This document shows positions 1-64,000 of a stretch of 64,000 nt of DNA, piece after piece (the stretch's first letter is position 1; every line of letters starts with the position of its first letter). The notes below the pieces were generated by a model. It did not search any database and was not told where the DNA came from. It worked only from the letters and a program-made list of their open reading frames with translations. Position numbers and translations under genes: made by a program. This DNA comes from Lepidodermella squamata (lineage: Eukaryota > Animalia > Gastrotricha). Location of the stretch: the NCBI GenBank assembly GCA_047495785.1, contig JBLDXI010000054.1:2790001-2854000 (forward strand), given 5' to 3'.

Positions 1-1033
1 TCATTTTCTATATACGCTCGCCATCACCATTTTTGCCGTGCCACTTGTCAGTAGGCTGCTATTTCTCTTCTGTAACTCTGCTGCTATTAACGCGATACCT
101 GCTATTTTATTAAATAGCTGTTAAATTAGCTAGTTGCCATCTCATTTAAACGTGTGCTGCCCGATTGAACCCTCAGCTTTGTCAGTTCATCGCGCGCGAC
201 ACAAATGATGGGTCATCGTGTTTGTTAAAGACGGCCATTCAGCGATTATGACAGGCCGTGTTATCACCTGACAGCGGCAGAAAATGGTGGCGCCGGTAAT
301 ACCCGTTACATATAGAGTAGTTGGTCACTTATTGCACGCTGCTTCTGTAGGTAATATTCGCTCGCTCTCTGTCCACCTTAATAAAGCAGGCGGTGGCCTC
401 GCTCATCCGGGATAGCCGCCGAGGGATATAAATATTAGGCTGTTTTTATTGTGTTTGACTTGTCGCCGTCAACTATCAATCAGCGCGCGAGAAACGTGCC
501 GAGCCGCGCCCGAAAACGGCCTTAGCCATACTATACACCTAATGACTGAGAAGGATAGTTTGCGCAAACAATTTACCTGTTTAGTGTATACGCAGCGATG
601 ACCGTTTTCTCCTGCGCTCGCGACGTGTTTGCTCGCGTTTTGATTGTCAAAGAACTACCGCATAACGACGGCGACTGCTGCTGGCCGATGTTTGTACCCG
701 AAACTGGGCGAAAGGGCGTTTATCTTGTACACACACCCCCAATGCAGTAACAGTGTGCGCTTATCTCTCATTTTCCCAAACACTGGCAACGATTGCCGAG
801 AGTTGCCGAGCGCGGCAATATTATAAGTATTTATTGTATTATTATTATAAAGCGGGTACCCACCCAATCGATTCTCGCCTTAATGATTATGCGAAACTAG
901 ATATTATTCTTGTCATCGGCCCTGAGAGCAGACGTACGCGCGCGCGACGCACTCGAGTTGCCTGCTGACCGCTGACCCAGCTGACAGTTGCGCAATATTA
1001 AAAGCGACGATTTTAAGGAGGCTCGCTGCACAG

Positions 1034-1053
1034 TAATAATAATAATAATAATA
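1034..1053. repeat. (TAA)n microsatellite
   Basis: taataataataataataata seen directly in the non-coding region upstream of dystroglycan. Confidence 0.8.
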
Positions 1054-3804
1054 ATTTTTGGCCTTGCGCGCGCTTTTGACCGACTTTATCCCGCCGCACA
1101 CAGCAGCTCAATTTCACCACCAGTGCAGCAGCCCCAACACATGTCGATGTAATCGTAGCAATAATCCGACCCGTTTAAATTGCCCCGCCCTTGCCACGCG
1201 TCGCGTAATTACAAATTCAGCTCGATTCCCATCGTCTATCGTAATTCACTCGACTTTTATCGACACGATTGATGACTGTTGAAGCAACGCAATTTTCTCA
1301 CCACCAAAACCACCATCTACACTTCTGTTTATTGCTTATTATATATGCGAAAATTCATGGAAATTAACTCGCACTAGCCGCAATAACGATTTTTTCCATC
1401 CTCCTTAACGATTATCGGCGTGATTTTTCGCCAATATTTTGTTGTTGTTGTTGTTGAATCTGCTGCTGGTCGGGCGATTACTACTCGAGGCCGGCTAATA
1501 ATTTCTACGTCTTGTAGTGTAGCCCGAATTATTACTAATAGCCCGATCAAGACAGGAGAGGCCGCTCGCTCAGGAAAACGTCAATTATTATCGGCGTCTT
1601 ACCTTTACAATAACGTTATTGTTCGGCGGTGAAGGTTACATCAGATGATCAGGCGCGCGGGTTTGGCCTGCCATAGATAGGTATCATTATTACGCATTAT
1701 TTAGATTCAGGCAAATGTATCTATATCGAGGCATCGCCGGGCTAATGGAGTTGCCAGCGCTGATTCGCTGTTGGTCATGTGCGAAAGATATAAAAAGGCG
1801 CCCGGATGCCCCCGGCTGACGTGCCGGTGGGCGCGCGCATCGTCATCGACTAATGTAAACAGTTTACACAAAAGTGTCTGATTACTTTTCGAAGCAAAAT
1901 ATTCGACTACTGCAACTACTGCTGCTGTTGTTATCATCATTTTCGGCAGCATCAGCGATTTTCCAACCGACTTGCGCCCGGCTACCGAAGCTAAAACCTT
2001 AACAATTTATTGAAACACGCGTTAGTTTCAATTACGCGTTTGTTTTTTCTTCGGATCCTACGCGCAACGTTTAGTTTTGTAATATTGTTATTATTATCTC
2101 TGTTATGTTCGCCGAGTTGCGGCATGTTTTTGCGCGCGGATAGCCCACACGAAAAATCTCGGATTTTTGCCTCTACTACTTACCTATCGTATCTCTTCAT
2201 TCATTATCATCGTGTCAACAACTGCCACACACGCGCCGAGTCATTATCATTCACGGCGGTGTATATAGAAGATGAGGGCTGTTAGCCTCCAATCTGCGCG
2301 CAAAAAGCAGGATACGTTTTCGACTGTGCGAACACGCCTTATCTGCTGTACCACGGTACGACGTCGCTTTTTCTCCGCGCCGGCCGGCAACAAAGGCCGC
2401 CGACGCGAAACGTGGGGGCTGCTTCGTTGTTGTTATTGTTGACGCCGAGCGAGTCGTTGTTTATATTTTCTTGTTCACCGCGTATAATCGTGCTTAATTG
2501 GCCGGATATATCCCGCGTTATTTTTCGTCGCAGATAAAAACGCACCGCCTTTTGGTGGGCCCGGCGACGGCGCCTGTAATAATTAAGTAGCCCTATACCG
2601 CATAGTACCTACCTACCTACAAGCGTTTCTTGGCCGTACATCTGCCCACCGTGCAAACTTTGCATATCACGAGACAACAATAAATGACACGCGTCACCAC
2701 AACCTAAATTCCGCGCGCATATTTTAAGAATACCCGTTCCCATTGTTTATCTCATGTCACACACGATAAAAACTGAGCGGCGTTTCCAAACTAAACACCG
2801 TTCCAGCTTAAAAATGTACCCATGTTGTTGACGTGTTCAGGTTCGAAGCACATGATCGATTTTTTTTTCATCATCGTCGCCTTTGTGTAGCTGGCGATCC
2901 TACTTAATACTCAATTTTCAATTTTTTCCATAGTCAAATTTTGCCGGCAGCGATAAGATAAGCCTATTGTCTCTCGTTGTCGTTTTTTCTCTCATTCGAT
3001 TGAATTATCGCTTTTCGTGTAAGTGTAAGTGGCCGCAGATTCGATTATTATTTACCCTTCTTCTTTACGCGACACGCTCGTCTCAGTGTCTTTTTGTTTG
3101 CCGCGAGGCAATTTTCGCAGCCAAGAAAATAACCCGTATTCTGGTGTCGTCTTTTTCGCCGCCGATTGATTTTGCGCGCGCTTGCGTAAACGAGCCAGCA
3201 CGCCTGATCGAGTTGGCTACTAGACGCATTAAGGCAGGCAGCAACAAAATAACAACAAGGCCTTGTGCATGCCCGACCGCTGCTACTCTCTGTTTACCGA
3301 GGAACAATGGGCCACTCGGCGCGATGAAGCGAACAGCGAGACAAAACGATGACTAGTGGCCTGCTTTTTCTGAATTCCGCATCGATTTCTCATTATCGAC
3401 CTTTTATTTTTCACTGCTATAAACGTTTCCCCCTGAGTTGCAATCGCAGCGTAATAATCCTAGCCGCAATATATATGCGACTACTTGTTTCCGTTTCGTT
3501 CGTTTTCTTCAGAATAACACAGTTGCCGGAAGTCGGTTTGTCACTATTTTATAGCTATAGCAAAGCAAAAACTACTATTATTACAAAAACTACTACTGTG
3601 TGTGGGTCACGACGACTAAGCGGGTCAATTATAGGCCTGCTGCCGCAATTTATCCGCCATCAATCATCTCGATCTAATTGATTTTTGTTTTCTTACCAAA
3701 ATGATAGATTATTTGTTACTGGATATAGCTGAGTGTTTTTTATACACAACCAACGACTTGTTCGGCGTTTAGTTAGACCTCGACCCCGAACAAGCTGAGC
3801 TTAA

Positions 3805-6800
3805 ATGCTTATTAACAATCAAAACTGCCTTACGATCGCCGTATCGTGCCTCCTGTCTATCGTTCGTTGTTCTGTCGAGAAAAACAGCGATGATTTAACG
3901 CGCAGCCTAGCGGCAAAAGATGAAGTAGTAGTCAGAGTATTGCCGGGTCAATACCTCGGCAACATCGTCCAGGCCCCTGACAGCCAATCGCCGGCCGATT
4001 GGCTATTCCCCGTCACCAGCAAGGCGCATGTGATCATCGAAGAAGGCTTCGCGCCGCCTGTTTTCGACGCCAGCGCTGAAATTAACGACTTTCCAGCGTC
4101 GCAATTTAACAATGCGACAAGTTTTGTGTCTCCCGTTCATGTCGTTGTAAGTTGAAAAATTCAGTTTTTTAAGGAGGATTTTTTATTTATTTTTATTTGA
4201 TTAGCTTCGATCGTTTCCCACTGCATATCACCCGCTCCTGTACATCCTCGGCTCAACTCGGTGTTCAGGATCGCCTGTGCCGTCCGCCTCGCGGAAACTC
4301 CAGTCACGCGTCGTGCTATTGCTCAACCTCAACGAGGAAATGTGTGCGCGGTCAAACGCTCAATTACGCACGAATCTCGTCCGCGCACTGACCCAATTTT
4401 TCAGCCAAAATCTCGCCGATTATTGGTGGCTAGCCGCGCAGCCGAACATCGCCGACACGCGCCTAGCTAAAATGGTCATGACCATGCTGGAAGGCAACGG
4501 CTCGTCGGTGCGAGACAGCACCACAAATTGCACCCTAGTTTTACCGATCGGGTGCGGCGCGCGGGTGCCCGGAAATTACATCGATGCCGTTGTTCGCCTT
4601 CAGGATGATTTCGCGTCATTTCCGCAAGAGATCAAAACATCAGTCTCGCGCTGGTCTGTCAAGATCTTCGACCCGTTGATGCTGCCTGTTGTTTCGCTCG
4701 GCGATGAAGCTAGAAAAGCGGCTGATAACCGGTTGATGTTGCGCAACCCTAGGAATCGCCTTAGACGATCTGCGTTCGGCCTAAATCGCGGAAATAGTTT
4801 CCTCGAGTCTTACCAACTCTCCGACTACATGAATGACGAGTCGTTCGCGTTGGAAACCCGCCTTGCGATGGACGCTTCGTCCGGCGATGGCATACAGCCG
4901 CAACCCCGGCCGCCGGCGCCTGATGTGTTCGACACGCTGTCGGAGGTACAAACGTCGACTGCCATGCCTGCGTTGATTAGTAGATTTGATGATTTTGGCG
5001 GTGTTGATAAAACGCCAGACCTTAGTAGTAGCACGGTAGTTGTACCGATTGTTGACGATAGTGATGATGCTATTAACAACGACAAAGTCGACTATCAGTC
5101 GTACCAAAGCACGCCGTTAACATCCTATAGTAGCATTGCGGCTAACGATGATGTTGTTGAAGATGGCTCTGTCGAAGCTTCGACGCCGCTTGCCCCTGCT
5201 GGTGTGACTAGCACGAGCAGCGGCGATAAAGCTGAGCCTGTAGTAAACACGCCTAGTGCTAACTCACTCGAAGCATCGGCCATAGTCGATGATGCGCAGG
5301 TTTGTTGTCTAACCATTTTTATTAATCACTCAACCGCAAAAAAACTAGTCGTGTGAAAATTTCATTTTTAGTGCCATATATCATTCGATCAAGCTTTTCG
5401 AGCTGATTCGATTGATATATGCCTGTTAACACGTTTTTTTGGTGTCCAATTTGATTAAAATTGCACGATTTTGAGTTTTTATCGCACGATGACCTAATTA
5501 ATTTTATTTGACCTACAATTTGTTTTTTTTTATAGAATTTCCCGCCGCCCGCGCCGACGCATCCTGAATTTACGGAGAACAGCGTTTTTATTGCTCAACA
5601 TAAAATTCTGATCTACCCGATTCGGCGGCATTTCGAGAATTTGGCTGAATTCAGCGATATTACGTTTCTTCTCAGTAAATGCAACTCACCAGCCGAGGGC
5701 GAAACAATGGCCCAAGCGTGCCGCGTCCAGGCAACTTCAACCGACGACTGGCTGTACTACAACTACAAAACCATGTCACTTGAAGGCATCGTACCCAACA
5801 ACGGCGAATCAGTTTACGTGTTCAATCTGACCGGAATTTCGAAAACTCGGGCGCGGTCGTTTTTACTCCGCGTCTCCGTCGCGCCAGCCCAGAAAAATCC
5901 GCACATCGCCGACCGAACACACGAATTTTGCCTGTGGTTACGCTACAACCGCAATGCGAACGCTGAAGTTGCTGCGTCGATTTGTGAGTTGCAAAAAATC
6001 ATCCTTAATAATTTTTAATTTTTTTTTTAATTTTTCAGTGCGAATGCGTGAACAGTTGCAAATTGCGCGCGTTTTGACCAGCGTTCAATCGCCAACTTCG
6101 CGCATGAATCTCGACGATATCGTCGTTCTAGCTGTCGGTTTCTTGCCAGACGCTCAGGTATGCGAACGGAGAAATTAAATTAATTTTTTTCAGAATTTAT
6201 TGAATTTTTCGTGAAATTAATTACTATACCTAATATTAGACTTGGTGGTTAACTCAGTGCATGAGAGTTTACAGTCCTAAAAAATGTAGACAGGTAAAAT
6301 TAAAATGGTTGAAAAATGAGTTTTATTAGCTTAATTACACCAATTAAAAAATTGGGACACGCTCTAATATATTTGTTTTTTTTGTTAATTTATTTGAGTG
6401 TTTTTTAATTTTGAGAAGGTGTCAACTGGAATTAAAAATGTGTATTATGTTTTTTTCAGGCGGCGAAACGGCACCTGACGTCGATGTGCTTTTCACAGGT
6501 GAACTTGACGCCTGTTGACGGCGGCAAGCGGTGTCCGCGGGCCCAGTTTGGCAGACAGCTTGGCCATCTCGTAAAACTACCAGCTACGTGGTCGGACCGC
6601 GGCGCTCACAGTAAGTTATCAACAACAGCATCTCACGCGCGAGATTATAGTTATGTTTCCATTGCACGCTATTATACGGGAAATATCATATATAAGTTGA
6701 TTATCTATCTATCTGAAAAGGGGAAAGAGAGATAGGGCGGCCGGTAACACTTGTTTACGCATCGAAATAGGCGGGCATTTTATGCCTTACAAACGCGAGA

Positions 6801-8417
6801 GAATGCAAATTAGCGCCGATTTTTGTATTAGACACTAAGCTCGACCCCCGCTTACATGCCGTCGTCTAAATAATACGATAGTATATACAATATAGTATAA
6901 CATCTGGCTGGTGGGTATCGTAAGTACCCTCGAAAAATTCCCCCCTTAGAGGCGAAACAGCTGCGCATTTTCACCACTACCACCACCTCAAAATTGCACC
7001 GCTTATCAACTCAATTTTTGTACTTTTTTCTAGATTACAAATTTGCGCCGAGTCTAGCCCTAGCGACAGCGTTGAGAAACGGCAGCAATTACGACGTGAC
7101 AGACGTTGGTTTTACGTTGTTGAACGCCTGCAGAGCCGTTCGAATGGACATCAACGCCGTGTTGAATGCAACAACTGGCGATGCGGCGCAGGTTGCCGCT
7201 GAAAATCCGACCGCCACGCAGGCCGATGTTGTTGCGGCTGATATTTGGATGACGCTAGTCATACCCGGCGCCGTTCTGCTGTGCATGCTCCTGCTCGCCC
7301 TCATCGTCGCCTGTGTTCTGTACCGATGCATCCGCCGCAAGAGCCATTCGCATAGCAAGAACAAGAGCAAAGCTGCCCGTGTTGCCGTGGCTCTTGGCAA
7401 TGGAAATTCGGTATTTCTTACTAAGGTTCGCTTGCTGCTTCTACATTTATTTCAGGCTTTTATTCACGCCAGCTTGCAGCTTCAAAATAAAACTAAGATT
7501 TTAAAGACTGAAAATTAATTTTTCAGAATTTTTCAAATTTTTTTTTTATAAAATATTAGAATTAAATTTAAGCATTTTTAAATTCATTTTATACAAAATT
7601 AGCGTCGAAAACGGAAATTTCCGGTTAAAATATGTTCAATGGTTTTTTTTATTATTTTATTATTTTTATTTTTTTATATTTTTTTTCTGTTTTGCGTTAA
7701 CCTGATAAAATTTGAAAAATTCCGGTTTTTAACATATTTTATTTTTTATTTTTTTAACATGTATTTTCTAAAGTGCTAGCTTCAATTTTGAAACATCACC
7801 AACATGCCTGTTAATTTAGGAAGCTTGGGGATTAATAATTTAGATGAAAATATAAGATGAATGCTGAATGCTGATTAACTCGTTCAAAATTAATTTATCT
7901 CGTTTGAAATTTTACATTTGAAATTTTCATTATTCAGGGTGCACCGGCCATTTTTCAAGAAGAACTGGACTCAGAAGTACCTGGTCCTCCTACTCGGTTG
8001 CTAATCGCCGCTGACAACCGGGATCAATACTCTGGCACAGGTAAGATTAATAACGGCTCTATTGTTAAACTGAATTTCTAACGATTTTTCTGAAATGTTT
8101 GATTGACAGGCTCTGATCGAGATGGCGAAGACACGGCGAGTAGCAGTGCGCCGGGCGGCTCACCTGGGCGCATTCACACGAGCGAGCCGAACGTGCGCCG
8201 CGCCATGGTGCCGGCCACCCCGCCGCCGCCCGAGTACCGTCTGCATCAGAACCGCCAAAATCTAACGTTGCCCACTAACAGCGGCGCCATGAGGCACGAC
8301 GACGCCTCATCGCCGGAATCGCGCGAGCTTTCAGAAGAAATGTCCGAATTGTCGCGGCCTCTCCTCGTCAAACAAACCATGGTCTCTTCCATTCAAACTG
8401 TTGGCACTTTAGCGTAG
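3805..8417 (+). CDS. DAG1: Dystroglycan (multi-exon)
   Basis: Hand-built exons 3805-4146, 4205-5299, 5536-5983, 6039-6157, 6460-6610, 7034-7425, 7938-8040, 8110-8417, all with GT-AG introns. Signal peptide; furin-like RNRLRRS; S/T/P-rich mucin-like tract; cadherin-like WLYYNYKTMSLEGIVP; TM helix followed by RRK; cytoplasmic KGAPAIFQEELD and PPPPEY, which match the dystroglycan KGVPIIFADELD and PPPEY motifs. Confidence 0.85.
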
Positions 8418-9312
8418 TTATAATCCACCATAGCTGTGTATAAAAATTCCTCCTTAATGATGTAAACCTCATTTTTTCCGCTCCGATAATAATATAAAAA
8501 TAATAACGAAAAATATCTTGTCTTCTAAGAGTGCCTAAATAGTCTGTTGGGGTCCGCGCCTTCACTGCACCAAATTTATTTTCGAAAAATTGACAGTCTT
8601 TTGTTCTCGGTCGGTTTTCGTTTCATCAAGCTAAATAAGCTGAAAAATAATAATATTATTATTAAATAATTTCGAGCGAAAAACCAAATTGACGATGACA
8701 ATAATAATTGCGCGAAAAGGTGTGATCTTTTCTATAATGTAAATAGTCGTTTTTTTTATGCCGGGACCTGTCTCTCGATTTTCGGCGCTGTTCGTTTTTT
8801 CTCTCTTGACCTCGGCTAAAAAAATCACACGATGTAAATTTTTACTACTACCCGTTTCGCGTTTTTACTACCGAAGGTTATCTCTCTTCTCTCTCTTCTT
8901 CTCTCGCTGTTTCTCTTCTCGACGATGACTTCATAACAAAAAAAGTGCTGACGTTTTATTGTTTCGACTTTTACAACAGTTGTTATATCGATTAATATAA
9001 TAATTATTGTTAATATTTGTAAATATTTGAGCGTTGGCTGATGATGATGATAAAAAAAATGGCTGAAAATTTTAATACGCACAGTTTTAAATAATGATGA
9101 CGACGAGCGATACAGAATAACTTCTACCTATGTACTTCCGTTTTTTGCGACGCTGGTTCAAATATCAAGTTGACAGACAGAAAAAAATGACAATAAAATG
9201 AGTCAAGTTTTTGCACGTATTTTCGGTGTTTTTCTCTTAATGGGTCTGAAGCATGCAAAGGCTGCCGAGCTAATTTCCGGGACCTGAGCAAAAATAGTTC
9301 CATCAGATAAAA

Positions 9313-9743
9313 ATGCAGAATTTAATTATCAGTTTCATTACAGGAGCCATTCTCTTGAGTCTGTTGAACTTGGGAGATGGGTTTCTCTTCGGTTTCGGGC
9401 ATCATCACCATCACCCAATTTACCGGGCCCATCGCGTCTATCACATTCAGGGAACTTGTCCTAGAAATGGAAATTTCACAGCTACCGAAAGAATGGCCCT
9501 GAGAAGTTTGTTTGACTTGGCAGCGCAAGATCTCAGAAGCCAGCCGGCTACTACGTCATGCGATGTGGCTTTGAAATATTACACGATTGGGCAGAATCGG
9601 ATATGTTATCGGTTCATCAAAATGGCGAGAAAGAACTTGCAAAGGTATTTTTCAAGCAACTAGCCGATCCTAATTTACCTATTTCGTTCACCAGATCCGA
9701 AATCATCTGCCCAGCATCATGCAAACCGTTCGGATATTGCTGA
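9313..9743 (+). CDS. Small secreted cysteine-rich protein, paralog 1 (unknown family)
   Basis: Exons 9313-9644 and 9695-9743 (50-nt GT-AG intron). Signal peptide, His5 run, then C..C..CYR..ICPASCKPFGYC-stop. Confidence 0.75.
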
Positions 9744-9744
9744 A

Positions 9745-9797
9745 ATCCATTCATCCATCAACTCCATGGATCAATCCATTCAATCCATTCAACCAAC
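9745..9797. repeat. Degenerate (ATCC/ATTC)n simple repeat in the 3' UTR
   Basis: aatccattcatccatcaactccatggatcaatccattcaatccattcaaccaa immediately after the stop codon. Confidence 0.5.
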
Positions 9798-10407
9798 TCT
9801 TAAATGATTATTTTTAAACAAGATTTACTCAAGAATTTCGTTGATAATAAAAGTTGATATAACCTGAAGTTGAGCACTTTTTATTTCAAGTGAATGAAAG
9901 AAGTATTTTAACGGAGAAGATTAAAGGGGATAGAGGGAAACTAAAGTTATATTCGATTATTTTAATCTCCTGAAAATTCTCCAAAAATAGTTGAAAAATC
10001 GCCATTATTCCAGAAATTAATAAAAAATTTGCGCAAAAGTTGGAATGGCCTGGTTACGCAAGTGGGACTAAACCTTTTTCTAGGATAAATTTGTTCCATT
10101 ACCTTCAGTCTTGGCGTCCCGCACTGGCTCTTTCTCACACTCAGCATTCAGTCATTTTTTCATCTTCTAAAATGTGAATCATTAGTAGAGATAATAATAG
10201 GTTGGCACCAGTGCATCGCAGTTTTTAAGCTACGGAATCGAATGCTTTCCAGTCATGCAATGGTCTATGATGAAGTCTCATGATGATGATGAAATATCCT
10301 CATTGAGTCATACCAGTAACCACTTAATGTAAAACACTTATTATTTAAGCCTCTAGTAATTCTTGCATTTTTTTTCAGTTTAAATTTTTCCTTGGTTCGA
10401 GTTAACG

Positions 10408-11180
10408 ATGAAATCTGTTGTTGTCTTGTTTATTTTGGCTACATCAGCCAATGCTTTATTCCCAGCAGTTCAACCAGCAAAACCTCCAGTTGTTGCTACC
10501 CAAGCTCCTCAAGCCGCCGCTAAGCCAGTCGCCGTAGCAGCAGCGGTTCCAGCAGGGAAGCCAACCCCAGCAGTTGTACCTCCGTCCCCAACTGCTCAGT
10601 TGGCTAAACCAGCCGCAGCTCCTGCTCAGCCTCAAAACAAGGTAATAACCCAGCATAGAAGCCAACAAGTTTCAAGCGTGGGTCTAAATCCCCAGGGTTT
10701 CTTCCTGAGGCCGAGGAACAGGTATCTGCGGGCTGCGAACCAGCCGGCTAATGCAACGAATGCCCAGAAACCCGTCGCCTACCGCCAGGTTGTTTCGAAC
10801 CCGACTGCAAACAGCACTTGCCTGGTAAATGCGATTCGTCCTATGACGCAAGCCGAAAGGAGCGCATTGATTTTGTAAGTGGAAAAATGTCCGTTAAAAT
10901 CGATAAAAAAATCATTTTTTTTCGATTTTCAGGAAGTATCGCAGCGTTCTGCAAAACATTCGAACGTCTGCGGCTCTGCCGTCTTCGACTGGCTGTGACC
11001 GGGCGTACAATTTTTTCAAAATTATGGAGGCTAAGCACTGCTATCGCTACGTCATCCGCAGCCGTTACCGCATGAATCCGTAAATTTGATCTATTTTCGA
11101 TAGTGGTTGGCTAATTTTTCGCTTTTTTTAGTGAAAGCATCAAGTGTCCTGATAGCTGTAGGGCAATTACTTTCTGCTGA
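10408..11180 (+). CDS. Secreted Pro/Ala/Gln-rich protein with a C-terminal 6-Cys domain, paralog 2
   Basis: Exons 10408-10874, 10933-11079, 11132-11180. Signal peptide, P/A-rich stalk, then C..GCDRAYNFF..CYR..IKCPDSCRAITFC-stop. Same Cys pattern and same last-intron position and phase as 9313-9743. Confidence 0.8.
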
Positions 11181-11478
11181 GAGCCTTCATTTTTCGAAAA
11201 TTTTTATCACTATCATGACCCAATTAATCAGAAAAATGAGCTTTATCTTGCAATAAAGAAAATAATTTTCGTTGACTTTCGAAACAAATCTCATCTGCTG
11301 ATCCAGCCGATTTAAAGATACCATCAAATAAAACATAGTTGATCGAGAAGAGTTCTGTCATATTTTATTTTTCTCTTGGAGAAACTCTAACTTGAGCGAA
11401 AACTTTATAAAGCAAATTTGAAGGCTGAATGCTGAATGCTGAACATTCGCGGTTGATCTCGTCGATTTTGTGGCCCAA

Positions 11479-13243
11479 TTATTTGTGAAAATTTAAGAAT
11501 TTCAGCCTCTTCGTCAACGAAGTCGTGAAACCAGGCCGCGAAATTTGCAGAATTGGAGCAACAATCATTTCAACCATCAGTAATTTCAGCGATATCCTAC
11601 AGAACGAACCCGACAGAACTACAGGGCCGTAGCTATCATGCAAAGCAAAAAGCAGATACGTTAAAATAACCGGCAGGTGAAATATCGCATAAGCGAGAAA
11701 GGAACACAGCGACTGCTTAGCTATGAAAGTCTCCCGGGTCAGCCAATTCAAATCTCCAGGATTTGTTGGTTTTCCGAACAGAGAATCACCAGCGCTTAGT
11801 GGTATGGAGTATCTTGAACTCGATTTAGACATGCTCTCGTGCACTGATCGAGCAGCTCGAACTGCTTTGAACAAATGCCTGAAATATAACAGTAATATTT
11901 AACAAATTTTAACGATGAGATCTATAACTATCTTATAACTATTCTTATAACTAAGAAAACATAATATTTTTATACTCGTGTACCTGCGGACTTTGAAATG
12001 GACTGATTGGACCTGATTTTTTGTTACTTTTGTATGCGGTATGACATCTTTTGTTGTTGAGCTCTCAACTTTGGGACACATGCTCGTAATAAATAATAAA
12101 TATAACAGCTTTCAGCGCACCAAAATCGAGGTTTCAGCAATCAATACTTCTAGCACTACTTTTTACCGTTTTTTGCTCGAGTTCGAATTTTTATTTCTTG
12201 ATCGATAATAATGCACCTTTTTATGACCTTATTATGAGTTTTTTATTTTTGGCTACCTGGTACAGTTAGCGAGGCAGAAAACTTTCTACTGTTGACCTCG
12301 AAGGCTGCTGATATCGGAAAAATCACTGCTTTGTAAAATCGATACTTTAAATCGATATCGGCGCGGAAATTGACCGCCGATGGTATATCGGTCAAGCTTG
12401 GTGTAAAAAATCTTAGATCCTGGGAATCCTTGAAATTCGAAAATCTATACTGTGGGAAAATCTACAGTGCTGGAGCCTCAAGTTTAACGCTGAAACTCTT
12501 AATTTAGGTTTTTCACTTGGCATAGCAATTTTACGAAAAAATTCGACCTACCAGTAATTATAGGCTAGCGTTGTCCCAGGAACGAAAGCAACAAATAAAA
12601 CTATCGATATTCTCAACTGCGACGAATCAATCGGGCCAATTTTGCTGTCGAACGGCGCGCAAATTGGGACAGGACTCGAAGCATTCGTAATTGGTACCAT
12701 TTGAACACTCTGTCCGTACGGGTAGATGGAAACTGGCGTGAGAACCAGGGTGACTAGAGCAAAAACTATCACAGCAGTTACAATAGCTTTTTGAACTCGA
12801 GGCTTTGACGTTGGTGCCTTCGATGTGATAAAAACTCTACGTTCATAGCTGATCAGCATCATGACGCACGGGCTGAAAACTGCCGTAGCGTAGGTCACCC
12901 AAGAAAACAGCTTACATTCGAAATCACCGGCCTCCCATTCTCCAGTCCTCAATGTTACTAACATTATAACAGTGTATTGAATGCAGAATATGGTGTTATT
13001 CGCCGCTAGGATGCTGACTAGGACTAGAAAATCCTTTCGAACAGCCCGTTTGTGGTAGACATAGACATTAGCGATATTCGACGCACAGACGCTGATTGTA
13101 AGAATGACTGATATTAAGGTGGTTGTTAGCCGTTCTTCGAATGACTGAAACGGAGTGTTGTAGAGAGCGATGAACCAATACCTAGGCTGTTCGAAGCCGA
13201 GGTGAGGCAGATTGGCGAAAATCCAGGAATCGTTGAAGGTCAT
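11479..13243 (-). CDS. Orphan rhodopsin-like (class A) GPCR
   Basis: Exons 13243-12552 and 11878-11479. Seven hydrophobic segments, ECL1 WEAGDFECK, TM3 end ISYERR (DRY equivalent), ECL2 Cys. Confidence 0.8.
12291..12362 (+). repeat. Dispersed ~72-bp repeat, copy A (in the GPCR intron)
   Basis: gttgac..gctgctgatatcggaaaaatcactgctttgtaaaatcgatactttaaatcgatatcggc. Aligns by eye with the reverse complement of 23762-23833 and with 62056-62107. Confidence 0.75.
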
Positions 13244-13756
13244 GTCGAATTGCTCGTCTTCAAGCACGTAATTTCGCGAAATACTAATGTTTTCTCACGG
13301 AAGTTGTAAAGCTTCATAAACAATTTAATAGAACGGAATTCAAACTCGAAATAAAAAACTCAGACAAGAACACAACATTAAAAAAAAGAATTTTAGCAAA
13401 CCAACTTTGACGAAATCGATCAAGTCGTCACGCCTCCTACTGCCATAAATAATTCATAAATAACGCGAAATATTAGCGAGATTATCGAGGACGCTCATCC
13501 GCGGGAAGGAAGTCCGTGAAATGCTTGGTAAAACCGATCGATATTGCGAATCGTTGTCCAATTTAAGGGTGCACAGCTTTTTATACTACGACATACATAA
13601 TCCCATCAGCCTGTCTGATAACTTATTACGACAAGGAAGAGCTCTATTCGTCCTTATGTAATCATAGCTCATCAGGGTTATACAAGTTTCACTGACGCAA
13701 GCGCGAAAAATCGAAACAAAAATAATTAGACCATGATTAACTTTTTTATTAATTTT

Positions 13757-14773
13757 TTAAGGTCGCTTGAGAATAAAATCACGATCTTCCAATTTGTTCT
13801 TTAGCCATTCGGTTGATACTACAACCTTCGAAACAGCGACATACGCGATATATCTAGTTAATTTCGGCTTGAGTGAAACAAACGAAATTAATAGGAATAT
13901 GGCACAGCACGTGAAAATGTAGTCCCAGACGAAGCTGATAACAAAGCCGTCCCATGAATGCCACGTGCCACCCGGGGCGTGCCAGAAGAAGTCGCCCTGC
14001 GGGTTTTTATACATTTTATTCGGAATGGTGTAGACACCCTGCCGCTCGGTTTCGTTAGCTAAATGATATTGAACCGTGACGAAGAGCGGCCCAGTGCCTA
14101 ACATGACAGTCAGGTAAGGAATTAGGAACCAGTGATTCCAAGTTTCCAGCTCTCGGATCAATCTTTCGAAGAAAGGATGCTTCGGTTTCAGTGAGAACAT
14201 CAAATCATTCGAAAATCCGATCGGTTCAGTCTCGGGTAGTAGAACTTCGGCATGCTCATGGGCGTAAAAGCTGTAGAACGACCGAACTGTCCCAACGTCG
14301 AGATCCGCGTAAACTCCGCCGTAATGATACAGCAAAAAGTAGCGAAATGCGTCGATTTGTTGAATTTTATGCGAATAACTGGTGAAAATCGGCAGAAACC
14401 ACGCGTAATTTTCGGCCATAAATGTCACCATATCGAGATCTGTCCAGAAGATGTACGTGCAGTTGACGTTCCATTCGCGTAGGTCATGCATCGTTCCGCC
14501 CCATTCCGGGCGTTTTTCCGTTGTATTCGTCGGGTAAGTCTGGTGGATTAAGCAATTCTGCCAATCCGGGTCGTCTTTAACCGACGTTTTATCAGCCATT
14601 GACGTGTCATTCGGGTGCAGATGGAAATATTTGTAAGCATGACGTTGAAATAAAGCTGTTAGCAATAGCTTCGGAATAGGCCAATAGGAAATGATCGATA
14701 TCGTTATGATAAAAATGACGATGAGATAAACGAGGAAAATTATTTTGCCACGGTGTGCTAATCGACGCGGCAT
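13757..14773 (-). CDS. GT32 (Gly_transf_sug/DxD) glycosyltransferase, SUR1/CSH1-like; intronless
   Basis: 338-aa ORF with an N-terminal TM, IHQT, FWTD, DAFRYFLLYHYGGVYADLD (DxD), SNDLM..HPFF, TGPLF, a distal WH motif and a C-terminal TM. Confidence 0.85.
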   Translation of the reverse strand: MPRRLAHRGKIIFLVYLIVIFIITISIISYWPIPKLLLTALFQRHAYKYFHLHPNDTSMADKTSVKDDPDWQNCLIHQTYPTNTTEKRPEWGGTMHDLREWNVNCTYIFWTDLDMVTFMAENYAWFLPIFTSYSHKIQQIDAFRYFLLYHYGGVYADLDVGTVRSFYSFYAHEHAEVLLPETEPIGFSNDLMFSLKPKHPFFERLIRELETWNHWFLIPYLTVMLGTGPLFVTVQYHLANETERQGVYTIPNKMYKNPQGDFFWHAPGGTWHSWDGFVISFVWDYIFTCCAIFLLISFVSLKPKLTRYIAYVAVSKVVVSTEWLKNKLEDRDFILKRP

Positions 14774-15565
14774 ATTATACGTGCCACAGCCCTAAAAAGT
14801 GAGGAGTGGCTTTCTAAATATAACTGCACCATCGTATAGGTTGTTTTCTGAACGCGCCATTGTCCTATCCTGAAGCACAACCACGTAAACAACCCCAGAA
14901 GAAGAGCACGCAATCATGTACGCAGTTCCAGGTTATGATTGCGTTCATTGTAATGAGTAGGACGCACCCTAGTGCTTATAAATGGCTTCACTGTAGCGAG
15001 GTGCAACTTTAGAAAATGCCAGTTTTCACATGTTTTCAAGGTTAAAAATCGGCTCTAGCTCAAACAAATTTGAAATTTAAAATGAAGGTTGGCAAGGTGA
15101 CTCTTGATTTGTTTGTAAATTTGGCGAATTTTACAATGTTTACCTGATTTTTTGGCAATTCAAAAAGGCTTTGACACAATTTTGGGCAATTAGCGTTTGA
15201 TTTTTTATAGCGCTCATTTTTTATTTGCGACGACTTGGTGAGTTTTAAGATTATTTCTCTTATCGAATTATCAATGCCGATTTGTATTCCAATAATATGA
15301 TCATTAACAAGTACCAACAGACTGATTGAAAGAATTTCTGAAATTTTTGATTTTCGCTCCAGCTGCCTCGAGTTTGATGTCAAATAAAAGCAGACCAAAC
15401 GGAGAATTTTTAGCCAAAACCTCCATGTCTTTACTGTTCGAGGCTGACAAGTTAATCATCCAAAAAGTGTGAATTTTGAATAATAATATTTGCAAAAAAA
15501 AATTAAGACAGATTTTTTCTTTATCACGATTTATTTTTTATATTCAGATAAATTCTCTCTTTTTA

Positions 15566-16698
15566 TTATTGGTCAATTATTTTTTCGAAAACACAACAAG
15601 TCACCGTGCGACCTTCACGGCTGCCGAAGCGGAACGAAGGCGTAGGCAATTCAATGACAAATCGCCATTTGTTTTTCACGCACCACGCTTCAATGAGTTC
15701 CTTTGTCGTCCAATTACACGAAGCTAGGATCAATTTTTCTGTCACGCAATCACTGACATTATCAATAAAGTTAGCCACCCGCTGCTTGTGAGCCTCCACG
15801 TCGCTTTCATCCGGCGGCCGTAGTGTTATAGCGTCGTAAGTTCCAACATCGACGCCCAAATCATACGGCTGCATTTTGGCACTTGGAACGCACAAATCGG
15901 CGCAGAAAAGTGAACGAATTGCTGAGGACCAGTTGGGCTTGCTGGCGGCGGATTTTTTCGCCAATTCTATCGCCGTTTCGGAATAGTCAACACCGTGTAG
16001 ATTCGTAAAACCGAGATCAGCCTAAAAATTTGAAACAAATTAACAGCTTAGAATTTTGAATATATTTTGAAATTTTGAAATATATCGAAAAAATATTTGA
16101 AAATATGGGAAATTATCCTAATTTTAGCGAGATTTTTCGAATTTTATTTGCGATTTTATTTATCATTTTGCGTGAAAACTAATTTTATTTTTTAGTTGTT
16201 AGTTGAAAAGTTTTTAGAAAAAGGGTGTCGAGATAAGCCCAATAGTGAGATCTATTATTTTAGGCATTATAATGAAATGGCGTTAGACTTGAAGAGCCAT
16301 TCGGGAAAATTTGGTGCTACAGCCCCATAACGGATAATAATTCGAAAAATAATTTCACGTAAAATTCTGATTATTTTACTAACGAGTTCCCGAAGCAATG
16401 CGCCATTTCCAGTGCCAATATCGATGAGTGATTTGCTCTTGTCAGCATTTTCCGACAAATATTTAGTCACAGTCCGAACAATACGCCGATCAAACCAACA
16501 TTCATTACCAACATCCACCTGTTGATGGGTCGACTCAGCTTCGATAAACCCACTCAGCTCTCTGCCATAATGTTTATCCCAGCTGTGATTGAAAAAAATG
16601 AAATAAAAAATCTGAAGTTCACAATATTTTCAAGCATACAATTCTTTGGTCCCCAATACTGAAGGCTCGATTTCATCTTCATTTTCACTCCCTGACAT
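15566..16698 (-). CDS. EEF1AKMT2: eEF1A lysine methyltransferase 2 (METTL10)
   Basis: Spliced product reads PSVLGTKEFWDKHYGREL..ECWF..DIGTGNGALL..GVDYSETAIELA..DVGTYDAITL..SCNWT..PSFRFG. ATG at 16698. Confidence 0.9.
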
Positions 16699-17043
16699 AT
16701 TATATTATTTAAAAAGTACCCTATATTTCGTGTCAAATATTTGGCAATTTTTATTTTAAATTTGCTTGTAGAAGCGCAACAAAACAGAACCGTGCTCAAA
16801 AACAACCCATGCAAATATAATAGAAGACTCGAATCTAGTGGCTATCGATGAGATTCACGCGTCGAAAAACTTTAGTCTGGTTCTATCACAGAATGTAATG
16901 AAAAAAATTAACTGCTGCAGCAGTCTATATAATTTCTCACAAATAAACGCGGTAAAAAGTGTTGTTTTCTAAATAATTCATTCGGAAGACCGGCAGAAAC
17001 AAACGCAGTGCATACAAAATTCCGTTCAGATTTTTCGTTCACA

Positions 17044-17439
17044 TCAATGTTTAAATCCGTTCGATTGCTGCTTATTCTTGTTACGCTTACGAGCCCGGTT
17101 AGAATACGACGATTTGTCATGTTCACCCTCAGATCCTTTCTCGTTTTCCTGATCGGACGAGTTCAATTTTTGATTCGCACGAGACGATTCGCCGCTGTTG
17201 CGCCGCTTTTGATTTTGCCCGTCTGATTTTTCGTCACTGTCAGTTTTCGCGCTAGGAGGCAGGACGAAGGCTGCGATGATGCAAACGAGTTGAAAAACCG
17301 CACCGAGAGCTATTCCGGCCTGAACAGCGTATTCATACCAGCGCATCGCCGTGTCGCTGTCTTTGAAATCGCGCTCATACACATATTTAGCAGGGTAATC
17401 GTCCAGATAATTCGGATTATCCGGCTCGAATGGGTCCAT
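17044..17439 (-). CDS. MANBAL: MANBAL/UPF0239-like small single-pass membrane protein
   Basis: GIALGAVFQLVCIIA matches the UPF0239 GLFLGAIFQLICVLA motif, followed by a basic C-terminal tail. Confidence 0.7.
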   Translation of the reverse strand: MDPFEPDNPNYLDDYPAKYVYERDFKDSDTAMRWYEYAVQAGIALGAVFQLVCIIAAFVLPPSAKTDSDEKSDGQNQKRRNSGESSRANQKLNSSDQENEKGSEGEHDKSSYSNRARKRNKNKQQSNGFKH

Positions 17440-17569
17440 TTTAAAAATAAATCTACAAAAAAAACAGTCAATAAATTAATTAAACGGCAGTTTATTGCAA
17501 GAAGAAGTACGAAAGTGTGCAGAATTTTTATTTTTTTTTCCCCGACAAAAAGAATCACAGATATTAATT

Positions 17570-18943
17570 TCACGAGGATTTAGCGGCGGTTAATTTTTCG
17601 AGAAGCTTCTTCAAATCGCTATCCAGAAACAACGCAACAGTCGAGTAGCGATTAACACGTGGTAGGTATTTGAAAAATTTCACCGTCGTATCGTCGAGAT
17701 CCCGTCCAGAAAAACACTCTACAATATCGCTCAGCATTGTAGATTCTAGAGATAGCCCGAAAAATTCCGGTAAGCGCTCCGAGTCGATTTTTCGAAGATA
17801 GCTGTACAAAGTTTCGCGATTCGATCGAATTGCACGAAGGTCGTTTTGAAATTGAAATGCAGTATTTGGAGGTTCGGGTACCGAGACCCAAGATTCGGGA
17901 ATAGGGGCGTAGACAAATCTCGGCGCTTGATTCCGCGTGTCACCAGCTTCGTCCGCTTTCCCCAGCTCTTTTACAGGCGATGTCGATTTCCATAAATGAG
18001 TCAAGTGCGCAACCTCTCGAATTGGAACTTGACTCAATTTATCGTCATCGCTCAAATCGCCGCCTTTCCAGTTTTTCACTGGCATAATGCCGAAATCTGG
18101 TGCGGATTCTGCCGGAATCGGGAACCAGTCTGGAATTTTTGATAGTGCCTCCTGCTCCACCATCAATTCAACAGCTTTAGAAATGCGAGTTTGCTCCGCT
18201 AATCTCTCAATTTCTTGCCTCGCTAATTTGTTGTTCGGCTCTAGATTCAGCACCGATTCGAAATCATCTTGAGCCTCTTCGAGTTTTCCCAGTCCAACAC
18301 GGGCAGTCGCTCGACGGAACAGGGCTTTAGTATTGCGCGGCTCAGAGTTTAGCGCCATTGTACAATCAGACTCGGCCTGTTCGAATTTGTCAAGTTTCAG
18401 ATAACAAATAGCTCGGTTCGATAGGAAAGTCGCGTTTCGGGGTTGGATTTTGATAGCTGCCGAATAGCATTCGATCGCCTCTTCATATTTCTTTTGACCA
18501 AACAGCTCATTGCCCTTCTCTTTATGCGCGATAGCTTCCTTTTCACGCTTCGGATCAGGGGTTGCGTCCTCTTCTTCGGAAGAAGATGACTTGAGAGCAG
18601 CATCGACGTCGAATTTATCCCAAGCTCGATAATCGTACGAACTTAGTTTCTTTTTCCCGGTACCATTCGACCCATTTTGCGCGACGTTTTCCTTCTTCTT
18701 CTCCTTGCTTTTGGAAGAAGGATTGCGAACTGGGGCAGCAGCTTGAGCCTGCTAAGAAGCAATCATAAGGTAACATAATTTAGATAGGAAATATGTAACC
18801 TTATCCACAGGTTGACCAAGCAGCTCCGCTTCTTTAGTCTTTATGTCTTTGGTCCAGTCATCAAGGTCTTTCAAATAGTCACCCAAGTCTTGCTGGTTTT
18901 GCTTCATTTGAATTTGAAGCTCAGCAAATCGGCTCGGATCCAT
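17570..18943 (-). CDS. RPAP3: RNA polymerase II-associated protein 3 (R2TP co-chaperone)
   Basis: Exons 18943-18800 and 18751-17570 (48-nt intron). ELQIQMKQNQQDLGDYLKDLDDW N-terminus, YDYRAWDKFDVD, a TPR clamp (KEKGNELF..SNRA..KALFRRA) and the RPAP3_C domain (PPNTAFQFQNDLR..LPEFFGLSLE). Confidence 0.9.
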
Positions 18944-19050
18944 TATGTAAGCGATAAAAGCCTAATAAAAGTCGGGAGATGCTTGTAATTAAATTTTACG
19001 AAATCACACCAATGTTTTGAAGACATAAATATTCAATGGAAAGAGCGACG

Positions 19051-19680
19051 TTAGCAAGGACTAGTTGTCGAGAGCAAAGTTGAGACGGCATTGTCAAACT
19101 GCCTATACAAGACCGGAATAATAAGATTAAAAATCACTTACAAGCGCTGAATACTTACTTCGAGGTTATTCGCTCACCACAGTTATAAAATGGATTGTAT
19201 AGCACCGAAACATATGCATTGTGGAGAAATCGAAACATCTATGATACCAACGCGAATGAATGGCAGCTATGCCGAATTATATGTAGCTTACGTTTTTCAC
19301 TTCATTGTCTCTTAGAACAGAATTAACAGCATCCACGACGACAACGAACTTGACGCCGCCATTAGTCACATAACCATAACTAGGTTATAAAAATGGGCAC
19401 TTGAATAGGGGCAGATAGTGAAATGAACTAACATTTTATACTCCTCGCACGGATATAGAGTACCCAGGTAGAGGTCTTGCATTTCCTTCTTTACTGTGAG
19501 CTTTGATTCAACAACATCCAATGAGGAGTGAACCATAAACTGAAACTGCAGTTGATCGGTAATCCCATCAGCACAGCGGAAATACAGAGGGTAATTCTGA
19601 ATATGAATGAATATTAGAAGGCGCAATTAATTAAAAACGCTGATTACCTCATTGGAAATAACAGCGACACAAGTAGCCAT
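19051..19680 (-). CDS. TRAPPC2L: TRAPP complex subunit 2-like (sedlin family)
   Basis: Five short exons join to [73 protein letters not shown]..NPFY. Confidence 0.9.
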
Positions 19681-20186
19681 TTATTAATGTAATATCCTAA
19701 CGAACTAACAAAGTATTTGGATGCAAAGTAGATCCATGATACAAAACGAACAGTAAATGGTAGTTCACATTTACCCCATGTTCTACATCCTACATCGTTG
19801 TCATGGAGCTCACCGTTTTCGATTTCGTGGGCAAAGAGTAGAGCTTGCCTTCTGAGACGGAGAAGGGAGAAGTCCTGAGAGGTCCAGAGGTCGGCTAATC
19901 TCTCAAAAGGAAGCCCTTCTCAGAGGGCAGTTTCACGAATTAGGAGCCCCGTTGTGCTTAAACAAGCTCAGCTCCCAGCTTCAAGTAAGTTAGTCAAGTG
20001 AACAAGGCTAGAACTTTCTCGTGCCGGCGCGAGCGACAGTCTCGAGGAGTCGTTTGGGACAAGATTTTGAAAGAAATCACCGCGAAGGCGAATGATTAAA
20101 AATGTGAAAATCATTTTTATTTCTAAGAAATTGCAAAATTTATTTGAAATTTTGTTCAATTCTTAATCGAAATTCATGAAAATTAC

Positions 20187-20199
20187 GTTGCTAGGTTAC
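20187..20199 (+). promoter_or_regulatory. Candidate RFX X-box upstream of TTLL9
   Basis: GTTGCTAGGTTAC lies ~105 nt before the TTLL9 ATG and is close to the X-box GTTGCTAGGCAAC type. It overlaps an AG acceptor-like site. Confidence 0.35.
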
Positions 20200-20304
20200 A
20201 GCTTGCGAATGGGCGCTCATTGATGGCATCTTCTTGCAACGATGTTTTGCGGCTTTCACGCAATAATTCTTTGACTACTTTCTTTGCTATCTGATTACAT
20301 TGAA

Positions 20305-21936
20305 ATGAATAAACAAGCTAGCTACATGCAGCCCACTGCTGCGAAACGTGGAAGTGAAGTCAAAGACCTCAGCAAAACAGTCGCAAAACGCCCTGGTATC
20401 ACAGATCGGCCTGTGCGATTTCGATGCTTCTTGGCGAATACTATTTATGACGTCCTCAAAAATCGCGGATGGCAAGAAGTGAGTGAAGGATCGAATGATT
20501 GGGACTTCTACTGGTGCGATGTTGGCAGCGTCAAAGACAACTTTGATCACATGTACCTTCAAGAGCACATGCGAATCAATCACTTTCGTAATCACTACGA
20601 GCTGACCAAGAAAAATTTAATGATTAAGAATCTAAGGAGAATGAAGAAACAGATAGAGCGAGAGAATGGGAAAGGTGCTGGAGCGACTGCTTCTTCTGCT
20701 GCTAATACAAACCAAGCTGTGAACTCGGTCGAAAGCAACGTTCTGTCCGACGGTGGTTGGGATTTTTTCCCAACATCTTACGAGTTACCGTCGGAATATC
20801 ACATGTTTGTGGAAGAATTTAAACGTGCACCTTCCGGGACTGTCTGGATCATGAAACCAGCTGGTCGTGCTCAAGGCAAAGGGATATTTTTATTCCGTCA
20901 GCTAAAACAAATTATCGATTGGAAAAGAGTTGCGACTTCAGGCTCAGGAATGCTGAACAGTGCTCTTGCGGGTGGAGGTAATGCTTCAGGAGGCGCAGCT
21001 GATAACAGCAATCCATCTGGTATGACAGTGTCTGGCTCCGGAGCTGATCAAGCTATCGAAACTTACGTTGTTCAGAGATACATTGACAACCCTTATTTAT
21101 TAAATGGTCGCAAATTTGATCTCAGGGTTTACTGCCTCGTTACATCATACAACCCGCTCAGAGTATGGGTTTATCGCGAAGGCTTTGCCCGTCTGACCAA
21201 TACAAGATTCACCTTAGACTCACTGGATGACACTTATGTTCATTTAACAAATGTAGCAGTACAAAAAACTGCGCCGGATTACGACCCGGATAAAGGTGCT
21301 AAATGGTCCGTCCAACGGTTAAGAGAATACCTCACTGCAAAACATGGTTGGCTGGCTGTTCGAGAGTTGCTTCGGCTAATCGATTGCATATTTCTTCGCA
21401 GCCTCTTATCTGTGCAAAAGCTTATGATTCAAGACAAGCATTGCTTCGAACTTTATGGCTACGATATTCTGATCGATGACACACTCAAGCCGTGGCTCCT
21501 AGAAATTAACGCTTCACCGTCTTTGACAGCGAGCAGCCGAGATGATTACGAATTGAAATGCCGTTTGTTAGATGACATGGTCAGTGTGATCGACATGGAA
21601 GGAAGGCTCACTGGGAAAGAAAAACGAGTTGGAGGCTTCGATCTCATACATGACGAGCGGGGCATTGTAACGTTAGATGAAGTTGGAATTGACGTGTCGC
21701 CTCAATCCAAGTACAACATTAATTCTTTCTTGGGCGGCGATTGTTCGGATAGGCGAGTTTTGCTGCGCCGCATCTACCGAGAATCCCGCATGGCTCAAAT
21801 GCGATCAGCGACGGGTACAACACCGCCCAATAACACTTCTTCAGGTGGCGTAACAACTGGACCAGCACCATCAACTACCTCATCAAATAACAACAGCGAT
21901 AAAGTTCAGCTATCAATGACTGTTTCCTCACCATGA
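20305..21936 (+). CDS. TTLL9: Tubulin polyglutamylase TTLL9; intronless
   Basis: [86 protein letters not shown]. First ATG at 20305. Confidence 0.93.
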
Positions 21937-22028
21937 ATTTGCAATAATTTATAGCACCAATAAAGCACATGTCTTTTCAATGCAAAATTAATATTTACCT
22001 ATTTGTGAAATTTAGATTTTGTTTTATA

Positions 22029-23545
22029 ATGTCCCGTCAACAAATGCAGAACAGCAGTTCTAACCCAACTTTGGCCGCTCCATTGGCACCCTACGCATTG
22101 CACTACGATTTGCCTCACATGCGTCAGAGGCGAGGAAACAGGGACCGCAGAACAAACTTCGGAATTCCTCTACCACCCCGTGTTACTCCCTCGCCAATAA
22201 TGATCGAACAAAGCGATAATAATTTACCCTACGTTCAGCCGACCCCAAGGCAAGACCACGTTCAAATCATCACGCCGCGATACGATACCGCAGTTGTGCC
22301 GCTCCCTCAACAAGCCGGTGATAGCGGCTTGGAAAATCGACTTTCGATGCAAGACCGTAATATTGAGATGTTATTAGATCGCGCTGTTAGAATTAAGGAG
22401 GATCTCGTCGGTAATTTTAAAAGTGGCTCAGAAATTAATTTTTGAAATTTCTCAATTTAGCCGCTTTGGGCAGAACAAATGCCGGCCTTCAAGAGGAAAG
22501 ATTCGCGAGGGAGCTTTTACAGCAGCACGTTAACGTAATGGTGCTTCTGTGTCAAAAACTCTCGCAACAAGTCGAGGTAAATAAGTTTATAAATTAGAAT
22601 CATTACTGAAATTAACAAAAAATATAATTTTTGCTACCAGAGTTTTAAACAGAGGTTTGTTATGATTAGTCATATTTTATTTTATTTTATGTTAGCCTGA
22701 ATCTTTCGATTTTTTATGAATTGCTAATTTTTAATTTTTTTTTCTAGTTTTTATGGTACGAGCTCAATCATCGCGATACCGGTTCCAGTGCTGCGATTTC
22801 CAACCTGAGGCAATTAGAGTTAGCCCATGTTCAAAATATTTCAGACGTCAAAGGGAAAGCAGATAATCTCGAGCTGTCCCTAACACACATGGGTAGAGAT
22901 TTAAGAGCTCTCGCAGACCGGGGTCGATATACCGAAAAGCAATGGGAAGGTTTGATGCAACAACATCTGGAGCGGTATTTCGGCCTGGACGGTAAATTAT
23001 CGACTCTTTCGACGAAAATGGACGGAAATTTCAATGAAGTAATGCTTCACCTTCGCGGCGTTGAAAAGGACGTTGAAAGTCGTTTCTCAGCCTATGACGG
23101 GCAAATGCGCGCTTCGTTAGAAAATATGCGAGGCGAGCTGGCCGCTGCTAAATTATCGATGCAAAATCAACTCGATCAGATGGATCAAGTCTACCAGCAA
23201 GCGTTAACTCGGCAACAAGCTGAATTCACCCTCCGCATTAAAGAACTCGAGAAAAACGCGTTTGAAGCTATCACGTTAAGCGGCCGTCAGGCGGCTGAAG
23301 TTCAACGCCGAGTTCTTGTACTTGAAAATCGTTTGAAAACCTTGGAACAAGTCGTAGCCGATCAGGTGATAAATGTTATCGAGCCGAGGTTCGCTGAAAT
23401 GAAGGATGAAATGCAGCGAATGTTCCGAGACGTGCGAGATGCGATCGACAACTTGGAGCATGTTCAAGATGGCAAGATGAAACTGCTTGAAGACCGCATC
23501 GCTAGAGATGTCAGCGAACTGCGGAAATTTGTAGTTCTCGTCTAA
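22029..23545 (+). CDS. FAM81: FAM81-family coiled-coil protein
   Basis: Exons 22029-22410, 22461-22576, 22748-23545. LENRLSMQDRNIEMLLDRAVRIKEDLV resembles the FAM81 motif LEDRI..LVEHAFRIKDDIV, followed by a long coiled coil. Confidence 0.7.
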
Positions 23546-23761
23546 AAAAAGAACTATACCCTACTTCCATTTGTAATTATTGATAATTTTACGTAAAAAG
23601 CGACCATAATAATATCATCTTTCAGCCAAATTTTTCAAGGTTGGAGGGTTTCGCTTACAAACTTGAGCTTCCATTATTGATGAAATATACTGCTGTTACT
23701 CATATTTCAACTTATTTCCATGGGTGTGCCACCTTAAATTTAGGGTTTCAGCACAATCAGA

Positions 23762-23833
23762 GCCAATATCGATTTCAAGTATCGATTTTACGAATCAGTG
23801 ATTTTTCCGATATCGGCAGCTTATGTAGTCAAC
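23762..23833 (-). repeat. Dispersed ~72-bp repeat, copy B
   Basis: The reverse complement gttgactacataagctgccgatatcggaaaaatcactgattcgtaaaatcgatacttgaaatcgatattggc closely matches 12291-12362. Confidence 0.75.
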
Positions 23834-24815
23834 ATCGAAAATTTGTCTACATACCTTAGACCAAAATTAAAAATCCTAACCAAGAAAGAATCATTTTGAA
23901 ATCTGTAATTTTTTGTGCTGGAATCCTAAATTTATGGTGGTTGACCCATTTTTTCTTCCATGATTTCGCACCTGTGTTTTTGAGAAATGACTTTGTTGTC
24001 ACCCGAGAGAAAAAACATGATTTATATCGCTTTATGAGGTGAAATAAAGTGCAACTATTTTTTTAATTTGCATATTTGTTGCAGCTCTGTAATAAAGATT
24101 CGAGCTGATGATCGCAGCAGTCTGGCGGAAGGGCGAGGCTGTATCTAATCGTTTATTATATTTATTGACTTTCATAATGTCGGTAAATACAGACTGAGTT
24201 ATCAAGAGACAGATCGCGTCCATTTCGCATGACTTGCGCGTGTGCTCTGATTTGAGGTCGCGCAGAAAATGAAACATATAGTACACAATGTGATTTGACG
24301 CACCGGAAAGCATTACGACGATACATGTATCCATGTCGCAAAATATTTGCTGTACATCATGACCACTGCCATTATTAGGGACCAACACATTCGTTGGTCT
24401 CCTAAGGCTGCGTGTGTCTGTCTCCTGTTGTTGCTATTTGTACTCAACAAAACGCATTATACACATTTGTGCGGCGCGCTTAGTGGCAGCGACGCGTATC
24501 ATCCCTCGGAGGGTGACCGGAGTCGATGATGTTGATGATGCAGTTGCAATATTTGTTACTAATAATAACAATATATAAATCGCTTTCCATACAACACACG
24601 CCATCGCTTCCTCATCGCCCTGGATCACTGCTGTCTCATGTTGTGATAATGAAGCGATGTATCGCGCCTCTTTCGTACTATTGTTATTAGGACTACTACT
24701 GATGAGTTAGCGCACACGCGGCCGCTTTTTCCATCTTTTGCATCCTACATTACGCCAAACCGCAGGTATACATTTATAACAGTTTTTCGCCGCACCTTTC
24801 CTACCGAACTGCGAA

Positions 24816-25399
24816 ATGAAATGCACCCTATTCAGCCTTCTACTCACCCTGTTTAATGTCCGGGAAGCACGTAAGTAACTAAGGAATTTACACGGAAAAT
24901 AAATTCCACTTTGATATTTTTTCAGTTACTATCATGTGCAACACCTGTTGCGGGTGCGATGGGCAGCGTTCTGTTGCCTGTTCGACATACGGAATGACCG
25001 AATTCGGTACCGCAATCAATACAGAAGACATTGGCCGGCAAGTGGTGTGCCCATCCTTATCCGATATATGCATGGTTTGCGATTTTGAGCGCTTAGATTT
25101 TCAATATACAGCAGAATTCATTTTCTTAGACTGTCAACTATTACGACACGTTAAATCAACAAGTTTTCCTCATGAAGAAGTGCATGAGCCGGGAGCAGTG
25201 CATCGCGCTGAAATCAGCCGAGGGACAATTCCTGCATTTTTACACCCTCGGCCCGGGCATTTACGGCCAGGTTAAATACGTCAATTGTTGCCAATACGAC
25301 GGTTGCAATAACGAATCGATGAGCAGCGGAACCGTGCTCATTCCATCTTCTATGTTTGCCATTTTAATCAGTGGATTATTCTTGTTATCTGCGTTTTAA
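24816..25399 (+). CDS. Ly6/uPAR three-finger GPI-anchored protein (quiver-like)
   Basis: Exons 24816-24870, 24925-25074, 25130-25399. Signal peptide, CxxC start, CCQYDGCN terminal motif and a hydrophobic GPI signal. Confidence 0.85.
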
Positions 25400-26173
25400 A
25401 TGTCGTCGTTTTGCGAATTATATATACTACGGGTTGAAGAATCATTACACCACAATTTCACATCGACACGGAAACGTTTTATACTATATCAACAGATAAT
25501 AAAGCAAATTGATTGATAGGAATTTTCCGCTCCGCTCCGGAAAACAGGTGGCTTCGGATCAACAAACAAGGATGTATGTATAAATTGTATGCGGTATTGG
25601 AGTCTGGCCAGAATTTTAGGTGCATCCGATAGTGTTTTTTCGTATATCTATATCAAGTCGCGCGACCGGACCGGCGCTCTGGCTCCTGCTGCTGGCAAAT
25701 TAACAGACTCTTTATTTTATTATACATATTTACAGTATACGCCGGATAACGGAAGCAAGCATTGATGATTCCCTAGTTTGGCAAACATATATCCGCGCTC
25801 AAGGCAAACACAAGCGCCATCGGAAGAAAAAAAATAACCGGAGTATTATTCCTCGTCCTTGAATAGCCGAAAGAGTTCTAATAGTCTTCGGTCCCACTCT
25901 TGACTGCAGTACCCAATTAGCATTCCCTAGATCCTAATCTTCTAGAAAATCAATGCCGATTCACTAACTGTGATCTTATTTAGCCAGAAGGAAGTTAAAT
26001 AATCTGCTAAGCATTTCAAGGTAGATTACCTCTTAATCGATTTTGAGATTAGCCTTCGTTGCAGAAAATTCTCACGAAATTGAATAAGGGCCCCTAGGCC
26101 AATTTGATTTACTGCCGTTCATTTTATCAGCAATCAGCAATCATCCATGTTGTAATATTCATTTTGTTCTAGG

Positions 26174-27630
26174 ATGCAACAGTTGTTAATACTTACGAGA
26201 GTATGTAATTCGAAATTGCTTCTTGCCTTGTTTGGAGTTTTGTTCATCTGGTCGTTGGGCATAGTCATGCGTTATGCGCTGAACGATGACCTCGCAATAG
26301 CAGAAGGCGCTGTCGTCTCATATCAATCAGGCCATGCGTTAGTCACCATAGCTTACCCATCTCTTGAGCCGGAGTGGCAGAACCATACGTTTCTCAAAAT
26401 GAAAGACTTCCTTATCGTCGGATTTTTCGAAGACAGTTTTGCAGAAGATTTCCTGTCTTCATGGGGAGATGTCTTGGTGTGCACTAATGATGGTCAAATG
26501 GAGACAAATTCGTCTAGCTGCGCGTCCTTCTCAACATTTTCAGCCTATTTAGTGTGGAGAGGTCCTAATACGTCTTTCAGCCACATCTACCTCACTCGGC
26601 ATAGATTGCCAAGCTTACTACTAGTGCGACTTTTCCTAGTATCTCCCAAGGATGATAGTGACTTGTATTACTTCTGTCATGGCCTTTCAGCTTACGATGA
26701 AGCCCCCAACAAAAGTTGTCCACCTTGCTTATGTCCAGCAATTTTTCACAGAGAAACATTGCACCGATTCGATCATTCCACGAATTTTACAGCTTTATTC
26801 TCTTCAGCAAACCAGTACCATCGAAACTCAAGATTCATACCTTGCCTACCACTGCGAAATGAGACGATTAGATTTCAACCTTCAATGGTTTTCGTTGATG
26901 GTCAGAGGCCAGGCTTTTCCGCACATCAGGCTTGGGCATTAAGAGAATTTTACCGTCAAAGGGGAATGCGGGTTGGTATCGATTCAGGAACTCAACTGGG
27001 TTGGTATCGAGACTGCTCCATTATCGACGGTGATGTTGATATGGACATGTTCATTCCTAGCTCAGAAGTCAACACGTCTTTCTACAAGACACTTTACGAG
27101 GTGAGAAAAATCATTAACGCCAAATTTTGGAATCTTTCATTGGTTTTTCATGACAGACTGCTCATAGGAATAAAAAGCCGACCGAGGCGGAATTCCACTT
27201 TTCTAACAATGAAACCGTCGTTATAAAATCAACGCGGATATTCGGTGATATGCAGTCTGGAATCGAGGTGCGTTTCGAAGCCGGGCCTCCAAACGCTCAA
27301 TGGAAAGATAAAGTTGGCATCGATATCTTCGTTTTACATTTCGGCCCTGAATATCCGTATATCAAGGGCTTTGTAACCTCTCAACGCGCTATTCTTTACT
27401 ACGCTCAGCCAGCAGATCTTCGAATATGCTCGACAATATTTTTACGTCATTTATACCTTGTACCATGCGATCCAGCGTCTGTTCTGGAAATGAATTATGG
27501 CGAGGGCTGGCGGACGCCCAGTCCTAGATTGGACAATTATTGGATGAAACAGCCGAATATCAAGCAACGGCAGGTGCTTTCAGGGGTTCAATGGAAACTT
27601 CGCAACATGTACATCGGTTTTGAAAAGTGA
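26174..27630 (+). CDS. Fukutin-like LicD-family type II membrane protein
   Basis: Exons 26174-27100 and 27157-27630. N-terminal TM; DSGTQLGWYRDCSIIDGDVDMD (fukutin GTCLGWYRQC..DVD); IDIFV; VPCDPASVLEMNYGEGWRTP. Confidence 0.8.
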
Positions 27631-27697
27631 TTGATGCAATATCCGACCTTCAAACCAGTATTTTTTATACTAAAATAAATATCCTCTATATTTTGCA

Positions 27698-28931
27698 TCA
27701 AAGGTTTTCGTATTCGAAAATATCAAGGTCTTGGTGATAAGTTTGGATTATAGCTTCTTGCAATGATCTTGGAAGCTCTCCCCACAGTTGTCGCCACTTT
27801 TCAGTAGAGTCTGTAACCGGTTTTGATTGATACAACTGGTGTCTGCTTGCCTTTAGCACCTTCTCGAAAAAATAATCGGCTTCTGGATGCCAGTTTTCTA
27901 AGCGAAATATATAGTCATATTGTATGCGACAAGGCATAGTCATTGTCGAAAATGGGGACCCTGGATTGGACGAAGGGCTTATTATTAAGATTCAAATGAT
28001 CAAAATTTGCTTACAGTGCACGTCATCCATCATGTTGCCATCAGAGAATTTATCTTTGAGGTAGCGGAAAAATTCAGACAAGGTAACAGCTGTTTCATTA
28101 GAACTGAAGTCCTTCGTCAAATTCCGATAGGCATAGGCTATGACTTCACCATAAACCTATTATCAGTGTGATTGGAACCAACTGTTTATACTGTTAGCTT
28201 GGAAAATTCAAACCTTGCTGTAGTACGGGTTATTTCCTCGTCTCATTTTGCTGTTCCAAGCCGATACTAACCTGAGGAGAGGATGCCTTACCCAAAGAAC
28301 TTTGGTATAGCTCATAAGCCGGGCTAATTTTGACGCTGGATCAGTGTATTGACTAAGTGGCCTCAACCCTACAGCTGTTGGCCATTCTTGAAGCGAATGA
28401 ACAAAATCTGCTGCGATTTCATTGGGCGACGTAAAATTGCGGCCATAATTTGAGTTGAAAAGAAGCAACCGCTTCAAATTTGTTGATCCAACCTTTGGGA
28501 CGCTGAAAACATATATTTAGATTGTATTAATATATTTGAATTTCCTATTACATGCAGTAGACGATACGTCGCGCATCGTCGACAAGATATATACTCATCG
28601 CAATCGGGTTTCTGGCCAGAGCATGGACTGCTTGCGAGAATTTTTCATTTCTTGTCAAGCCACCTGTGCCGTATTCGCTGTTGCATTTCCTCTCTATTTC
28701 CAGCCTGCGATTTCGCAAGATCTCTTCGACCTCCGACGCGTTGTACGAGGGTAGTGGCCTTTCGGTGGAGACAGTCTCGATTTCGCTACTTCCGATAATG
28801 GTCACTTCAATATAACTTGCTTGCCGAGTTGTGAATGTAGCATTGAAGAAGAGGGCAATGATAGAAAAACAGGCTACAATTCCGAAACAAAATCTAAGCC
28901 GTATTGCTGGCATGCAAAGCTGCGAAATCAT
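27698..28931 (-). CDS. Carbohydrate sulfotransferase (Sulfotransfer_2, CHST8-14 family)
   Basis: Four exons. Type II TM, CMVPKVGSTNLK (5'-PSB), VRHPLLRLVSAW (3'-PB), DVHW, YDYIFRLE, Y..DLDIFEY. Confidence 0.88.
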
Positions 28932-29903
28932 TAAGTTGAGCTTCGAACTGCCACCTCTAATAGAAGCCTGGCAATCGGCAATCTTAAAGATCGTTCTCTA
29001 TTCAGCTATTGTTCCAGTCGAAATCCGATATAAAAGCGAATAATTCATGACATCAAGATTGCCCAAAATAACCACTTCTTCCTCGTAATATCGATCATTT
29101 TGATAGGATACGCGCCGCAATCTAATAAACGATGCGTGACCCAGTTATATCAACAGCGTCTGTATCAATTATGGATTCTTGCGCGACACAGGCCTTCAGC
29201 TCGATAGCTTGGAAATCGTCAGCATTAGGGAATGAAATTGTTCGAAAATATAAGGCAGTGTTTGAACATTGGTTCCATGTCATGGTGTATAATTTAAATT
29301 CACTGATGTTAACCATGAAAAGCTTTGAAAGCTTTCCAGAGCTATGATGTAGTGAATTAGTCGATCAAGCATTCCTTGGTTGAACGCTGAACAAAATCCT
29401 CCAACCGCTATGAATTTAAAAATTCCCGTTCAGGGTTGAAGACAGTTTCGCACTGAGGCATTGAGCATATAGGGCACTTTCCCTCATTGATGCGCATCAC
29501 GTCAAATACAAGCTGAAGGTTTGCACCAACGTCTACTTAGTGTGTAGCTGTGCCTCGTACTTAGACATGTCGTAACACCGGCTACTAAAGTTTACAAGCA
29601 CTTTGCTACATGTTCCCTCCCGAAGACACGGATTGTCCTGTTGAACTTTGCTACCTTATTTTCATCTACTAACCATTCACTGTTTCACGGAATAGAAAAA
29701 ACAATTAGTCATTGCTTTTGTTACGAGCTTTCTTCGCCTTCCATTTTTTGTTCAGTGAACTAATCTTATTGCATCACATGACAAATTTAGCCTTTCGCTA
29801 AACTCAATTACATTGTGTCTAAAAGGTGGACATTTTTTACGTCGATGGAAAGCAGTTTTTGCCTCCGTGGAGTGGACTAATTTACCAGCGATCCTGCAGA
29901 GGC

Positions 29904-31252
29904 ATGCTACAATGGATCAAAGCTATTTCTTGGAAATTCCTTGTCGTGTTACTTGGACTGACTTGCTCCTTCTACCTCACAATTTACTACTATAGTCAGG
30001 AGTGCAAAACGTCCTCTCCTATCCTCGTGAAGCCATCAGTTACACAGAGGTTTGCCGAGCTTGTCGAATCTCCTCCTAATGGACCACCCTATGACGCCGC
30101 TGAACTGGAAGCTTTATTCGAACAGAGGCGGCGAACCGCTAAAGAAACTTGCAAGACGAGATACGAAGCCACAAATGACCCAGCTAAGCAGAGTATGAAA
30201 GCTTACAAACAAATGACCTGGAGCACAGCCATTCAACGAAGTTTTTACATTGATGAAGTAAACCGTTTGTTCATGTGCTTGTAAGTCTTAAGAATGATCG
30301 ATAGATGGTATTAAAATAGTTTCCACAGAATCCCCAAGGTCGCATCTTCCCAATTGAAGGATTTGCTGCTTTATCTAAGCGTTAATTCTACTTTATCAAA
30401 TCTCAACAATAGCAACGTCCACGTCACTTCAACTTGGCCAGCTAGTGCGGCTTTCAAGCCAATCACCAGCCTCAAAAATAACAAAGCGGAAATTATTTTC
30501 AGATTGCAGAATTATACAAAGATTGCTTGGGTTCGAGATCCACTTCTTCGCTTAGTGGTAAGATTTCGATCTTTTCATATAAATCACTGCGATTTTCCAA
30601 TTTTTACAGTCTGCTTGGCATGATAAATTAACTGGTCAGAACGAACATTATTACAGAGTAATTGTTGGGCTTTCGTTTGAATATTAACGCTTAAACTACT
30701 GAATGATAGCAATTCGGCTATTATATGGTGAAGGAGCTCCGTAATGTCAGTGCTGACCTCCTTAAAAATCGAACTGCCGTCAAACTGGAGGAATTCTTCT
30801 CATATTTGAGAGATCACACCAGCCCACACAAGTTGGATGATGTTCATTGTAAGACACCCTGCTAACTCTTGATTTGAGCTTTACTCTCTCGAAATTTTTA
30901 TAGGGGCATCTTACAACCTCTTATGTATGCCATGTTACGTAAGTTAGATTTTTGATTGCTTCGAATTATTCATGTTTAAACGTATTCGAAACAGATAAAC
31001 TACGACTACATCATAAACCTGGAGAGGTGGTACCCTGAGACGCAATATGTGTTACAAAGCCACCTGAAACAAGCGCGAAATTTGCTAGAGGATGATCCAT
31101 CGTCACTTCAACAAGTTAGGGATCTACTTGGTCAAAGAAGCGCGAGTAGTGACTCAAAATGGAAGGAGCTATTGAAAGAAATCTCTCAGCCTCTCCTCAG
31201 CGCGATACAGCGCATGTATTCTTTCGATTATAGGCTGTTCGGCTATTCATAG
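29904..31252 (+). CDS. Carbohydrate sulfotransferase (Sulfotransfer_2), divergently oriented paralog
   Basis: Multi-exon. TM, CLIPKVASSQLK, VRDPLLRLVSAW, DDVHW, INYDYIINLE, MYSFDYRLFGY. Confidence 0.85.
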
Positions 31253-31335
31253 TAATGATCTATTATATATTATTCCGACTACATTTCTTTCACTTCTGCT
31301 GGTTAGAAAAAGAAATGAATACATGAAAGTTTATT

Positions 31336-32033
31336 TTAAATCGTTTTCATCAGGTTGTTTTGTTGATTTTTCAGAGGCGATTGAGTGAAAAATGACAAAA
31401 AGTGAAATGAATCCTCTACCAAAATACCATTTCCCGGCCTTTCTACATCAACGAAATGATGCAGATTATGAGATGACTTCGCGTTAGGACCAGCAGTGAT
31501 ATCTGTGGTTGGAAGAGGTTGTAGCCAAGTGCCATCTTTTGCTGATTTCATATGCCTCCTATCTGTCGCTAGATCACTTAGTAGAAGACTAGCTGGGACG
31601 ATTCGGTATTTCCTCTTGTAAGCCGGTGGAATGGAGACGACGTCATTTCGAAGGGCATGGGAGAAGTAGATATCGGCTGTAACCGGAAAATCCAGCGTCG
31701 AATCCAGGTCCCAGACGTAACTTTCTTTATTAGGACCTAAAATAATATTCTTCACTTAAGCTCGCCAAAGATTTTCAGAAATGTCTCACCTATTTGTTTT
31801 CCAACAAAAATTACATGATAATCTAAAACAGCGGTCCCATTGGCTTGTTTACTGTGCTTTTGGTTGAAAATCATTATCTGCCTCTTCGGGTTGGATATGA
31901 AAACAGCATAATAGTGCTTCAGATTGTTCGGATCATTGGTCTGAACGTGTTTGCATAGATGCCAGACATTTTCTTCGCAGTATCCACGGCTGTAGATACA
32001 ATCCTCTCGTTTAGGGATACAAGGCTCGGACAT
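31336..32033 (-). CDS. NTAQ1: Protein N-terminal glutamine amidohydrolase
   Basis: Two exons. YCEENVWHLC, LDYHVI (WDYHV motif), VWDLDSTLDFP, DRRHMK. The Cys-His-Asp triad is present. Confidence 0.92.
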
Positions 32034-32307
32034 TTTGGTGTGGCTGTAAGTGATAAAATCTGATATGGACAGACCTGCTGCTTAATTTTACCACAGGAAA
32101 GCAAGATGAATTATGTGCACGGCGGTTACCTAGGAGTGGCGGCTTTCATTCTAGGTCATTCAGAAGAACCTTTCAGAAATCGCTCATTCAAACAGGGGGC
32201 AAATTATATACGACCTCGTGGTCACTCATTCTTGGCGATTTATTTTCAGCAAGCTGACAAATTATTCAGAAAATTTAAAAATAACCTGGAACAAATGCCA
32301 CAGAGTT

Positions 32308-34371
32308 TTATGCTCGGTTTTCCGAGACTTCGGTTTGACTATTGAAGTTGCTGAGCTGTTCTTGCTGTTCCTGCTTCAGGAAACAATTTTTAACCACCAG
32401 TAGCCGCTGCTCCACAAATTTAGCCGTTTGCAATCCACCTGAAAGGTGCACAAAAATTGAAAATTGTGAGAGTTCATGAAAATCCAAAGAACTCACCAGT
32501 TGAAAGCCCTACGATACACGACACCAGTATTCCGATCAGTAGTGAGAAGAATGGGAACAGGAAGTACGATATCGAAAACAAATACAGAAGCCCCGGTGGA
32601 AGACTGGACGGATCATTCCTAATGCATAACAAAATGAACGTCGTCAATAGATTTAGTTAGGACCATTTACCAATTTCTGCTTCCTTCTGGTAAAGGGACA
32701 TCTACATCCATCCATTTAGGAGGCCGTTGCTCAGTCAACTCCCACCAGGATATCGAAAACGGAACATTTGCGAATGAGGCACAGTTAGCCGTAGTTGAAG
32801 GTAGCCAAACTTGTTCATTGCCTAGTTTGTAAATCATTTGACCCGCGGCGACGAACCCTGTTAATGTCGTCGCTGCAACCATTCCACTGATTACGCCAAT
32901 TGAATTGACGAATGGAAACAAAGCTCCGGCAAGGTAGCATAGGAAAACAGCAGCACCAAATACGCTAACCGTAGACATTGTCAACTTGATAATACTGCCA
33001 GAAATAGCTTCGAACGAAATCGCGAGTAAGCACGAAGCTAGGCCAAGTGCGAAAGTGATCAGCTTGAGAGCTATCGAGATCCCACGCGGGCTAAGTCGCT
33101 TCTCAAGAGGGTGCTTCAACAAGTCTTCCCAGATGATAGCTGAAACACTGTTATAGCCGGTTGACATAGTTGAAAGTGAGCCGCTGAAAAGAGCCGCGAA
33201 CCAAAGTCCGATTAAACCGGGGTAATTGAGTACTTCGGCTACATAGTAAGTTGTTAACTGGTTTGGGCTGGAGATGAGTTTCCCTCTTAGAGGATCACAT
33301 CCCTGCGTTTCGTAATGCACGTACCTAAAACGAAACTTGTCAAGATAAATCATAGGATTTCCTATCACTCTTACATTACTATTGCCATTAACAGAAGAAG
33401 GCCCATAAAAATGATAATTTGGGGAGACATTGCCAAAATCGACCATATTGCTTGCCTGACGTTGGGTACTGCGGAATATCTTTGAACTGCTGCTTGTGAA
33501 GTAGCATGATAACCGGCTGAGAATAAAATCGGTGGGAACAACATCGCATAAAAACTAGAAGAAAATCGTGATTATAGTGAGGATCCTGCGCCCATCAATA
33601 GAAATTACCTGTAAGTGTTGCGAAGGTCGGGGTTGAAATCGAAAAAATCTAACCGGCCACCCTTCGAAGCGATTTCCATCGCTTTAGATATACCACCGTC
33701 TATTTTCGAATAGCCAACTATAGTGGCAACCAATACACCGACGAACATGACTATTGCTTGGATTAAATCCACAGTGACCACAGCCTGGAATCCGCCTAAA
33801 ACTGTGTAAAGCATCGTAATGGCTCCGGTGGCAAGAACACTGGCCCAGGTTGGGATAGGCGAAACAGCTGCTAGAGCTACACAAGGTGCATAGGTAGTCA
33901 CAGCTAAGGCCGCTATAGTCGAAATAACGCCAGCCACAGTTCCGATATATCTGACGATCTTAGACTTGAACCGCATCTCCAGGTATTGATAGGTACTAAT
34001 CAGTTTTAAGTTGTACATCATTGGCACGACGAGGTAGGCTCCTATTGATATCCCAATGACTTGGCCAACGCTTGAAATAAAAAATTTCGCTCCTCCAGTG
34101 TATAACTCTGCGGGAATGCCAATAAGGGCGACGGCACTCCAAAAAGATGCGAATAAAGATGCTGCAATTGGTATGACATGCATAGCTCGGTTGCCGACAA
34201 AATAACTAAATAAAGAAATATATTAAGGTGGCTCGGGAGAGTAATTGATAATCACCTTTCAGTGGTGACTTTCTTCTTCCGATCTCGCCACATGTAGATT
34301 GGGCCGACCATTGCCGAAACCAGTAACAGAATGGCGAAAACGATGTAGTCGGCATAATGTAAATCCGCCAT
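32308..34371 (-). CDS. Sodium:solute symporter, SLC5A6/SLC5A8-like
   Basis: Multi-exon. DYIVF, YFVGNRAM..PIAASLFASFWSA, YQYLEMRF, YTVLGGFQAVV..D, QAAVQRY, PGLIGLWFAALFSGSLSTMSTGYNS. Confidence 0.9.
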
Positions 34372-35167
34372 TTTTTGAGATGAATTTTTTTATGTTTACA
34401 TTAAAGTGCCTTGGAGCAATCGATCAATAAAAACTAGTTTTTCAGTAATCGAGGCGGTGTGTAGCAATATTACAACAATTCTTTTTTCCGCTGCTTAGTA
34501 TGTGCTAATAATGTAATATCGCATTCGTGCACCTGCAATGATGATGGCTATGATGATGATGGCGACGTGAATACATTATTATTGAACGCGCATTGAACCG
34601 CTGCGCTAATGCATTTCGCAGAGCATGCGGGCTTGTTTACGCGTAAATTGCCCACTGCCCATGCAGCTCGTAATGTGCGAGCGTGAGCTGCTAGTTGTTA
34701 TTATTTACGTCTTTAAAGCGCGACTTAAAAGCGGCCCCAATTTCAGCCCGAAAAATGCAGCCAGCGTTTATATACGCGCCGTAGTACTCCTGTATGAAAA
34801 ACCATAGTAGTAATGCGAGCAAAACACATTGAGGGCTTCCGTGAACCAACTTTTTGCGAGCTGAGTGCTGAACGCAGTCACGAGCGACCTAAGTGAAAAG
34901 GTCAGAAAAAGACACGATGGGCGCATCGCCACGAGTGTTTATAACTATACTATGGCATAGAAAACTGCCACCTGTGCGGCGGCGCAGAAGAAGAAACAAC
35001 ACACAAAGGGCCGCTCTATTACTTACTAGCGCAGTTTATTTGTCAACAACAATACTACTTGTTTGTTTTATTTTCAGGGATAAAATGTCATCACTCGGCA
35101 CTCAGTATTCATCAGTCAGTTGGGAATAACTATTCATTGAATGTCAACACGCCAGTGTTTTTTATGC

Positions 35168-37643
35168 TCATATCGACCCGACATATTGCTCTTCGACCAT
35201 CAAATAGGAGGTCGATCCCACGCCGGCTCCCGTTGTCGAGTAATTGTCCAGAGCCCCTGCATCACACATTCCGATGTTAAGTGCAATTGTCAACGAACCC
35301 GCGGGAATTGGGGTTGCGCAGGTGCCTTCGACAAAGCGTGGGATGCCGTACGAGAAACCGGCAGTATTACGCCAGTTCTCCAACCAAGCCTGTATTTTGG
35401 TGTCGCATTCGTTCCCGTTGACAGTAATGAACCTTCAATGCCGTGGTGTTGAAGCATATGGAAGCAAACAGGATTTATAACTTACCAACGCTTGCATTCA
35501 CTAATAGCCGTTGATTGCCATATTCTGTAATTAGTGTTACCGAACCATTTGATATGGAGGGTAGAGGCATCTTGCAGCTTATTGTAAGTCATTGTCTGAG
35601 AATCGAATGGCTTTTTTAACTAACTGAGCCAACTTCAATTTACTCACATGAATCGCCTTGAAGCAAGCTGTACCAGTGCTCGAGCAGGAAGTGGTGAAAA
35701 CAGAGTACTTGCGGTTGAAGAAGGGAAGTCGGACCAGTTGTCCATCTGGCATCAGCAGAGAATTCATAGGTAAGTTCTCGTGGATTTCCTCGACAATCAT
35801 GTGAGCCTCTCGCTTTCGTCCAACTTCGGGGTCATAAAGAACCAGCTGATTGGGGCACCCGATGCCACCGCCGCATTGACAATCATACCATATAGCGATA
35901 TCGTAACGCCCAGCAGGAAGTCCTCGGCATATGCCGTCGACTGGAAAAATTAATTAGCCCTGTCTCTTGAAACTGAAGTCATAATTACGTGGCACCGATC
36001 GAGCGCCAGGCTCGGTTCGTCCGCTGCCGGTAGTGAAATATGCAGCCAGAAAAGACGCTTCAATAGAAGCAGGGTTGTTGCACAGCTGGTCATTGATGGT
36101 CACATAAAATCGGAGGCAATGATTGTTGAAGTCGTAGTATACGACCCCGGACCAGAAAATTCTCAGCGCCGAGGTATCACTTCGTTTTTTGTACTTGAGA
36201 GTTTGCTGCGGATTGCCAAACGAGGTAAAATATTAACGCAAAAGCAATCATACACTTACAAAAGGAGTAACACCATATGTGGCAACTGTGAGAGCGTTGA
36301 ACTGAGTGGAGATTGTGTTGTAAACAGTCAGGGATTGACATCGCGCTGAGTCATCTGTCGAAAACACTGAATGAGATTCCCTTAGAAACATTTCTTGCTT
36401 CTTACCGAGTTTCATGAGGTAATCAGCGGGAATGAACTCTTCAAAGTGGAAATACAAAATGCCATAATACGCTGGCTGGCCAAGAGTGGTGAAATCGTTG
36501 ATTGAAATCGTTCGGGTCCATGTAGAAGCCGATGACACATAAATCTTAATTTCGGTACTGCCCTTGGGCGCATCCACGGAAGAGCAGACATGTTCGTCTA
36601 TTAACACAGCTACAATCAAAGGACTTTTTATTTAGAAAGCTATTTCTACCATGATATGACTCGACGACGTAGCTGGTGGCAAAGCCTTGGCGAACGTGTC
36701 GCTCCCTATGAAATTGTTGATGCGAATGCGATCTGAAATTGAGAATGCGAATCTTACAAAGTATGTCGAATTCCCAGTTCTCCGGCACAATCTAAACCGT
36801 TGATCGTAACGTAGAATATAAAAATATCCGTCCCGCTCGAGCCAGTTTGATCCTTGAAGCCAAATGGAATATCCAGTGTGACCTTGATGTGAGTAAAATC
36901 GTGCTTCTTGTCAAATGTGTACGTCTGTGATTAACATGGTGTTTGGTCGAGAACTGACAAATAAATCAAGATTTTACCCTGAAAGCGGTTGTTTGCAGGG
37001 TTGCGTATTGAAATCTCGTATCGCTCACGACTCCGTAACCAACTCTGCGCGGGTAATCAAAACATCCTGACTCTTCCCCTGCAATATAAAGAAGTTATCT
37101 TAACTTAGGTTTTAAGTTGGATGCCTCCGTTGACAAACCTGAACAAAGTGGCGGAGCATTCGGGCAATCTTGCACACAAACTGGGGCGATGGTGTCCGAT
37201 GACCAAACAGTGCCCGGCATCGGGCAGAATGTGTCACAGTCAGGAACACCGTTGTTACGATCAGCCACGTAATCCATCAAAGATTGCGGTGAAATAAGAA
37301 TGCCGCTTATGCAAGTCGCTGTGTAGTTTCTGGTGTCGAACTCCATAGCCATGTCTTTGGGAGCTCGCAGCAAAATGCAAGCATTAGTTGTGAACTGGTA
37401 AATCGCTGATCGGCAACTAGGTCCTGTCGTTGCTAGGCACATACTGGTGCATTCCTCTGGGGTTGAAGCGTTTAGGAACGGCCGAATCATTTGAATATTC
37501 AGCGCTAAGTCTGTAAGATCGACAGTTATAGCGGTTTCCTGAGGCTGAATCAGCCGGGTGCATTGCCCACGAAGAATCATCTCCCCTGAGGTCAGGCTCA
37601 GGATTGAAAGTATTACTGATAATAAAGTAATCGGCCGATCCAT
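35168..37643 (-). CDS. Secreted protein: PAN/apple domain plus three tandem CTHRC1 C-terminal-like domains
   Basis: Signal peptide; PAN (EECTSMC..CRSAIY..CIL); three repeats of K...L.I...(RF/W)Y(V/I)T(I/V)NG..C...DG.C..P.G...I.I...(V/F)EE, resembling the CTHRC1 C-terminal domain. The last exon ends at 35168. Confidence 0.7.
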
Positions 37644-38237
37644 CTCAACTTTCCAATCTACTTTCGCTATTCTGTCTAGAAACCGTTTTTAGCCGTGAAC
37701 CGTGAAGAAGTGCCTTTGAGTGCGTTAATTATGAATGAGCCCCGAGGTGGCTTCGACGCCTCCTTTGTCGACTTCGAAGAAAGGACCATTGTTTTCATAA
37801 CGGACGAATCACCATTTCTCGCCTTTTCAGTGTGAAACAACTTGGAAACTGCATTGATCACTCGATTTCTATCACCTATATTGAAATGCATTAGTAATGA
37901 TCAAGTCAGTTGTTTGTTCAAAGACGGAAAAGATCTTTCAGAATCAATATTTTTTATTCTTTACTGACATACGACTCGACATGTTGTTGAATGATGTTAT
38001 AATACGAGTAGGAAATTAGCGATTTTGCATTATAATAATATCGACAATTTCGCTGACGAAAACAAGACAACAATAAAATTGCAGCGAAGCGTTTCAATTT
38101 TATTTTTCATTTTTTTCGATTTGATCAGATCAAAGCAGATATTTTATTCAAATTCACATCACGATAAAAATATTGATAAATTAAAGTATTCCGTTATTAT
38201 TCTTTGAATTTTTATATTTATTGGTGGGTTGAAAAAT

Positions 38238-40406
38238 CTACTCCGCGTTCGACTCGCTTGTTCGACAGCTCGACGTTGATCGGTGCGAGTTCGAACCCGG
38301 TAAGCCAAGGTGCGCGCTGGGCGAGCTCAAATTCATGCTACTGCCGCTGCATCTGTGGTGGAGACACGACCCGGGCGGGGTTGAAAGACGGCCATTACTG
38401 ACGTCTAGATTCGCCTGTTGAAGGGCGAGCAGCACGGCTACTCGGTCCAACTCGTCCTCAATCGACGGCTGGTTGTCGATGACCACCTCGCCCGATCGCT
38501 CGCCGAATAACAACAGCATTTTAACGCGGTAGTCGACGATTTGCGTAATCGGGTTGCCGGCTAGATTGGCGGATCTTACCATCGGCAGCCGGCTCAGCTG
38601 CTTCACATTCGCGATCGAGTCCAGCTGGTTGCAGGACACGTCTAGTACCTCGATTCCGCACTTGCTCAGGCCTTCGAGATTGCTGAGTTGGTTGTAGCTG
38701 ATGTCGAAGGTCTTCACGTTGCCAATGTGGCGGCTGAAGTTCTCCAGCGATCGAATACGGTTGTGGCTGAGATTCAGGTGTTGCAGTTTCACGCAGTGTT
38801 CCAAGTGCTCGATGACTGAGATTTGGTTAAAACTTAGGTCCAGGTATACCAAGTTCGAAAATGCTTGCTGAAATAAGAAAAAACTCATTTAATTTCAATT
38901 TCATTCGATTTTCTTCAAAATTCGAAAGTTGAATTTGACAAAAATTGAGCTAATTTTACAACATTACCCAACACTTTTTATACTGACAGGTAAAAATCAG
39001 GTAAAAATAAAAAAATTCTAAAAAATTTCTAGGAAATTTCCCTTGCCCACTCTGATTCACAATTCAAAATCCTTGCAGCAAAAAAACCTTTGAATGAAAA
39101 GTTTTTCATCTTTCAAAAAAAATTTAATATTCGTATTAAATGTTAGAATACATCCCCAAAAATGAAAATAATTTCTAAATTACATTTTAATTATTTTAAG
39201 ATGGCTTACCAAGCTTTCATCGATTTCTGAAATCGAATTATTGGCAAAATCGATTGATTGTAGTGTTTTATTTGAGCGTTTCGCAAGTTCGCGCGGCAAG
39301 AATGTACTCATCGAAGTCAGCGATTTGTGAACGTGTAAATGCACTAGGCCGTCGAGAATCGAACCGAACCCAGAAATATTGTTCGCATCGCTATTTGTTA
39401 TCTATAATAACGAAATAAATACAATTTTAAGGAGAAGTTTTTAAATAAAAATTATGCGAGCTATATAATATTTTAGCTAGCAATCTTCTCACTTTAACAG
39501 TTCGTTTCAACTCCGCCTTAAAAAAATTTCCACAAATTCGTCATGCTGTAATTATTCTAATACTTACAACTAGAGTTCGAACAGATCGAAACGGCGATAG
39601 GTCGAAGCAGAGCCGATTCGGTACGATGTTGCTGGTCCCCAACGGCTGATCTGAGCCTTCAATTTTCAGAAATTTAACCGCTCCAAAGAACTCGAGAATA
39701 GTCGCCAAAATCACATCAGGACTCGAGCTGTTTTTATTGCCATTTAAAGACGAAGTCGGAAGGGGTGAAACACTTGTGGCCGGCAATTTTAGCCGCTCGC
39801 AAACCGCGTGCAGCTCTAGCGGCGTGATCGTAAATGCCTCTTCTGCCTTCACCATCCGCTCCATCGCATCTGAGCCGAGGCGATTCGCTAAAGTATCACA
39901 GATAGAGTTGATTTCATAGCGTGGAAAATCGAGGAAATCGGCGAGTTGTTTCGGCAAAGCGCCGAGCTTATGTACAACAGTCAGCAAATACACTTCCAGG
40001 TCGTTTTGCCGCTGCTTTATAAACGCCTCGTTCTGAATATACATAGATTTTTTGCTTGGAAAATTGACATTATTCAAATCATAAGACTCCATCAACTGAA
40101 ACAAAAAATCGAAAATTTAGTCATATTTGACGTAATTTTTACCAAAACTCACTTCGTTGTGAAGTTTGAAAAAATCACTGTAACGACGTTTCACTTGCCA
40201 TGTGTACAAATCAACAGAAACTTCAATCGTAAAAAACTGCAAAAATTAAAAATAAATTTTGAGGCGGATCAAATTTTTCGGAAAATTACTATTGCACCAC
40301 TTCTCATCCAATCGTCTGCCACATAGACTTGTTGCCGCTCATAGCCGGTCAAACGAAGGATTTGAGCTGATTTCTGCAGCGAAAAATCCGAGGTATATAG
40401 CGCCAT
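38238..40406 (-). CDS. NISCH: Nischarin-like protein (PX + LRR only)
   Basis: Multi-exon. PX domain (VKRRYSDFFKLH, FPSKK..FIKQRQNDLEVYL), FTITPLELHAVCERLKLP, LKIEGS..LGTSNI, LRRs, LAGNPI..DYRVKML..VIDN..ELDRVAVLLALQ. Confidence 0.85.
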
Positions 40407-40531
40407 AATTCAATTATTATAATAAAATCATCTATAAAAAAGCAATAATTTATTAAAATATTATTTCTGAGGTAAAAATAAATTTGCGAAAAAACCGGCT
40501 TGAATAAGAAAAATGTCAAAGCAGAAATATA

Positions 40532-41724
40532 TCAAACAGAGTGTTCACCGTACTTGGATGGTTGTTGAAAAGTCACAGTTTTAGGAGTCAATTTCTTATT
40601 AGGATCATCAAAAATTTCCAAAAGTCCACTATGCCACAAATTTTCAATTGAATCAGCAACTGCATTAGCTGTCGAGCGTTGATAGCCGCCGCTAGTTACC
40701 ATGCAAATCGGAATGCCAAGCGTTCGAACTGATGAAAATACGATTTCATCACGAAGTGCAACGCCTCGGGGAGAAATTGATAGTCGCCCCAACGGATCAC
40801 CGGCCATTATGTCCGTACCAGCGTTATAGACAACAAAATCCGGCTTTTCTACCTCTAACGCATGTACCAAGCCACACCTCACCAAATCTGTGTATTTTTC
40901 ATCGCGTATACCGGATTCTAGATGAATCGGATATTGAATCGCTCCTAGTTTCAAAAAAATCCACCATAAATTTTGAAATAATTGAATTATTTCACGCACT
41001 TTTTGCCGGGTGATCTCCTGGATAAATATTAGGATTAAATGCGTCTAAAATCACAACACGTCGATCGTCCAGAAAATCACGTTCATGCCCGTTGCCTTGA
41101 TGGGCGTCTAAATCGACGATCAAAACTTTGCGTAACGAGGTATCCATATCGAGTAGAAATTTAATGCCAAGTTGAATATCGGCATACACGCAAAATCCTC
41201 CGCCAGAATCGGACGAACAGTGATGAAAACCGCCGCCAATGTTGATTGCCCAGCCAAATTTGCGCGCTAGATAGCACGCAAGCACTGTTCCACCCGTTTG
41301 AAGTCGCAACGATCGCAGTAATTTTCGTTGCAGTAATTTATTAGGTACGCAAGCGACGCACGGAACTTCGGTTATTCCGGCTAAAACCGAACTCCAAGAT
41401 AGCGATTTTAAATATCGCTCAGTATGAACGGCCAGTAAATCTGATTTGTTCACTTCCTCCGGTTTCACGCAACTGGTTTCGCTCGACAAGATTTTCTTCT
41501 CTAAAAAAATGACAAAAATAGAGATTATTGATTTGATTCTGGAAGTTCCTACCAATCAAAAACTCGACGATTCGACCCCATTTTCCAGTGTCAAATGGAT
41601 GAGCTTTTTCCAAGCCCCAAGCTGTAATATTGTAATTAGGATGGTATACAAAAGGAAGTTGGCCAGATTTCCTATCCAATTCTTTCAATAAATGAGCCGA
41701 ACTTCCGAGCTTGGTCAAATCCAT
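40532..41724 (-). CDS. HDAC11: Histone deacetylase 11
   Basis: GLEKAHPFDTGKWGRI, QTGGT, WAINIGGGFHH, GGGFCVYADI, DLDAHQGNGHERDF, YNAGTD..GDPLG, SGGY. Confidence 0.95.
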
Positions 41725-41778
41725 CTTAAAAATCTAGATAAAAATTAAGAATTTAAGATTTAAATATGAGCTGATAAT

Positions 41779-42447
41779 TCATTTCTTTGAAGATTTGTTG
41801 GAAGGTTTGGAAGACTTAACAACCTGCCAGACTTCACCGTCCTCATCGACCACGGTTTCAACTTTACTGGATTTTGCACCTGAAGCACCTGATGAGCTTT
41901 CTTTAGCTGATATTTCATCATCACTCTCTTCCTCTGAGCTGTGAGGCGAAACCATGTCGACTTCATCTGGATTTCGACTAGAAATCGGCATCTCAAAATA
42001 AGGATTAATAGCCGGCAATTCTTGAGCCATTTCTTTCAATTGCTCCAAATTCTGGCTTTGGTGAATTTTATATACTGAGTAGACTTGTTGAGCTGTAGTC
42101 GGCAAAGATCCGTCGTCAACAATCAAATTAAATTCCAGATTGAGAATATCGGCGAGAAAATCTTCGATTTCGAATTTTTCTAGGTCGGCTGAAAACATGC
42201 GGTTTTAAATAATTTTGCGGTAAAAAGCGGTATATATTACCATTGCAAATCATCCATTCAACAAAAGCAGTTGGGATCCATTCGGCTTTTTCGCGAGACT
42301 GAACACCGCCGGCTCGGTTTTCAACACCCAACTAAACACGGAAATTGAATATACGAATAATAATTTGCATGAAAACTAGCTAACTCGAAGAGCCTTCCAG
42401 TTGGTTAAGATTTTCTGCAGGCATTCGAGCAGAATTTCGTCCGCCAT
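41779..42447 (-). CDS. TSR2: Pre-rRNA-processing protein TSR2
   Basis: Three exons. NWKALRLGVENRAGG..KAEW, IEDFL..LEFNLIVDDGS, and an acidic tail ending DEDGEVWQVV. Confidence 0.88.
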
Positions 42448-42531
42448 TCTCAATAAAACCACCTATTCATGAAAAATGAACGTGCGAAATCACTGTAATG
42501 AAACGACAGATGTTGTTATGAAATAATAACA

Positions 42532-44113
42532 TTAATTCGAGGCAAATTTGAGCACAACTGAAAGTGTTTTCGGTAGTTTGGAGTCTGCGACTGAAATCGA
42601 GGAACCATCGCGAAGTCCAAACTCGTCGAACAGATTTTTCTCAAGATTAGCGTGGGTAGCTTCAATAACCGGGATGTAGAGAGATATGCTGGAACCATCG
42701 GACGAGTTTGAAGTGAGAGATGGCTCTTTCAAATCCCTTAGATCAAAGAAATTTTAAATATGCCTGGTTTCAGATGAAATAACTAACAATTTTTCCTTTA
42801 ACATGGCCAACAGCTTAGCGACAGTTGCTGATGTTTCAACTGTAATCGGAATCGGTTTGTTGCTACAGGCCGGGCAATTTTCTTTCCGCTCAGTAGGAAA
42901 AGCAAAGCCATAAACGCCTTCGATCTGATTGAAATTCATGAAACCTTCAGCGTAGTCGAAAAGCGTAGACCCTTTGTATAGCCCGGTGAGCAGTTTAACA
43001 ACCTCCATGCAACACAAACCCGCAATGACAGCATTTGTCGAAGCAACGGCGGGGATAATTCGTTTAACGACGCCTTGAGTTAGTCGGTAAGTCACGCCTG
43101 AAATGTTGAAACTTTTAGCGCGGTCGAGGGCACGTTCGAAAATCCATTGGAGATGACGAGGATCGTCGCCATCAACGCCGACGTCTGTACCAAAGGGCCA
43201 CTCTTTTTCCCACATGATGATTCGCACGAATTCGACGCAATGTTCCGGCAATCTGGGGCTACTGGCGATTGTGCAAAGGGGATAATTGACTTGAGGAGGG
43301 TACAAGTCCATTGTACATTCAACGCAGGCAGTCATCCCAGGAATAACGACGCGAATGTTTCCTTTTAAACCTTCAGTGCCTCCATCAATAATGGGAATAA
43401 TACTGCCCGGGTCCAATTCACCATTATCATCATATGCCAGAAGGCTGCACTGAAAATTATCAGACGTCAGGAGCTAATTCAGCAGCGTAACTATAACTTA
43501 CAATCATTCCGTTTAACCAACGTCTAGCGCCAATTGAATCTAAACCACACAGGACAATTCTGAATTGGCTGTAAAATTCGGGGCCGAAAGCTTCGATAGC
43601 GGAATGATGGGCGGTGACTTGGCATTGAGGGAAGTGGCGCTGTACAAACGCAGCAGCGACTTGAGCTTTAGATTTTCCAAGGTCATCAGTGCTATAGTAA
43701 TACCTATATTATTCATCAGGTCCTTGCATCGACGATATGCATACCTGAACATAAATTGCCGGTTCAAATTAGATAGATCGATGGTATCCAAATCGATCAC
43801 GCTTATTTGACGCATGCCAAGAATAGCCTGATACAGGCGACAAGTTCAAGATAGCAAAGCAGCAAACAACAAAATAGTTTACTAGATTTTTCAGGAACTC
43901 ACAGCCCAAACCACCAGCGCCAATTACCAAAATCGGAACGTCACGAAGCAAATCGAATGTCTACGCATATATTAGAAAATAAGCATGAAGTTCAATTCAA
44001 ACCATCCCCTGGACTCTCACCTCTGGAGGGCACGAGTAATTAGCATCGTGCAGCGAACTGGGCGCAGTAAGCAATCCATATAGTGGATCACTATGTAATT
44101 CGGCGTCAGTCAT
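42532..44113 (-). CDS. UBA3: NEDD8-activating enzyme E1 catalytic subunit
   Basis: [46 protein letters not shown], catalytic [27 protein letters not shown]-terminal E2-binding domain. Confidence 0.95.
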
Positions 44114-45699
44114 TTCAAAAAATTAAGTTATCTGAAAAGTCAATCCACACTGTGTCATTTCAATATGCCATATGCCCATTAGTTTATTGTATCTGACCCC
44201 TTAACTCTCATCCCAAAAATTTACTACAATCGCAGAAATAAGTAACTATCAAGAGACGAGAAACAAAGAGCAAGGTTTTAGGTTTTACAGAGCATCCAAA
44301 AAGCCCGGAGACTCTTGGAGTGATTGTAGAGACGATTGCGATTGCGATTGCCTATAGCAGATGAGAGCTGCGAAGACAAAAATCAAGAGCCATACAGTTT
44401 ATCAACAAATATTAAAATAATCTGAAAGCCTAGATTTTTCAACGAACTACAATAGACGCAAATTTATGTTGCGTGCGATAAGAATTTGAAATAAACAGAT
44501 AACACCCGGCAAGAGAAAATAACTAAAGAGCATGATACCGCGAGGTGTCAAACGATGCTATCCCTATTTTGTGATTAATCCGCCGGAAAATAAAAAAAAA
44601 CACTTGAAAAATCCCCAACAAATATAAAAAGTATAGTTATTTAGTTATGACATATATTATATAATATAGTCTATATTTATAAAAATCACCATTTAACAGC
44701 AATTTACATGAATTATTATAAATAATTCAAATTTTTGGCGGGCTTCGATTTGCGAGTTTGTAAAAAACCATCGGCACTTTTCAACTCCCTGGAAATCTCC
44801 GATTCTTCTGTCTTGTGTGACCTAGGACCTCGGACGTCTGACTCTATTCTTGATCAATCTTACGATTCGATTTTTGCTCAGAAAAAATCGCTAGACTCGT
44901 TGGGCTTTGGTTTTTACCCTCCCGTTTGTATTGAAAAAATGCAATAAAAAATAATCAAGGATTCTTATTCTGATTGTTTTTATCAATTATCAAGCTTCAA
45001 GCTGGATTATTATAAGCCGGGCCTCTAGCCTCTATTGATCGATTGGTGTGGTTAGTTTGTAATTTGACGGGCTTGGGAACCATATTCTTTCAGCAAAGCC
45101 CAGTGGAGTGGACTTGAATATTGTCGAGCAGCTTAGGCGAATGTCGCTCAACGTCTAACAGCTGTAGGTTGACCCATCCTTCAAAGAGTTACGAGTTACC
45201 TCTAGTTTGAGATATCCTCATTCCTCATAGTTTAATTTTCATCGCCTATATTACCATTTTGCCACACCATTTCGGAACAAATTTAATTCTGAAACCCTCT
45301 TCCTTGGGATTTTTTATTCACGTTGCATATGATAGCTATACTACATAGTATTTCGCCAACAACGAACCGCTGTTGCTTATGATAGTTTTTCCATCCTCCC
45401 TCCTTTTATTGTCCCTTTAGCAACCGCGCATTATACAATGTCTTTTTTGTTGCGAGCAATTGATAATCGATAAATCAGATACTCGAGATATTTATACTCA
45501 TCATTTCGTTTTCTTGTTCCTAGTTTCTCGTAGTTGGATCGCACGGCGTGTGTAACATCAAGTTGCTAGTTACTTTATTTCAGATATTATTCTACGATTG
45601 ATTAAGTATGTAACATTTAATCACATTTATTCGGAATTTAGCGCTCGTTTGTCTACCGTAGGTTTTTTGAACGCCGATTTAATCATTGCTCCCAACAAC

Positions 45700-45963
45700 A
45701 TGGCCGATAAAATCTATTACTCGGAGAAGTACACAGATGCGGAGTATGAGTACCGTCACGTTATCATTCCCAAAGAAATGGTAAAGATGCTGCCTAAGAA
45801 TCACCTGATGACCGAAAGCGAATGGCGCAGTCTCGGTATTCAACAAAGTCAAGGCTGGATCCACTACATGATTCACACACCCGAGCCTCACATCCTCCTC
45901 TTCCGACGACCCCTCCCAGAAGACCAGAAGCGCGCTGCCCAAGCACAAAATGGCCACAAATGA
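45700..45963 (+). CDS. CKS1: Cyclin-dependent kinase regulatory subunit
   Basis: [61 protein letters not shown] at 45700. Confidence 0.97.
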
Positions 45964-46284
45964 GTAACTATTAACTTGCTTTATACCTATGTTGATACCA
46001 AATTAATGGGTATTCTACTTTTGAATTGCCCACGCTCATCGGTTGAGCCTGAAAAGTTTACCTTTTGGAGTAACTTTTGTTCAAACACGATATATGTGAT
46101 TTGTGCTACCTATTTCTGATAGCTGTGGTCTATATGGCTTCGCTTTTACTCTCAAATCATGGATTGTTCTCTTGCCACTGCTAGACCCGAATTTAGTTAC
46201 AAAATGACGTGATAAATAAATGGCTCAAATTAATAGGCAGTCTTCAGTTCATTTTTCCAATTTTATCCTAGGTTTTTTTAATTA

Positions 46285-49200
46285 ATGACCTCGAAAATCT
46301 ACGTTGCCACCGCTGGTGACGATATTAGATTTTGGCAGGAAAATGAGCAGACAGCTTTGGCGAGAATCAGCTCAGTTCCTGGTCCGATTAATTGCATGGA
46401 CTGGAGCGATTCAGGCCTGCAAGTAGTCGCATGTAGTCAAGTTAACAATCCCCTATCAATCGTGAACATATCGCCAGATTTGAAACTCGCACCCTCAGTT
46501 AACACAACTACGCTATCGCAACTACCAGGTCACGCATCCGTCGTAGCCCTCGGACACGATCAAAGCAACGCACACATCGCAGTTGGGTATGAAGAAGGAA
46601 AGATTGCTGTTGTTAACAGCCGTACTTCAGAGGTGATCAAGACTCTCCCGCATCCAGATGGGAAACATTCGATCATGTCGCTGTGTTTCGACACAAGCGA
46701 TACGCGATTAGCCGCTTCGGACGATTCCGGAAATATTCTTGTCCATAACGTGATTCAAGCCATCCACGGCAAACCTCTGCCTCAAGCTGATGGAGCTATT
46801 GTGCAGCAGGTTAAATTCAGTCCCCACAAAAAAGGATTGCTTGCATCTGCGGCTGATAGTGGCTCAGTCACGATGTGGGACGTATTCAAATCGGTTAAAT
46901 TACACACTTTCGCGAAACTTCACTCGATGCCGGTTACTGGCATCACGTTTTCGCCCCTCAACGATATGCTCCTCCTCACCGCTGGTTTGGATAAACAGTT
47001 TTGCTGTTTAGATTTGCGGAAAAATATGTAAGAAATTAATTTTGAATTTTTCAAATAATTTTAATTAATTTGTGCCAATTTTACAGCGTTGTTAAGACCC
47101 TCCACACAGATTCGGCGATCTCATCGATGGATTTTCATCATGAAGGCTGGGCAGTGGGTCTCGGTACTACTCGTGGCCGGCTGCTGATTTACGATCTTCG
47201 CCAGGCTAGTCGGCCGATGAAAGAAATCGCTGCTCATCAAACGTCGGTTAAAACGGTCAAATTTGCATCGAAGGTGAGCTTGAAAAATTGTCCCCATTCC
47301 TATAATGGACTTTAATCATAATTAATTTCAGAGCTGCGTTCTCACATCGGCTCACCTTCAGTCGAAGAACACTGTTTCCTCACCGGTCGCAACATCGAAA
47401 AATAAAAGTGAGTTATTTTTGTAAATATTTTACGGTCATTTCATATCAAATTCCTGTACATGTTTGGACAACTAGTAATATTTATTTTGAGATTAAGCTG
47501 ATGGAGATTTATTTTTTACCTGTAACCAGCGATTACTTATTGATTGTGAAGTTATTACTGAAGTGTTGTACAAATGCATCGAATAATTTCCCTCTAATTT
47601 GAGTCTAATTACGTCAATAATGCGATCGGTCAAATCATATTTACCTACAGAGGGGGGTGGGAGACGATTTGCATATAATATTTAACCATCTGCGAATTTG
47701 ATTTGTGTCTAAGGTATGTATCTCATCCGAAACCGAGCTTCGGTCTCAGAGCGCTAAAGCGAAAGCCGCGCTCTTTAAAACAAAATAAAAAAATGAAGAT
47801 GAGCAGCAATGCCGCGCTTGTACGTTGGTAAATTTGCTGCCCTAACTCAGCCTCTCATTGTGTCACAGGTGCGTTGTCAAGAGATAGACAGGTGCCTTGT
47901 GACGCAATGGCAAATTTTGGCTGTTTTTAATGGAAAATCTGTTCAAATTGCAGGACTGTTTCAGCGTGTTTCGGATTTTCGTGATATTTGATCGATTTTA
48001 ATTCTCGATGTCAAGGTTTCGCAATTCAGAACCTTTTGCGACCGAAAATACTTGGAATTCTAGCCAATCTGAGACCCCTGTTGAATCACGAATCGTTTCC
48101 ATTTTATATAGTTTCATCCGAATAAAAGACGGAATTGCGAAATTCTGATTTGAAATTATAAATTAACTCTCAAGTCTGATGAATTTTTTCGAGAAAATCA
48201 CATTACGCATTTCATTTTTTTTTGTTTCTTACCACACTTTTCTTTGGGAATTTCACCCACCACACCGCTATTTTTCTGATATTTTTATTATCAAATACGC
48301 AAACGCCTGCGCGATAATAGTTGCTCCTCTGTAGTTACGTAATTTATTTTGGCAAATAGACCCTTTTCATTGCGTGATTGAGAAGTAATTTTTCGAGAAT
48401 GATTGCAATTTTTAATATAATTACTTCACATGCATTCATCAAATATGTGCAGCGATTTAGACTTATCGAGGGCGGACTGAAATGAATTCGCCTTAAATTT
48501 TAACCATCTGCGAATTTGATTTGTGTCTAAGGTATGTATCTCATCCGAAACCGAACCTCGGTCTCAGAGCGCTAAAGCGAAAGCCGCGCTCTTTACAACG
48601 AAACAAAACAAAAAGTAATAACAATCAGCATGTTATGCTAGCCATTTTGCATGGGTAGCGCAACCAGCTTACTTCAACCAGTTTACTCAGTGTTGTGGCT
48701 TGCGGCCCAGCCTCTTTGACCTGGGGTTGGCCTGGGGTCTTGTGTATTTTTATTTTCGAACAATAAAATATTCCATGTTGCTAAATTCCCGAAAAAATGT
48801 TCCTCCTTCCGTTGACACGGAAAATGTGCTTTTGTGACGTTATAATCGTATCGAACCGCTTATGGATGAATTTCGTCTCTTAAAATAAAACTGTTCAAAT
48901 AAGAAACCCTTCAAAATGAAAACTTGCACGCCAAATGCCTTTACGTATGAGCAAAATGAGCTTATTTTAAGCATTATTTGTTGATGATAGGAAATATTCT
49001 GAAGGCATTTGAAAAAATTGGGATAATCTCATACTATAAAATAGTTTCTCAGCTGAAGTAGACACTTATGTCAATATTTTCGATCAAATATTCATCTCGA
49101 ATTGGTGTTCCATGTCTTGAGTGGTATGCCTTGAATGGTGCGGAGCAAAATTTGGTAGTGTGAAAATTTAACCATCTGCGAATTTGATTTGTGTCTAAGG

Positions 49201-50576
49201 TATGTATCTCATCCCAAACTGAGCTTCGGTCTCAGAGCGCTAAAGCGAAAGCCGCGCTCTTTAAAACAAAAACAAAACAATAATAAGGAAAATATTTGCT
49301 ACACGCTGATTTACCTGTCACCATTTTGATGGCGTTTCATGCTGTTCACCAGTATATCACGGGAATTTAGCATAACTATCTTGAATTTTTTTCCTAAATT
49401 TTCGAAATATTTATTCGGCCATTTTCATAGACGAATATAATAATAATAACTTTTTTTCTTATTTTCAGACAGCACTTCGACGGCAATTTCTCCGTTATGT
49501 GCCAACGAGAATACGATGCGGTCTACATCAGTCAACTCGACAGTTTCAAACGACTGTCTATCCTCATTTTACATGAAGCCGGACACAGCAATGCGAGCAG
49601 CCGAAATAGAGATGAATCGTGAGTTGGGAAAATTTCTCAAAAATTCCTATGATAATAGCACGATATTTCAGAGAAAACTCGGCTGCTGGAAGCTCAGCGA
49701 ATGTTGAGTCAAACCCCGCTGACAACCTCCTCAGGCATGGACCCTCTCATCGCGGACGCTGAGAACATTTTCAGATCTCAATCAGTCGACATCATACCGA
49801 ATCGACAACGAATGGACGATACTTTTCGCTCGACGACAGCGGAAGTCCGAAATTTGTCACCGATCAGCTCGCGTGGGACAGGTAAGTATACCAATTTCTA
49901 AGGTGGATTTTTTGTAATAACTTACAATTAAGGTGGCATTCTAAGAAGCGAGTTCAACGTCCCGAATGCGGTGAATCGGCCCCTACCCTCGGCGGCTTCG
50001 ACCCCGTTTCACGCCAATGTCACTCGAAACAACGCGATGTCGACTATTTCAAGCCTACCGAGCCGGATCCCAATCGACAGTATTCGACCTGATAGCGCTA
50101 GTTCGTATACTAGTGCGACTTCGCATGTTGCGAACGCCCTTCCAGTCGCGACGGAAGACTCGTGGTCACCCTCACCCGAGCCGCCGTCATTAAGTGTAAC
50201 CCTGAAAGAGAAAGGCTGTGATATTCACACTCAAACGATTGTAGTCGGCGAGTTGCCGCCGTTGACCGATCAAAAGGACGCGTCGTGTCAAACTGAGGCG
50301 GCTTTCGTATCAGGAGCAGTGTCTCTCGACGATTTCACCAACATCCTAGAAGATAAGCTTAGTCCTATCGAAGAGAATGTGAAGCGGCTTCAAGCGCGGT
50401 TAATAGCTGAAACGTTTGATCAAACGGCTGCGTTGCGGCGTATTATGCGCGAAGAATTGTCGCCGAATGTTCAATTGCAAGCGGAAATCGAGCGGTTGCG
50501 AGCTGAGAACGACCAGTTGCGGCGCGCCTTGTCGTCGTACGACGCCAAATTATTTAATACGAGCTTACGTCTTTGA
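46285..50576 (+). CDS. NEDD1: NEDD1 (gamma-TuRC targeting factor; WD40 + C-terminal coiled coil)
   Basis: AGDDIRFW start; WD40 repeats (H..PVTGITFSPLNDMLLLTAGLDK; GTTRGRLLIYDLR); S/T-rich linker; C-terminal LQAEIERLRAENDQLR. Contains a large intron at 47408-49468. Confidence 0.85.
47684..47774 (+). ncRNA. Candidate spliced-leader (SL) RNA gene, copy 1
   Basis: 30-nt putative exon AACCATCTGCGAATTTGATTTGTGTCTAAG, donor GTATGT at 47714, hairpins ACCGA-gct-TCGGT and AGAGCGC..GCGAAAGC..GCGCTCT, and an A-rich 3' flank. Three copies in one intron. Confidence 0.6.
48502..48592 (+). ncRNA. Candidate SL RNA gene, copy 2
   Basis: Identical to copy 1 except for the hairpin loop (gct to acc). The flanks are not alignable with copy 1. 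Confidence 0.6.
49170..49260 (+). ncRNA. Candidate SL RNA gene, copy 3
   Basis: Identical exon, donor and 3' hairpin. Two substitutions, one of which turns a C-G stem pair into U-G and so keeps the pairing. Confidence 0.6.
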
Positions 50577-50881
50577 AATCACTTCCTCGCACTTTTATCA
50601 TTGTATTTCAGTTTTTGTAAATCGCCCCTTCAGACACGCGTTTTTTGTTGAGCCCATCCGGAAATATTGAAAGTAAAGAATCGACTACGGTTTATCACCG
50701 GATTGTGTTGTTTTATTAAAGCAAAAATACGGGGCACGATTTGTAACCAGTGAACACCAGCTTAAATTGCAAATGAATTATCAATGATTGATAAGCACGC
50801 CGATTACAAAATAATATAAATCCGTCGCAATGGAAATAAGTCACAAGCACGTGCAATGAATGTTTTTAAATCAGCAACTGA

Positions 50882-51621
50882 TTACCACCAGCAACCGTGG
50901 TGGTGGAAACCCCAGCCCATCATCGATCCCATAGCCAAACCAGCTCCGACACCAAGCAGTGGGTCGTAATAGTAGCCAGGGCCATAACCACGGCCATAGT
51001 AATAAGGATGATCGCGTTCAATTATGATAGTTGTAGGTGGTTGCTGAACGTATTGAACTCCGCCTGGGTAGGCATAGCCAGGTGGTGGAGGCGGGTATGC
51101 GTATTGAACTTGCGGCTGGGGTCCGCCTGCAACGTTATGGGGGTACGGGTAGGCCGGGGCTGGTTGGCTAGCCGGACGAGTAACGCGCGCCTGGTCAATG
51201 GCAACGTGCCAAGCAGCTGCGTCATCCCCATTGTCAGCGCTCAGCAAAATTATTTCCTCGCCTGAAAAATTACATAAAAATAAATTAATGAATAGATGCG
51301 TTACTCAGGTCGACTTACCGTTATTGGCTACTAGCTGTAAAAGTGAGTCGATGCTACGACCTTCAGGCGGGGTCGGTGAATTCGGAATATTTTTCCCGCG
51401 ATGCAAAGCAGCCAGGCGACCAGGGAGAACAACAATTTCCTCTGGTTGGTGTTTATCCGGTGATTCGAAGTGGGCCATGTGACCGTTTTGGTACAAGACA
51501 AGCCACGATCGCTTCCAGCGCCGCATAACAGAGCCTGTAACAAGGAGATTAACTAAAAAGAGTATCGAAGGAATAACAACTTACTGAGGCGGTAAATCCA
51601 ACCAGCTCTAGCAATTTCCAT
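50882..51621 (-). CDS. PLEKHB2: PLEKHB/evectin-like PH-domain protein, copy 1
   Basis: MEIARAGWIYRLSSVMRRWKRSWLVLYQNGH PH domain, Pro/Tyr-rich region (PPPPPGY) and a hydrophobic C-terminal tail (LLGVGAGLAMGSMMGW). Confidence 0.75.
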
Positions 51622-51879
51622 GATTAATTCAATAAATATCTAAAATGAAAGATAAAATTCATTGCAATATTTATTTGAAGGGTTCGTGGGAAAAAAATCA
51701 ATATAAACAATTGTGAGATCGTGCACCGAGTTTCAACAAAATTTTCTGAAATAAATTATGAGCAAAATTGAGCAAAAAATAAAACTTAAGTGATTTTGAA
51801 TCTTGTTTGGACGACAATGAGATTATTGCTTCAATTTCGAAGGAATGTCTGTGAGGTTGAGCCCTGAACAAATCGTAAT

Positions 51880-52595
51880 TCAAAAATAGCGACCATCGCG
51901 TTTGCCTAGCATCCAAGTACGAGGAGGATAATAGCTTGAAGCCTGATAGCGATTCGCAAAGTAAAATGGGTTTCGCTGTTCTACAGTGGCATCGCCTAGC
52001 GTGACAGCGTGTGCGGAATCCAATCTTTCCTCGGCATGTTTATCGTTAGGCGAAGGGCCACAGGCCGTTCCTGGTCCATAATAAATTTGAGACGGTCTAG
52101 AACGGTAAGGCAAGTATGACTGTGAAGTCCTAAGCTGGTTGGCTGCGGCGGAATTTGCAGCACGAAGCTTATCCAAAGCTGAGTGCCATGCCATGGCTTC
52201 TTGCAGTGTTTCACCTCCAATCAATGATATTTCTTCTCCTATTAAAGAGTGCTAGCTAACAACCAGCCTGGAATAGTGAAAATGCATCTATACCATCATG
52301 TGCCACAAGTTGAATCAAGCAGTCTCGACTTCTACCCTCAGGTAATACGATAGGACTTGCAATATGGCCGCTGTGAAAGAGGGCACCAAATCTTCCGGGG
52401 AGTATTTTTATGTCATCTGGTTGATTTCTGTCGGGTGATTCATAGAAAGCCAAGTGTCCATTGTTGTATAAAACAAGCCAAGTCCTTTTCCACTGGCGTA
52501 ACAGAGCACCTGTGAATTTTTATGAATGATTCATTCGATAGATGAAAATTCAACAAACTCTGTCGTAAAACCCATCCTGCTTTGATTATTTCCAT
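51880..52595 (-). CDS. PLEKHB-like PH-domain protein, tandem copy 2
   Basis: MEIIKAGWVLRQSALLRQWKRTWLVLYNNGHLAFYESP. Same exon layout as 50882-51621 but a divergent C-terminus. Confidence 0.75.
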
Positions 52596-52917
52596 TCAAA
52601 TAAGGTAACAGCAAGGGCGTGCGGGCTATCCACTCCACTATTCTCTAGTATGATAACTATGAATTAATCACGCTACAAAACGACACTATCACTAGTATGC
52701 TGATGACTTAATCACAATATCAGATACTCGGCATAGGGTCGTAAATGTAATGCACTTTCTAGATAATTCAATGATTCAACGCAGCCCTTTTGGCAGCTCG
52801 GTATCGTTGTTTTTGTTTTTGAAAAAATACCGCTCAAAAAATCAATAATGCCTATTTCACGCTTAATTTATGAAAATAATGATAAACATTTTAAACATTG
52901 TTTTAAGATGAAATTCA

Positions 52918-53334
52918 ATGTTTTATATTTACTTGCCTACGTTTATCGTGACAACGATTTGGTCCGGTCTCGTAGGTTCCTTCTCTTTATGGACAAACCA
53001 ACTGGAGCGCTTTCTACTGCTGCTGAACTGCGCCTTGATTCCATTCGTCATACTTGGTTATATTCTACCCAATCACACTACCTGCCTGTCCTCATACCTT
53101 GGGGACCTCGGATCCCCAAGGAAACAAATTCAATCATTGGGCAGAGAAAAAGCCCCAGTGTCGAAGCCACTCGTCCCAACCACACTACGTTTGAAAGCCT
53201 CCTACTTTCCATCTATTGTTGGATTAATGATTGTTATTATATTTCTTTTTTCTTCAATATCGGGGACAATTTACATCTTTTTTTATCATAGTTGTCCGAA
53301 GCCCCGTTACCCGTCATGCAACTTTTTCTCATGA
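52918..53334 (+). CDS. Orphan 138-aa protein with ~3 TM helices
   Basis: ATG-initiated ORF with three hydrophobic segments, an upstream acceptor-like ttgttttaag, and AATAAA overlapping the stop codon. Confidence 0.5.
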   Translation: MFYIYLPTFIVTTIWSGLVGSFSLWTNQLERFLLLLNCALIPFVILGYILPNHTTCLSSYLGDLGSPRKQIQSLGREKAPVSKPLVPTTLRLKASYFPSIVGLMIVIIFLFSSISGTIYIFFYHSCPKPRYPSCNFFS

Positions 53335-53375
53335 ATAAATTGATTTCCACTGTTATTTAGTTGACTATTGTTACG

Positions 53376-54786
53376 ATGTACAAGTTGGATTTGATTCCCG
53401 ATCACAAGGAGGCGCAGACCATCGAGAGACGCCGGGCTCAAGAAGAAGCCAGAAAATCTCGAGTTTTCAATGCCAAGTACAGAATAATCGGAGTACGTTT
53501 CACCGAATAAGTCGAATAAGATTATTTTAAAATTGGCGTTTTACATAGGTTGACAAGCAAGTCTTAGACAGACAGGTTGAGGACAGAAGTGCGAAGGCGG
53601 AACGAGAGCATCTGCGAGATGAAGCATTCGGTAAGTTATAAGCCCAAAATGACATATTAAAGCAATCACCTTTTGTGGATTTAAGCCTGTGATATGAAGC
53701 GCAATGATCAGCTGGCGCTATTGCTCGAGAGACGAACAGAAGAAGAACGCCGAAGGCTCAACGAATCGCTAAATGAATTTCGCGCTTTACATCAGCAGCC
53801 TCAATCCCGCCGTGAATGGGACCTATATGACCCAGAAGCGCTCAAGAAGGATAAGCCCGCTAGAGTTTCAGATGACGATCCTAGATGCACGGTTTCCGGG
53901 GTGCAAAAATTCGAGGGCGAGGACCAGAATGCTAAAGCCAGAATCGCTATGCAACGCGAGCAAGCTAAGAACTGGTGGGAACAGCAGAAACGTGATAGGG
54001 TAAATTTTTCATGAGGCAAATGTGCTGGAAAATATATTGCTTCATTTTACGTATAGAACTTGAGCAAATGTAACCAAGAGGAAGCCGATCGCCTCTACCA
54101 GCTGAAGATGATTGAACTCGATCAACGCGCTATCGAACTCGCGAAAGCAGAAGAGGAGTGCAGGCGTGCTCTCAATATGGCAAATGGTAAAATTCTCACT
54201 TTTTCTTTGACAGCTTGCTGATAAGTTTTATCTTAGCTAATTACAACGATGCTTTGGCCCGGGAAACGTCCGCTCGCAGGGCGCTACACAAGCAGCAAGA
54301 GCAGGATGATAACATGACTGAATTGGCCAATCAAATCTTCAGTGACCTGCTGTGTGAAAACCCTGGCCAAGCTCGAAGCTTGTGGGGACCTCATCGCGTT
54401 GTTCCAGATCGATGGAAGGGAATGAGTCCCGAACAGTTGGAGGAAATCAGGAAAACTCAAGCTGCTCAGGTTGCGGAGAAACAGGTATGCTGCAATTTGA
54501 GCTAGAATAATTGAATAACTAATTGTATGCCTTTAAGAAACGAGACGAAGAAGCTCGGTTGGAAGCTGAAGAAGCCGATCGCCAGCGACAATTGCAAGCC
54601 CGGGCTGCTATATTGCTCGAACGCGAGGCTGAACGAGCTCGCCGTGAAATTGATCGCCGCGTGGCTGCCGAGAATGCTCGCCTTTCAAAGGAGCAGCAAA
54701 ACTACCAAGAATTTCTCAACAAAGAAGTCTACACAAATCCGCCTACCGCATCTTACTTTATGCAGTGGAACACGACAAGTCGCTAA
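53376..54786 (+). CDS. RIBC2: RIB43A-like ciliary microtubule inner protein
   Basis: Multi-exon. MYKLDL..IERRR..EEARKSRVFNAK.RIIGVD, QQPQSRREWDLYDP, ARVSDDDPRC..SG.QKFEGED, SDLLCENP, DRWKGM, YTNPPT..YFMQWNTTSR. Confidence 0.92.
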
Positions 54787-55081
54787 AGCCATTTTTACTC
54801 AAACTTACTCGCTTACTTATAATATTACCGCCCCTTTAAAAGTTGGAAGACGTGTACAGTTATGTTGTGTGGCTGTTTCTTTATCATTTCCACTAATATT
54901 TTTTCTATGGCTTACATCGATTCCATTTCTGGAATTTGTGATAATTGTGCCGTCCCTTGGAGCTTTAGAAGTGTATTTATCAGTTGAAATTACGGTTACT
55001 CTTGATTTTCTCGTTATAATATCGCGATTTATTCGAATGAAAAACAACAACAATGACCGTCCGATAAATTGACGTGTTTAT

Positions 55082-56227
55082 TCACAGTTCGTAATCGCTT
55101 AAATGATAGTCCTCAGGCAAAGATTCAACAGGCGCGGCTGATATCGTAGCCACCTGATGCTTTGAAGACGGGTCGAAATCCTGCACGTCTTTCCCAGCCA
55201 TTGTCCATCGAACGAATTGATCGATTCGATGAACGATAAATTTTGTTATCATCACTTGAACCGTGCTAACAAAGGCGATGCCGAAAAATATCCAGAGACA
55301 CAGGTAGAGCCTATATAACGGCCTGAGGGACATGTCAACGTTTTGCCCGGCGACGAAATCACCGAAACCTATTGTTGTTAACGTGATATGGGCGTAGTAC
55401 AGGCTCGTTACAAAGCTCCAATTTTCGGTATATTCGAATAGAATTGCTGGCAGCAGGAAAAAAATTGACATGCTGATGAGCGTGAGAATCAGCAGATTTA
55501 AGGTGGATCGAACTCGCAGTTTTTTCGCCAGAGCTCGCGCATGCTCTAAATTTTGTAGAAAAATCGACTTTCGGCGTTGGATAACACCAGGCCGGCACAA
55601 TGACCTAGTTGCGTGCCGAATGCGATTCGCCCAATTGATGAGAAGTTTCTGCATAGAAACAAGGCAAATGCTCATTAACGGCAGGCCGATCGATGCATAA
55701 ATTATGCAAATTATTCGCCCGGTATTTGTTGCCGGCGCGTAATTTCCGTAGCCTATTGTTGACACGACAGTTATGACAAAGAAAAACGCGCCTGATAGGT
55801 CCCATTTAGGAACCGGGGCCGCCGAGAAGCAATACTTCAAAATCGCGTCACTCGTTGTATAATTGCTGTCAATAATCCGCTCAGCAGGTATTTCAATCAA
55901 AATTGAGCCGTTTGAAATTGTCACAACCGTGCCATCAGCGTCGACAAAATTGTTTGACCCTGTTAAACGCTGAGCTGCTTGAATTTGCGATGACAGGTTC
56001 ATTAAGTTTGATATAAAGTTGTCGAATCGTTTGTACTGCTCGCGTTCTTCGGCGATTCGCTGCAGTTCCTGCGGGTGTTCGACCAGGTAGAACGTTAGCA
56101 TGCCGATCATGAGCCATGCGATAAATAGAGTGAAAACAATTATATTACGACGAGTTTTCCTCGAGAGACACGTTTTAGCCGCCGGTGTGAAGCCATGTTC
56201 GGATTTCTCTTGAAGCTGATCGCGCAT
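55082..56227 (-). CDS. Two-pore-domain potassium channel (KCNK family); intronless
   Basis: Four TM segments and two pore loops, TVVSTIGYGN and TLTTIGFGD. The first ATG is at 56227 and the start is uncertain. Confidence 0.9.
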   Translation of the reverse strand: MRDQLQEKSEHGFTPAAKTCLSRKTRRNIIVFTLFIAWLMIGMLTFYLVEHPQELQRIAEEREQYKRFDNFISNLMNLSSQIQAAQRLTGSNNFVDADGTVVTISNGSILIEIPAERIIDSNYTTSDAILKYCFSAAPVPKWDLSGAFFFVITVVSTIGYGNYAPATNTGRIICIIYASIGLPLMSICLVSMQKLLINWANRIRHATRSLCRPGVIQRRKSIFLQNLEHARALAKKLRVRSTLNLLILTLISMSIFFLLPAILFEYTENWSFVTSLYYAHITLTTIGFGDFVAGQNVDMSLRPLYRLYLCLWIFFGIAFVSTVQVMITKFIVHRIDQFVRWTMAGKDVQDFDPSSKHQVATISAAPVESLPEDYHLSDYEL

Positions 56228-57216
56228 TACCCATGCAGTTTGAGTTCGTAAAAAGGGCAAACCAATATATCAGTGTTTTATTGTAAGGAACGACCAGCCA
56301 AACGAGGATAGACGGTGTAATGTATGGAGTAATAAAAATAACGAATAACGCCTTAATGTATGTTTGTTTATTCTGCTCTGAGCTTTTTATTGCTCAAGGG
56401 CGGCGCCGCTGTATACGAATGTCGCATAGTTAAAGAGCGAGCACAGGTTGCTTTATTAGCCATTTTCACACGCTCCGGCCTTCACTATATCCGCCTTTTA
56501 CGCTGAAAGCAGTGGCGGCGAGGCGGAAAACAAGCTATATAGTTTGGGCGTTGCTATATTCTGACCTTGTTTTCCAGGTTCCAGGTAAATATATCATGGT
56601 TGTTGGTGTTACACAGTTGCGGTTTACGGTGAAATGATGAGCCGCGCCGCCACAAGAAAAACAAACTTTGAAGCCATGCCTGCGATTCTATGATAGATGT
56701 TATAATCATTTTATCATCAAATGTACCTAAATTTCATAGGTAAAACGTGGTCATAATTTTCAAAAAAAACCCGTTGCAAGTTTTAATGCCTTTTGTAATA
56801 AATTAAGCCGAGGACTTTCCATTACAGCGTGTCCTATAAAAAACGCAAGCAAAGGAAATACATGGAAAAGGTTAAAAAAAACTCTAAAATAATAGACGAA
56901 GCCACATCTCATGGCCAGAAACATTAAAAAAATCGCTGTTGATGGGATTAAAAATATCCGCAGAAATTTGGTCCGCCCGGGTAAAATACCGTAAATTACC
57001 GAACCAGTTACCATCGGGATTTTCGGATTTCCTCCAGTAACTTTTTTTATTTCTTCGTTAAATCGCGTTTAACAGCTGGGATACACTCTCGGTAGGTTTT
57101 GCGATCCAGGAAAAAATGAAAAGTTCAATTTTGAATCATAATATATTCAAAATTTCAAAATCAAAATTCTTTTCAAAATTTTTCTTACAACTTTGCTCTA
57201 CCTATAAGGATCTTAC

Positions 57217-57485
57217 TTTTAGCGGAACCAAATTTTGGAATTTTCAAAGAGCCTAAAGCCACTTTTTGAAGCTTTCAAGCTTGTCATAATTTAGCAGCAT
57301 AATTTGAAATATATCATCATTAAATTCAGCGTAAAATTCTGTAAAAGTCGCATTCTTCACTATCGGATTCATGCATTGCCTCAATTTCGTAGGAAAATTC
57401 AAAAAGTGACCTTTCGCCTACCTAAAATTAGATTCCGCAAAATGCCGATTTGGTTACGCTACAGTCAAATTTCGTTCCGCTAAAA
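57217..57485. mobile_element. MITE-like element with 19-bp terminal inverted repeats
   Basis: TTTTAGCGGAACCAAATTT ... AAATTTCGTTCCGCTAAAA (18/19 match), with about three ~20-bp subterminal tandem units at the right end. Confidence 0.55.
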
Positions 57486-58608
57486 TAGATATTCTGTTCC
57501 TATAATTGCATCTGAATTTTAATGAGCACCTCATGAATATTTATATTTTCGAACCAATTAAAACTCGCTAGCCTTCGAGAGCTAGAATTTTGATAGTTTT
57601 TTATTGGTACACAAGCACCTTAAAGATATTTTTAGCAATTCAGGGATCTCCTATAACAACGCGGATATTAAGGCTTTCTCTGAATATTTAGAAAAATTTA
57701 GCGCTCGAACCCTAAATTTAGGGTGCGCACTTGTAACACCCAGCAGTTTTCCATTTAATTGCTTACGGATGATGAGAGGATGAGAAATACACTTTTAATT
57801 ATGCGCATTTTATTGTCATTTTCATAATTGGTGACTTTCAATGGCACTTCTAATGCTTAAATGGAGAGAAATTTGAGGCAATCCAATCGTTTACTTTTGT
57901 CTCGCACCAGTTATCTCGACACACGTGTTATCTGATGCAAAGTTTCGTCGAAATCATTGTGTGCTTGGAGACACTGCGCTGATATAAAGCTTCTCCTTAT
58001 CGCGATACTTGAAAATTTTGCGACGAGATCGCGGGACACTGAACAAACCTCTGCTGAATAACAGAACGATTACCAAATGACTTTTGGCTATGATGATAAT
58101 GAGTAAAATATAGGTACACCAAGCAACTGCAGTTGAGCCGAAACCCGGGTTATCGCAGCGAGATTAACGTGTCGCTGCAAATCGCTCGGCACTGGAGGTG
58201 GGGAATGTCAAGGCGGCCAAGATTTGATAATACTACAACCTAGAAACCATTTATCTAGCCTCCTTGAATCAGGCGAGGTATTATTATCGCGACCACTTTA
58301 AACGCTGCTGTTATCGGTGGGAATTATGCCGACCAACCCATTAAGTATATTCGGAAATAAATCCCAAATGCTGTTGAGTTCTTACCCTTTATTATCATCT
58401 TTAGTATTAAATTTACTGATCAATTTTCTCATTTTTCCTGAAAATCTCAGCGAATAAGAATCCATGGGTTATAGATTATAAATTTGATCCTATGAATTGG
58501 TCCATTGAACTTTGAATAGTGTAGAGGAACAATAGGTAATAATTAAAAGCTGATTGATTTTTACAAAAAATGTTATCTTAATTCTTTGAAAATTCGGAAG
58601 GTTCAATT

Positions 58609-58840
58609 AATAGCGGAACCAAATCTTAAACAATTAATTCGTTCAAAACTGCCTTATCTGGAATTTCTGGAATTTCGCGACAACAAAATCCAAATAAATT
58701 ATCAGTACAATACCTGGTCGTCACTTTCACATCACAGTCATGCAATTATTCGAAGTTGGTACCTAACTTTCATTAGTTTGCCATTTGGTTCCGCAACAGT
58801 CAATTTTTGTTCCGCAACGGGCAAATTTGATTCCACTATA
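58609..58840. mobile_element. Second, more degenerate copy of the GCGGAACCAAAT MITE-like family
   Basis: Left end aTAGCGGAACCAAAT; right end has three tandem atttggttccgc-type units, the same layout as 57217-57485. Confidence 0.45.
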
Positions 58841-58989
58841 AAAGATATCCTGGTTCAAAAGCAGGCCATAAGTTTCACAAATATGTCGAGGTTCCTAACA
58901 AGTTCCAAAGCGTTCCTATGATCCTCATTGCAATTTTCTCACGGATCAAAGGACAAGACAGTTGAAACAATAAACCAGAGTATCATTTA

Positions 58990-59054
58990 CAGGGTGGTCA
59001 AAAAAAGGCACAGGGGTATGCGCACTCCTACAGCGCCTTTTTCTGACCACCCTG
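58990..59054. mobile_element. 65-bp Tc1/mariner-type micro-MITE
   Basis: TIRs CAGGGTGGTCAAAAAAAGGC and GCCTTTTTCTGACCACCCTG (19/20). Left flank is TA, right flank is TG. Confidence 0.65.
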
Positions 59055-60629
59055 TGGTGGAATCAATTTATAAAAATTTCAAAACTTTAAGTATCAACCT
59101 GGCGTAATTTTTTCAAAAATTTTACCAACATCAAATCACTCGGAATTTTATGGTTTTTTTATTCAAATTTATTTGAAATTTTGATTATCAATTTACAAAA
59201 TTGCGATTGTTCGAAATTCGGTTTCGCTTAAAGTAGGAGTGGTAAAGAAAATTGTGTGCGCTCTCAGCTCAGTTTTTTGTTCCCCATTTTTTCTTTCACT
59301 TTTCGGTCTAAATAAGGATAAGAAAAAATCTGTCCGTTCATTTATTGACTTCTGATTGGCAGATCGCGCCCAGTTAACGCAGTCTCGAGATTGAGCGCTA
59401 CTGATAAACACGCGACAGCAGGTGTCGATGGCGACCGCAAAATCGCACACCTGCTGATGAGAGATGCCATCGCACTTTTAGGGGCACCCTGCTTGTCACG
59501 CGATTTCGTCGAGTGTTCTCAATTTTTGCGACAAGTCGTCAGCGCAAAGTACAGGTTCGTCTTATCGCTTGTATTAAAAGGTGGCTTGTTATCTCTTATA
59601 ACCTACTTTATAGCGCTTTAATGTCCCTTGCTCGTTCAACATAGGTAGGTAGGTATTTTTGCTTTTACATCGCGATAAAAATCGTCAACACACAAAACCG
59701 TTGTCGCGCATCCGCTTCGCGTTAACACACAACACATTAAACAACCGAAACCTAAATAGATAACCAACTTGCACGTTGGAGCGGAAACGCGAAAGATAGT
59801 AAGTAAGCTGTGACATAAATGGCGATCCATACCCGAATTAACTGTTTGCTTAACAATATTATTTATATTATTATTATTATATTATTATGCAAGAATAATA
59901 ATAATGACTAAGTTGTTTCCATGCAGCCTGCCAACATTTTGTTGAAAAAGAACTCCTTATCGGCATTTTATCTACGCGGCATCAGGCAAATAAACTGGTG
60001 GTAATTGATAAACGAGCGCGCGCTACATTTCGCTCGCTGCGTTTTAATGTTCAATTTGTCGTCTCTCAATTACAGCTCTCCGGCGGTCTACAGGTAGTTG
60101 ACACGCGCTTCGTTCGAACGACTTTATAATATACTACTAATAATTTAATTTGTCAACCCCGCGAGACACTATACAGCAGCTCTCATCATCGAGCCGCATC
60201 GCCATCATTATCTCTGCTATGTTACAAGTTGGCTGTACAACAAATTTGCTAGCTATTATCAGCTATTAATTTTGTTGTATAAGTCAGCCAGCAGCAGTAA
60301 GTCGTCGAGCTATACATTTCTTAACTATGTGTCGTATCTCGCCTTGATTGTTTTCGTGCTTCAAACTGATAGCGAAATACTTGCTCGCGCGCGCGAAAAA
60401 CTCAAATAATTTATTCCTTGAAATGAAGCGCGCTATTTTTTCAGTCATTTTACAGATTTTGCTGCTCGTCCAAGCGTGGCGCGGGGTTAAATAGCCAGGG
60501 AATTTTAGGCGATTTTTCCTATATTTTCTGGGACATTTCTTATGTTGGTTTAATTTATTCTTAGATTTATTCTGAATTTTCTCGAAATTAAAATGTGCGA
60601 GTTTGCGTGATTGATTTAATTACTAATTA

Positions 60630-63600
60630 ATGATGAGCTACGACGCAACAAATGGTACTAACCTGTCGATGAATAACAGGCGAAAACAGACTAATCCAAA
60701 GCAACTTCAGTCTACTGCTAAACGTAAGTAATTAATCGCTGCTTGCTTCGCTTTTTTTAAGGTCATCGCGCTTGCTTAATATTGCATTATCGCGTTTCAT
60801 ATTTTTGGGTTGTTGATAACTGACATCAACGCACCCTATTTTGCGTCATCCCCCTTATCTATTTTTCGAGTAGCAGCCACCTTAATTTTGGAACTGCTCA
60901 CCTTTTAATCCGCCTTATCGCGATCATTTATTTTTTATAGCGCTCGTGATCATTATCTGACTTCCCGTTTATTTGCGGTGATGATGATGATGGAGGTTTT
61001 TTTGAGAAAACACCCGGTTAGATTCCGCGCCGTTAATTATGCACTCGCGTGTGCACTTTGCGCGCGCTCTCTTGATAACCAAACGTTGATAAGCGCGAGC
61101 GAATCGTCCCGTCTCACTCTCGCTCACGCTGGCGATTGAAGCGTTGCGATCACAAAAGCAGGCGCCGCCAAAGGCGGCACGGCGCGCGCTCAACGTAACG
61201 CAAAACAAATGATGTGTGAAGAAGTTTTTCGAGTCGACAAGTGACGAAAACGCGCGAGAAAGCGAGCCGCTATCTTGCTGACTTATCTTGCGTAACCACC
61301 GGTTTGCATTTCAAGCGTATCATCACAGTTTTCGCGCTTCCGCCATTAATCGCTAATTTAGTGCCTCTAATTGTTGCCACTTGTTTATTTATTGATTCAA
61401 TTAATAATAGAGGAAATGACTGTTGTTGATGAGTCTGAACTTGGAAGCTATTTCCACAACACGCCTCGATCGTCGCTCGAACTGCCGCCTCCTCTTCTAT
61501 CAGCCAATAGGCACATTGATGGCGCGTCTCTTCTAAGCGAGGCAAGTTTTGAAAAATTGATTAAATTTCGTAAATTTTATAATATTTTTCTTTATTCAGG
61601 CTGCTTTGAAGGAGCTGATCGCTTTTACTCAACGCCGCGCTTCATGGCCTGGGATATTTCCTAACCTGTTTCCGCCTGGTGAAATCAAGTCCGAACTGGC
61701 GGCTGGGCCACCTCCGTTGGCGAAAATAACCGCCTCTACCTCAACTTCTTCATCACCTCCTAATCCGATTTTCGACCAGCCGATCAACCTATCGGCCGCT
61801 GATGTCAAGCGCCGCAGTTCTAGCCAACTCACAGTAAGTAATTCTCTAATCTATTTGGGGACATAGGGTCTAAATATATTTGTACCACTTAAATGAAGCC
61901 TAAGGCGCTAAATTTATAGCTTTTCCGATTTTTGAGTCTTGTCCTTTTCAATTATTGACCGATTATTATGCTGCCATGACCTGGATTTATCATTATAGCT
62001 ATTTGGTACCTTTGGGTCTTTAGAGACATTCTCATTGATGGCTTTCCAGACTTCGGATATCGGAAAATCACTGATTTTTGAAATCGATATTCGAAATCGA
62101 TATCGCCTCTCTAGACAGAGATATTGCTCATAAATTGATCGACGATAGCATAAAATATTCGAAAAAATTAGAGATTTTAAGGAGGACTCAACTCGGAAAA
62201 CCATGCCAAGGTGAAATCTTGTGTCGGGGCGTTTTCACTTTGAAATACCATTTTAAAATTCAGATTTCCATGTAATTTAATTTTTTCAAAAATTCCCTTT
62301 TCAATTCTATTTTTTTCAAATTTTAATTTTTTTCAAATTCCCGGTAAAAATTATATTATAATTACTTATTTTTTTATTGATTAGTTGCAATTAATTATAT
62401 CATAATTGCTTTATTATTTAAATATTTAATTAATTTTTAATTTTTATTCTTTAGAATACATCCAGTGTTGACTGCGCCCCGGAAATTGCCGATGTCCTCG
62501 ATCTCAGTGCCAAGCCGCCAAGCCTGGCGCACATCAGCAACCCGACGCCCCCGCTGCGGTCACCCGAGCCCGTCCCCGAACACCCGCCCAAGGCGCACTG
62601 GCGCCTGCAGCCTGACGCAGCCAAGTTGTGCCGAGTCTGCAGTCGCGAAATCGAACCCACCGCCGGTTCTACAAGCAAAGTCTGCCTGGGCTGCCAGCGC
62701 CGTTTCTCCGCACCAGACCCTGTTTCGCCGGCACTATCTGGCTTGAACACCCTGGTACCCGGGCTGCTCCCGCTCGACGTCGCCCTCGCAATCGCAACCC
62801 GTCATCAGCTGCCGATGAAAACCGATAAATCAACCGAACCAGCCGGCAATGCCAACACATCACCAGCTTCAAGTACCGAAAAATCGGAAGCGACATCGAA
62901 ATTTCACTGCGCCAAGTGTAGCATCAGTTTCCGGAGCGCGAAATCCCTCGAGGCGCACCTGGTCGACTACTGCCAACAAACCGGTCACGTGGCGAAAAAA
63001 CCAGGTGCTAAGCGCCGCGCGACCGTCGACAGCGCTATCCCGGGCCAGCAGCAGCAGCAGCAAGACCTTGTTTGCCAACTCTGCGGATACCACGGGCATT
63101 CGGAACGCGGAATTCGAGTTCATTTCAACGCCATGCATTCGATTGGGTCGGAGATTCAGTTGGAACAGTACCTAACTACGATGATCGTCCGGGCTGATCC
63201 GAGCTCGGAGCCGGTTGCTGAGAAGACTGCTGAATCAGCGACGCCGTCGACAAAACGCCGCCGCCTTAATAAACCGTCATCGAAAAAGGACATCGACCTG
63301 GCGCCGCTGAATCTGCTGGAACTCGCCGGGTTCAAGTTGGAACCGGTTCAGCAACAGGTGATGAAGAAAAAATCGAGCCCGAAATTGCCGGTTGAGCCCG
63401 TTTTACCAGCCCCGGTGGTGCCTGCCCAGGTGTCGAATTTGAACAGCAACGGCTCGCTACGGCGCCAACCGCCCTTCGAATGCCGGCTGTGTTCGAAAAC
63501 ATTTCCAGACACGGCTAAACTACGGCTTCACATGCGATCGCACGAAAAGGACGAGACGATAATGTACTCGTGTAAACGGTGTAATAATTTCACGACTCAG

Positions 63601-63999
63601 GTCAAATCTGACCTAGTTCGGCATGTCAAGTTGGAACACGAGGGCGTCAACATGCGCCTGTCGACGTGGACCATCCCGCGCCGCGACGACAAGCCTAACG
63701 CTGGCGAGTCGGCCAGCGAAGGTTCGGACGACAACAGCGGGCCGATTTTTTGCGACGTCTGTCAAATTTCGTTCAAATTTCGCCACTCTTACGACGCCCA
63801 TCGCCGGTACTACTGCATGGCCAAGTGGAACGAGGGCAGTGATGAGGACGAGGCGGCGTCGTCGCCTCGGGACGATGAAGTCGATAGTGAGGAGAAAATG
63901 CTGCTGATTGATGAGGATGAAAATGCCGACATCGAGGCGGCGCCGAAATCATCACACGAAGAAGATGAAAATTCGATAAATGTCGATGTTACCTCATGA
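60630..63999 (+). CDS. ZFPM: Friend-of-GATA (FOG/U-shaped) zinc-finger protein
   Basis: Exons 60630(or 60669)-60723, 61411-61541, 61600-61833, 62455-63999, with TGA at 63997-63999. N-terminal NRRKQTNPKQL (NuRD-binding RRKQxxP), PINLS (CtBP-type), FOG-type CCHC fingers (CAKCSISFRSAKSLEAHLVDYC; CDVCQISFKFRHSYDAHRRYYC) and C2H2 fingers. Confidence 0.88.
62056..62107 (+). repeat. Dispersed repeat, copy C (in a ZFPM intron)
   Basis: gatatcggaaaatcactgatttttgaaatcgatattcgaaatcgatatcgcc matches the core of 12291-12362. Confidence 0.65.
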
Positions 64000-64000
64000 T

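What the first reader, a model, noticed from the sequence alone, without database searches (positions are those of the whole stretch)
38238..44113. Four-gene operon-like run: UBA3 > TSR2 > HDAC11 > NISCH
Seen: four co-oriented minus-strand genes with stop-to-ATG spacers of 84, 54 and 125 nt. Each spacer has an acceptor-like AG shortly before the ATG: ttcatgaatAG (42464-42463), ttaatttttatctAG before HDAC11, and gcttttttatAG (40433-40432, about 16 nt after an AATAAA). The 54-nt TSR2-HDAC11 spacer has no GT at all, so its acceptor has no cis donor within the spacer, and there is little room for a 3' UTR plus a promoter. Established: polycistronic pre-mRNAs resolved by SL trans-splicing occur in nematodes, tunicates and flatworms, typically for housekeeping genes. 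Inference: a eukaryotic operon served by the SL RNA candidate ~4 kb away.
Basis: partly seen in the sequence, partly recalled or inferred. Interest (0 to 1): 0.8.

Follow-up and report, generated by a model that had tools for sequence, protein, structure and literature searches.

The report
Trans-spliced four-gene animal operon
Four unrelated housekeeping genes packed 54-125 bases apart in a small invertebrate's genome are very probably copied as one RNA and cut apart by pasting a short common leader onto each message. RNA data show that leader on the last gene at exactly the predicted spot, but it is not the leader encoded 4 kb away.

Summary
Four minus-strand genes (UBA3, TSR2, HDAC11, nischarin-like) have stop-to-ATG spacers of exactly 84, 54 and 125 nt, and the quoted AGs sit where stated.

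RNA contigs of two public runs confirm 12 of 13 introns. One RNA contig carries a non-genomic leader (…TCGATTTTCGAATTCTAAG) joined to the nischarin-like mRNA exactly at AG 40433-40432. At TSR2 the RNA assembly graph branches exactly at the predicted AG (42464-42463), and a spliced UBA3 contig runs unbroken through the whole 84-nt spacer. The 5' ends of HDAC11 and UBA3 were not covered.

A diverged relative from metagenomes keeps the same four genes in the same order, with spacers of about 91, 91 and 228 nt. The flanking genes are syntenic too, so this is only supporting evidence.

[quoted passage not shown] Its last clause fails: the leader seen is not the one encoded 4 kb away, with which it shares only the final TCTAAG.

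The mechanism is known from nematodes, tunicates, flatworms and chaetognaths. The host may be a gastrotrich (inference only), for which I found no report of trans-splicing.

The scan has already noted many operon-like runs and SL genes elsewhere in this genome.

The parts
44114..45597 (.). Divergent intergenic region between UBA3 (minus) and a CKS gene (plus). The only room for a promoter of the run. Holds a TTTTCAG acceptor-like site at 44133-44132, 19 nt before the UBA3 ATG.
   Evidence: No minus-strand ORF of 60 aa or more that is not antisense to CKS. CKS domain at 45598-45960 on the plus strand. No RNA contig covers 44030-44229, so the UBA3 5' end is unknown.
42532..44113 (-). Gene 1, UBA3 (NEDD8-activating enzyme E1 catalytic subunit): 6 exons, 436 aa.
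   Evidence: Gene model. ThiF domain. 56-61% identity to named UBA3 proteins. Introns 2-5 are spliced out in RNA contigs; the first intron (44020-43961) is not covered.
42448..42531 (-). Spacer 1 (84 nt) with the TSR2 trans-splice acceptor AG at 42464-42463.
   Evidence: X1 record 4 (intron 42787-42737 spliced out) runs through the whole spacer and stops at 42435. The TSR2 contig starts at 42464 ('side' 80). The shared 30-mer node 42435-42464 therefore begins at the AG. No second collinear contig lies at 42471/42480, and DNA run X2 is unbranched there.
41779..42447 (-). Gene 2, TSR2 (pre-rRNA processing): 3 exons, 187 aa.
   Evidence: WGG domain (PF10273 on the relative's ORF). Both introns are spliced out in X1 and one of them in X3.
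41725..41778 (-). Spacer 2 (54 nt, no GT). Candidate acceptors are AG 41735-41734 and AG 41726-41725. An AATGAA hexamer overlaps the TSR2 stop codon.
   Evidence: Sequence and weight-matrix scores of 5.3 and 4.7. There is no RNA evidence: the furthest HDAC11 cDNA end in X1 is at 41707 and carries a library adapter.
40532..41724 (-). Gene 3, HDAC11-type histone deacetylase: 3 exons, 361 aa.
   Evidence: Hist_deacetyl domain. The relative's ortholog falls in a 'Histone deacetylase 11' cluster at 0.97. Both introns are spliced out in X1.
40407..40531 (-). Spacer 3 (125 nt): AATAAA at 40454-40449 and the RNA-proven trans-splice acceptor AG at 40433-40432. After splicing the mRNA starts with the leader followed by a 4-codon mini-ORF (40431-40417).
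   Evidence: The X1 loose end at 40417 reads, in mRNA sense...TCGATTTTCGAATTCTAAG then ATGATTTTGTT. Realignment puts the junction at AG|ATG, with one mismatch and a 3-nt deletion in that allele.
38238..40406 (-). Gene 4, nischarin-like PX-LRR protein: 5 exons, 516 aa. AATAAA lies 21 nt after the stop codon.
   Evidence: LRR domains. Nischarin/PX cluster at 0.87. All four introns are spliced out in X1 and/or X3.
47684..47786 (+). SL RNA candidate, copy 1 of 3 (the others start at 48502 and 49170). The leader ends ...TCTAAG and is followed by GTATGT. Not shown to serve this run.
   Evidence: Three copies. No Rfam match. The fold is no better than shuffles and there is no canonical Sm site. The leader differs from the one seen on gene 4.

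Best explanation
UBA3 > TSR2 > HDAC11 > nischarin-like is an animal operon. A single promoter in the 1.5-kb divergent region upstream of UBA3 drives one pre-mRNA. Each upstream cistron is cleaved and polyadenylated inside the short spacer. Each downstream cistron gets its 5' end by spliced-leader trans-splicing at an AG 9-25 nt before its ATG.

Shown: trans-splicing at the gene-4 acceptor.
Shown indirectly: a non-collinear 5' end at the gene-2 acceptor, and RNA reading through spacer 1.
Inferred: co-transcription of all four genes, use of the HDAC11 acceptor, and the single promoter.

The leader comes from an SL RNA gene outside this window, not from the three local candidates.
For: (1) Spacers of 84, 54 and 125 nt, against 346 nt or more to the next same-strand ORF and 1.5 kb to the divergent neighbour.

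(2) Runs X1 and X3 hold RNA: 12 of 13 introns are removed with GT..AG ends. DNA run X2 keeps them.

(3) An X1 contig carries at least 19 (about 23) non-genomic bases...TCGATTTTCGAATTCTAAG, fused exactly at AG 40433-40432. Nothing within 3 mismatches lies upstream on that strand. The leader ends in AAG like most known leaders (Table 1 of PMC3795323). Its last six bases are those that precede the GT donor of the local SL candidates.

(4) Contigs in these runs overlap by exactly 30 bases at branch points: records 4/5/6, 8/9 and 10/11. Record 4 ends at 42435 and the TSR2 contig begins at 42464, so a branch sits exactly at the predicted AG. No other collinear contig is present, and the DNA run shows no branch.

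(5) Record 4 is spliced at 42787-42737, so it is RNA, and it still covers all of spacer 1 and crosses the acceptor.

(6) A relative with unalignable spacers keeps the four genes in order with spacers of about 91, 91 and 228 nt, each holding a good acceptor. A GH38 gene has entered the divergent region but nothing has entered the run.
Against: - No RNA covers the 54-nt spacer, the HDAC11 5' end or the UBA3 5' end. X1 depth is zero over 40430-40629.
- Contigs cannot prove that one molecule spans two genes. The tool itself warns of this.
- The TSR2 evidence is a graph inference; no leader was read there.
- The leader-bearing contig comes from a run labelled as another organism, at 95-99% identity.
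- Synteny with the relative extends to the flanking CKS and NEDD1 genes, so order conservation is not specific to the run.
- No SL RNA gene for the observed leader was found.
Confidence: 0.7

Rival explanations
1. This is a compact genome with four independently transcribed genes. Each has its own promoter inside the upstream gene or spacer, and each monocistronic pre-mRNA is trans-spliced, as happens for many non-operon genes in animals that use spliced leaders. The RNA across spacer 1 would then be the UBA3 3' UTR or read-through.
For: Trans-splicing does not by itself imply an operon: in chaetognaths about half of all genes are trans-spliced but only 18% lie in operons (PMC12460157). No RNA was seen across spacers 2 and 3. 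General synteny explains the conserved order.
Against: A 54-nt spacer without any GT leaves no room for a 3' end plus a promoter. RNA crosses the TSR2 acceptor unspliced. The spacers stay short in a relative whose non-coding DNA is saturated with changes.
Confidence: 0.17
2. This is a hybrid or partial operon. UBA3 and TSR2 are co-transcribed, but HDAC11 and/or the nischarin-like gene also have an internal promoter, as in C. elegans hybrid operons.
For: Read-through RNA is seen only for spacer 1. Spacer 3 is the longest here (125 nt) and in the relative (about 228 nt).
Against: Nothing direct. The proven trans-splice site in spacer 3 lies only 16 nt after an AATAAA, the arrangement expected when 3' end formation of the upstream gene is coupled to trans-splicing.
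Confidence: 0.1
3. The leader is an artefact (an assembly or template-switch chimera), or it is a distant cis 5' exon.
For: It rests on one contig from a SMART-type library; an adapter is seen at 41707.
Against: The junction falls exactly at a high-scoring AG (11.5, top 2% of AGs). The leader ends in the same TCTAAG that precedes the GT donor of the local SL candidates. No such exon lies in 23.5 kb upstream, in a genome whose introns are 51-342 nt. Earlier notes of this scan report a leader in excess at RNA 5' ends in this genome; I did not check that.
Confidence: 0.03

Closest known systems
Caenorhabditis elegans operons (SL2-type)
   Same: Co-oriented, functionally unrelated housekeeping genes about 100 nt apart. 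Downstream mRNAs receive a spliced leader at an AG just upstream of the ATG. The polyadenylation signal of the upstream gene lies shortly before the trans-splice site.
   Different: The leader sequence is unrelated to SL1/SL2: no SL1 match and no Rfam SL family. Whether a leader is reserved for downstream genes is unknown. The spacers here are as short as 54 nt.
Chaetognath operons (Paraspadella gotoi; PMC12460157)
   Same: Several different leaders. SL genes are reported in rDNA clusters; earlier notes of this scan say the same for this genome, unchecked. Operons were defined there as genes less than 250 bp apart with a spliced leader. The content is housekeeping genes.
   Different: A different leader sequence and, as far as my evidence goes, a different animal group. 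No operon-specific leader was found in chaetognaths; here that question is untested.
Tunicate operons (Ciona, Oikopleura)
   Same: Very short intercistronic regions, where the 3' end of one gene and the trans-splice acceptor of the next nearly coincide. Here AATAAA lies 16 nt before the proven AG.
   Different: Tunicates use a single leader class. The leader sequence here differs from the chordate consensus in Table 1 of PMC3795323.
Flatworm SL trans-splicing (Schistosoma and others)
   Same: A spiralian host. The local 30-nt candidate begins AAC, as the review notes for flatworm leaders.
   Different: Flatworm leaders are 36-37 nt and end in ATG. Both leaders here end in AAG.
Rotifer spliced leader (23 nt, GGCTTATTACAACTTACCAAGAG)
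   Same: The length of the leader portion in the contig, about 23 nt, matches the rotifer leader length.
   Different: The sequence is different and the ending differs (GAG against AAG). The best rotifer protein hit is no closer than annelid or nemertean hits (57% against 58%).

Membership tests
Eukaryotic operon resolved by SL trans-splicing | Two or more co-oriented genes with intercistronic distances too short for independent 3' end plus promoter (typically under 250 nt) | tested here: met
   Spacers of 84, 54 and 125 nt. About 91, 91 and 228 nt in the relative.
Eukaryotic operon resolved by SL trans-splicing | Downstream-gene mRNAs carry a non-genomic spliced leader joined at an acceptor in the spacer | tested here: met
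   Read directly for gene 4 at AG 40433-40432. Indirect for gene 2: a graph branch exactly at AG 42464-42463. Not covered for gene 3.
Eukaryotic operon resolved by SL trans-splicing | A polycistronic precursor RNA spans the intercistronic regions | tested here: inconclusive
   A spliced RNA contig covers all of spacer 1 and crosses the acceptor (X1 record 4). Contigs cannot prove a single molecule, and spacers 2 and 3 are not covered.
Eukaryotic operon resolved by SL trans-splicing | A single promoter or TSS upstream of the first gene only | not testable with these tools
   Needs CAGE, ATAC or H3K4me3 data. Only the layout was seen: a 1.5-kb divergent region upstream of UBA3.
Eukaryotic operon resolved by SL trans-splicing | An SL RNA gene encoding the observed leader, followed by a GT donor and an Sm-type site | tested here: not met
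   Not met within what I could search. No copy in the window within 3 mismatches other than a chance-level site on the wrong side. None in JGI metagenomes.
Nematode-type SL2 operon | A specialised leader class used for downstream cistrons only | not testable with these tools
   Only one leader-mRNA junction was recovered. It differs from the local 30-nt candidate, but usage by position in the run cannot be counted from contigs.
UBA3 / NEDD8-activating enzyme E1 catalytic subunit | ThiF adenylation domain plus E2-binding domain, with orthology to named UBA3 proteins | tested here: met
   ThiF. E2_bind on the relative's ORF. 56-61% identity to named UBA3 proteins.
HDAC11 (class IV histone deacetylase) | Hist_deacetyl domain, about 350 aa, nearest to HDAC11 rather than other classes | tested here: met
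   PF00850 across exons 2-3. 361 aa. The relative's ortholog is nearest to 'Histone deacetylase 11' clusters: 0.97 by features and TM 0.87/0.97 by structure.
TSR2 | WGG domain (PF10273) | tested here: met
   Exon 3 alone scores 23.6 bits, just under the 26.8 cut-off. The relative's exon 1-2 ORF has PF10273 on record.
Nischarin | N-terminal PX domain followed by leucine-rich repeats | tested here: inconclusive
   The LRRs are clear. The PX domain is split over exons 1-3 and no single exon reached Pfam significance. The nearest atlas clusters are nischarin/PX at 0.87, which is a lead only. The protein (516 aa) lacks the long C-terminal part of vertebrate nischarin.

The most novel reading that the evidence does not exclude
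The host is a gastrotrich. The assembly statistics of the one published gastrotrich genome, Lepidodermella squamata (122 Mb, 157 contigs, 43% GC), fit this scan's genome. If so, this locus is direct evidence that Gastrotricha, a phylum with no report of trans-splicing, resolves operons by SL trans-splicing with at least two leader classes. One class might be preferred for downstream cistrons, as SL2 is in nematodes. Because gastrotrichs are placed as sister to flatworms, it would reopen the question of whether SL trans-splicing in that clade has a single origin.
Probability: 0.3. Interest if true: 0.7.

Novelty: new member of a known kind. Interest (0 to 1): 0.55.

Why it matters
Operons resolved by spliced-leader trans-splicing are known from only a few animal groups, and whether they arose once or several times is still debated (PMC12460157, PMC3795323).

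This locus gives a concrete, RNA-backed example in an animal that none of my searches could tie to a group with a known leader. It shows a leader on the fourth gene of a run, exactly at the predicted acceptor. It also shows that the genome uses more than one leader type.

If the host lineage is confirmed as one without any earlier report, the locus is a ready test case for 5' RACE, long-read and promoter-mark experiments on operon evolution in spiralians. It is one of many such runs already noted in this genome, so its value is as the best-documented example rather than a new phenomenon.

Tried and rejected
- Rfam at gathering thresholds over the whole window: no SL RNA or any other family.
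- Nematode SL1 with up to 3 mismatches: none.
- tRNAs: none.
- The observed leader in the window: only a 3-mismatch site at 12429-12447, on the downstream side and at chance level.
- A fourth TCTAAGGTATGT at 23849 is not an SL gene copy.
- Full-text paper search for either leader as DNA or RNA: no paper.
- Word-based protein search with TSR2 exon 3, meant to reach this organism's own transcripts: nothing, so no transcript contigs could be fetched for the missing 5' ends.
- JGI metagenome scans for the leader plus GT and for nischarin-like relatives: nothing.
- Earlier findings searched by sequence: blank.
- Homology between the observed leader and the local 30-nt candidate: rejected as unproven. 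The alignment score is reached by 11-15% of shuffles.
The rotifer leader does not match, and Brachionus is no closer than annelid or nemertean hits.
- A more distant UBA3 contig (L003) was too short to test synteny.
- Inverted repeats to explain the polymorphic insertion in the 342-nt intron: none.


Full report
**What is there**

Reading the minus strand of 37800-44600 and rebuilding the exons gives four complete, co-oriented genes:
- UBA3: 44113-42532, 6 exons, 436 aa.
- TSR2: 42447-41779, 3 exons, 187 aa.
- An HDAC11-type deacetylase: 41724-40532, 3 exons, 361 aa.
- A nischarin-like PX-LRR protein: 40406-38238, 5 exons, 516 aa.

The stop-to-ATG spacers are exactly 84, 54 and 125 nt.

The domain and homology evidence fits the names:
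- UBA3: ThiF domain and 56-61% identity to named UBA3 proteins.
- TSR2: WGG domain.
- HDAC11: Hist_deacetyl domain and an 'HDAC11' cluster at 0.97.
- Nischarin-like: LRR domains and a nischarin/PX cluster at 0.87, which is a lead only.

Upstream of UBA3 lies a 1.5-kb region without minus-strand genes, then CKS and NEDD1 on the plus strand. Downstream of the nischarin-like gene, the next minus-strand ORFs, among them a PAN-domain ORF (37095-37643), begin 346 nt or more away. The run therefore has clear limits.

**Is the motif more than chance?**

On sequence alone, barely. Introns here are 51-342 nt with loosely T-rich acceptors. A weight matrix from the 13 local introns puts the TSR2 and HDAC11 AGs in the top 6% of all AGs in the window, and the nischarin-like AG in the top 2%. 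Each spacer contains two or three AGs. The case therefore rests on RNA.

**RNA evidence (the single read-laying run allowed, on 6,000 letters)**

Three public runs hold the stretch.
- X2 is DNA. It has unspliced contigs and carries both haplotypes.
- X1 and X3 hold RNA. Their contigs skip 12 of the 13 introns with GT..AG ends on the minus strand. Only the first UBA3 intron is not covered.

Three observations bear on the claim.

(a) An X1 contig that matches the nischarin-like mRNA continues beyond 40417 with 34 unmatched letters. In mRNA sense, the 30 letters shown read TCGATTTTCGAATTCTAAG followed by ATGATTTTGTT. Realignment shows that the last 11 letters are the genomic 5' UTR, carrying one mismatch and a 3-nt deletion in that allele. 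The true junction is therefore AG(40433-40432)|ATG. The preceding 19 bases (about 23 with the four not shown) are not genomic. Nothing like them lies upstream on that strand in the remaining 23.5 kb of the window.

(b) Contigs of these runs overlap by exactly 30 bases wherever the assembly graph branches, as in records 4/5/6, 8/9 and 10/11. X1 record 4 is spliced at 42787-42737, so it is RNA. It runs from UBA3 through the entire 84-nt spacer and stops at 42435. The TSR2 mRNA contig has exactly 80 letters on the exon-1 side of its first junction, so it starts at 42464. The shared node 42435-42464 thus begins with the AG of the predicted acceptor. A third, incoming path must exist. It is not collinear with the genome, because at 42471 and 42480 the total depth equals the depth of record 4 alone. 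The DNA run has one unbranched contig across the site (record 13).

(c) It follows that RNA exists which crosses the TSR2 acceptor unspliced and is continuous with spliced UBA3 sequence. That is what a polycistronic precursor would give.

Limits of this evidence:
- A contig does not prove one molecule.
- X1 has no depth over 40430-40629.
- The furthest HDAC11 cDNA end (41707) carries a library adapter.
- Nothing covers 44030-44229.
- The 54-nt spacer, the HDAC11 acceptor and the UBA3 5' end therefore remain untested.

**Which leader?**

The three local SL RNA candidates (leaders at 47684-47713, 48502-48531 and 49170-49199, each followed by GTATGT) share only the last six bases, TCTAAG, with the leader seen on gene 4. 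The best alignment of the two is reached by 11-15% of shuffles. The local candidates have no Rfam match, a fold no better than shuffles, and no canonical Sm site. So the clause 'served by the SL RNA candidate ~4 kb away' is not supported by the only junction I could read. The donor gene lies elsewhere. Earlier notes of this scan (s1-373945) place abundant leader genes in the rDNA repeat, which I could not check. The genome therefore seems to have at least two leader types. Whether one is preferred for downstream cistrons cannot be told from one junction.

**Comparison with a relative**

The window's own proteins are not in the protein collection. A UBA3 fragment 80% identical over the part aligned in the word search (63% by tblastn) led to two ENA metagenome contigs of one species (L001 and L002, 99.8% alike). 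They carry UBA3 > TSR2 > HDAC11 > nischarin-like in the same order and orientation, with spacers of about 91, 91 and 228 nt. Each spacer holds a good acceptor 43-46 nt before the ATG. Protein identity is 44-77% and the spacers cannot be aligned at all, so neutral sites are saturated.

The flanking CKS and NEDD1 genes are syntenic too, and so is the other operon-like run of this window (L004). Conserved order is therefore not specific to the run. It is still notable that a GH38 mannosidase gene has entered the divergent region next to UBA3 while nothing has entered the run, and that the spacers stayed short.

**Host**

The best named hits for UBA3 and TTLL9 are spread over spiralians and deuterostomes at 55-61% identity, with no close named relative. 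The known rotifer leader does not match, and Brachionus is no closer than annelids or nemerteans.

[quoted passage not shown] This scan's genome has notes on 1617 windows across 140 pieces and about 42% GC in this window, and one DNA run dates from 2024. That fit is circumstantial, and I treat the identification as inference only. The genome paper mentions neither trans-splicing nor operons. No paper in the library links gastrotrichs with trans-splicing in substance.

**Comparison with known systems**

The layout and the processing are those of SL-resolved operons in nematodes, tunicates, flatworms and chaetognaths (PMC12460157; PMC3795323). The proven acceptor lies only 16 nt after an AATAAA, and the shortest spacer is 54 nt. 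This recalls tunicate operons more than the roughly 100-nt C. elegans type. Several leaders, and leader genes possibly in the rDNA, recall chaetognaths. The leader ends in AAG like most leaders, not in ATG like flatworm leaders. The kind of system is known. The lineage, and the leader, appear to be new.

**Verdict**

- The operon-plus-trans-splicing reading is supported for gene 4 directly, for gene 2 indirectly, and by read-through RNA for the first spacer. It is unproven for HDAC11 and for the single promoter.
- The local SL candidate is not the donor seen.
- My confidence in a true four-gene operon is about 0.7.
- The main rival is independent promoters with monocistronic trans-splicing, at about 0.17.
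- A hybrid operon stands at about 0.1.

The scan has already recorded many operon-like runs and SL genes elsewhere in this genome. What this locus adds is a leader read on a downstream cistron at the predicted site.

Noticed in passing
window 47280-49670 compared with L001 2373-2502: The NEDD1 intron that holds the three SL RNA candidates is about 2.4 kb in the window. The matching gap between NEDD1 ORFs in the relative is only about 130 nt, so the SL candidate genes are a lineage-specific insertion into that intron.
   Followed up: partly
window 38868-39209 (342-nt intron of the nischarin-like gene): DNA run X2 shows joints that skip 306 nt (38882-39189) and 68 nt (38923-38992), and many loose ends at 38991-39024. 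The intron seems to carry a polymorphic insertion of a repeated element. No terminal inverted repeat was found.
   Followed up: partly
L001 4617-7661 compared with window 44114-45597: The relative has an intronless 1014-aa GH38 alpha-mannosidase gene between CKS and UBA3. It is absent from this position in the window, a gain or loss inside the divergent promoter region.
   Followed up: no
window 40431-40417: After trans-splicing, the nischarin-like mRNA begins directly with a 4-codon mini-ORF (ATG ATT TTA TTA TAA) 25 nt before the main ATG. The other allele seen in RNA keeps a 4-codon mini-ORF despite a substitution and a 3-nt deletion.
   Followed up: partly
window 43270-43449, 41048-41126, 39904-39934: Two haplotypes differing by up to 5% (9 of 180 bases) occur together in both the DNA run X2 and the RNA run X1. 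This points to a highly heterozygous, possibly clonal, animal. X1 also carries variants absent from X2.
   Followed up: no
L004 5389-7838 compared with window 15566-19680: The window's second operon-like run (TRAPPC2L > RPAP3 > MANBAL-like > EEF1AKMT2) also appears conserved in the same metagenome relative: RPAP3_C and UPF0239 ORFs lie on one strand next to TTLL9.
   Followed up: partly
window 39425-39523 and joint 39459/39543: One low-depth X1 contig joins opposite strands inside the 166-nt intron, where a 15-nt inverted repeat lies. This is probably a hairpin-mediated cDNA artefact.
   Followed up: partly

What the first reader, a model, noticed from the sequence alone, without database searches (positions are those of the whole stretch)
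47684..49260. Three candidate spliced-leader RNA genes with a possibly new 30-nt leader, nested in a NEDD1 intron
Seen: three ~91-nt copies (47684, 48502, 49170) lie inside the 2.06-kb intron 47408-49468, the largest intron I rebuilt in a window where most are ~50 nt. The spacers between them do not align. Conservation starts sharply at TTT|AACC and ends at GCGCTCT followed by TTTA(A/C)AAC-A-rich sequence. Each copy has an invariant AACCATCTGCGAATTTGATTTGTGTCTAAG followed by a near-perfect 5' splice site (AAG|GTATGT), then two hairpins, the second capped by GC-GAAA-GC. Three of the four substitutions among copies are in a loop or keep pairing (C-G to U-G). Established: SL RNAs are ~50-150-nt snRNA-like transcripts with a 16-50-nt exon, a GU donor and 3' stem-loops. 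Inference: this is the SL donor of this animal. The leader ends in AAG, not the AUG of flatworm SLs. No canonical RAU4-6GR Sm site lies in the intron part; Sm-like AATTTGA and ATTTGTG lie in the exon instead, an arrangement known from dinoflagellate SL RNA. I do not recognise this leader sequence.
Basis: partly seen in the sequence, partly recalled or inferred. Interest (0 to 1): 0.92.

Follow-up and report, generated by a model that had tools for sequence, protein, structure and literature searches.

The report
Spliced-leader RNA genes inside NEDD1 intron
Three small genes inside one enlarged intron belong to a family of at least 44 copies that very probably supplies the 30-base leader this unidentified small animal splices onto its messenger RNAs; the mechanism is well known, but this leader sequence was not found in the literature searched.

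Summary
Three 91-nt units (98-100% alike, unalignable spacers) lie in the 2,061-nt NEDD1 intron.

They belong to a family of at least 44 copies, clustered on many contigs:
- The leader and the GTATGTATC donor are invariant, apart from a 3-5-nt variable patch in the leader.
- The middle part is free to vary.
- The 3' hairpin covaries and keeps a GNRA loop.
- An upstream element sits where U1/U2/U5 genes have theirs.

One public RNA run supports expression:
- The template-switch oligo abuts the first A of the leader.
- Summed depth over the unit is about 111,000, against 0-244 nearby.
- A few contigs leave the gene at or just after the donor.

Elsewhere in the genome the leader is fused at AAG| to several unrelated retroelement-like sequences.

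A related species has a roughly 55-75-nt intron here with no such genes, so the cluster is a recent insertion.

I conclude these are spliced-leader RNA genes (confidence 0.87). A leader-mRNA junction was not shown for a named gene.

No Sm site exists in the intron part. There is no Rfam match, and no paper searched holds the leader.

This scan had already noted the same family on other contigs of this genome. It is a new member of a known kind.

The parts
47684..47774 (+). SL RNA gene copy 1. Leader exon 47684-47713, donor GTATGT 47714-47719, middle hairpin 47729-47747, 3' hairpin with GAAA loop 47748-47774.
   Evidence: In one search the template-switch oligo tail abuts 47684, summed RNA depth in bin 47600-47799 is 111,327, and contigs leave the gene after 47714 and 47719.
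48502..48592 (+). SL RNA gene copy 2. Leader 48502-48531, 3' hairpin 48566-48592. It has two loop substitutions relative to copy 1.
   Evidence: With about 87 nt of upstream flank it is homologous to the copy at C11:1324554.
49170..49260 (+). SL RNA gene copy 3. Leader 49170-49199, 3' hairpin 49234-49260.
   Evidence: About 280 nt of upstream flank aligns at 74% with the copy at C11:1325034, while the gene itself is 98% identical.
47646..47660 (+). Promoter element of copy 1, like the proximal sequence element (PSE) of snRNA genes, at -38 to -24 (TACAGAGGGGGGTGG). The equivalent elements are at 48464-48478 for copy 2 and 49132-49146 for copy 3.
   Evidence: The family consensus TTTAGGGGGCGGTTC lies at -38..-24. 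A weight matrix built from the SL copies finds its best hit at -34..-39 in 15 of 19 U1/U2/U5 upstream regions.
47775..47795 (+). TT followed by an A-rich tract (AAAACAAAATAAAAAAA). This is a candidate 3'-end-formation box. Similar tracts follow copies 2 and 3.
   Evidence: Similar A-rich AAAAACAAA-type tracts follow the U1/U2/U5 genes. 27 of 42 SL copies have such a tract. Its function is inferred only.
47408..49468 (+). Host intron of the NEDD1-like WD40 gene, 2,061 nt, same strand as the SL genes.
   Evidence: The splice 47407|49469 is seen in RNA contigs and the frame is kept. The orthologous intron in a related species (L038) is about 55-75 nt and holds no SL gene.

Best explanation
The three units are spliced-leader (SL) RNA genes.

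Each is an independent small transcription unit. It is probably driven by a proximal element at -38 to -24 of the type used by snRNA genes. Transcription starts at the first A of AACCATC.

The roughly 91-95-nt RNA carries four parts: a 30-nt leader, a consensus 5' splice site (AAG|GUAUGU) that can pair with the 5' ACC, a variable middle part, and a conserved 3' hairpin with a GNRA tetraloop.

The spliceosome uses the donor in trans. It joins the capped leader to AG acceptors upstream of coding regions, including downstream genes of the tightly packed same-strand gene runs.

The cluster reached the NEDD1 intron by DNA-level duplication of a multi-gene unit shared with contig C11. This happened after the split from a related species.

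Shown here: the gene family anatomy, the covariation, the shared promoter element, the RNA 5' end, the very high abundance and the lineage-specific insertion.

Inferred: Pol II/SNAPc-type transcription, trans-splicing onto mRNAs, and how the snRNP assembles without an intronic Sm site.
For: Family anatomy:
- At least 44 copies genome-wide, in arrays with spacing of about 600-700 bp (for example on C17), all matching positions 1-91.
- Across 36 distinct copies, the leader outside a 3-5-nt variable patch and GTATGTA are invariant, and the next TC is at least 90% conserved, while the middle 25-30 nt is free.
- The 3' hairpin forms standard pairs in 99.1% of cells. Four pairs show changes on both sides. 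Only 0-2 of 500 shuffles reach the observed values, and the loop stays GNRA (GAAA/GUAA/GCAA).

Promoter:
- The SL upstream consensus lies at -38..-24. Its weight matrix hits the same position in 15 of 19 U1/U2/U5 genes.

RNA run X1, shown to be RNA by nine 51-59-nt GT..AG joints:
- The oligo tail GTATCAACGCAGAGTACATGGGG lies directly before 47684. It is the SMART template-switch oligo.
- Summed depth is 111,327 over the unit, against 1.4-4.4 in the flanking intron and about 27 in NEDD1 exons.
- Two contigs leave the gene after 47714 and three after 47719, into mutually unlike sequence.

Leader fusions elsewhere in the genome:
- The leader is fused at AAG| to at least four unrelated sequences that lack the SL promoter. 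One has a LINE ORF1 with a zinc knuckle.

Conservation and selection:
- An identical leader lies next to a 5S gene in a related species whose rDNA is only 86-89% identical.
- Gene bodies are 93-98% identical where the homologous spacers are 74-80%.
Against: No leader-mRNA junction was displayed for any named gene.
- The 5' ends of UBA3 and NEDD1 are not covered in X1.
- CKS seems to have an ordinary 5' exon.
- The TSR2 contig merely stops 2 nt past a candidate acceptor AG.

Only five contigs are shown leaving the gene at or near the donor. Three of them do so 6 nt into the intron rather than at the junction.

No RAU4-7GR Sm motif lies in the intron part. It is found with at most one mismatch in only 4 of 36 copies, in the variable region. 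The usual 'two hairpins around an Sm site' layout is therefore not met.

RNA contigs cannot be assigned to these three copies rather than to paralogues.

The leader-retroelement fusions could also arise from elements inserted into SL genes and co-transcribed with them.
Confidence: 0.87

Rival explanations
1. The family does encode the SL RNA, but the three copies in the NEDD1 intron are silent or decaying paralogues. The working genes would be those in the rDNA units and the large C17/C19 arrays.
For: RNA contigs cannot be assigned to individual copies. Copy 1 has the most divergent upstream element, GGGGGGTGGGAGACG. The cluster is young and absent from a relative.
Against: The three bodies are 98-100% identical while their spacers do not align. 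All four substitutions lie in the free middle part. 1,293 of 1,465 RNA contigs laid were at least 99% like copy 1. Almost all lay wholly on the stretch, so they must extend beyond the 30-nt leader. Copies 2 and 3 have good upstream elements.
Confidence: 0.15
2. It is an abundant lineage-specific small nuclear or nucleolar RNA that only looks like an SL RNA. The GUAUGU would be a structural or binding element, not a used donor.
For: There is no Sm site in the intron part and no named mRNA junction was seen. Most RNA contigs lie wholly within the unit, so the full-length RNA is itself abundant.
Against: The strongest conservation is the leader plus a perfect 5' splice site. Contigs leave the gene at or near the donor. 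Leader-only fusions at AAG| occur in the genome. There are no C/D or H/ACA boxes and no Rfam hit. The genome has operon-like gene runs with lone acceptors.
Confidence: 0.06
3. It is a mobile element, either a SINE or a promoter module carried by LINEs, and it spread into the intron by retroposition.
For: The copies are dispersed on more than 10 contigs. The cluster is inserted in an intron that is short in a relative. Leader pieces sit at the 5' ends of LINE-like elements. Two SL genes carry insertions at or near the donor.
Against: There is no poly(A) tail, no target-site duplication and no 5' truncation series of the unit itself. Copies carry their external upstream promoter element. Homology with the C11 pair extends about 280 nt upstream, which indicates DNA-level duplication. 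Arrays are tandem with regular spacing, and the 3' hairpin covaries.
Confidence: 0.04

Closest known systems
Metazoan spliced-leader RNAs in general: flatworm, nematode SL1/SL2, Hydra, Ciona/Oikopleura, chaetognath, bdelloid rotifer
   Same: It is a short capped leader followed by G|GUA. It is a small multi-copy gene that is often clustered and linked to 5S/rDNA. It has an snRNA-like promoter and a 3' stem-loop. Like most non-flatworm SLs the leader ends in AAG, and like flatworm and euglenozoan SLs it starts with AAC (PMC3795323).
   Different: The 30-nt sequence matches none in the review's consensus table (Table 1) as far as displayed it, nor in any paper searched. The bdelloid leader GGCTTATTACAACTTACCAAGAG is absent from this genome. 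No Sm motif lies between the hairpins. No Rfam SL family matches.
Dinoflagellate and perkinsid SL RNAs, the exceptions in which the Sm motif lies in the exon
   Same: The only invariant U-rich Sm-like string (GAUUUGUGU) lies inside the leader. None lies in the intron part (PMC3795323 and PMC12582326 describe these exceptions).
   Different: The organism here is an animal and the leader is unrelated in sequence. The exonic string has two mismatches to RAU4-7GR. It also lacks the UGG ending of this genome's own U2 and U5 Sm sites. Sm binding is untested.
Leader-bearing LINE/LTR loci and retro-copied trans-spliced transcripts, as in parasitic flatworms and dinoflagellates
   Same: Genomic copies carry only the leader, fused to retroelement sequence. 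[quoted passage not shown]
   Different: Some elements here also sit inside SL genes at or near the donor (C11:1409741, C17:1138774). Insertion followed by read-through is therefore an open alternative.

Membership tests
Spliced-leader RNA (functional class) | The leader exon forms the 5' end of a small RNA, with transcription starting at its first base | tested here: met
   The template-switch oligo tail lies directly before 47684 in RNA contigs. Family conservation also starts there.
Spliced-leader RNA (functional class) | A canonical 5' splice donor lies immediately after the leader (G|GUA) | tested here: met
   AAG|GTATGTA is invariant in all 36 distinct copies, and the following TC is at least 90% conserved.
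Spliced-leader RNA (functional class) | Multi-copy gene family, often tandem or linked to 5S/rDNA, with the exon more conserved than the intron part | tested here: met
   At least 44 copies in arrays. 5S linkage is seen in a related species. The middle part is free to vary.
Spliced-leader RNA (functional class) | Intronic Sm-binding motif (RAU4-7GR) flanked by two hairpins | tested here: not met
   No conserved motif lies in the intron part. The 3' hairpin is conserved, the middle one is not. The literature treats this feature as typical with known exceptions (PMC12582326).
Spliced-leader RNA (functional class) | The leader is found on the 5' ends of many different mRNAs, joined at AG acceptors | tested here: inconclusive
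   Leader RNA depth is huge and five contigs leave the gene at or near the donor. The leader is fused at AAG| to at least four unrelated genomic sequences. No named mRNA junction was displayed.
Spliced-leader RNA (functional class) | snRNA-type promoter | tested here: met
   A shared element lies at about -38..-24 in SL, U1, U2 and U5 genes. The SL genes lack the ATATGCAAAT octamer that the snRNA genes have near -70.
Spliced-leader RNA (functional class) | Trimethylguanosine cap and Sm snRNP | not testable with these tools
   This needs anti-TMG or anti-Sm pull-down.
Rfam SL families and other curated RNA families | Covariance-model match | tested here: not met
   No SL, snRNA, snoRNA or ribozyme family reaches E<=10 on the units.
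SINE / retroposon | A-tail, target-site duplications, internal promoter, many decayed copies | tested here: not met
   The units have an external upstream element, no A-tail or duplications, and duplication at the DNA level.

The most novel reading that the evidence does not exclude
This may be the first spliced-leader system of its animal lineage. The host could not be identified: its best named protein matches are only 50-58% identical. It does not use the bdelloid rotifer leader. Its SL RNA may assemble without any intronic Sm site, either through the invariant exonic GAUUUGUGU (a layout so far tied to dinoflagellates and perkinsids) or without Sm proteins.
Probability: 0.3. Interest if true: 0.65.

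Novelty: new member of a known kind. Interest (0 to 1): 0.45.

Why it matters
Knowing the leader and its genes makes several things possible in this compact genome. Gene 5' ends can be annotated correctly. The many operon-like gene runs, such as UBA3>TSR2>HDAC11>NISCH next door, can be tested. SL-primed cDNA libraries can be made.

It would add one more lineage to the patchy distribution of trans-splicing in animals.

The absence of an intronic Sm site and the leader-capped retroelements are the parts a specialist might pursue. The mechanism itself is well known, and this particular locus is only one young cluster of a large family.

Tried and rejected
Rfam at E<=10, on 5 kb and on 131 nt: only chance snoRNA/miRNA-level hits.

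Literature search for six leader substrings, DNA and RNA spelling and the reverse complement: only chance primer hits. 'Spliced leader' together with 'gastrotrich' returned nothing relevant.

Looking up the window's CKS protein in public assemblies to obtain transcript contigs: not on record.

Searching the genome for the two consensus tails of the RNA contigs that leave the gene (up to 3 mismatches): no match. These are probably mixed consensus strings, with agreement of 0.63-0.73.

A metagenome scan for the leader without its intron, hoping for trans-spliced metatranscripts: it returned only one SL gene next to a 5S gene.

Organism identification:
- No COX1 in the assembly.
- CKS, HDAC11 and TTLL9 searches gave no close named relative.
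- The 'rotifer' guess in earlier notes could not be confirmed.

Middle hairpin as a conserved structure: rejected family-wide.

Intronic Sm site: none found.

Full report
**Observation.** The three units are real and lie exactly where stated: 47684-47774, 48502-48592 and 49170-49260 on the + strand.
- The 36-mer of leader plus donor occurs three times, against none in 100 shuffles.
- Alignment stops about 7 nt before and about 19 nt after each unit; the spacers are unrelated.
- All four substitutions among the copies lie in the middle hairpin. Two are in the loop, one is C-G to U-G, and one breaks an outer pair.

**Host gene.**
- ORFs at 46285-47031 and downstream carry WD40 repeats.
- They are 56-64% identical to a syntenic gene of a related species.
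- In RNA run X1 a contig ending at 47407 continues with the sequence found at 49469, so the 2,061-nt intron is spliced out.
- The frame stays open across the join.
- Nine other introns on the 6-kb stretch are 51-59 nt.

**Family.**
- The window's genome (121 Mb, 151 contigs) holds at least 44 copies. All match positions 1-91.
- They form arrays on C17 (two arrays, spacing about 600-700 bp), C19, C11, C16, C9 and C3, plus single copies.
- In the alignment of 36 distinct copies, AACCATCTGCGAA, a 3-5-nt variable patch, and ATTTGTGTCTAAG|GTATGTATC are essentially invariant (GTATGTA in every copy, the final TC in at least 90%).
- The next 25-30 nt are free.
- The 3' part CAGrGCGC-nnnn-GC-GNRA-GC-y-GyGCyCTTT is conserved.

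**3' hairpin.**
- It forms standard pairs in 99.1% of cells.
- Four of its seven outer pairs show changes on both sides.
- Only 0-2 of 500 shuffles reach the observed values.
- Slid controls fall to 21-67% paired.
- The loop stays GNRA (GAAA, GUAA or GCAA).

**Other structure.**
- The middle hairpin is not a conserved structure family-wide.
- A predicted pairing of the 5' ACC with G|GU across the donor is invariant, so it is untested.

**Promoter and 3' flank.**
- Upstream of the SL copies a weak consensus, TTTAGGGGGCGGTTC, lies at -38..-24. TTT directly precedes the start.
- A weight matrix built from it finds its best hit at -34..-39 in 15 of 19 U1, U2 and U5 upstream regions of the same genome. 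By position this is far more than chance, although the scores themselves are modest.
- The snRNA genes also have an ATATGCAAAT octamer near -70. The SL genes lack it.
- Both kinds of gene are followed by A-rich AAAAACAAA-like tracts.
- U1 genes are interleaved with the C17 SL array. A U2 gene lies 344 nt from the C24 copy.

**RNA evidence.** Only two public runs hold the region. X1 is RNA, since it skips introns with GT..AG in the sense of each gene. X2 is DNA. In X1:
- The bin 47600-47799 has summed contig depth 111,327. The flanking intron has 1.4-4.4, NEDD1 exons about 27, and the best neighbour (CKS) 244.
- 1,465 contigs were laid. Almost all lie on this bin and wholly on the stretch. A contig of at least 31 letters must reach beyond the 30-nt leader, so the unspliced small RNA is itself abundant.
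- Directly before 47684 the contigs carry GTATCAACGCAGAGTACATGGGG. This is the SMART template-switch oligo, so the RNA 5' end is the first A of the leader.
- Two contigs leave the gene after 47714 and three after 47719, into sequences that disagree with each other.

These are contigs, not reads. They cannot be assigned to a copy and show only a handful of divergence events.

**No leader junction for the neighbouring genes.**
- The first exon of UBA3 has no coverage.
- The NEDD1 contig starts 30 nt inside the coding region.
- The CKS contig begins at 45578 and has an ordinary 56-nt 5' intron.
- The TSR2 contig ends at 42464. That is 2 nt past a candidate acceptor (tgaatAG|GTGG, minus strand), as expected if it ran on into ...CTAAG. 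The tail was not displayed, so this is only compatible with trans-splicing.

In the DNA run the unit has about 38 times the flanking depth, in line with the copy number.

**Genomic fusions of the leader.** The full or 5'-shortened leader (0-5 nt missing) is fused at AAG| to unrelated sequences that lack the SL upstream element:
- C4:652814 and two C25 sites. These are a LINE with a zinc-knuckle ORF1, followed by what looks like the start of a second, endonuclease-type ORF.
- C46 and C2, which share one element.
- C7:4113110.
- C56:313939.

Retro-copies of trans-spliced RNAs leave exactly this trace, and flatworm genomes hold hundreds of such loci (PMC12582326). Two SL genes also carry insertions at or near the donor (C11:1409741, C17:1138774). 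Earlier notes of this scan read some LINEs as targeting the SL gene. Read-through from an SL promoter is therefore an alternative source of these fusions. I count this evidence as supportive but not decisive.

**Origin of this cluster.**
- Metagenome contigs of a related species (CKS 95% identical) keep the gene order NISCH-like, HDAC11, TSR2, UBA3 / CKS, NEDD1.
- At the orthologous position of NEDD1 that species has an intron of about 55-75 nt with no SL gene.
- Copies 2 and 3 with their upstream flanks are homologous to the pair at C11:1324554 and C11:1325034. The spacers are 74-80% identical and the genes 93-98%.
- The cluster therefore arrived by DNA-level duplication, and the genes have been kept or homogenised since.
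- Another related species, with rDNA 86-89% identical, has the identical leader in an SL gene about 150 nt upstream of a 5S gene.

**Comparison with what is known.** The anatomy fits the functional class of SL RNAs: the leader, G|GUA, the multi-copy and 5S-linked arrangement, and the snRNA-like promoter (PMC3795323, PMC12582326, PMC12460157). Several things set it apart:
- It is no member of a curated RNA family.
- The leader is in no paper of the searchable library.
- The bdelloid rotifer leader is absent from the genome.
- The typical intronic Sm site between two hairpins is missing.
- The only invariant U-rich string is GAUUUGUGU in the leader. It has two mismatches to RAU4-7GR and lacks the UGG ending of this genome's U2 and U5 Sm sites.

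**Organism.** The animal could not be named. The best named protein matches are 50-58% identical and come from spiralians and deuterostomes. A 2007 EST study found no leader in the monogonont rotifer Brachionus (PMC1925144), so the host lineage matters for novelty.

**Verdict.** These are spliced-leader RNA genes, with confidence 0.87. The finding is a new member of a known kind. Earlier notes of this scan had already described the same family on other contigs (rDNA units, POLA1 introns, an eight-gene array), so this locus adds a young intronic cluster. 

Noticed in passing
window 38238-44113 (minus strand): UBA3 > TSR2 > HDAC11 > LRR (NISCH-like) form a same-strand run. Only about 35-65 nt lie between the UBA3 stop and the candidate TSR2 acceptors. 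One RNA contig spans the UBA3 3' end into TSR2 exon 1. The TSR2 contig stops at 42464, 2 nt past a candidate acceptor AG.
   Followed up: partly
window 45584-45963 (+): A CKS1-type gene (87 aa, single coding exon 45700-45960) has a 22-nt 5' mini-exon and a 56-nt 5'-UTR intron (45606-45661). The RNA contig starts at 45578, so it looks like an ordinary 5' end rather than a trans-spliced one.
   Followed up: partly
L038:6525-9569 versus window 44114-45580: The related species has an uninterrupted 1,014-aa GH38 alpha-mannosidase ORF between UBA3 and CKS. The window has only about 1.4 kb of non-coding DNA there. That DNA has almost no RNA coverage and several 'opposite strands' contig joints, which suggest inverted repeats.
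   Followed up: no
G000:C4:652784-652814 (L066); C25:90099 and C25:101046 (L073, L074): LINE copies (ORF1 with a CCHC knuckle, then an apparent endonuclease-type ORF2 start) begin with the full or nearly full SL leader fused at AAG|. The fusion point in the LINE differs by 8 nt between the C4 and C25 copies.
   Followed up: partly
G000:C17:1138499-1138774 and C11:1409741-1409771: Two SL genes with intact upstream elements are interrupted right at or 2 nt after the donor by foreign sequence. In C17 the insertion is about 210 nt and the 3' hairpin follows it.
   Followed up: no
G000:C17:1741941-1757779; C24:3726820-3727398: U1 snRNA genes are interleaved with an SL array. A U2 gene sits 344 nt from an SL copy in divergent orientation. 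The genome has at least 42 U1, 47 U2 and 48 U5 genes.
   Followed up: no
L065:724-814 (minus strand), JACCDR010895355.1: A related species carries an SL gene with the identical leader about 150 nt upstream of a 5S rRNA gene, within an rDNA-like unit 86-89% identical to this genome's 8.46-kb rDNA repeat.
   Followed up: partly
window 42290-47234: RNA run X1 differs from the assembly at 27 listed positions in UBA3, TSR2, CKS and NEDD1 exons, while DNA run X2 shares only the nine in 43300-43426. X1 is therefore from another strain or population. No difference was listed inside the SL unit.
   Followed up: no
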